A stretch of DNA of 20,000 bases. It comes from an uncultured virus (IMG/VR IMGVR_UViG_3300009529_000008) (taxonomy: Duplodnaviria; Heunggongvirae; Uroviricota; Caudoviricetes). Numbering within the stretch: position 1 is the first letter of the stretch; each line of letters starts with the position of its first letter. Positions 1 through 20,000 of the stretch are shown here, one piece after another. The position numbers and the translations under genes are program-made. The notes under the pieces are model-generated. The model was not told the origin of the DNA and searched no databases. It saw only the letters and a program-made list of their open reading frames with translations. Location: IMG/VR virus record IMGVR_UViG_3300009529_000008. The stretch is one strand, 5' to 3'.

Positions 1-2
1 TT

Positions 3-530
3 GTTGCTCAATATACGGGAAGTAAAATAAGAATATATGTAAATGGTGTTTTGGAGGATGAGGAGAATAGGACAGGGGCAATAAATGTTTTTGGGGGGTT
101 AGATATAGGGAGGGAAACAGGAGACGCAAATAGACATTTCAACGGCACAATAGACGAGGTCAGGATTTACAATCGGGCGTTGAGCGCGGATGAGATTAAC
201 CAGAGTTACCAACTCACCACCAACCAGAGCAGTTTTGTGGAGTGGGGAAGTGAAGAAAAATATACTACACCATTTTATCAAGTTACAAACATGGGCAATG
301 TCAATTTAGACGTGATAATGCAACTAAATTCAACTATTGCAGATATTGTTTTAAAGGCTGATACTGATAACAATTCATCAGGTGCTCAGGAAATTAATAC
401 CACACAACTTACGATTTATTCTAGTCTGCAACCAGACAATTGCTTAAATGTATGGATTTGGAGCGATTTTAACCACACCGTTGAGCAACAAACTAACAAA
501 ACTTTATATATTAATGTCACACAGTTATAA
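3..530 (+). CDS. 3' part of LamG/concanavalin A-like domain surface protein (adhesin-like) with C-terminal beta domain; 5'-truncated by window edge
   Basis: Frame is open from position 3 (VAQYTGSKIRIYVNGVLE...). It carries the LamG-like signature IYVNG...LDIG...FNGTIDEVRIYNRALSADEI. The C-terminal ~85 aa resemble the C-terminal half of ORF 572..1081. Confidence 0.8.
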   Translation, partial: VAQYTGSKIRIYVNGVLEDEENRTGAINVFGGLDIGRETGDANRHFNGTIDEVRIYNRALSADEINQSYQLTTNQSSFVEWGSEEKYTTPFYQVTNMGNVNLDVIMQLNSTIADIVLKADTDNNSSGAQEINTTQLTIYSSLQPDNCLNVWIWSDFNHTVEQQTNKTLYINVTQL

Positions 531-551
531 AAGGTGACAAAAAAAAAAAAA

Positions 552-559
552 GGAGGTGA
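552..559 (+). promoter_or_regulatory. Archaeal-type Shine-Dalgarno GGAGGTGA
   Basis: GGAGGTGA ends 12 nt upstream of the ATG at 572 and is preceded by an A13 run. Confidence 0.7.
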
Positions 560-571
560 AAAAAAACAAAA

Positions 572-1081
572 ATGAAAAACAAAATATTAGTAGCAGGATT
601 GATAGTAGCAATGGTGTTAGGAGCAGTAGGCAGCGCAGCGGCAGTATATGATGCGAGTACCCCATGGACAGGAACGGTAAAGTGGATAGTACCGAGTGAT
701 ACGGCATTCTCAATAACTTTCGCAGGTGGAGAAAGTACGATAGATTTCGATAATAACCTGACATCGCAAACACAAAGTGGAGTCCAACCTGATTCGCAGA
801 ACAACGCAACAAGCACGCCAATAATAACAATAACAAATGATGGTAATCTCAACCTAAATTTCACGTGCAACTTAACTGCAACGAAACCCGATTGGGCAGT
901 TATTAAACAAAACAATGAAACATCTTATACCGGGGCAACGACTTTCGATACAACCGCAGTTGTAGTTAATGCAAGTGTACCTGCATCACAAAGCACCAGT
1001 ATGTATATCTGGACAGATGTAACAAGTGCTCCTGCTGGAACTACCGAAAGAACATTGCAGATAAATTCGGCACAGGTTTAG
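572..1081 (+). CDS. Secreted Thr/Asn-rich beta-sandwich protein; possible filament or fibre subunit
   Basis: Sec signal peptide MKNKILVAGLIVAMVLGAVGSAAA, strong SD, several N-X-S/T sequons, no membrane anchor. Confidence 0.75.
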   Translation: MKNKILVAGLIVAMVLGAVGSAAAVYDASTPWTGTVKWIVPSDTAFSITFAGGESTIDFDNNLTSQTQSGVQPDSQNNATSTPIITITNDGNLNLNFTCNLTATKPDWAVIKQNNETSYTGATTFDTTAVVVNASVPASQSTSMYIWTDVTSAPAGTTERTLQINSAQV

Positions 1082-1104
1082 AAGTAGAGGAGGAAGAAGA
1101 CAAA

Positions 1105-1911
1105 ATGCAAAAAGGAATTGTATTAGTCGCTATAATTATAGCGATAGGAATAAGCATAATTGGAGCGAGTAGCATCTTGTATTTCTGTTCTCCTTCTCCT
1201 ACTTCTAATCATATAGACTATATGAGTGAATTGCCAGAGAAACCCAGTGATTTTTATGTTGTTACAAGAGAAATACAATCGCACTATATAAATCTTTGTG
1301 AACTCGATGGTTCTTATTATTTACAACCCGAATTCTATGTACAGAGTTGGGAAAGAGGAAAACATTATTACGATTCCCACGATTATTCTCGGTGGGGCGT
1401 TCACGGTCACGGTGCTTATCCGGGAAACCCGCAAATATATTTCAACAATACTACACCAAACTCATGGATTTCGTTCTGCGTGTTCTACCGTACTGGTTGG
1501 AATATAGAAACATGGCAAGGGCTTAAACTAATAGCAGAAGAAAACGAGTATTTTGATGTGTACATAGAACCTGATGAATTTCTGTTAGAACCCACTTTCC
1601 CTGTTTTCAAAGAAGGATGGGCAAAGAAGTTAAAAATTACAGTGCTCATAAAGAAAACACCACCTAAAGGCACTTACAAAATTGCCATAAATGCTATTAA
1701 TCCATCCGAAGAAAAAGCTAAAGGATGGTTCTGGGAAGTTCTCAAACAGGAAACACAGACAAAAGAAGAGTTAGCAATGATAGAGCAGTGCGAACAACAA
1801 GGTATGTCCGTGCAATGCAAGGAATGGATTGAAACAGACAGAAAAAACAAATATGTGGATGCTGGGTTTATACAAGTAGGAAATAGACTATTGTTGGAAA
1901 TAAATGTATGA
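1105..1911 (+). CDS. N-terminally membrane-anchored hypothetical protein
   Basis: 268-aa ORF with GAGGAGG SD and an N-terminal hydrophobic helix; stop overlaps the next start (ATGA). Confidence 0.75.
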   Translation: MQKGIVLVAIIIAIGISIIGASSILYFCSPSPTSNHIDYMSELPEKPSDFYVVTREIQSHYINLCELDGSYYLQPEFYVQSWERGKHYYDSHDYSRWGVHGHGAYPGNPQIYFNNTTPNSWISFCVFYRTGWNIETWQGLKLIAEENEYFDVYIEPDEFLLEPTFPVFKEGWAKKLKITVLIKKTPPKGTYKIAINAINPSEEKAKGWFWEVLKQETQTKEELAMIEQCEQQGMSVQCKEWIETDRKNKYVDAGFIQVGNRLLLEINV

Positions 1912-2948
1912 ACAAAAATATTATTCGAGGAATATTTGCAGTTGCTTTGGTTGTTTGTTTTCTAATACAACCAATAGGGGGTGATTACGACAAATACAAT
2001 GTAAACTGGCGATTACCGTACAATATCACAGGTTATGTTCTGCACATCAATGGCACAGGAATAGAAAATGCTTATGTCCAGAATAATGTTACTACTGAAA
2101 CAAATTATTCTAGTATATCGGGTTATTATATCCTATCTGGAATAGAAGACAACTCAGTTTTGGTCACCACGAGTAAAACGGGTTATATAACTAATTCGAT
2201 AACCGTTAATGCAGATGGCAATTTAACATTATACAATCAAAACATAACACTTTCAGAGATGGTGTATGCACCAAACATAACATCATGGTGGAATAATTAC
2301 ACTTCTGATAATTCTACCAATTTCACCATTCCCCACGAGGACGAAAACAACCGCACGGTATTTTTTAATGTCACTGCTGACCAGGAAATAGATTATTGGG
2401 TATGGTACGTAGATGGTGAACTTTATCAAAATTCTTCTTCCGATAATATCACAAAAACATGGGACGAAGGAGGTGACAAAACCGTAAGTATTTATGGTAT
2501 CAACGCAAACGGGCAAACAAATACATTAACATGGAATATTGAAATAGAGTTTACAAGTTACGAATACGAAAAGCTTATATATGAACAGAACTTATTATTA
2601 TTGGAGGAAAATGAAATGATAGGACAAACTATGTTATTTGCGATACTTCTTATTATCGCTTTTGTATCCTTAGCGGTTGGCTATCTCTCACCAAATTCTC
2701 AATTTAAGATTTTCGGTGCCGCATTCTCATCGCTTTTATTTATCATTTTAGCGTATGCAATTATAGGCAATCAATTCGGTGAGAAATTGCAGATGGCATG
2801 GCTCGCTACACTTTTAGTTGCATTAGGTATTGTTCAGACAATTTATACATTATTAACAGTTATCAGCTTATTATATATGATGTTTGTATCGAAAGGGCAA
2901 GCGGGGATGAATAATATACCCTTTGACCCGTACGATGGAAAGTGGTAA
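1908..2948 (+). CDS. Glycosylated surface protein: signal peptide, carboxypeptidase-regulatory-like and PKD/Ig-like domains, ~3 C-terminal TM helices
   Basis: Motifs ITGYV...GIENAYV...GYYILSGI...SKTGY and WYVDGE...KTVSIYGIN; many sequons; hydrophobic C-terminus. Confidence 0.7.
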   Translation: MNKNIIRGIFAVALVVCFLIQPIGGDYDKYNVNWRLPYNITGYVLHINGTGIENAYVQNNVTTETNYSSISGYYILSGIEDNSVLVTTSKTGYITNSITVNADGNLTLYNQNITLSEMVYAPNITSWWNNYTSDNSTNFTIPHEDENNRTVFFNVTADQEIDYWVWYVDGELYQNSSSDNITKTWDEGGDKTVSIYGINANGQTNTLTWNIEIEFTSYEYEKLIYEQNLLLLEENEMIGQTMLFAILLIIAFVSLAVGYLSPNSQFKIFGAAFSSLLFIILAYAIIGNQFGEKLQMAWLATLLVALGIVQTIYTLLTVISLLYMMFVSKGQAGMNNIPFDPYDGKW

Positions 2949-3263
2949 TTACCTTCTTTTCTCTTCAGTAAAGCAATCCACCCCACGAACAACCAAAACT
3001 TGCCATGGTTTCATATCACATTCTTTAATAAGATAATTATTGTTATAAAATTTTACATGAATACCAAACCGCATAAAACATGTATGAACAAAAAAATTTG
3101 TTGGTTTTTTGAATGTAAATACTAATTTACCATCAAAATTTCTCTTAAACATTAATCCCAGTGTTCTTTTTAGAAATGTGTTCGCATATTCTATTTTGTA
3201 TCTCTCAAACATGCCTTGTGGTGCAACATTCTCCATGTCTACAATGAATTGTATGGGTATCAT
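2949..3263 (-). CDS. DUF192 family protein
   Basis: Motif EYANTFLKRTLGLMF...LVF.F......HTCFMRFGI.V.F matches the DUF192 pattern. Confidence 0.75.
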   Translation of the reverse strand: MIPIQFIVDMENVAPQGMFERYKIEYANTFLKRTLGLMFKRNFDGKLVFTFKKPTNFFVHTCFMRFGIHVKFYNNNYLIKECDMKPWQVLVVRGVDCFTEEKRR

Positions 3264-3286
3264 GCTTTCATTCGCTTATCGGGTTT

Positions 3287-3323
3287 AAAAAAATAAAAAA
3301 GAGAGGTAAAAAGAAATCCTCTC
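3287..3323 (-). terminator. Probable terminator of the capsid/pilin-like transcript
   Basis: Inverted repeat GAGAGG (3301-3306) / CCTCTC (3318-3323), followed on the - strand by a T-rich tract, just downstream of the stop at 3357. Confidence 0.5.
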
Positions 3324-3356
3324 AATGTTTTCTATTTGTTTTTTTGTGGCGTTTGC

Positions 3357-3692
3357 TTACTCACCACCTTTGCGTGAGAACATCATGAACAGCATCGGAA
3401 GTACGATTGCCATTATTCCCATCAGTGCGACTAACTTGTACATACTGAATCCCAATGCCACACCGCCTACTACATTGTAGTAAGATTCGTTCCACTTACT
3501 GTCGTTCGCTATCGTGATGACCTTATCAGTTTCACCTACGAGCATCATCATCACTGATCCAATTACCGCTGCCAGACCGAACAGGATTATCACGTACACT
3601 ATCGGATGATCCATGAAACCTCCGCCTATCTGTCCTTTCTTGTCCCTTTTTATCTTCCTCGCGTCTGTTAAAATTTCGTGTAGTTTACTCAT
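3357..3692 (-). CDS. Two-helix hydrophobic protein with basic class III-like leader; putative major capsid protein (spindle-virus type) or pilin
   Basis: Basic leader ending RDKKG|Q, two long hydrophobic helices separated by a short loop with sequons (NDS, NES), basic C-terminal tail, GGAGGTGA SD upstream. Confidence 0.65.
   Translation of the reverse strand: MSKLHEILTDARKIKRDKKGQIGGGFMDHPIVYVIILFGLAAVIGSVMMMLVGETDKVITIANDSKWNESYYNVVGGVALGFSMYKLVALMGIMAIVLPMLFMMFSRKGGE
3373..3461. repeat. 89-bp exact direct repeat, copy 1 (copy 2 at 4034-4122)
   Basis: Base-by-base identity from cgtgagaacatc to cccaatgccac; encodes the C-terminal helix of both paralogs. Confidence 0.95.
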
Positions 3693-3701
3693 TTTTCTTT
3701 T

Positions 3702-3968
3702 TCACCTCCCTCGCATTTTCATTGCAGCAAACATCAATGATAAAAATCCGAACATCGCCGCCAATATAAGAAATATTGTTGCTCCAGAAAGCATTGTAAA
3801 GCTTGTTTGTGTCATACCAACCGTTAGGGTGTATGTTTCGTTCAATCCAGATTCGTTAAGCGATGTTTGATTAATATTTTGGTCTATTGATGTTATACCA
3901 CTCATTGCTGCAAAGCTTAAGATACCCACTGCTACAAAAAGCATCAGGATACCTAATATTTTTATCAT
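3702..3968 (-). CDS. Two-TM hairpin protein with glycosylated loop; putative minor capsid/pilin-like subunit
   Basis: 88 aa; hydrophobic helix, loop with NQT/NES/NET, hydrophobic helix, basic tail; lies between the two paralogs. Confidence 0.65.
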   Translation of the reverse strand: MIKILGILMLFVAVGILSFAAMSGITSIDQNINQTSLNESGLNETYTLTVGMTQTSFTMLSGATIFLILAAMFGFLSLMFAAMKMRGR

Positions 3969-4017
3969 TTCTCTTCTCTCCGTTCGAGTAATTGTTTCTC
4001 TTTTGTTTGGTTATGTA

Positions 4018-4581
4018 CTACTCTTCCCTGCGTCGTGAGAACATCATGAACAGCATCGGAAGTACGATTGCCATTATTCCCATCAGTGCGACTAACTTGT
4101 ACATACTGAATCCCAATGCCACGCCACTGACGATATTGAGATAGCTTCCGTTCCACTTATTCTCATCGTATTTGTAGTCCACACCATAAGTTCCGTTAGT
4201 CCATGCAGTTATGTTCATCAATACATTATCACTTATATTATAGTGCGTGTCTTTCGTAAGTATCGTTCCTGGTGTACTAACATTGTACACACTTTCACTG
4301 TCGCCTTCTACATTTGCATGAGCAAGAGTATTTGTGTATGTATCTGAATTGTTTGTCCAGAACACCCATGACTCATTAGTTACTGAAGGTGTATCTAAGT
4401 TTGGTGCCACTACTTTATCTGTCTCGCCGACTATCATCATCATCACTGAGCCGATTATTGCTGCAAGCCCGAAGAGAATTATGACATACACAATGGGATG
4501 GTCTAAAAACCCCCCGCCTGCTTGTCCTCGCTTGTCTCTAATCACTCGAAAATTTGACTTATTTCTCTCTTTTCTAATCAA
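4018..4581 (-). CDS. Paralog of 3357..3692 with ~80-aa beta-rich glycosylated insertion between the helices; putative minor capsid/pilin
   Basis: Shares GGF.DHPIVYVIILFGLAA.IGSVMMM.VGETDKV and the C-terminal helix; leader ends RDKRG|Q. Start placed at TTG 4581 (GGAGTGA SD just upstream) rather than GTG 4638. Confidence 0.7.
   Translation of the reverse strand: MIRKERNKSNFRVIRDKRGQAGGGFLDHPIVYVIILFGLAAIIGSVMMMIVGETDKVVAPNLDTPSVTNESWVFWTNNSDTYTNTLAHANVEGDSESVYNVSTPGTILTKDTHYNISDNVLMNITAWTNGTYGVDYKYDENKWNGSYLNIVSGVALGFSMYKLVALMGIMAIVLPMLFMMFSRRREE
4034..4122. repeat. 89-bp exact direct repeat, copy 2
   Basis: Identical to 3373-3461 (offset 661 bp). Confidence 0.95.
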
Positions 4582-4661
4582 TGTTTCACTCCATAGCTTA
4601 AGATGCTCGGCTCGCTCTCTCGGCAAACAAAACACCACTAAAAAACTACATTATTTTCGTA

Positions 4662-4677
4662 CTATATAAAGCTTTCG
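4662..4677 (-). promoter_or_regulatory. Archaeal BRE-TATA promoter for the capsid/pilin-like genes
   Basis: - strand reads CGAAAGCTTTATATAG, nearly the same as the promoter at 12598-12612. Confidence 0.6.
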
Positions 4678-5144
4678 ATTATTAGAACTACAATCCACCC
4701 AATTGTTATGTGAGGTAAGAATGGTATTCCTCCTTTCTTTCGAGTAAATATAGTATATAATGCTCCTGATAATGAACTAAAAAACAAAATATTTAACGCT
4801 GTTATAGGAAAAGGCAGGAGGGGGAAGCAAAACGAAGAAGGGAAAGAGGGCAATGAGGTTGGATTGATAAAATAAGGATAGAGAATACTTAAACACAACA
4901 TTGCTTTAACATCAGCACCAGCGAACCACTCGAAACGATAGAAGGCAAACATTATAATTGACATCATGATAATAGAACAGAGTAACGGAACAAAAACAAA
5001 ATCTGTGATAAGAAACACCAACCCGACAATAATTAAAAAACTCCACACCTTATTACTTACTTCACCTCTTCTTATATCACTATAAGAAGCGTAAACTAAG
5101 CATATTGCTACAATAATGATTTTAATGAATTCTAAATCAAACAT
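4662..5144 (-). CDS. A24 family prepilin/preflagellin peptidase (PibD/FlaK-like GxGD-type aspartyl protease)
   Basis: Multi-TM protein with both catalytic Asp motifs (ASYSDIRRGEVSN and FAGADVKAM) and C-terminal IPFLPHITIG. Confidence 0.88.
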   Translation of the reverse strand: MFDLEFIKIIIVAICLVYASYSDIRRGEVSNKVWSFLIIVGLVFLITDFVFVPLLCSIIMMSIIMFAFYRFEWFAGADVKAMLCLSILYPYFINPTSLPSFPSSFCFPLLPFPITALNILFFSSLSGALYTIFTRKKGGIPFLPHITIGWIVVLIIESFI

Positions 5145-5179
5145 TGGTTTTATTTGTATAATTTCTCATTATTGAATCA

Positions 5180-6431
5180 TCAGCCACGGGCAATGAGACC
5201 TCGTGCTTCAGCACGGGAAGGAATTGCTCTTTTCACCTCCTGTATTTTTCCTCTTGCATGTTCCAATAACTTCAACTTCTTGCAGTTTACTGACGCTCCT
5301 ATCTGGTTCCTCTCTATATCTCGCAAATCAAAGTAACCACTACTTCTTAATCCAAATATGAACCCTTTTACTTTTCCAAATAGCACTTTATCAAACCTCC
5401 TGAACCCGTTTACTTCTTTTACCGTGTTCCTCTTCCTTCTTCCACGCTTCAATAGATTGGCTTTAAACAAACTCCTGTTTTGCCTTCTTACTTGCTTTTC
5501 TTTGTAAAAAACATTTGCACGCACATGGTTACTGCTACCACCAGCAATTACAAACGCATCGTTAACATGGCTCTTTTCTAATCCCTGTTGAGTCCGCCCA
5601 AATTTTGTTATACTGCCATAAGTCCACCCGCAGTCTAACATATTCACAAGTTTCCACCTGATATTGTTCATAAACGTAGCAGCTCTTAACGGCTCTTTTG
5701 CCTTCTTTTGTATCCCTATATGCCCGAACTCCGCCGCGGTTTTGTTCCCCTTCTCTTGGTTGCATTTGTGACATGCAATTGTAAGATTAGAAACCCGGTC
5801 GCTACCGCCACGTGATTTCGGTACGATATGTTCTACTAGCACATTTTCTGTTCCACTTCTCCAGTAGATACTCTCTCACGGCATAGCCTCGTAACTCTCC
5901 TTGCTGGTATTCCATCCCGTTTATCTCCGGGTTCTGCATCTTCGCAGTATCAAAGCTCGCTACTTCTATTATCGTTTTCGTTATAGGTAGTATTCGCTTC
6001 AACCATTCTATCAACCGAATATGGCTTTGGAACTTATGTTCCAATGAGGGTGTTAACCAACCTTCTCCACGTCCTCGATTATCAAATCTCGCTTCACGAT
6101 GCCAGAGCCTATTTCTTCGCGTTCTACGATACATTCTTCTCTTATTCAACAGTCTTTTTATGTCGCTTCTCAATTCCAATTCGCCTGCTATTAATTCCCG
6201 GTTCGCTGTAATCGCACTATAACCGATATGCGAATAACCCGCGTCTATACCTAATATGATGTCCTGTCTGTTCTCTCCCGTTGCATATTTCAGTTGTATT
6301 GTGAATGGTTCTCGGCGAACTACTTTCGCTTTGCTTTCTTTTAGTATCTTGTTTGCTTTTCGCTGTGTCGTTGGCATCAGCGGCTCTCCACGCATATTCA
6401 CTACATAGACTACATTGTTCTGGACTCTCAA
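5180..6431 (-). pseudogene. iscB: IscB RNA-guided endonuclease, frameshifted by a deletion at the start of the HNH domain
   Basis: PLMP motif, RuvC-I GIDAG, bridge helix RRMYRRTRRNR and RuvC-II EVASFD in one frame; HNH ([12 protein letters not shown]...CHKCN) and RuvC-III (SHVNDA) in another. The break is at ~5837, where KCA joins VEHIVP without the usual YC...L segment. Start at TTG 6431 is inferred. Confidence 0.88.
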
Positions 6432-6673
6432 GTCAGAACTCCCTCTATGCTGGGAATGATGTTCCTCGGGATTGTTGGAAAGAGTTTTTGCATCGCGAGC
6501 ACCGCTCTTACCGCTTGGAGCTTTTAACCCTGCGACCACAGAGCCAGAAACTGGAACGGCATCTCTGGGTGTGATGCTACTTCCCAACTGCTGCGTATTT
6601 TTTTCTTGCATCCTTTACGCTCCCTAATCACGCAGAGACTTCATGCCTCGCCCTTCTGGACGGGGTGCGTGAC
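5181..6673 (-). mobile_element. Non-autonomous IS200/IS605-superfamily IscB (OMEGA) element, 1,493 bp
   Basis: Subterminal hairpins at 5200-5217 and 6646-6665. The - strand begins GTCACGCACCCC and is followed by ATGA at the far end. Removing it restores an ORF. No tnpA. Confidence 0.85.
6435..6673 (-). ncRNA. omegaRNA scaffold of the IscB element
   Basis: ~240-nt GC-richer, hairpin-forming region directly upstream of iscB, starting with the typical GTCA..CACCCC end; 3' boundary approximate. Confidence 0.75.
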
Positions 6674-6851
6674 TGAAGTAGGGAATAGTTGTATTCTCCC
6701 AATTAATATTATGCCTTGAAGTTATATTCCTTTGCTCCTCTAATTCCTCTTTCCATGTACCTTCTAAAAATAAACATGCAAACACTATCCATACAATTAT
6801 GGTAACAATGAACAATAGCACTTGAATTTGTTTTCGTCTTTTTTCGTTCAT
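6624..6851 (-). CDS. Small single-TM glycoprotein interrupted by the IscB element (native C-terminus at 5137-5180)
   Basis: The last 16 codons come from the element end. Joining 6674 to 5180 gives ...TIPYFNDSIMRNYTNKTNV*. Confidence 0.7.
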   Translation of the reverse strand: MNEKRRKQIQVLLFIVTIIVWIVFACLFLEGTWKEELEEQRNITSRHNINWENTTIPYFSHAPRPEGRGMKSLRD

Positions 6852-7462
6852 TTCTTTATTCTGCTCCCTCTTTGTAACACTATTCCGGCATCATTCAACC
6901 TTTTTTTAAGTGTTACATAACTCATACCCTGCATCTTTGCTATCTCTTTTAAGGTATAACCATCATTTATCGCCTTCTTAACTCTTTCTGTGTCTATTCT
7001 CACTTTTGGACGATGGCACAATTTTCCCTCTCGTTTCGCTCGTTTCATTCCTAATTCCGTTCTTACTTTGATAGTATCTATTTCAAATTCTGCTATGGAA
7101 CCTAATAGATTGAACAATAGCTTTCCTTCTGGCTTACTGGTATCCAAATGCTCGTGCATAGACAACAATTGCACATTATGCTCTTGGAGAAACTGTGTAG
7201 TAGTGTTTAAATCCATCAAACTCCTGCTCAGTCTATCAAATCGCCATACAAGTACTCCTTCAATACCGAAAGCATTTTTCTCAACGTCATTTAGCAATCT
7301 CTGAAAATCTTTTCTATCAGTGGTTAATCCACTTTCCTTATCCTTATATTCTGCCACTACTTCGTGGTTATACAATTCACAATACCTTTTTAACTCGTTT
7401 AACTGATCTTCGTTCGTTTTTTGTTCATCCGTGCTCACTCTTGCATAAATACCCACCTTCAT
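6848..7462 (-). CDS. Small serine recombinase (resolvase/invertase family) with C-terminal HTH
   Basis: YARVST catalytic motif, ESG...R..F, VWRFDRLSRS, DTS.P.GKL.F...GSIAEFE, RT..G...A...G; 204 aa. Confidence 0.93.
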   Translation of the reverse strand: MKVGIYARVSTDEQKTNEDQLNELKRYCELYNHEVVAEYKDKESGLTTDRKDFQRLLNDVEKNAFGIEGVLVWRFDRLSRSLMDLNTTTQFLQEHNVQLLSMHEHLDTSKPEGKLLFNLLGSIAEFEIDTIKVRTELGMKRAKREGKLCHRPKVRIDTERVKKAINDGYTLKEIAKMQGMSYVTLKKRLNDAGIVLQRGSRIKK

Positions 7463-7516
7463 TTTTTTATATTTCTCCCTTTCTTTCGCTCATGTTAAAT
7501 AAGATAGGTTTCTTCC

Positions 7517-7529
7517 TATATAAATCTTT
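7517..7529 (-). promoter_or_regulatory. BRE-TATA promoter of the recombinase gene
   Basis: - strand AAAGATTTATATA, ~55 nt upstream of the ATG; GGAG SD in between. Confidence 0.55.
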
Positions 7530-7609
7530 AAACATTGCTTCGTTTGAGAATTATAAAAACCGTCCCCTTTTTATAGGTTGTTAACTTACTTTTATTTTAT
7601 ATCCACTTC

Positions 7610-7644
7610 TCTATCTTATCTAACTTCTTTTCTATCTTATCTAA
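7610..7644. repeat. 14-bp direct repeat TCTATCTTATCTAA x2 (21-bp period)
   Basis: Copies at 7610-7623 and 7631-7644; inverted 9-bp core ATAAGATAG at 7499-7507. Confidence 0.8.
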
Positions 7645-7730
7645 AACATTATAATTTTAAATTAGAAAACTCAGATTTTTCTCCATTTATCACACTCTTA
7701 AATTTTGAAAATTTTGTTTTAGTAATGTAA

Positions 7731-8687
7731 TTATGTCATCATGTTACACGTACTCGCCTGCCTATCTTCGTCATCTCGCCATTTCCGATAACTTGCTCTG
7801 GTACACTGTTGTATTTTACATGCTTTTGTTTGACTGAGTCCTTCAACCATCATTTCTTCTACTCGTCCATATTTCCATTCATTAGGGTAGTCTGGTTTAA
7901 CTTTTGCCTTACTATCCCCATTGTTCTTATCATCATCCCCCTTCATACGTTCCTCCCTTAGCTTAGTCGCTGCCTCCCGCCTCACCACATCATATTCAGC
8001 ACTCAAAAATTTTGGAGGGGCAGGTGCTGCGTACCTGACTACTGCAATATCATTAACTGTTCGTGGATAGTGATAGTGGGGTGTATGTTCTCGTGGTTTA
8101 CTAACAACATAAAATACTTTTGGAAACACCCACCGATAATCAAACAGAGACATATCCATCTCTTGCTGATAGGTCACTAAATTTCTTGGAACTTTATCAA
8201 TCAAAAAGTCAGATATTATAGACATCATAACCACCGTATTTTCCGTTCTGAACACTTGGAACACATCGTTTAACATCTTATTTCCTTTAGACATAGCATC
8301 TCTGGCATTCCATGCTATCCCGATGTCATCGAAAGAATATATCCCATATTGTTTTACATCCGACAATACTTCTCTTACTTTTGAATCGTCCATTATAACT
8401 ATGTTTTCCATACCAAAGTAATCTTTCCACGACTTATTGTTCCCTTTCTTTTTATTTTGTATGCGAGCAATCTCACGAGCAATGGCATACCCTAACGTTA
8501 AGTTCAACCAACTTTTACCCTTACCCTGAGTTCCCACTGTTATTAAGCGTGCATCTTGATTATGTTTTGAAGTAACTTTACGAGCTATTTCAACCGCAAG
8601 TGGTTGTTTAGGTGTTTGATATATAAATCGGCTAAACTCATTTGCACCTTCTAAGACCATACGTTTAGAAACGTCTTGATATTTCAT
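7731..8687 (-). CDS. P-loop ATPase (viral morphogenesis/Zot-like) with C-terminal HTH-like tail
   Basis: Walker A GTQGKGKS, Walker B IYSFDD, downstream FR.EN...IDK..R segment; C-terminal GLSQTKACK...RASYRKW is HTH-like. Confidence 0.75.
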   Translation of the reverse strand: MKYQDVSKRMVLEGANEFSRFIYQTPKQPLAVEIARKVTSKHNQDARLITVGTQGKGKSWLNLTLGYAIAREIARIQNKKKGNNKSWKDYFGMENIVIMDDSKVREVLSDVKQYGIYSFDDIGIAWNARDAMSKGNKMLNDVFQVFRTENTVVMMSIISDFLIDKVPRNLVTYQQEMDMSLFDYRWVFPKVFYVVSKPREHTPHYHYPRTVNDIAVVRYAAPAPPKFLSAEYDVVRREAATKLREERMKGDDDKNNGDSKAKVKPDYPNEWKYGRVEEMMVEGLSQTKACKIQQCTRASYRKWRDDEDRQASTCNMMT

Positions 8688-9235
8688 CCTATTTCATCCT
8701 CCTCTTCTTCTACATAATCTTCCCCTTCAGCCACCATTCTTTTACTCTCTACAATCTCAACACCTAATTCTCGCAATTCATCTTCACATGAATTTAAGTC
8801 CGTAATAATTGGCGGTACATCCAACTCTTCCATATCCTTTGGTGAAATCATTAATCCAATCGTTTGCCTCTTCTCAAATTTTTCATCAAATATACCAACT
8901 ATTTCTGCCATGCTTTTCACTGCCTCTTCTATTTCTATCTTTCCTTTTTGTGCATTTGTTATCGGACCACCGTTATTTTTTATCAAATTTACACGTTTCT
9001 CTATCTTTTTTTCCTGCTCGGTCATAAGTTTCTCTTTTATATGATGAACATAACCCATACCAAGCCACGACAAAAGCCTTGGGCGGGGGTCTGTATCACT
9101 TTCTAAGTTTGCAACGGTTGAAGCGTAGATACTCATAAAACTATAGAACGAAGGCATTAAACCCGTGTCTATACGTTCTTGTAGTCCCAACTCAAACTTT
9201 TTTACCTTTATCCCATCAAACTTGTTTCCAGCCAT
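8684..9235 (-). CDS. Hypothetical protein with acidic C-terminus
   Basis: 183-aa ORF, GGAAGGA SD, ATGA overlap with the ATPase start. Confidence 0.75.
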   Translation of the reverse strand: MAGNKFDGIKVKKFELGLQERIDTGLMPSFYSFMSIYASTVANLESDTDPRPRLLSWLGMGYVHHIKEKLMTEQEKKIEKRVNLIKNNGGPITNAQKGKIEIEEAVKSMAEIVGIFDEKFEKRQTIGLMISPKDMEELDVPPIITDLNSCEDELRELGVEIVESKRMVAEGEDYVEEEEDEIG

Positions 9236-9335
9236 TTTTTGTTTCCTTCCTTTTTACCTCTTAAAACTTAAATTCCATATATTATAAATAGTAAAACTTT
9301 CTATTTTTTAGGTTATATTTTATTACATATATTAT

Positions 9336-9503
9336 TTACAATTTTATTACATCCCTACTTCTTATCGCACTATTCCACTCACGAGCTAATTCTATACCTT
9401 TTCTTACTATAACTTTATTTTTGCTTTTAAGTGTTTTTCTAAATAAATTATTGTGTAACCAATCCTCTATTTCATCCATTAATTCTTTATATTGTTCTCT
9501 CAT
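9336..9503 (-). CDS. Hypothetical 55-aa protein (or frameshifted 3' half of 9500..9703)
   Basis: MREQYKELMDEIEDWLHNN...RDVIKL*; ATGA overlap with the upstream stop; not in the ORF track. Confidence 0.55.
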   Translation of the reverse strand: MREQYKELMDEIEDWLHNNLFRKTLKSKNKVIVRKGIELAREWNSAIRSRDVIKL

Positions 9504-9703
9504 TTCTGGTTCATTTTTGTAACACCAAACAATAATTTAAAACAATACCTGAAATCCCTATAATCCGCTAAAAAAGTACCTGTTCTAAAATCTATATCTT
9601 CTTCTAATTGTGTACTTGCTCGAAGCGTAGCTAAATATGCAGTGTCCACTGCATCTTTTAATGTTCTATGTTTCTCTTCCGACCTGATATATTCACTTGC
9701 CAT
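9500..9703 (-). CDS. Hypothetical protein
   Basis: 67-aa ORF co-oriented within the operon. Confidence 0.6.
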   Translation of the reverse strand: MASEYIRSEEKHRTLKDAVDTAYLATLRASTQLEEDIDFRTGTFLADYRDFRYCFKLLFGVTKMNQK

Positions 9704-9727
9704 GTTTTTTAAAAAAATTTATAATAT

Positions 9728-10321
9728 TTAAACTTTTATGTTATCCCACCAGTTATATTCCTTATAAGAATGAAATTTAAGAACTTCGTATATTGTATCA
9801 TATAATCTGTCATAACTTCTATATCTTGCTTTACAATGTGTTATCTCCAAAGTAGTGCTTTCTATCGCAAAATCTCTTGTTTCGTTTTCGGATACCTTTA
9901 TATCCTTTACAACCACCCAAGCGTGCCGTTGCCCTCTCGATACTGCAATAAAGGCATGAAAACCCTCTTTTTCCAATGCCCATTCCAAATATGCACTCGC
10001 TTCGGAGCAGTCAAATGATTTTGTAGTAATTGGAGAAGATAACCATACGAGCTTCGTAGGATATTCAAAATTACCAATGAATCTGTTTAAATCACCAATT
10101 GTTTTATTTTCATAGCTTGAATTGTGAGTATAATAAGGATTCGGTACAGTACCTCTTTCTGATTGAATTGGTATTTGCCCGAAAAGAACGGATACAATAA
10201 CGATTGGAATAATAAAAACCAAAGCTACTCGTAGTACTTTAAGTTTCGATGGTTTATGAAATAATTCTTTTATACTCTTTTCCTCATAATGATAATCATA
10301 TACCTTTATTCTTATCTTCAT
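9728..10321 (-). CDS. Membrane-anchored transglutaminase-like (papain-fold) protein
   Basis: N-terminal TM; FDCSEAS (Cys), HAWVVV (His) and IEST (acidic) in catalytic-triad order. Confidence 0.7.
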   Translation of the reverse strand: MKIRIKVYDYHYEEKSIKELFHKPSKLKVLRVALVFIIPIVIVSVLFGQIPIQSERGTVPNPYYTHNSSYENKTIGDLNRFIGNFEYPTKLVWLSSPITTKSFDCSEASAYLEWALEKEGFHAFIAVSRGQRHAWVVVKDIKVSENETRDFAIESTTLEITHCKARYRSYDRLYDTIYEVLKFHSYKEYNWWDNIKV

Positions 10322-10325
10322 TTTT

Positions 10326-10451
10326 TCATCTCACAATTCTCAACAGGTAGTAAAGTGCAACTATGCACCCTACTAACAAACCCACATATACGTCTTTTAC
10401 TATTTCTTTTATCTTATCGATTTCTATTATTCGTTCTTTCTTTTCTTCCAT
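10326..10451 (-). CDS. Small 41-aa C-terminal TM protein
   Basis: MEEKKERIIEIDKIKEIVKDVYVGLLVGCIVALYYLLRIVR*; exactly fills the gap between neighbouring genes. Confidence 0.6.
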   Translation of the reverse strand: MEEKKERIIEIDKIKEIVKDVYVGLLVGCIVALYYLLRIVR

Positions 10452-10453
10452 TT

Positions 10454-11287
10454 TCACACCACCATTGAAAGTATATATACTGCAATCCCAGCGCCAACTA
10501 AAATCATCATTATCATTGTACCATAAGCTAACAAATCCCCCTGACGATTTAACATTTCTCGTTTTGTATTTGCCTCAATTGTTGCCTGCATGTTTGCTTC
10601 GCTCGCTGCAGTTTCAGGGTTTAACACAACATTTGCAATATTTTGAAATACCATCTCACCTTCGGTTATTTTTAATCCCTCACTACCATCTTCTTTACTA
10701 CCTGCAACTTCTTCTCGTATTTCTTTAATTCTATTCCATAAATCGGGATTTTCAACAACCAAGTAATTTCTATCATTTATAATTTCTTCTTCGGGACGCG
10801 CCAAGAACATATACGCTATCTCTCTTTTATTGCTATCCAAGCTCAGTTCTGGATACTGCTCCGCTAATTGATTTATTGCCCTAACTCCCATCGGATTTAT
10901 CGCACTGGGTAACGGCGGTACAAAGTGAACAATTGGTAAACCACGTACGGAATGTTCTACAGTTTTTGTCCTCTCTTCGGGAATGAATTTAAAGTCACCG
11001 CCTGCATACCAATTCGGTGGTTTCATATCCTTTTTCACTTTCTCTCGTTCACCTACTTTGAATCTACATCGCATATTAGCGTAGTGATCCATTATAACAT
11101 CCAAATTATTTTTACGTGCATCCCTGAATATCAATCCTTCAGGCGAAAACTTTTTAAATGACCACTGTTGATATACTGCATATGTACCCATTGCAGAAGC
11201 CATCATCATTGCTGCAATAGTAAGCCATACAAACCAATCTGGTACTACCATATAACCAGGTGGGATAGCTACAGCCGTTCTAATCAC
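10454..11287 (-). CDS. Hypothetical membrane protein (N- and C-terminal TM helices)
   Basis: 277 aa, GGGGGTGA SD, overlaps the upstream gene. Confidence 0.78.
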   Translation of the reverse strand: MIRTAVAIPPGYMVVPDWFVWLTIAAMMMASAMGTYAVYQQWSFKKFSPEGLIFRDARKNNLDVIMDHYANMRCRFKVGEREKVKKDMKPPNWYAGGDFKFIPEERTKTVEHSVRGLPIVHFVPPLPSAINPMGVRAINQLAEQYPELSLDSNKREIAYMFLARPEEEIINDRNYLVVENPDLWNRIKEIREEVAGSKEDGSEGLKITEGEMVFQNIANVVLNPETAASEANMQATIEANTKREMLNRQGDLLAYGTMIMMILVGAGIAVYILSMVV

Positions 11288-11564
11288 CCCCTTTCCACTT
11301 TTGAACTAACTTCTTCAAACTACCCATTTCTTTATATTGTTCTTGCATCTTCATAAACTCATCTTTTAGGACAAGATAATAAATAGCTAGATAACTAATA
11401 AAACTGAACGTAAGGATAATAAAATGTAATTGTAAAAAACCATTATCTCCGCCTTTTACTAAACTTAAAAACGAGTGCATTGCAATAATAGCCATACCAA
11501 AAAAAATAGCTATCCACACTTTAAGGCAATTTTTCTTCATTTTTTTTATTTTCCTGATAACCAA
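11280..11564 (-). CDS. Small two-TM hypothetical protein
   Basis: Two hydrophobic segments; overlaps both neighbours; start may be an internal ATG (MKKN). Confidence 0.65.
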   Translation of the reverse strand: MVIRKIKKMKKNCLKVWIAIFFGMAIIAMHSFLSLVKGGDNGFLQLHFIILTFSFISYLAIYYLVLKDEFMKMQEQYKEMGSLKKLVQKWKGGD

Positions 11565-12082
11565 TCAAATAAACCTTTTTTTCCACTTCGCGTTTCTTTT
11601 TCGCCTGGCATTCCACCTTGTTCTTGTCGTACTATCGTTGTTGCTAATAATCTTGCTCCATGTGCTCCCCTTCCTTTTCTTGTTTGTATCTCTGCACCAT
11701 ATCGTGCCATGCCCACATAAAAATTGTTTTTTTGATTCCTGTCAATTTTATAGCCAGTGTGCCAGAATCGTTGTTCATTGAGACTTTCCAATCCAATAAT
11801 TGATTTTCTATCTTCTTCGGTGGTGTAATAACCCAGTGCAACAGCACGTCCCGAAGCACTTGTAATTAGCGAAATAAGATTGGCTTTCATTGATTGAGAC
11901 ATCCGCGCATCGCCACCAATAAGTCCACATACGTACTCCATTTCACTAAATCGAGAAGCCTCTAATATCGTTTTGTATTGTTCAACCCTGATTTCATCAC
12001 TTAAATTAACGGGTGGTTCTTGACATTCATCCACTTCTTCCTGTACTTCTTCTTCTTCTTCCTGTACTTCTTCTTCACTCAT
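11546..12082 (-). CDS. Hypothetical protein with Glu-rich repetitive N-terminus
   Basis: 178-aa ORF; EEEVQEE repeated with a 21-bp period at the N-terminus. Confidence 0.75.
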   Translation of the reverse strand: MSEEEVQEEEEEVQEEVDECQEPPVNLSDEIRVEQYKTILEASRFSEMEYVCGLIGGDARMSQSMKANLISLITSASGRAVALGYYTTEEDRKSIIGLESLNEQRFWHTGYKIDRNQKNNFYVGMARYGAEIQTRKGRGAHGARLLATTIVRQEQGGMPGEKETRSGKKGLFDWLSGK

Positions 12083-12168
12083 TTTCTTTTTCTGTTAGTG
12101 ATGATAATTCCGCTTTCAACTTTCTCTTTCTCTCCAGTTTTTTCGCTTCTATTTGTTGCCTTTTCCTC

Positions 12169-12420
12169 TCATCTTATTGGTTTTATAAATGAAAAACGCT
12201 TTTTCCTCTCTATTTTTGTCTTCTCACAACTAACTTTACCAAAATATTCTTCCGTCAATTCAATAATTCTGTCTTTCACTACTCGCTTCTCTATATCCAA
12301 AATAGTGCTTTTTGCAGGTACGAGAGCAGAATCCTCAGCAAGCTTTGACATCAGTTGTTCTAACTCAGTATTCTTCTTCAACACTATTAAAACATCTTCA
12401 ACATAGTCTTTCAGTTGCAT
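12169..12420 (-). CDS. Hypothetical protein
   Basis: 83 aa, GAGGAGG SD, TGATG overlap with the upstream RHH gene. Confidence 0.7.
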   Translation of the reverse strand: MQLKDYVEDVLIVLKKNTELEQLMSKLAEDSALVPAKSTILDIEKRVVKDRIIELTEEYFGKVSCEKTKIERKKRFSFIKPIR

Positions 12421-12560
12421 CAGTTCTTTTCCTCCTCTTTTTTATTTTTTATTAAATCCTCCAATAAATTCCTCACTTTTTCTGAGAGGTTGAAGACTCT
12501 CGGCTGTTCTTGTATCCACTCATATTGCTCTTTCGTAACAGTAATTTGAACCGCTTTCAT
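12420..12560 (-). CDS. Ribbon-helix-helix (CopG-like) DNA-binding protein, 46 aa
   Basis: MKAVQITVTKEQYEWIQEQPRVFNLSEKVRNLLEDLI: alternating beta strand plus two helices with NLS..VR; GAGGTTGA SD; not in the ORF track. Confidence 0.75.
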   Translation of the reverse strand: MKAVQITVTKEQYEWIQEQPRVFNLSEKVRNLLEDLIKNKKEEEKN

Positions 12561-12597
12561 TATTGTCAACCTCGATAACAATATATAGTGATAAGGG

Positions 12598-12612
12598 TAT
12601 ATAAACCTTTCG
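12598..12612 (-). promoter_or_regulatory. BRE-TATA promoter of the leftward operon
   Basis: - strand CGAAAGGTTTATATA, ~38 nt upstream of the RHH start. Confidence 0.7.
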
Positions 12613-12642
12613 ATTATTTTCAGAAATAAACTATCCTTACAC

Positions 12643-12668
12643 CCGATAAACTTTAAACCTTTATATAG
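12643..12668 (+). promoter_or_regulatory. Divergent BRE-TATA promoter of the rightward operon
   Basis: CCGATAAACTTTAAACCTTTATATAG; TATA-like boxes 22-35 nt before ATG 12690 (leaderless spacing). Confidence 0.55.
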
Positions 12669-12689
12669 AATGAACTTTATTATATTACT

Positions 12690-12821
12690 ATGATAGAAGA
12701 TATAAGAACTAAGAAAATTGTAAGGGGAAATAAAATAAGAAAGCGAAAGCGATTGGAGAGAGAACTGGAAGAAGTTAATAAGGAAATTGAAGTATTAGAT
12801 AAAGAGATAGAAAGTAAATAA
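12690..12821 (+). CDS. 43-aa basic/coiled-coil protein
   Basis: MIEDIRTKKIVRGNKIRKRKRLERELEEVNKEIEVLDKEIESK*; ends 1 nt before the helicase ATG. Confidence 0.6.
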   Translation: MIEDIRTKKIVRGNKIRKRKRLERELEEVNKEIEVLDKEIESK

Positions 12822-12822
12822 A

Positions 12823-13968
12823 ATGGAAAAAATAGAACTCTTAGCATGGCAAACAGAAGCATTTAAAAACTGGATAAAGAACAAAGGGCAGGGATATGTC
12901 GAAGCACCGACCGGTAGCGGTAAAACTTTTGTAGGTTTGAAACTAATAGAAAAAGAAAAACTATCTCCTTTTCTTATTGTCGTACCAACAATCGAACTGT
13001 TATCACAATGGAAAAACCATATAAAAAAGTATTATCCCGATACAGTAATAACCAGTATAGGCGACGGTGAGAAGTATAATGGTTATACCAATACTCTCGA
13101 CCCCTGTTCTAAAAGAGTTACGATAGCAATAATAAATTCTATACGCAAACACAAACTTAATGTAAAAACATTAATATTAGACGAAATTCATCATTACTCT
13201 TCTCTCGCACCTGTAAATTATAAAATATGGGATAATATTAAATGTAAATACATTCTTGGTTTGAGTGCTACCCCTATCCCGGAACGAATAAGTAAAGAAG
13301 ATGTAGGCTGGAATATCCCACAAGTATATCAATATTCACTACAACAAGCCTATAACGATGGTACTTTACTAAAACCAGAAATTATAAAGAAAGGGGTACA
13401 TTTAGAAGAAAATGAACAAAATGAATATGACATTTTAACTGATAAAATAAAGTCCAAAATGGGTACGTTTGAAAGTTTCAATAATGCACCATTTTATTTC
13501 AAGGGTTGGGTATTTGATAGGAATGAAATTTTATTTGGAAGTAATAGAAAGATAGATACAGTAATAGACATTCTTACCCATAGCAATTTTAAGAAGGCTA
13601 TAATTTTCACAGAGCGAATTGATACTGCTCAAAGAATATCACGAGAAATAAGTGGTTTGGGAATTTTTGAAGAATACTGTCTTCACAGCGGAATAAAAAA
13701 GAAGATGCGTAAAGAAGCAGTAAACAAATTCATCGAAACAACTTTACCATGTATTATCACGACCGCACACCTTTTCGAGGAAGGGATGGATGTCCCGGAC
13801 ATAGATATGATTATATTACATTCATTCAATAATACGAAACGGGAATCACTGCAACGCATTGGACGTTCTTTGCATAATAAAACCGTTACTCCTAAAATTT
13901 ATATTTTGTATTACGAAAATACAAAGGAGAATTATGCAGCAAAAAAGATTGAGAGGTTGTTTCTATGA
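12823..13968 (+). CDS. Superfamily 2 DExH helicase (XPB/Rad25-like)
   Basis: Q motif WQ, motif I APTGSGKT, Ia VVPTIEL, II DEIH, III SAT, V EGMDVP, VI QRIGR. Confidence 0.92.
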   Translation: MEKIELLAWQTEAFKNWIKNKGQGYVEAPTGSGKTFVGLKLIEKEKLSPFLIVVPTIELLSQWKNHIKKYYPDTVITSIGDGEKYNGYTNTLDPCSKRVTIAIINSIRKHKLNVKTLILDEIHHYSSLAPVNYKIWDNIKCKYILGLSATPIPERISKEDVGWNIPQVYQYSLQQAYNDGTLLKPEIIKKGVHLEENEQNEYDILTDKIKSKMGTFESFNNAPFYFKGWVFDRNEILFGSNRKIDTVIDILTHSNFKKAIIFTERIDTAQRISREISGLGIFEEYCLHSGIKKKMRKEAVNKFIETTLPCIITTAHLFEEGMDVPDIDMIILHSFNNTKRESLQRIGRSLHNKTVTPKIYILYYENTKENYAAKKIERLFL

Positions 13969-14117
13969 AACTAACCCAAAAAGAAGTATCAAATATAATT
14001 TATGATGCGTGCAAAAATTGGGACATTAATTGGATGACGAGATATTTTGCTGATGAAGTAGCAAAAGAAATTAGGAGAAGAGAGAATAAAAAATGGATAA
14101 AGAAAAGGAAAAACTGA
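13965..14117 (+). CDS. Hypothetical 50-aa protein
   Basis: MKLTQKEVSNIIYDACKNW...; GAGGT SD and ATGA overlap with the helicase stop. Confidence 0.55.
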   Translation: MKLTQKEVSNIIYDACKNWDINWMTRYFADEVAKEIRRRENKKWIKKRKN

Positions 14118-14407
14118 AGGAAGCATATAAGATATATTCAGAAAGAGTAACACAACTTTGGAACAAACTCATAGAGAAGTATGGTTTTGATGAACAAACA
14201 GCACTAACAATTATAGCAAATTTTTGGTATGAACCTGATGAAGCAGAGAAATTCGAGGAAGAATGGATTGATAGTAGTGATGAAATAAGAAATGAAATAG
14301 AGAAGCAGTTTAATGTGTCTATTGAACACGAAGAAGAGATGATTACAGTAAGAAATGAAAATTTTGTGTATGATGGAGTAATGATTATTGAAGAAGAGGA
14401 ATATTAA
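14093..14407 (+). CDS. Acidic hypothetical protein
   Basis: 104-aa ORF in the operon. Confidence 0.7.
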   Translation: MDKEKEKLKEAYKIYSERVTQLWNKLIEKYGFDEQTALTIIANFWYEPDEAEKFEEEWIDSSDEIRNEIEKQFNVSIEHEEEMITVRNENFVYDGVMIIEEEEY

Positions 14408-14410
14408 GAA

Positions 14411-14686
14411 ATGAAAGTAAAAAATAGTTATAAATTTTTGTCTTGTATCTTCATTTTAGTAGTCAGTTTTTCTTTAAGTATTTATACTATAGGATTAGGT
14501 CAAGAGAAACTTATAGAAGATTTAAAAGATTGTGAACCAGGAATATATAATGTGATTCCAATTAATATTTGGTATATGTTACTATCTTTTGCTATTATGT
14601 TAGTAGGTGTTTTTCTAATAGCAATTGTTTTGGGCTTTTTAAAAGGAGGAGAAAAATCAATTGAATGTTTCTACAGACCAAAATAA
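14411..14686 (+). CDS. Small two-TM hypothetical protein
   Basis: 91 aa with two hydrophobic segments; starts 3 nt after the upstream stop. Confidence 0.65.
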   Translation: MKVKNSYKFLSCIFILVVSFSLSIYTIGLGQEKLIEDLKDCEPGIYNVIPINIWYMLLSFAIMLVGVFLIAIVLGFLKGGEKSIECFYRPK

Positions 14687-14730
14687 TAAAGATTTATATG
14701 GAATGTTTTTATTTATAGATATATAGAAAA

Positions 14731-14862
14731 ATGAAAACAAAAGTAATAAGCATAAGGGAAGAGCAAGACGAATGGTTGCAGAAACATAGGAGTATTAACC
14801 TATCTGGATTTGTGCAGGAGAAATTAGATATATTAATAAGAAAAATGGAGAAGAAAGAATGA
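14731..14862 (+). CDS. Ribbon-helix-helix DNA-binding protein, 43 aa
   Basis: MKTKVISIREEQDEWLQKHRSINLSGFVQEKLDILI; similar to 12420..12560 (EQ.EW.Q....NLS..V); TATA-like AAAGATTTATATG ~32 nt upstream. Confidence 0.75.
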   Translation: MKTKVISIREEQDEWLQKHRSINLSGFVQEKLDILIRKMEKKE

Positions 14863-14959
14863 GTGAAATATATAAAGTAGAGATAAAAGGAACAAGACCT
14901 TTGTTGATGAACTCATGTAGACACATGATAGAAAAATTTAGGAAATAGGATTTTATCAA

Positions 14960-15280
14960 ATGACTACTCATAAAAGTACATGGAAGCAATTAGAAAGAGA
15001 TATTTGTAAGGAGTTCGGAGGAAAAAGAACACCATTAAGTGGAAATCGAAGTGGGCATAATACTTCTTCTGATTGTATTGCTGTAAACCCAGAGTTTTTA
15101 AACTTTTATATTGAAATTAAGCTCAGAGCATCTTATTTACACCACAGAATTTTTAATGAAATTAAAAAAAAAGCAAAAGACGAAAAGAAAGTGCCTTTGT
15201 TTATTACGCGAGAGAAAAACAAAAAACAAAAATTGATTATTTTGAGAATGGAAGACTTTTTGGAGTTGATAAAGAAATGA
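14960..15280 (+). CDS. PD-(D/E)XK nuclease, Holliday-junction-resolvase-like
   Basis: WKQLER...R.PLSG...SD......IEIK motif order; 106 aa. Confidence 0.75.
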   Translation: MTTHKSTWKQLERDICKEFGGKRTPLSGNRSGHNTSSDCIAVNPEFLNFYIEIKLRASYLHHRIFNEIKKKAKDEKKVPLFITREKNKKQKLIILRMEDFLELIKK

Positions 15281-16215
15281 AAATAAATGTTCTAAGTTTA
15301 TTCGATGGAATGTCCTGCGGGCAAATAGCACTTAGAAGAGCGGGGATAGAATATGATAATTATTTCGCTTCGGAAATAGATAAATATGCAATTCAAATCA
15401 CACAAAAGAACTATCCAGATACTATACAATTGGGTGATATTCATAATATTGAAATAGAAAAATTACCAAAAATTAAGTTATTGCTCGGTGGTAGTCCCTG
15501 TCAATCATTATCAATAGCAAAAAGACAAAAAGAAAGTGGACTGAAAAAAGGACAATCTATTTTATTTTGGGATTATATGAGGATTTTGAATACAATAAAA
15601 CCGAGATATTTCTTATTTGAAAATGTAGCATCCATGAAAAAAACAGATAGAGATTTAATAAGTAATAGTTTAGGTGTTGAACCTATTTTAATAAATTCTG
15701 CTCTTCTAACGGCACAACAACGAAAAAGATATTATTGGACAAATATTGAAGAAGTAGAACAACCAAAAGATAAAGAAATATACTTAAAAGATATACTCGA
15801 AAAGGGTTACACAGAAAAGTTAAAAAGTTATTGCATCACTGCAACATATTCACGAGCTTGTCCACAAAACTATTTCTTTCATGAAGAAAGACAACTTATA
15901 TTTAATAAACCTGTTAGAGTAGGTACTATCGGTAAAGGTGGACAGGCAGAAAGAATTTATTATATCAGTGGTAAAAGTATATGTTTAAATGCAAATGGTG
16001 GTGGAATGGGTGCAAAAACAGGACTATATGAAATTAAAGAACATATTAGAAGACTAACACCTATTGAATGTGAACGATTACAAACAGTTCCTGACAATTA
16101 TACAAGTTTAAGAAAAGAAGGTAAAGAATTAATGAGTGATACACAACGATATAAAATGCTCGGAAATGGTTTTACGGTTGATGTAATAGTACATATTCTA
16201 AAGTATTTAAAATAG
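15277..16215 (+). CDS. DNA (cytosine-5)-methyltransferase
   Basis: Motif I LSLFDG, IV GGSPCQ, VI FENV, VIII QQRKR, IX RRLTP.ECERLQ, X LGNG. Confidence 0.93.
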   Translation: MKINVLSLFDGMSCGQIALRRAGIEYDNYFASEIDKYAIQITQKNYPDTIQLGDIHNIEIEKLPKIKLLLGGSPCQSLSIAKRQKESGLKKGQSILFWDYMRILNTIKPRYFLFENVASMKKTDRDLISNSLGVEPILINSALLTAQQRKRYYWTNIEEVEQPKDKEIYLKDILEKGYTEKLKSYCITATYSRACPQNYFFHEERQLIFNKPVRVGTIGKGGQAERIYYISGKSICLNANGGGMGAKTGLYEIKEHIRRLTPIECERLQTVPDNYTSLRKEGKELMSDTQRYKMLGNGFTVDVIVHILKYLK

Positions 16216-16283
16216 AATATTTCTGATATTTCTTTTAAAAATGAATTTAATTAATTAGCTAATCATGTTATTCTTTCGTCAAT

Positions 16284-16350
16284 GCTTCGCTTCGCTTCGC
16301 ATTATTCTATTCCTAATGAGAGTGGAAAAAAGAGCGAAGCGAAGCGTAGC
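16284..16350. repeat. 17-bp inverted repeat built from GCTTC/GAAGC pentamers
   Basis: GCTTCGCTTCGCTTCGC (16284-16300) and GCGAAGCGAAGCGTAGC (16334-16350); 1 mismatch, 33-nt spacer. Confidence 0.9.
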
Positions 16351-16429
16351 GATATAAAGAATTAACAGGATTAACTATACCAAAAAGTAGATTCAACAAA
16401 AGTAGATTCTACACGTCAATAAATGATTT

Positions 16430-16513
16430 TTAGATTTATAGTTTTTCTATAAATCTAACTTGTATTGTTTATCTTTAGTATAGGTTAGTTTTATAGTTTT
16501 TCTATAAACCTAA
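16430..16513. repeat. Two copies of a 29-bp palindrome (12-5-12), 55 bp apart
   Basis: TTAGATTTATAG-TTTTT-CTATAAATCTAA at 16430-16458 (perfect arms); TTAGTTTTATAG-TTTTT-CTATAAACCTAA at 16485-16513. Confidence 0.9.
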
Positions 16514-17182
16514 AACTATCTTTATATCTGATAGCTTACTCTTACTCAGTGCAAATCTATACAGTTTCTTACCCTTACTGTATCTGAATGTTTTTAACAA
16601 TCCAGTCTTTTCGAGATTATTTAGGTGTGTTCTCATATATTGCTCCTTAATACCTATTATCTGTGCAATCTCTTTTACTGTTGTACCTTCTTTTTCTATC
16701 AAAGCTTCCATTATATCAACGAAATATTTATCTCTCACACTTTCTCTAACTATTGTTCCTTCTTCTGAGATTGAAGTATGTTTTTTTGGGAAGAACCATT
16801 TTTTTATATCTCTCTCAATTTGTATTGCTCCTGATATTGTAATAGTTGGGTTATAGTCTTCACTGAACCAAAAATTCATTAATCTCTCTCCAGTTGTTCT
16901 ATCGAAGGGATAATATATTTTTAATATATCTTCACTCTCTCTGCATTGTATTATAGTTTTACTTTTTTCACTTATATTATCCCAGTGATCTCTTTTAAGT
17001 TTTCTTTCTTTAAAGGGATTAGTTTTTCTTTTAGGATTATTATTTTTATCTACGAAAGTATCCATCTCAGGAAGTGGTTCATCATGTAATACTGTGACAG
17101 ACGCTTTGACACCATCTACTTTTATTTTACTTATTAAGTTCCATTTTCTTAATTCGTCTATATTAATCTTTTCGTTGCCCAT
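16502..17182 (-). CDS. Protein with C-terminal winged-helix domain; candidate replication initiator or regulator
   Basis: IMEAL...TTVKEIAQIIGIKEQYMRTHLNNLEKTGLLKT....GKKLYR is an ArsR/MarR-type wHTH pattern; N-terminal ~150 aa not recognised. Confidence 0.7.
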   Translation of the reverse strand: MGNEKINIDELRKWNLISKIKVDGVKASVTVLHDEPLPEMDTFVDKNNNPKRKTNPFKERKLKRDHWDNISEKSKTIIQCRESEDILKIYYPFDRTTGERLMNFWFSEDYNPTITISGAIQIERDIKKWFFPKKHTSISEEGTIVRESVRDKYFVDIMEALIEKEGTTVKEIAQIIGIKEQYMRTHLNNLEKTGLLKTFRYSKGKKLYRFALSKSKLSDIKIVLGL

Positions 17183-17333
17183 TTTTCATTTCTTCTCTTT
17201 TATGTTCAATTTCTTCCATTATCAGATTTGTTACCCATGTATCAATGTTTGGTAACAAATCTACTTCTTTCAGGTCATCAAATACTTTTCGAGGCATTGT
17301 AATAAATAGTCTCTTTATGCTTTTATTATACAT
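17163..17333 (-). CDS. Small RHH-like protein
   Basis: MYNKSIKRLFITMPRKVFDDLK...IDTWVTNLIMEEI; AGGAGA SD favours an ATG near 17333; TATA-like TTTATATAG at ~17424-17432. Confidence 0.55.
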   Translation of the reverse strand: MYNKSIKRLFITMPRKVFDDLKEVDLLPNIDTWVTNLIMEEIEHKREEMKNGQRKD

Positions 17334-17570
17334 TTCATTTCGTCTCTCCTTTTTCTGGGCGTTGTTTTTATTCCCGCACCGAATCACTTACTTGTAGCTA
17401 CTGATAATATGTTTAATTTTATTCTATATAAATAAGTTGGAATATTGTTAGAATTTCTAATACACAACAAAACAAAAATAAGTATCCTATATATCCTTAC
17501 AAAAAATACATATTTTTGCAGTGTCTCTTAAAGTTAGTTTCGCTTATTGAAAGAATATTTGAACTGAACG

Positions 17571-17587
17571 AAACTTATTTATACCCC
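17571..17587 (+). promoter_or_regulatory. BRE-TATA promoter upstream of the structured non-coding region
   Basis: GAAACTTATTTATACCC; expected start site ~17608-17612; no credible + strand ORF until 18319. Confidence 0.55.
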
Positions 17588-17609
17588 TCAAAACAATGCC
17601 TACTATAAT

Positions 17610-18297
17610 GAGGATGGGTGGGGGAAACACTTTATCTGACCTATAAACGGGGCATATAAAATATGCTTATACGGATTTTCTCTGAGACCTAAATAGGTAT
17701 CTCATACGGAGAAACTTCCAAAAGAGTATTTATGCTTATGGTTGCGGATGCCTTTCTCGCCGCGCTCTACACAGAGCTGCACAAAAGGAGAAGGACTGAC
17801 ACGAAAAGTGTTCGTAGAAACAAAAAAACAAATAATGAACCCGAATAAGGGGGATATGTTTTTTGGAGAAGCATGGCTCTAAATGAGCTCATTTTAGTAA
17901 TTAATCTATTATCTGTGTATTTTGCAAACGTAAACTTCGCGTTAAGGAAAACAATTAAACTGAAAAACAAAGGAATTTGAGCTCAGGAGAAACCATGCTT
18001 CTTCATAATGTTTTTTAAAGTTTGTGGACTGCATAAAGAAGACAGGAAGAAAGATGTGCACAAATAAATGGATTATGATAGGATTGTATTTGATTAATTG
18101 ACTTCTTCCTGCTTTCGTGCATAAGTTCATAAGTTTTTAAATTCCAAGTAAGTGCGTAAATTCGCAAACCTCACTATCCTCACGTGTGATTTGTGGAGCG
18201 TTAAGCTTGTTTGGATATATTTTGGGAGACTTGGTGAAGAGCAAAGACGAATGTGAGTGGGTTCAATTCCCACTTCTCCTTTGCAGGTACAATCTGC
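17610..18297 (+). ncRNA. Candidate large structured ncRNA (~690 nt) with tRNA-like 3' domain
   Basis: Near-continuous nested helices with many G-U pairs, e.g. 17867-17876/17993-18002, 17884-17891/17978-17985, 18043-18051/18103-18111, 18143-18153/18205-18215; T-arm GTGGG-TTCAATT-CCCAC at 18257-18273. Confidence 0.65.
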
Positions 18298-18318
18298 TAA
18301 TAGGATAAGTGAGGACGA

Positions 18319-18762
18319 ATGGAATTAGAAGAGATGAATCGGGTATTAGAGGAGGTGTGGAAAAATCCTTCTCTAAGTGATGTCGAAAAAGAACTAGAGG
18401 AACAGCCTAAACAGAGGAAGAAAAGATTTTTCTTTCTTGGTGAGCGAAAAGTGATACCAGAAAATCCAGTAATATTTGAGAACGGAATATTTTTTGTAGA
18501 GCGAGCTTCTGAGTTTATGGTAATAAAACCAAAAACCGTGAAGGAGTATTTACAAATGGTTAGAGGAACAAAACGAATGACAAAGGTTGAGAAGGTAGCT
18601 AAAGAGATATTGATACCATTATCTCAAACCAATGAAAATCCAATAAGGTGGTTTGAGCAGAAGTATGTAGAATCAAATGGGGAGCGAAATATGCAAGGAC
18701 GATTTATTCGAGAGATATGGAAATACAAAAAGGAGGTATTTGGTGGGGCGATGTTAGGATGA
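18319..18762 (+). CDS. Hypothetical protein
   Basis: 147-aa ORF with GTGAGGA SD. Confidence 0.7.
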   Translation: MELEEMNRVLEEVWKNPSLSDVEKELEEQPKQRKKRFFFLGERKVIPENPVIFENGIFFVERASEFMVIKPKTVKEYLQMVRGTKRMTKVEKVAKEILIPLSQTNENPIRWFEQKYVESNGERNMQGRFIREIWKYKKEVFGGAMLG

Positions 18763-18855
18763 TAAGTAACTATTCAGAATATTGGTATTGTGAAGGTTTG
18801 TCGTACCCGGAAATTGTTGAGAGGATAAATAGAGGAAAGGAGGCGAATAAATAAG

Positions 18856-18996
18856 ATGTGTTCGTGTAAGAATCCAAAATTCTCAGGGAATATGTGTTAT
18901 GGAACATGGTCAGGAAGAGGGTGTGAATCTGTCCATAAAGACGGATTAAATTGGATAGATAATGAAACTACGAAAATTCTTTGGAGAGGTGAGTGA
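18856..18996 (+). CDS. Small Cys-rich (possible Zn-binding) protein, 46 aa
   Basis: MCSCKNPKFSGNMCYGTWSGRGCESVH...; GGAGG upstream; ends 3 nt before the next ATG. Confidence 0.5.
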   Translation: MCSCKNPKFSGNMCYGTWSGRGCESVHKDGLNWIDNETTKILWRGE

Positions 18997-18999
18997 GTA

Positions 19000-19293
19000 A
19001 TGATAAATAACAATGGTTCAATGAAAGACCTAAAAATCTTTGTTCAGAGAAATGGTGTCCAAAAACGAATCAGTACATGGAAATTCTTCCAGAATTTAGG
19101 TTTCGCTTTCTGGATGAATGGTTCAGACAAAAAAGAATTTGAGTATAAGCAAGCAATGCAAATATGCAAGCGAGTTTTTAACGTAGCAAAAACTGACCAG
19201 AGTATCCAGCTTAGAGGTACGATGATTGATGAATTGGAGAAAGAAGATAAAGTTGCGAAACTATTCCAAGGGGAGAAGATAGTTTTGGGGTGA
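19000..19293 (+). CDS. Hypothetical protein
   Basis: 97-aa ORF with GAGGTGA SD. Confidence 0.7.
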   Translation: MINNNGSMKDLKIFVQRNGVQKRISTWKFFQNLGFAFWMNGSDKKEFEYKQAMQICKRVFNVAKTDQSIQLRGTMIDELEKEDKVAKLFQGEKIVLG

Positions 19294-19299
19294 GTGGAA

Positions 19300-19497
19300 A
19301 TGAAACAAATATTAGAAATAAACTTAACCGGAGCAGATGGCAATATATTTGCTATCGTTGGTAGAGCAGCAGAACTTCTCAAACAAAATGGTAAGAGAGA
19401 TGAAGCAAATGAGATGAAAAATAGAGTGATTAAACAAAAGAGTTATGAGGATGCTCTGAAAGTAGTTAGTGAGTATGTAGAGATAAGAGAGATATAG
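19300..19497 (+). CDS. Small conserved phage/MGE hypothetical protein (G.DGN.F family)
   Basis: LTGADGNIFAIVGRA...LK..G...A......SYEDAL pattern, which I recognise from phage proteins; GGGGTGA SD favours ATG 19300. Confidence 0.7.
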   Translation: MKQILEINLTGADGNIFAIVGRAAELLKQNGKRDEANEMKNRVIKQKSYEDALKVVSEYVEIREI

Positions 19498-19785
19498 GAG
19501 GGGATAATATGCCACACAAAGGATGGTTTTATAAAGTAGATGGATTAACAGAAGAATTAAAAAAGTGGAATTGATAAGAGAGTAAAAGCAATGGAGTATA
19601 TGTAAATACTAATAAGCGAGGCAGGATGATAGAATGACCAAAAAAAAAAAAAAAAAAAATCATGCTGGTAAAGACAAACAAAAAGAGAAAGAATGTTCAT
19701 GAAGCACATAAGACAAACAAAAAGAAAAAGATATTATTGAAACCAATAGATTATAGTAAAAGAGTCACAAGATGGGGTTAATTTG

Positions 19786-20000
19786 ATGAATAAAAAAGCT
19801 TTTATTAATCCGATTGGGATAATTCTTGCGTATTTATTATTTTTAGCTCTGTTTTTTTTAAAGTTTGGGGAGATATTAAATAATTTAGCACAGCAAGGAA
19901 TAGCATTAAACGGATTGGTAGGGATTGAAGCTTTTTTATTATCTAATATTAACTTATGGGTTTTTTTGTTTAGTCTTATAACAGTAATTGCAGGGGTTTA
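19786..20000 (+). CDS. Two-TM hydrophobic protein with class III-like leader (MNKKA|F); 3'-truncated
   Basis: MNKKAFINPIGIILAYLLFLALFFLKF...EAFLLSNINLWVFLFSLITVIAGV, open to the window end; GGGGT SD-like sequence upstream. Confidence 0.6.
   Translation, partial: MNKKAFINPIGIILAYLLFLALFFLKFGEILNNLAQQGIALNGLVGIEAFLLSNINLWVFLFSLITVIAGV

Follow-up and report, generated by a model that had tools for sequence, protein, structure and literature searches.

A minimal A24 peptidase adjoins, and probably trims, coat-like hairpin proteins with pilin-type leaders on an uncultured, probably archaeal mobile element

Introduction

Peptidases of the A24 family act at the cytoplasmic face of the membrane. In canonical class III signal peptides the hydrophobic helix begins directly after the cut, and the substrates of EppA are class III proteins that are cut after [KR]-G and have a glutamine at position +1. 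In pilins of the VirB2 type, a short loop lines the lumen.

A removable N-terminal extension is also found in the capsid protein VP1 of SSV1. Its precursor reads ..NPKLTKG↓EATNIGVLLG.. (arrow, mapped cut), after which come two hydrophobic helices and a loop with sequons. According to Iverson et al. 2017 (PMC5748691), the protease that matures VP1 is unknown, the five residues ahead of the cut are essential, and SSV1 encodes no recognisable protease. An entry step that depends on pili is also reported (PMC7217056). In the spindle-type votanvirus IMGVR0294848 (candidate family Votanviridae), a Fusello-like major capsid protein (MCP) is encoded by gene _06, preceded by an AAA+ ATPase gene (_05) and followed by _07 and the DUF192 gene _08 (PMC9894754, Supplementary Table 10). 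Moreover, PMC6563490 describes thaumarchaeal integrative-conjugative elements (ICEs) that carry a prepilin peptidase together with pilins. A literature search for maturation of an archaeal virus capsid by a prepilin peptidase found no such proposal, most subscription journals being outside its coverage.

Results

A minimal A24 peptidase is encoded on a large mobile element

The window, that is, the whole stretch of DNA that was analysed, comprises 20 kb of a ~78.6-kb contig. It belongs to a large uncultured mobile element that probably has an archaeal host and is most likely a virus. A co-directional cluster of ~9.5 kb ends in genes for a small membrane protein, an A24 peptidase, three hairpin proteins and a DUF192 protein. 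The peptidase gene is the following:

4662..5144, (-) strand: minimal A24 (FlaK/PibD-type) aspartic peptidase of 160 aa, with about five hydrophobic segments and the catalytic residues D23 and D78

The sequence-only reading of this DNA had recognised an A24 peptidase with both catalytic aspartate motifs, and profile searches bore this out. The ORF matched Pfam PF01478 (Peptidase_A24) over positions 1-104 of the 104 in the model, with 48.9 bits against a cut-off of 26.5 bits (E 9.9e-13). The solved FlaK structure 3S0X aligned with the ORF (E 6.4e-4), with D23 (in ..SYSDIRRGE..) and D78 (in ..FAGADVK..) opposite both catalytic aspartates of FlaK. Both residues were invariant in 13 of 13 A24 homologues (61-100% identity). 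The second motif is A-G-A-D, i.e. G-A-D, where FlaK shows G-G-D in the same alignment. Hydrophobic segments were located at residues 1-24, 28-72, 104-123 and 138-160. By these comparisons the enzyme is intact and constrained.

The peptidase shares with FlaK, PibD and EppA (MEROPS A24B) the Pfam family, the equivalent places of the catalytic aspartates and the nature of a multi-pass membrane protein. However, FlaK 3S0X has 237 aa and an extra soluble domain, whereas the element's enzyme has only 160 aa and no soluble domain. The NCBIfam model FlaK_Arch (NF040695) gave 25.4 bits against a cut-off of 330; judged by its profile matches, the enzyme is a member of the A24 family and not an orthologue of FlaK. 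Its setting differs as well, since the gene is found on a mobile element beside hairpin proteins and not beside pilins or archaellins.

Two of the three hairpin proteins bear a conserved pilin-type cut site

Downstream of the peptidase gene, on the same strand, we found three ORFs:

4018..4581, (-) strand: long hairpin paralogue, 187 aa from a TTG at 4581, with the ORF open up to 4638
3702..3968, (-) strand: middle hairpin paralogue, 88 aa, leaderless, starting MIKILGILMLF.., with 3 loop sequons
3357..3692, (-) strand: short hairpin paralogue, 111 aa, with the leader MSKLHEILTDARKIKRDKKG↓Q and a predicted mature form of 91 aa

Each of them encodes two long hydrophobic segments, in agreement with the three two-helix proteins first described from this stretch. 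The two basic leaders ending RDKKG↓Q and RDKRG↓Q were also recovered, one each on the long and the short hairpin; they measure ~20 residues, end in [KR]G↓Q and continue over the junctions ..VIRDKRG↓QAGGGFLDHP.. and ..KIKRDKKG↓QIGGGFMDHP... In the long hairpin, helix 1 comes after the leader M-IRKERNKSNFRVIRDKRG↓Q; a loop of 95 residues containing 7 N-x-S/T sequons then leads to helix 2 and the C-terminus RREE. The TTG at 4581 is most likely its start, giving a 20-residue leader, and this start agrees with the 187-aa homologues P0006 and P0007. Hmmsearch with the family profile (E 6.9e-6) and hhalign (probability 88.6% over 78 columns) mark the middle hairpin as a paralogue that has diverged from the long and the short one, and it is kept in the related metagenome contigs L001 and L002.

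We then compared the leaders across the family. G20 and Q21 were invariant in nine of nine aligned close homologues, and in three more distant leader-bearing relatives the leader ended in ..DKRGQ, ..GKAGQ and ..DTRGQ. As G20 and Q21 do not vary and L001, L002 and L003 repeat the gene order, the observed features are not due to chance. Six further relatives are leaderless and start 5 to 11 residues ahead of a conserved H-P; half of them (P0043, P0045 and P0052) start exactly 10 residues before it, as in the stretch from Q21 to P30. Leaderless relatives thus begin near the predicted +1 position, which suggests that the leader is a removable extra. The 790-aa repeat protein P0046 matched the profile at positions 5-34 only, in nine stretches, and was left out of all hairpin alignments as a likely false positive.

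The short basic leader ending in [KR]-[GA] resembles that of class III substrates, and the proposed cut after [KR]-G with glutamine at +1 resembles that of EppA substrates. However, the hairpin helix starts 8 to 10 residues beyond the proposed cut and not directly after it, the stretches QIGGGFMDHP and QAGGGFLDHP lying ahead of the helix. The mature N-terminus, first described as polar for ~10 residues, is better called glycine-rich and of mixed character. All family members also have a second, C-terminal TM helix. With their delayed helix and second TM helix, the hairpins differ from type IV pilins, which combine a single N-terminal helix with a globular head.

The leaders have a net charge of +4 to +6, and the loops are enriched in sequons. 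The loop of the long hairpin contains 7 N-x-S/T motifs where 3.0 are expected, a count reached by 22 of 2000 shuffles; in the relatives P0044 and P0045 the counts were 21 (4.6 expected) and 17 (3.5 expected), and none of 2000 shuffles reached either. The loop has 18 residues in the short hairpin and contains inserts of 350-500 residues in P0044, P0045 and P0049; in some relatives it forms a very large, Cys-rich and sequon-rich ectodomain. The predicted topology is thus one with the leader in the cytoplasm and the sequon-rich loop outside. Basic leaders and sequon-enriched loops together would put the site of the cut on the cytoplasmic side of the membrane, which is the side on which A24 enzymes work. 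An AF2 model of the short hairpin (mean pLDDT 62) contained helices at residues 3-21, 30-59 and 67-110. By these AF2 helices and the sequon-enriched loops, the proteins are predicted, and only predicted, to be two-helix hairpins with a glycosylated turn.

Other candidate substrates lie in a convergent operon

Two further proteins with class III-like N-termini, missed in the first reading, are encoded on the opposite strand:

1105..1911, (+) strand: 268-aa protein whose N-terminus reads MQKG↓IVLVAIIIAIG, class III-like as read from sequence
1908..2948, (+) strand: 346-aa surface protein with ..NIIRG↓IFAVALVV, an Ig-like/PKD-like middle and C-terminal TM segments

Judging from these N-termini, both may be additional substrates of the A24 enzyme. 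The 268-aa protein was assigned to no family; a homologue of the 346-aa protein adjoins DUF192 in L002 (phmmer E 1.5e-103). It could be argued that the peptidase serves these two proteins, and that the hairpins are uncleaved two-pass proteins whose basic N-termini follow from the positive-inside rule. Indeed, the hydrophobic stretch of the 268-aa and 346-aa proteins directly follows [KR]G, which brings them nearer to the textbook substrate than the hairpins, and the conservation of the 346-aa protein beside DUF192 in L002 fits as well. However, this would leave unexplained the invariant G-Q pair in nine of nine hairpin homologues, its retention in distant leader-bearing relatives and the leaderless starts near +1. 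Moreover, L001 retains the A24 and hairpin genes and has glycosylation genes in place of the convergent operon. We thus consider it quite improbable that the hairpins are left uncleaved in this way. That hairpins are substrates and that the convergent-operon proteins are substrates are, for their part, compatible readings.

The A24 enzyme probably trims the coat-like proteins of the element, because its gene adjoins three hairpins of which two have a conserved pilin-style cut site. Processing of the hairpins is well motivated and indirectly supported by the intact A24 enzyme, the invariant [KR]G↓Q, leaderless relatives starting near +1, the predicted topology and gene adjacency. A predicted complex of the A24 enzyme with hairpin residues 1-62 obtained a score of 0.02 (mark, 0.32), which is evidence neither way.

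The gene order is kept within one lineage

The neighbourhood of the peptidase and hairpin genes contains the following features:

2949..3263, (-) strand: DUF192 protein (Pfam PF02643, 29.5 bits; cut-off 27), whose gene closes the conserved cluster
4663..4675, (-) strand: BRE/TATA-like motif AAAGCTTTATATA, ~25 nt upstream of the long-hairpin ORF and within the A24 gene at its 3' end
5180..6673, (-) strand: insertion with IscB (RRXRR + HNH, in two frames) and a HEARO/omega RNA at 6454-6673
6624..6851, (-) strand: 75-aa single-pass membrane protein, with homologues at 8301-8537 in L001 and 383-619 in L003
7731..8687, (-) strand: P-loop ATPase of the SSV1 B251 / His1 ORF16 kind that ends in a helical (HTH-like) tail

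In related metagenome contigs we observed the recurring order small TM protein, A24, long, middle and short hairpin, DUF192. The order A24-long-middle-short is repeated in L001 and in part in L002 and L003, and DUF192 follows the short hairpin also in L001 and L002. Contigs of matching size (65,991 nt and 1,440 nt) yielded both A24 and hairpin matches. The loci with the linkage are all closely related (A24 identity of at least 61%); by this measure they represent one lineage and not independent recurrences. Contigs of this lineage measure 78,616, 79,341, 73,321, 70,231, 65,991, 57,276 and 46,459 nt; of the distant relatives, P0045 and P0047 are encoded on one contig of 10,329 nt and P0048 on another of 10,493 nt. 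The expectation that the linkage would recur in related genomes was thus borne out for gene order in L001, L002 and L003, but within a single lineage.

In the relatives, the homologue of the 75-aa protein lies directly upstream of the A24 gene and overlaps it. The IscB insertion is missing between this 78-aa gene and A24 in L001 and L003. IscB was identified by PF14239 (209 bits) and HNH families, in two ORF parts in different frames, and the HEARO RNA by Rfam (101.8 bits; gathering score, 83).

The BRE/TATA-like motif occurs 9 times where 2.31 occurrences are expected, and none of 200 shuffles reached 9. The operon head at 12598-12618 has a 21-nt repeat in common with this site. The motif points to the hairpin genes having a promoter of their own, promoter action being deduced from the motif.

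The ATPase matched PHROG "DnaA-like" families (E 3.3e-5 and 1.2e-4). Hhalign gave a probability of 84% (E 7.3e-6) with SSV1 B251 and of 49% with His1 ORF16, and the BFVD matches included ORF286 of ATV and a protein from a Nitrosopumilus spindle-shaped virus; the ATPase profile had no match among PDB sequences. The window also carries a resolvase and plasmid-like replication genes (Pfam scan). A 197-aa protein read by eye as transglutaminase-like was unsupported by Pfam and PDB searches.

The hairpins resemble SSV1 VP1 in architecture but not in detectable sequence

Several traits are shared with SSV1. Like VP1, the long and short hairpins have a putatively removable N-terminal extension, with a proposed cut that parallels the one after K-G in VP1 (..LTKG↓E) and lies just ahead of a few polar residues. 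The likeness extends to two hydrophobic helices, a loop with sequons and a C-terminus that is short and charged. Leader-bearing and leaderless paralogues stand side by side, as VP1 and VP3 do, and both genomes encode a B251-type ATPase. In contrast, the element encodes an A24 enzyme, whereas SSV1 is described in PMC5748691 as lacking a recognisable protease, and the contigs related to the element (38 to 79 kb) are 3 to 5 times the size of the SSV1 genome.

The hairpins had no detectable sequence or profile similarity to VP1 and VP3. Against Pfam and PHROG capsid families, including PF25665 and phrog_11172, no match was obtained at E <= 0.01; faint matches arose from distant relatives only (P0043 with PF25665, E 3.2; P0052 with phrog_11172, E 0.51; P0048 with phrog_16261, E 0.014). 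Hhalign comparison with SSV1 VP1, VP3 and His1 VP21 gave probabilities of 2-9%, and hmmsearch gave the spindle capsid proteins 3.5 bits or less, below the best shuffles (9.6-13.9 bits). With the low-confidence hairpin model (pLDDT 62), Foldseek found 0 matches in the PDB, and VIA-align wide returned generic helical hairpins only (best Z 8.3). The comparison with SSV1 VP1 proposed at the outset therefore failed at the level of sequence (hhalign 2-9%). When every window ORF was compared by phmmer with the complete ORF sets of SSV1 and His1, the sole match was a chance one in a non-gene frame.

His1 VP21 (PF25665) and the His1-MCP-like proteins from ANME-1 spindle viruses agree with the hairpins in size and hairpin layout, and the leaderless P0043 shares with VP21 the loop motif ..SSWN.. 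and the helix start L-x-x-L-[VL]-P-L. A single BLASTP comparison of P0043 with VP21 gave E 2e-4. This match was not used as evidence, because profile tests failed to confirm it (PF25665 E 3.2; hhalign 8.6%; hmmsearch below shuffles).

The element shares with votanvirus the order ATPase ... hairpins, DUF192, the two being compared by annotated gene order alone; in contrast, the supplementary files of PMC9894754 contain no prepilin or A24 annotation. Taken together, the VP1-like architecture with its KG↓ site, the B251-like ATPase and the votanvirus gene order partly support, by analogy, a capsid role of the hairpins. The BRE/TATA-like motif just ahead of the hairpin genes also counts in favour of a structural role.

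The hairpins could also be cleaved by the A24 enzyme and then sit in the envelope or membrane of a pleomorphic virus akin to pleolipoviruses, or of a plasmid vesicle, rather than form a spindle coat. The missing homology to spindle MCPs would fit, as would the spike-like look of relatives with large Cys-rich, sequon-rich ectodomains, and ATPases of the B251 kind occur in other archaeal virus groups. However, the short hairpin has almost no ectodomain, its 18-residue loop suiting a packing subunit better than a spike, and PHROG searches gave no pleolipovirus-like matches. We regard such an envelope role as unlikely.

Conjugation and pilus-assembly genes are not found in the visible DNA

The thaumarchaeal ICEs resemble the element as mobile elements with their own prepilin peptidase. 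Pfam families of the PilB/FlaI, PilC/TadC and VirB4 types matched 0 of the 33 window ORFs, as the sequence-only reading had stated for PilB/PilC-type genes. When 20 more ORFs from L001, L002 and L004 were scanned, none matched VirB4, VirD4, FlaI or TadC (T2SSE/T2SSF) families. In contrast, the ICEs, as described in PMC6563490, have VirB4, VirD4, FlaI, TadC and true pilins, none of which was found in the visible DNA of the element. Because the window covers 20 kb of ~78.6 kb, assembly or conjugation genes could lie elsewhere.

These data bear on the proposal that the A24-matured hairpins are cell-surface filament subunits of an integrative or conjugative element, in a VirB2/TraA/CedA1/TedC-like or an unusual type IV-like pilus. 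Archaeal ICEs with prepilin peptidase and pilins are reported in PMC6563490, the helical hairpin shape agrees with VirB2-type pilins, and the resolvase and plasmid-like replication genes would be in keeping. However, VirB4, VirD4, FlaI and TadC were missing from the 33 window ORFs and the 20 further ORFs. Moreover, both termini are predicted to face inward and a glycosylated loop outward, and the loops carry sequon-rich inserts of 95 to ~500 residues, which is the reverse of what is seen in VirB2-type pilins. Predicted topology and loop inserts thus disfavour the VirB2/CedA1-like pilus that had been offered as the alternative, and we consider filament subunits very unlikely.

Searches of IMG/VR, GTDB and INPHARED with the hairpins give no match

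IMG/VR scans with the hairpins, ATPase, DUF192 and A24 gave no true match, and the hairpin family was absent; the single A24 match (L007) was due to chance and covered 25 residues in a phage without relation to the element. GTDB yielded no match with the hairpins and one contig with the ATPase, the 4.1-kb L004, titled Shapirobacteria MAG. L004 encodes other small proteins with two TM segments, lacks A24 within 3.5 kb, and is too short to serve as a test. No match was obtained in PLSDB with the ATPase, or by tblastn in INPHARED with the ATPase, the long hairpin, A24 and P0045. The INPHARED collection lacks the ANME-1 virus records OP880254 and OP413839, so these blanks say nothing against kinship with them; four peptide motifs of the element were not found in the sequence supplements of the ANME-1 virus paper. 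A search of sequencing runs listed one holder among DNA runs and none among RNA runs. Atlas neighbours of two cluster proteins were mostly labelled viral, by automatic labels that are weak evidence.

Discussion

We propose that both leader-bearing hairpins, the long and the short one, become inserted in the membrane of the host, with the basic leader and the C-terminus in the cytoplasm and the N-glycosylated loop facing outward. On the cytoplasmic side of the membrane, the A24 enzyme would cut behind the invariant [KR]-G, releasing the ~20-residue leader and leaving an N-terminal glutamine. Mature hairpins and the leaderless middle paralogue would then be the abundant structural subunits of a particle. 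This particle would be a spindle-type or pleomorphic coat of membrane-inserted hairpins, on which the long paralogue would display a glycosylated surface domain. We judge the chances of this whole explanation, an A24-matured hairpin coat of a mobile element, to be about even. Of the original idea that the virus matures its capsid with its own prepilin peptidase, the processing step is backed by several indirect lines, but the tests for capsid homology were negative or below threshold.

A gene for an A24 enzyme adjoining hairpins with [KR]G↓ makes a concrete and cheap test case, in which the enzyme could be assayed on its neighbours and PibD on SSV1 VP1. More tentatively, and in our view doubtfully, the element could represent a new family of large archaeal viruses with a hairpin coat matured by a virus-encoded A24 enzyme. 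In that case, the shared [KR]G↓ site would imply that the long-sought protease of fusellovirus VP1 is a host prepilin peptidase of the PibD type, and that spindle and pleomorphic archaeal viruses generally borrow pilin maturation to free their coat subunits from the membrane.

The hairpin turn tolerates glycosylated domains of 95 to 500 residues, which bears on the display of receptor-binding domains by such coats. Loop inserts of 350-500 residues are atypical for a major capsid protein.

A peptidase of the A24 family adjoins three hairpin genes

An A24 peptidase with both catalytic aspartates upstream of three two-helix hydrophobic proteins, two with leaders ending RDKKG|Q and RDKRG|Q (| marks the proposed cut), had been described in the sequence-only reading. 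We confirmed this observation, with refinements.

Features of the window
3-530, 572-1081, 1105-1911 and 1908-2948, plus strand: convergent operon of secreted/surface proteins
~12,580 down to 2,949, minus strand: co-directional gene cluster, with A24 and hairpin genes near its end
3357-3692, minus strand: short hairpin, 111 aa, leader ending ..RDKKG|Q
3702-3968, minus strand: middle hairpin, 88 aa, without leader, divergent third paralogue
4018-4638 (ORF), minus strand: long hairpin, leader ending ..RDKRG|Q, paralogue of the short one
4662-5144, minus strand: A24 peptidase, 160 aa, full Pfam Peptidase_A24 model
5180-6673, minus strand: IscB plus HEARO/omega RNA insertion, between a 75-aa TM gene and A24
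6848-7462: serine resolvase gene; other genes at that place in the related contig L001
7731-8687, minus strand: ATPase, PHROG "DnaA-like replication initiation protein" families
12823-16215, plus strand: divergent replication/modification arm (SF2 helicase, HJ-resolvase-like protein, methyltransferase)

The peptidase ORF, with about five hydrophobic segments, matched Pfam Peptidase_A24 at E 9.9e-13 (48.9 bits; cut-off, 26.5). Alignment with FlaK (3S0X; E 6.4e-4), a preflagellin peptidase of solved structure, placed D23 (..SYSDIRRGE..) and D78 (..FAGADVK..) opposite FlaK's two catalytic Asp residues. Both were invariant in 13/13 A24 homologues of 61-100% identity. Since the score with NCBIfam FlaK_Arch was 25.4 bits (cut-off, 330), the ORF is, as judged from its sequence, a family member and not a FlaK orthologue. 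Element-borne prepilin peptidases are already known; thaumarchaeal ICEs carry one together with pilins and secretion ATPases, as described in the part of PMC6563490 consulted. Our literature search, with most subscription journals outside it, found no paper linking an A24 peptidase to coat maturation in archaeal viruses, and a preprint on Dehalococcoides IME1 elements mentions VP1-like proteins but no peptidase.

Each of the three small ORFs after A24 encodes two long hydrophobic segments. Between the short and long proteins, identity was 69% in the leader plus first helix and 80% in the second helix; an additional loop of ~95 residues is present in the long one. The middle protein matched the family as well (hmmsearch E 6.9e-6; hhalign probability, 88.6%). 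DNA context and the 187-aa homologues P0006 and P0007 point to the TTG at 4581, with GGAGTGA ahead of it, as the most probable start of the long gene. At the DNA level, the short gene was 89% identical to the long one in the half encoding the second helix (3373-3503 versus 4034-4164) and 76% in the half encoding the first (3520-3647 versus 4412-4539), suggesting recent duplication or gene conversion between paralogues.

Probable leader cleavage and predicted membrane topology

The element's own A24 enzyme probably processes the hairpins, as sequence conservation, predicted topology and retention of the enzyme gene beside the hairpin genes indirectly indicate. G20-Q21 was invariant in 9/9 close homologues while the remainder of the leader varied, and distant leader-bearing relatives end ..DKRGQ (P0041), ..GKAGQ (P0048) and ..DTRGQ (P0050). 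Six relatives without a leader (P0043, P0044, P0045, P0049, P0051 and P0052) start 5 to 11 residues ahead of the conserved H-P at the beginning of helix 1. In three of these six the distance is exactly 10 residues (M-x4-F-M-x-H-P), equal to that of Q21-P30; thus, the predicted mature N-terminus coincides with their natural N-terminus.

The leaders carry a net charge of +4 to +6. In the long hairpin loop we counted 7 N-x-S/T sequons versus 3.0 expected, a number reached in 22/2000 shuffles, and the counts for P0044 (21 versus 4.6), P0045 (17 versus 3.5) and P0049 (16 versus 7.6) were reached in 0/2000; the large loops of the family are also Cys-rich. Basic leaders together with sequon-enriched, Cys-rich loops argue for a topology with the termini inside and the loop outside. 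The [KR]G|Q junction would then be on the cytoplasmic side of the membrane, which is where A24 peptidases act. Two points speak against cleavage: the hydrophobic helix starts 8-10 residues past the junction, unlike in canonical class III signals, and the relatives form a single lineage, so that conservation among them does not count as independent recurrence.

A conjugative VirB2/CedA1-like pilus, the alternative offered earlier, fits poorly: the predicted hairpin topology is the opposite one, inserts of up to ~500 residues are tolerated in the loop, and no secretion ATPase is visible in the roughly one quarter of the contig seen. A true type IV pilus fails, given the second TM helix of the hairpins and the lack of assembly ATPase or platform genes in the visible DNA. 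The claim that the window has no PilB/PilC-type genes held in Pfam searches of its 33 ORFs; PilB/FlaI, PilC/TadC, VirB4 and VirD4 families were found in 0/33 of these and in 0/20 further ORFs from the related contigs L001, L002 and L004.

A24 may also, or even solely, act on two proteins from the convergent operon. The N-termini of the 268-aa (MQKG|IVLVAIII..) and 346-aa (..NIIRG|IFAVALVV..) proteins look like textbook class III substrates, but L001 has A24 and hairpins without that operon, which speaks against their being the only ones. The same operon encodes a LamG-domain protein truncated at the edge of the window (3-530) and a 169-aa protein with the same C-terminal beta-rich module (572-1081). 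The products of this operon may serve the element as fibres or adhesins.

A possible coat role for the hairpins

A coat or structural role of the hairpins is plausible, although we propose it tentatively: direct homology tests failed, and the case for it is one of analogy and context. The hairpins had no Pfam or PHROG match at E <= 0.01, and hhalign of the family gave probabilities of 2.0% with SSV1 VP1, 2.3% with SSV1 VP3 and 8.6% with His1 VP21. In hmmsearch, spindle capsid proteins scored <= 3.5 bits, less than the top-scoring sequence among 3000 shuffles of each protein. The hairpin model (pLDDT 62) had no Foldseek match, and VIA-align returned generic helical hairpins only. At relaxed thresholds, three distant members matched PF25665 His1_capsid (E 3.2), phrog_11172 (E 0.51) and phrog_16261 (E 0.014); none is significant, and we regard these three faint capsid-family matches as hints only.

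The analogy is with SSV1. In its VP1 precursor, ..NPKLTKG|EATNIGVLLG.. leads into helix 1; the loop that comes next contains the sequons NLT and NAT, and helix 2 and KIYKD come after it. According to the sections of PMC5748691 consulted, this Glu is the mapped mature N-terminus, infectivity is lost when the five residues preceding the cut are deleted, the VP1 protease was not identified, with no recognisable protease gene in SSV1, and a primer encodes PKLTRG for SSV9. SSV1 VP1 and the window hairpins share a basic residue, Gly and then Glu or Gln at the junction, and in both systems a leader-bearing paralogue is paired with a leaderless one (VP1 with VP3 in SSV1). The interest of the A24-hairpin pairing is that it makes the question of the SSV1 VP1 protease directly testable.

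The neighbouring ATPase matched its PHROG families at E 3.3e-5 and 1.2e-4, and the records of SSV1 B251 and His1 ORF16 carry the same name; hhalign gave 84% probability for B251 (E 7.3e-6) and 49% for ORF16. Its AF2 model (pLDDT 64.5) matched 9 BFVD entries at E <= 0.001; ATV ORF286 came at rank 10 (E 1.0e-3) and a protein from a Nitrosopumilus spindle-shaped virus at rank 16 (E 2.0e-3). TM-scores were low (0.22-0.44). Moreover, the order ATPase, MCP/hairpins, DUF192 is the same as in a spindle-type votanvirus, as annotated in Supplementary Table 10 of the paper on the ANME-1 virome, PMC9894754 (_05 AAA+ ATPase, _06 Fusello-like MCP, _07, _08 DUF192). No virus carries a prepilin or A24 annotation in the supplementary files consulted from that paper. 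A BRE/TATA-like motif, which also occurs at the operon head, is located just ahead of the hairpin genes; it is a putative promoter and would fit separately boosted hairpin expression.

The combined reading, A24 processing plus any structural role in the virion, appears to us evenly balanced. Possibly, the hairpins are instead membrane proteins of a pleomorphic virus or vesicle, which differs solely in the kind of particle.

Relatives and gene order

The hairpin family is tiny and entirely metagenomic. A word-indexed search of 5.8 billion clusters yielded 8 proteins, and a full HMMER profile search of 1.84 billion representatives yielded 12 matches at E <= 0.001, among which P0046 was set aside as a repeat-protein artefact. 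The distant relatives P0044, P0045 and P0049 have 350-500-residue Cys- and N-x-S/T-rich domains inserted in the inter-helix turn. P0045 and the short P0047 appear to be encoded on a single contig of 10,329 nt, in which case a leaderless branch has the long-plus-short pairing as well.

There were 12 close homologues of the peptidase and 20 of the ATPase; several homologues come from contigs 38-79 kb long, and the window belongs to one of ~78.6 kb. The A24 gene was intact, with adjoining hairpin genes, in every relative in which the region is visible. L001 (a JGI contig of 46,459 nt) matched the window cluster gene for gene from 12,441 down to 2,949, including a 78-aa TM protein, A24, long, middle, short and DUF192; L003 has the 78-aa protein, A24 and long hairpin, and L002 has middle, short, DUF192 and a homologue of the 346-aa surface protein. 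The A24-hairpin linkage thus recurs (in L001 and partly in L003), but these loci are a single lineage, and their conservation is not independent recurrence.

In L001, a UDP-glucose/GDP-mannose dehydrogenase, an FkbM methyltransferase and a family 2 glycosyltransferase (11088-13690, beside DUF192) occupy the place of the surface-protein operon; they could glycosylate the sequon-rich hairpin loops. L004, a 4.1-kb contig assigned to a Shapirobacteria (bacterial) MAG and possibly mis-binned, encodes an ATPase 71% identical to that of the window, and downstream of it two small, unrelated proteins with two TM segments each (98 and 107 aa) as well as a >650-aa coiled-coil protein (782-1782); no A24 or [KR]G|Q leader occurs within the 3.5 kb visible.

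The IscB insertion (RRXRR, 209 bits, plus HNH; HEARO/omega RNA at 6454-6673, 101.8 bits) is missing in L001 and L003. The window IscB is frameshifted or mis-assembled, since its coding part occupies two overlapping frames (5802-6611 and 5180-5842), and the insertion replaces the C-terminal end of the 75-aa protein. A membrane-anchored 197-aa protein (9728-10321, minus strand) had looked transglutaminase-like by eye (C..H..D), which Pfam and PDB sequence searches did not support. In the divergent arm, the helicase is of ResIII/DEAD type, the Holliday-junction-resolvase-like protein matched phrog_2002 (E 4.3e-9), and the methyltransferase is a C5 cytosine enzyme (152 bits).

Follow-up and report, generated by a model that had tools for sequence, protein, structure and literature searches.

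A composite non-coding RNA region with BHB-shaped hairpins and a tRNA-like module ahead of a conserved gene in a probable archaeal virus

The gap, its promoter and the gene that follows

The window, a stretch of 20,000 nucleotides from an uncultured virus (IMG/VR record IMGVR_UViG_3300009529_000008), contains a 930-nt gap (17388-18318) flanked by divergent genes at 17163-17387 (-) and 18319-18762 (+). This gap is AT-rich (36% GC). An earlier sequence-only reading saw no credible ORF here, in agreement with our finding that the longest + strand ORF of the gap is of 46 aa with a TTG start. The longest ORFs of the - strand (67 and 62 aa) both fall within parts that are missing from the relatives; with no ORF conserved, a protein-coding gap is ruled out.

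The same reading had placed a BRE-TATA box at the head of the region: a BRE/TATA-type promoter word, CGAAACTTATTTATA, is indeed present at 17569-17583 (+) and is retained in the relatives, with the form CGAAAnT..T.(T/A)ATAC common to the window, L002 and L006. The L006 word has an identical second occurrence elsewhere in the L006 record. The word CGAAANNTWTWTATA has three copies in the window, at 4663-4677(-), 12598-12612(-) and 17569-17583(+), where 0.02 are expected for this pattern, which was made post hoc. Sequence conservation among the relatives starts ~26 nt downstream of CGAAACTTATTTATA, at ~17608. The archaeal-type genes and promoters bear out the earlier description of an archaeal virus-like element, and the element is probably an archaeal virus; the Terminase_6N and HK97 capsid Pfam models found nothing in the 80.6-kb record G001.

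The gene at 18319-18762 (+) follows the RNA in all cases and codes for a 147-aa protein with 43 homologues. It opens a block of genes, which in relatives extends as far as an RFC small subunit of archaeal type, scoring 209-214 bits in L002 and L006. The protein has no match in Pfam, PHROG or NCBIfam and no Atlas lead, and its AF2 model (mean pLDDT 74) has no PDB fold match at E<=0.001. This gene is preceded by homologous non-coding blocks in L001, L002, L004 and L006, and the comparisons below rest on four to five homologues, of which two are partial and two (L001 and L002) are close to each other. No close relative was recovered by megablast or blastn among phages and plasmids, by single-protein searches of IMG/VR, by exact words of the window in viral and metagenome contigs, or by a protein profile in GTDB genomes, and none of the sequencing runs listed for the sequence is an RNA run. 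Gapped-motif matches in GTDB bacterial MAGs (L008-L010) are chance matches: the core model R1 is silent at the motif sites.

Architecture of the RNA region

The hairpins described in the sequence-only reading are where it placed them (12/12 quoted strand pairs). Folding of 17571-18297 is better than in dinucleotide shuffles: the + strand gives -194.0 kcal/mol versus -165.4 +/- 6.1 in 20 shuffles (z -4.72, 0/20 as good), and the - strand -168.6 versus -143.0 +/- 4.3 (z -5.93). As both strands fold better than shuffles, the folding of one sequence denotes an excess of self-complementarity without naming the strand. In a survey of 50 consecutive 200-nt segments over 10001-20000, coding segments mostly have z within about +/-2 and 17801-18000 reaches -4.6 (+) and -3.5 (-); the only other segments with z below -3 are in 16201-16600 and 18401-18600 (+). 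The strand is addressed by the mismatches, many of which had been described as G-U compatible: among 346 aligned cells 49 are G-U and 7 are A-C, and hence pairing is better on one strand, with 93.6% of cells pairing on + versus 81.5% on -. The G-U excess, the paired base changes and the promoter word together point to a + strand RNA. The proposal of a promoter-driven, non-coding, structured RNA on this strand is thus upheld, with helices that covary in the relatives: on this comparative evidence, the gap is the site of a real, conserved, non-coding folded RNA.

What did not survive is its description as a single ornate RNA of ~690 nt folded end to end: two of the supposed long-range domains, at 17865-18141 (277 nt), are missing in L001 and in a contig from run X2 (the X2 contig). 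The region is instead a composite of a ~255-nt core, three hairpins of bulge-helix-bulge (BHB) geometry, the shape by which the archaeal splicing endonuclease recognises tRNA-intron splice sites, and a tRNA-derived module. The earlier reading was right about the structured RNA; it left unnoticed the BHB shape of the three hairpins, the tRNA-derived 3' end and the leader position.

The core (block A; 17608-17862, +) is a multi-helix RNA of ~255 nt with no Rfam match. On the + strand it comprises a G-U-rich hairpin (17616-17623/17630-17637), a hairpin at 17652-17666, a two-tier hairpin with the conserved CUCAUACGGAG (17673-17719), a hairpin at 17724-17737, a junction helix (17742-17747/17812-17817), a further helix (17751-17757/17787-17793) and hairpins at 17798-17811 and 17840-17842/17849-17851. 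The core region is 71% identical to that of L002 over 390 nt (blastn), and core homologues folded individually reproduce the same two-tier hairpin. In the alignment A7 of five sequences 88.9% of cells pair, versus 44-55% when slid, with both-sided changes in 11/29 pairs of the core helices, a result matched by 0/500 shuffles that ignore kinship. The model R1 finds one copy per relative (115-167 bits), the core RNA being single copy per genome. Judged from these comparisons, the core is a new family or fold, without tRNA likeness.

Downstream of the core are the hairpins of BHB shape, a layout which we define, following the descriptions in PMC4090602 and PMC7714728, by a central 4-bp helix, 3-nt bulges on opposite strands, and an outer and an inner helix. 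Hairpin I1 (17864-18005, +) has the canonical geometry, conserved in 3/3 carriers, with its outer helix at 17864-17876/17993-18005, the central 4 bp at 17877-17880/17986-17989, AAA bulges at 17881-17883 and 17990-17992, and the inner helix at 17884-17889/17980-17985. Its excised part would be ~17883-17991 (109 nt), with cuts at the positions that we take to be the rule for a BHB. The window, L002 and L006 carry it, whereas L001, the X2 contig and L004 lack it; in the alignment A4 97.1% of cells pair, versus 48-54% slid, with both-sided changes in 7/34 pairs. Being single copy in the window and in G001, it is ruled out as a mobile inverted-repeat element.

Hairpin I2 (18014-18141, +), picked up by a loose BHB scan and with an MFE fold z of -3.3, has a relaxed BHB-like shape, which departs from the layout by one extra unpaired base: its central GCAU/GUGC is at 18031-18034/18117-18120 and its bulges are AAA and AUA. 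Taken previously for one of the long-range domains, it is private to the window and not a shared element: no counterpart exists in L001, L002, L006 or the X2 contig, and at its position L002 has a 75-aa ORF and L006 has nothing.

The third hairpin, block B (18143-18215, +), has canonical BHB geometry and is kept in 4/4 sequences (window, L001, L002 and L006). Its outer helix (18143-18153/18205-18215), central 4 bp (18154-18157/18198-18201), bulges (AAA at 18158-18160 and UAA at 18202-18204) and inner helix (18161-18166/18192-18197) enclose a predicted excised part at ~18160-18203, of 44 nt in the window and 42-45 nt overall, in which two CCUCAC words (18169-18174 and 18178-18183) complement the word that binds the ribosome ahead of ORF 18319. 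In the alignment A8 97% of cells pair, versus 23-46% slid, with both-sided changes in 5/25 pairs; this pairing was reached by 3/500 shuffles, which ignore kinship. By MFE folding, block B takes the same 3-4-3 layout in the window, L006 and L002. A strict BHB scan recovers I1 in all three of its carriers and block B in L001, L002 and L006; the window copy of block B fails it through too many G-U pairs.

Patterns of this kind are common by chance: with loose criteria (4/3-bp helices) the + strand of the window has 76 in its 20 kb, and with 6/5-bp helices six shuffles have 2-6 per 20 kb. Hence, the BHB case rests on conserved geometry and covariation across few sequences, namely on the layout of I1 (3/3) and block B (4/4), whose bulges and central helix are free of indels. 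In L004 the core and a tRNA-like module occur with no BHB hairpin, and BHB elements are therefore not obligatory.

The module at 18224-18280 (+) is derived from the acceptor and T-arm of a tRNA: it has 57 nt and no anticodon arm. We defined such tRNA-like elements by a 5-bp stem, a 7-nt UUCRAYU loop, a closing pair of the G53-C61 type and a 6-7-bp acceptor-like stem. The window module has a T-arm GUGGG-UUCAAUU-CCCAC (18257-18273, +), with the 5-bp stem and the 7-nt UUCRAYU loop, stacked on an acceptor-like stem GGGAGA/UCUCCU (18224-18229/18275-18280, +). One to three modules with a UUCRAYU loop are found in every relative with upstream sequence, eight in six loci: seven come from a scan, and that of L001, with a 4-bp stem, was found by eye. 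The L006 counterpart aligns end-to-end to the tRNA model (positions 1-71; 22.7 bits, E 1e-3), under the 29-bit cut-off, and the T-stem and acceptor show paired changes between the window and L006. The window module is a weak one, its stem of 6 bp including a G-U pair and the better 7-bp acceptor of L006 being broken; it gives no ARAGORN call and no Rfam match at E<=10.

Directly after the module stands a small conserved hairpin, GCAGGU-ACA-AUCUGC (18283-18297, +), which has the form GCAGCUAUAAGCUGC in L001 and L002 and GCAGCUAUAAGCUGU in L006. It is followed by the ribosome-binding region GGAUAAGUGAGGACGA with the AUG of ORF 18319-18762 (18303-18321, +), conserved in L001, L002 and L006. The best partner for an SD duplex in the upstream RNA is inside block B in three of four sequences (window, L006 and L001); compared with shuffles, the duplex is not better in L002 (65/200) and is marginal in L001 (17/200). 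In nested folds the accessibility of the ribosome site rises after splicing from 0.33 to 0.44 in the window, with no change in L006, L001 and L002; this test thus favours an anti-SD switch in only 1/4 sequences, and the switch was rejected.

Known identities, proposed processing and rival explanations

No GOLLD, ROOL, OLE, HEARO, RNase P or group I-II intron match was found in the RNA region: a search of 17300-18400 against Rfam at E<=10 gave six chance-level matches (best E 1.1), with the same outcome for L006 2300-3050. The sole cmscan match of the window at gathering thresholds is a HEARO at 6454-6673, outside the RNA region. ARAGORN at default settings calls no tRNA gene in the window or the related loci, and taking a full cloverleaf with an anticodon arm, and at least 29 bits with RF00005 or an ARAGORN call, as the mark of a tRNA gene, the best score is the 22.7 bits of the L006 module. 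Low-threshold intron-tRNA calls are poorly paired. A tRNA with a giant intron (ARAGORN -i: 17847-18282 with a 350-nt intron; L002 1512-2166) was rejected because its 5' acceptor strand belongs to a covarying local hairpin (CCC/GGG in the window, GCC/GGC in L006 and L004), and because no 5' strand fits in L006 and the D-arm and anticodon part are missing from L001 and the X2 contig. A tmRNA, with its tRNA-like domain and tag reading frame, is ruled out too: only local T-arm matches arise, at 13-18 bits versus cut-offs of 47-70, and ARAGORN -m finds none.

The BHB-type hairpins and the tRNA look-alike suggest that host tRNA-processing enzymes probably cut this RNA. With moderate confidence we propose that the gap encodes a leader or precursor RNA processed by the tRNA-maturation enzymes of the host, which would release circular introns and the core RNA. 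The leader would be the non-coding 5' part (~0.7 kb) of a viral transcript that starts at ~17608 and runs into ORF 18319, its order being the ~255-nt core, one to three BHB hairpins and the tRNA-derived acceptor/T-arm module. The splicing endonuclease and an RtcB-type ligase would excise pieces of ~109, 86 and 44 nt as RNA circles, and cleavage of the RNase P / tRNase Z type at the tRNA-like module would release the folded core from the mRNA that encodes the 147-aa protein. The CCUCAC words of the 44-nt piece complement the ribosome-binding site, so that processing may also tune translation of the 147-aa gene, this being the weakest step of the proposal. A more far-reaching version, which we put forward tentatively, is that of an archaeal virus family in which one leader would be cut by the host tRNA-maturation line (splicing endonuclease, RtcB ligase, RNase P, tRNase Z) into a stable, folded core RNA, up to three circles (one of them with anti-SD-like CCUCAC words) and a translatable mRNA of the gene that opens the replication block.

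Several other explanations would account for parts of these data. The RNA could be a free-standing, trans-acting ornate RNA of the GOLLD/ROOL kind, with the core, alone or with the hairpins, as its product (perhaps a particle that self-assembles or binds protein) and the tRNA-like modules as mere neighbours, like the tRNA islands of GOLLD and ROOL: the core is a large, multi-branched RNA whose conservation includes covariation, and the setting is viral, with one to three adjoining tRNA-like modules. We consider this unlikely, given that no GOLLD, ROOL or other Rfam model matches at E<=10, that the conserved core has just ~255 nt, and that the RNA is found only ahead of one gene family with no terminator-like break before the gene. 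That the RNA always stands in one place and direction ahead of one gene speaks for a purely cis-acting mRNA leader that would set the stability or translation of the 147-aa and replication genes, neither processed nor using its BHB and tRNA shapes, which would be incidental or inherited; so do the complementarity of the block B loop to the ribosome-binding word and, in L003 and L004, the sequestration of the GGAGG word in a local hairpin instead. The region is, however, unusually large for an operator, and entire hairpins that come and go as modules are unusual in one too; such a leader, for which accessibility is negative in 3/4 sequences and the exact 3-4-3 geometry in two separate hairpins goes unexplained, is distinctly unlikely.

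That the region is evolutionary debris, left by viral tRNA genes with introns whose cluster is decaying and functionless today, is very improbable: compensatory changes preserve helices across lineages whose neighbouring protein is 41-72% identical, the promoter is conserved and the 255-nt core has no tRNA likeness. Yet T-arms, acceptor stems and BHB hairpins are all parts of tRNA genes, I1 would keep an anticodon-like 7-nt loop (CUCUAAA), and the modules vary in number and are degenerate. Also very improbable in our judgement is a DNA-level element, such as an origin of replication or a regulatory region, with palindromes that work as DNA. It would suit a long, AT-rich gap that separates divergent operons and heads a block of replication genes, in which both strands fold better than shuffles; it is at odds with the better pairing on one strand, the covarying helices, the conserved promoter pointing into the region and the want of a repeated origin-type box, the gap having no direct-repeat family except a 19-nt chance-level member at 18093-18111.

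Comparison with known systems

PMC4090602 and PMC7714728 describe BHB splice sites in cellular tRNAs and rRNAs, the crenarchaeal cbf5 mRNA and one Haloferax 5' UTR; our full-text literature search found no description of them in an archaeal virus. If the more far-reaching version holds, no BHB introns or regulatory circular RNAs encoded by a virus would precede those described here, and archaea would offer a parallel to the unexplained association of GOLLD and ROOL with tRNAs in phages. A viral leader with conserved BHB hairpins, a tRNA look-alike and a new core would be a concrete case, open to testing, in which a virus uses the RNA-processing enzymes of archaea to make circular and linear small RNAs, and would provide a structural approach to the question of why large viral RNAs adjoin tRNA-like genes. 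The cleavage predictions can be checked in vitro with recombinant enzymes, with no need of a virus culture.

The closest case in a protein-gene leader is Haloferax volcanii HVO_1309, for whose 5' UTR Schwarz et al. (2020; PMC7714728) report a 46-nt BHB intron, by circRNA-seq and in vitro cleavage, and relate that its removal is thought to matter for expression. Both are short BHB-bounded introns, of 46 nt there and a predicted 42-45 nt in block B. The Haloferax intron is cellular, single and experimental, whereas the candidates here are viral, up to three in a row, accompanied by a 255-nt core and a tRNA-like module, and predicted from sequence.

The hBHBh' layout is shared with archaeal intron-containing pre-tRNAs and pre-rRNA processing stems, as these are presented in PMC4090602 and PMC7714728. 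Archaeal pre-tRNAs also contain the acceptor/T-arm part that forms our module; in contrast to them, no complete tRNA assembles here and the hairpins are outside any tRNA body. Use of tRNA shapes as 3' ends or punctuation within longer transcripts is known from the small RNAs of the phage T4 tRNA region, the Haloferax tRNA-like element before 5S rRNA and MALAT1-mascRNA, all of them experimentally mapped. Our module resembles these in being tRNA-shaped, set in a longer transcript and potentially used by RNase P and/or tRNase Z; it differs in being deduced from sequence and, in the window, minimal (57 nt).

GOLLD and ROOL, as portrayed in bioRxiv 10.1101/2024.12.08.627333 and PMC5737381, are RNAs of phages that frequently lie close to tRNA islands, and the GOLLD linker sometimes includes tRNAs. 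The earlier suggestion of an archaeal-virus counterpart stands as an analogy, in that both are large, covarying viral RNAs beside or linked to tRNA or tRNA-like genes, and fails as a match to their sequences or models. The present RNA further differs in its smaller conserved core, its archaeal-type promoter and splice-site signals, and its fixed leader position before one gene family.

A structured RNA between divergent genes

A 930-nt gap (17388-18318) separates two divergent genes at 17163-17387 (-) and 18319-18762 (+), the latter coding for a 147-aa protein with 43 homologues. The comparison set comprises six loci carrying such a homologue: L001-L005, which are JGI metagenome contigs, and L006, an 80.6-kb IMG/VR record. 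The region upstream of the gene is complete in L002 and L006 and partial in L001 and L004; L003 begins within a tRNA-like module and L005 is without upstream sequence. A further relative, the X2 contig from a sequencing run, was aligned to the window. Identity across the non-coding blocks is 71-86%, matching the neighbouring gene at 77%.

The observation of a sequence-only reading, which had flagged a stretch of this gap as a candidate RNA without a credible ORF, holds up. No conserved ORF was found in the gap region or its relatives, and all the hairpin strings it had quoted are in place. Against dinucleotide-shuffled controls the stretch is more stable on both strands: the + strand folds at -194 kcal/mol versus -165.4 +/- 6.1 (20 shuffles; z -4.7) and the - strand at -168.6 versus -143.0 +/- 4.3 (z -5.9). 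Across fifty consecutive 200-nt segments spanning 10001-20000, the majority have z within about +/-2 and 17801-18000 reaches -4.6 (+) and -3.5 (-); the only other values below -3 are in a gap of convergent genes (16201-16600) and at 18401-18600 (+). The self-complementarity of the stretch is real. The excess is present on both strands, and single-sequence folding can neither separate RNA from DNA nor assign a strand.

Covariation among homologues is found in all three alignments. For the 3' half of the core, the conserved multi-helix part of the RNA, 88.9% of cells are paired in five sequences versus 44-55% with slid partners, and 11 of 29 pairs are changed on both sides (0/500 shuffles as good). 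The corresponding values for block B, a hairpin 3' of the core, are 97% versus 23-46% in four sequences and 5 of 25 pairs (3/500 shuffles as good), and for hairpin I1 97.1% versus 48-54% in three sequences and 7 of 34 pairs, all these controls coming from a small sample in whose statistics the relatedness of the sequences remains. One helix position shows a compensatory series in three lineages: CCUUUCU/GGAGAAG, CUCUCUU/AAGAGAG and CUUCCUC/GAGGAAG. The combined alignments hold 49 G-U cells versus 7 A-C cells, as a result of which pairing is 93.6% on the + strand versus 81.5% on the - strand; the proposed G-U compatibility of mismatches on the + strand is thereby borne out. Independently folded homologues give the same two-tier hairpin as 17673-17719. 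A covariance model of the core recovers exactly one copy each in the window, L001, L002, L004 and L006 (115-167 bits), and no further copies in 63 kb of loci and the 80.6-kb record. From these results we conclude that the gap very probably encodes a structured + strand RNA. It is uncatalogued, with no Rfam family matching the flagged region at E<=10, and ARAGORN reported no tRNA or tmRNA in the window.

Modular layout and tRNA-type signals

The alignments of relatives reveal a modular layout: promoter, core, I1, I2, block B, tRNA-like modules and 3' end. The BRE-TATA box noticed earlier corresponds to the word CGAAANNTWTWTATA at 17569-17583 (+), conserved among relatives, and sequence conservation begins ~26 nt past it, at UGAGGAYGGGUGGGG. 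The same word precedes two other transcription units, at 4663-4677 (-) and 12598-12612 (-), giving three matches versus 0.02 expected in the window for a pattern derived post hoc. In L006 the promoter word has an identical 21-nt copy 14.5 kb away in the same record. The core occupies 17608-17862 (+); L004 is a distant relative, its protein being 41% identical, yet it carries the 3' half. Hairpin I1 (17864-18005, +) is found in the window, L002 and L006 and is absent from L001, L004 and the X2 contig, the last of which lacks 277 nt between 17864 and 18142. Hairpin I2 (18014-18141, +) is private to the window; in its place L002 has a 75-aa Lys/Arg-rich ORF (1645-1872, +) with a strong ribosome-binding site, AAAGGAGG, and no family match. 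Block B (18143-18215, +) is shared by the window, L001, L002 and L006. One to three tRNA-like modules per relative and a small hairpin (18283-18297, +) precede the ribosome-binding word and AUG.

In their consensus structures, I1 and block B have one unusual layout in common, that of the bulge-helix-bulge (BHB), an archaeal splicing-endonuclease signal: on the 5' side a long outer helix, 4 bp, a 3-nt bulge and the inner helix, and on the 3' side the inner helix, the partners of those 4 bp, another 3-nt bulge and the outer helix. This holds without indels in 3/3 sequences of I1 and 4/4 of block B, and I2 has a relaxed form. Pattern scans with 4/3-bp flanks yield 76 occurrences on the window + strand, the shape being common by chance in a single sequence, and those with 6/5-bp flanks yield 4 on the + and 12 on the - strand versus 2-6 per shuffle; hence, the case rests on conserved geometry and covariation in two separate hairpins. 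BHB motifs are cleaved after the second bulge base; cuts at that position here would release pieces of about 109, 86 and 44 nt. Splicing of I1 at its BHB (17877-17883 with 17990-17992) would leave a hairpin with a 7-nt loop, CUCUAAA, of anticodon-loop form with CUA and with no surrounding tRNA body.

In every relative having upstream sequence, one or more T-arms with the loop UUCRAYU stack on an acceptor-like stem directly before the gene. The L006 module aligns end to end with the tRNA model at 22.7 bits (cut-off 29; E 1e-3); its 7-bp acceptor is perfect and it includes a D-arm, with no anticodon arm. The window version is minimal at 57 nt (stem 18224-18229/18275-18280, T-arm 18257-18273, +), and paired changes distinguish both its stems from those of L006. 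An ARAGORN candidate tRNA with a 350-nt intron was rejected because its 5' strand lies in a covarying local hairpin and is partnerless in L006. Additional tRNA-like modules, which contain long hairpins, occur at L002 2244-2332, L002 2362-2521 and L003 1-130. The third L002 module and that of L003 have in common, besides the motifs GAGGUUUGUAGG and GAAAGGU, a 7-bp hairpin that covaries and has the loop YUGGCUA, and may form a separate small RNA family.

The element and its host

The window (GC 28-44%) is a gene-dense mobile element coding for a helicase, RusA-like resolvase, C5 methylase, DnaA-like ATPase, prepilin/FlaK-like peptidase and LamG-type structural proteins, besides an IscB/HEARO and serine recombinase unit. 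A few genes past the RNA, relatives encode an archaeal-type RFC small subunit (209-214 bits), and the L006 record has direct terminal repeats. The phage and plasmid collections searched held nothing similar to the window, and Terminase_6N and HK97 capsid gave no match in the L006 record. We take the window to be a likely archaeal virus or virus-like element. L006 3845-4963 (+) encodes a protein that has multi-haem-like matches and, at its C-terminus, matches Heimdall-CTERM at 21.2 bits (cut-off 24), which hints weakly at an Asgard archaeon as host.

The sole Rfam family above threshold in the window, HEARO/omega RNA (6454-6673, 101.8 bits), lies outside the flagged region. Beside it the IscB gene falls into two ORFs that overlap, RRXRR (5802-6611) and HNH (5180-5842), and a serine resolvase (6848-7462) is nearby; together, 5180-7462 (-) resembles an IS607/IscB-type unit within the virus-like element, perhaps with a frameshift. 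Direct-repeat pairs at 3373-3647 and 4034-4539 (131 nt at 89%, 128 nt at 76%) identify the neighbouring genes 3357-3692 and 4018-4638 as paralogues. The gap between convergent genes at 16216-16513, with fold z of -6.0 and -4.3, probably serves as a terminator region in both directions. It contains a hairpin rich in GC, GCTTCGCTTCGCTTCGC/GCGAAGCGAAGCGTAGC (16284-16350), and a pair of nearly identical 29-nt palindromes (16430-16458 and 16485-16513).

A proposed leader or precursor RNA

Presence and absence of modules makes 277 of the ~690 nt dispensable in some lineages. Thus, while the RNA of the sequence-only reading stands as real, its description as one giant ornate molecule does not: the region is better described as an apparent leader or precursor RNA combining a new conserved core with tRNA-type processing signals.

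A possible link to the 147-aa gene lies in the loop of the predicted block B intron, whose CCUCAC words are complementary to the ribosome-binding word GUGAGG. The best duplex of the ribosome site with the whole upstream RNA falls in this loop in 3/4 sequences (shuffles as good: window 1/200, L006 0/200, L001 17/200); in L002 it lies outside, with 65/200 shuffles as good. With the intron removed, nested-fold accessibility of the site goes from 0.33 to 0.44 in the window and is unchanged in L001, L002 and L006. Such pairing is a weak lead. The predicted RNA 5' end, (A/G)UGAGGA (17609-17615 in the window), repeats the ribosome-binding word GUGAGGA (18309-18315), as it does in L002 and L006, so the loop could pair with either.

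Searches of the freely accessible literature returned no paper describing a BHB intron in an archaeal virus. Closest to the proposed viral leader among known cases is one from Haloferax, where a 46-nt BHB intron within a 192-nt 5' UTR is reported to be cleaved in vitro and to occur in circular form (PMC7714728). Another is the association of phage GOLLD and ROOL RNAs with tRNAs (PMC5737381; bioRxiv 10.1101/2024.12.08.627333), a likeness by analogy only.
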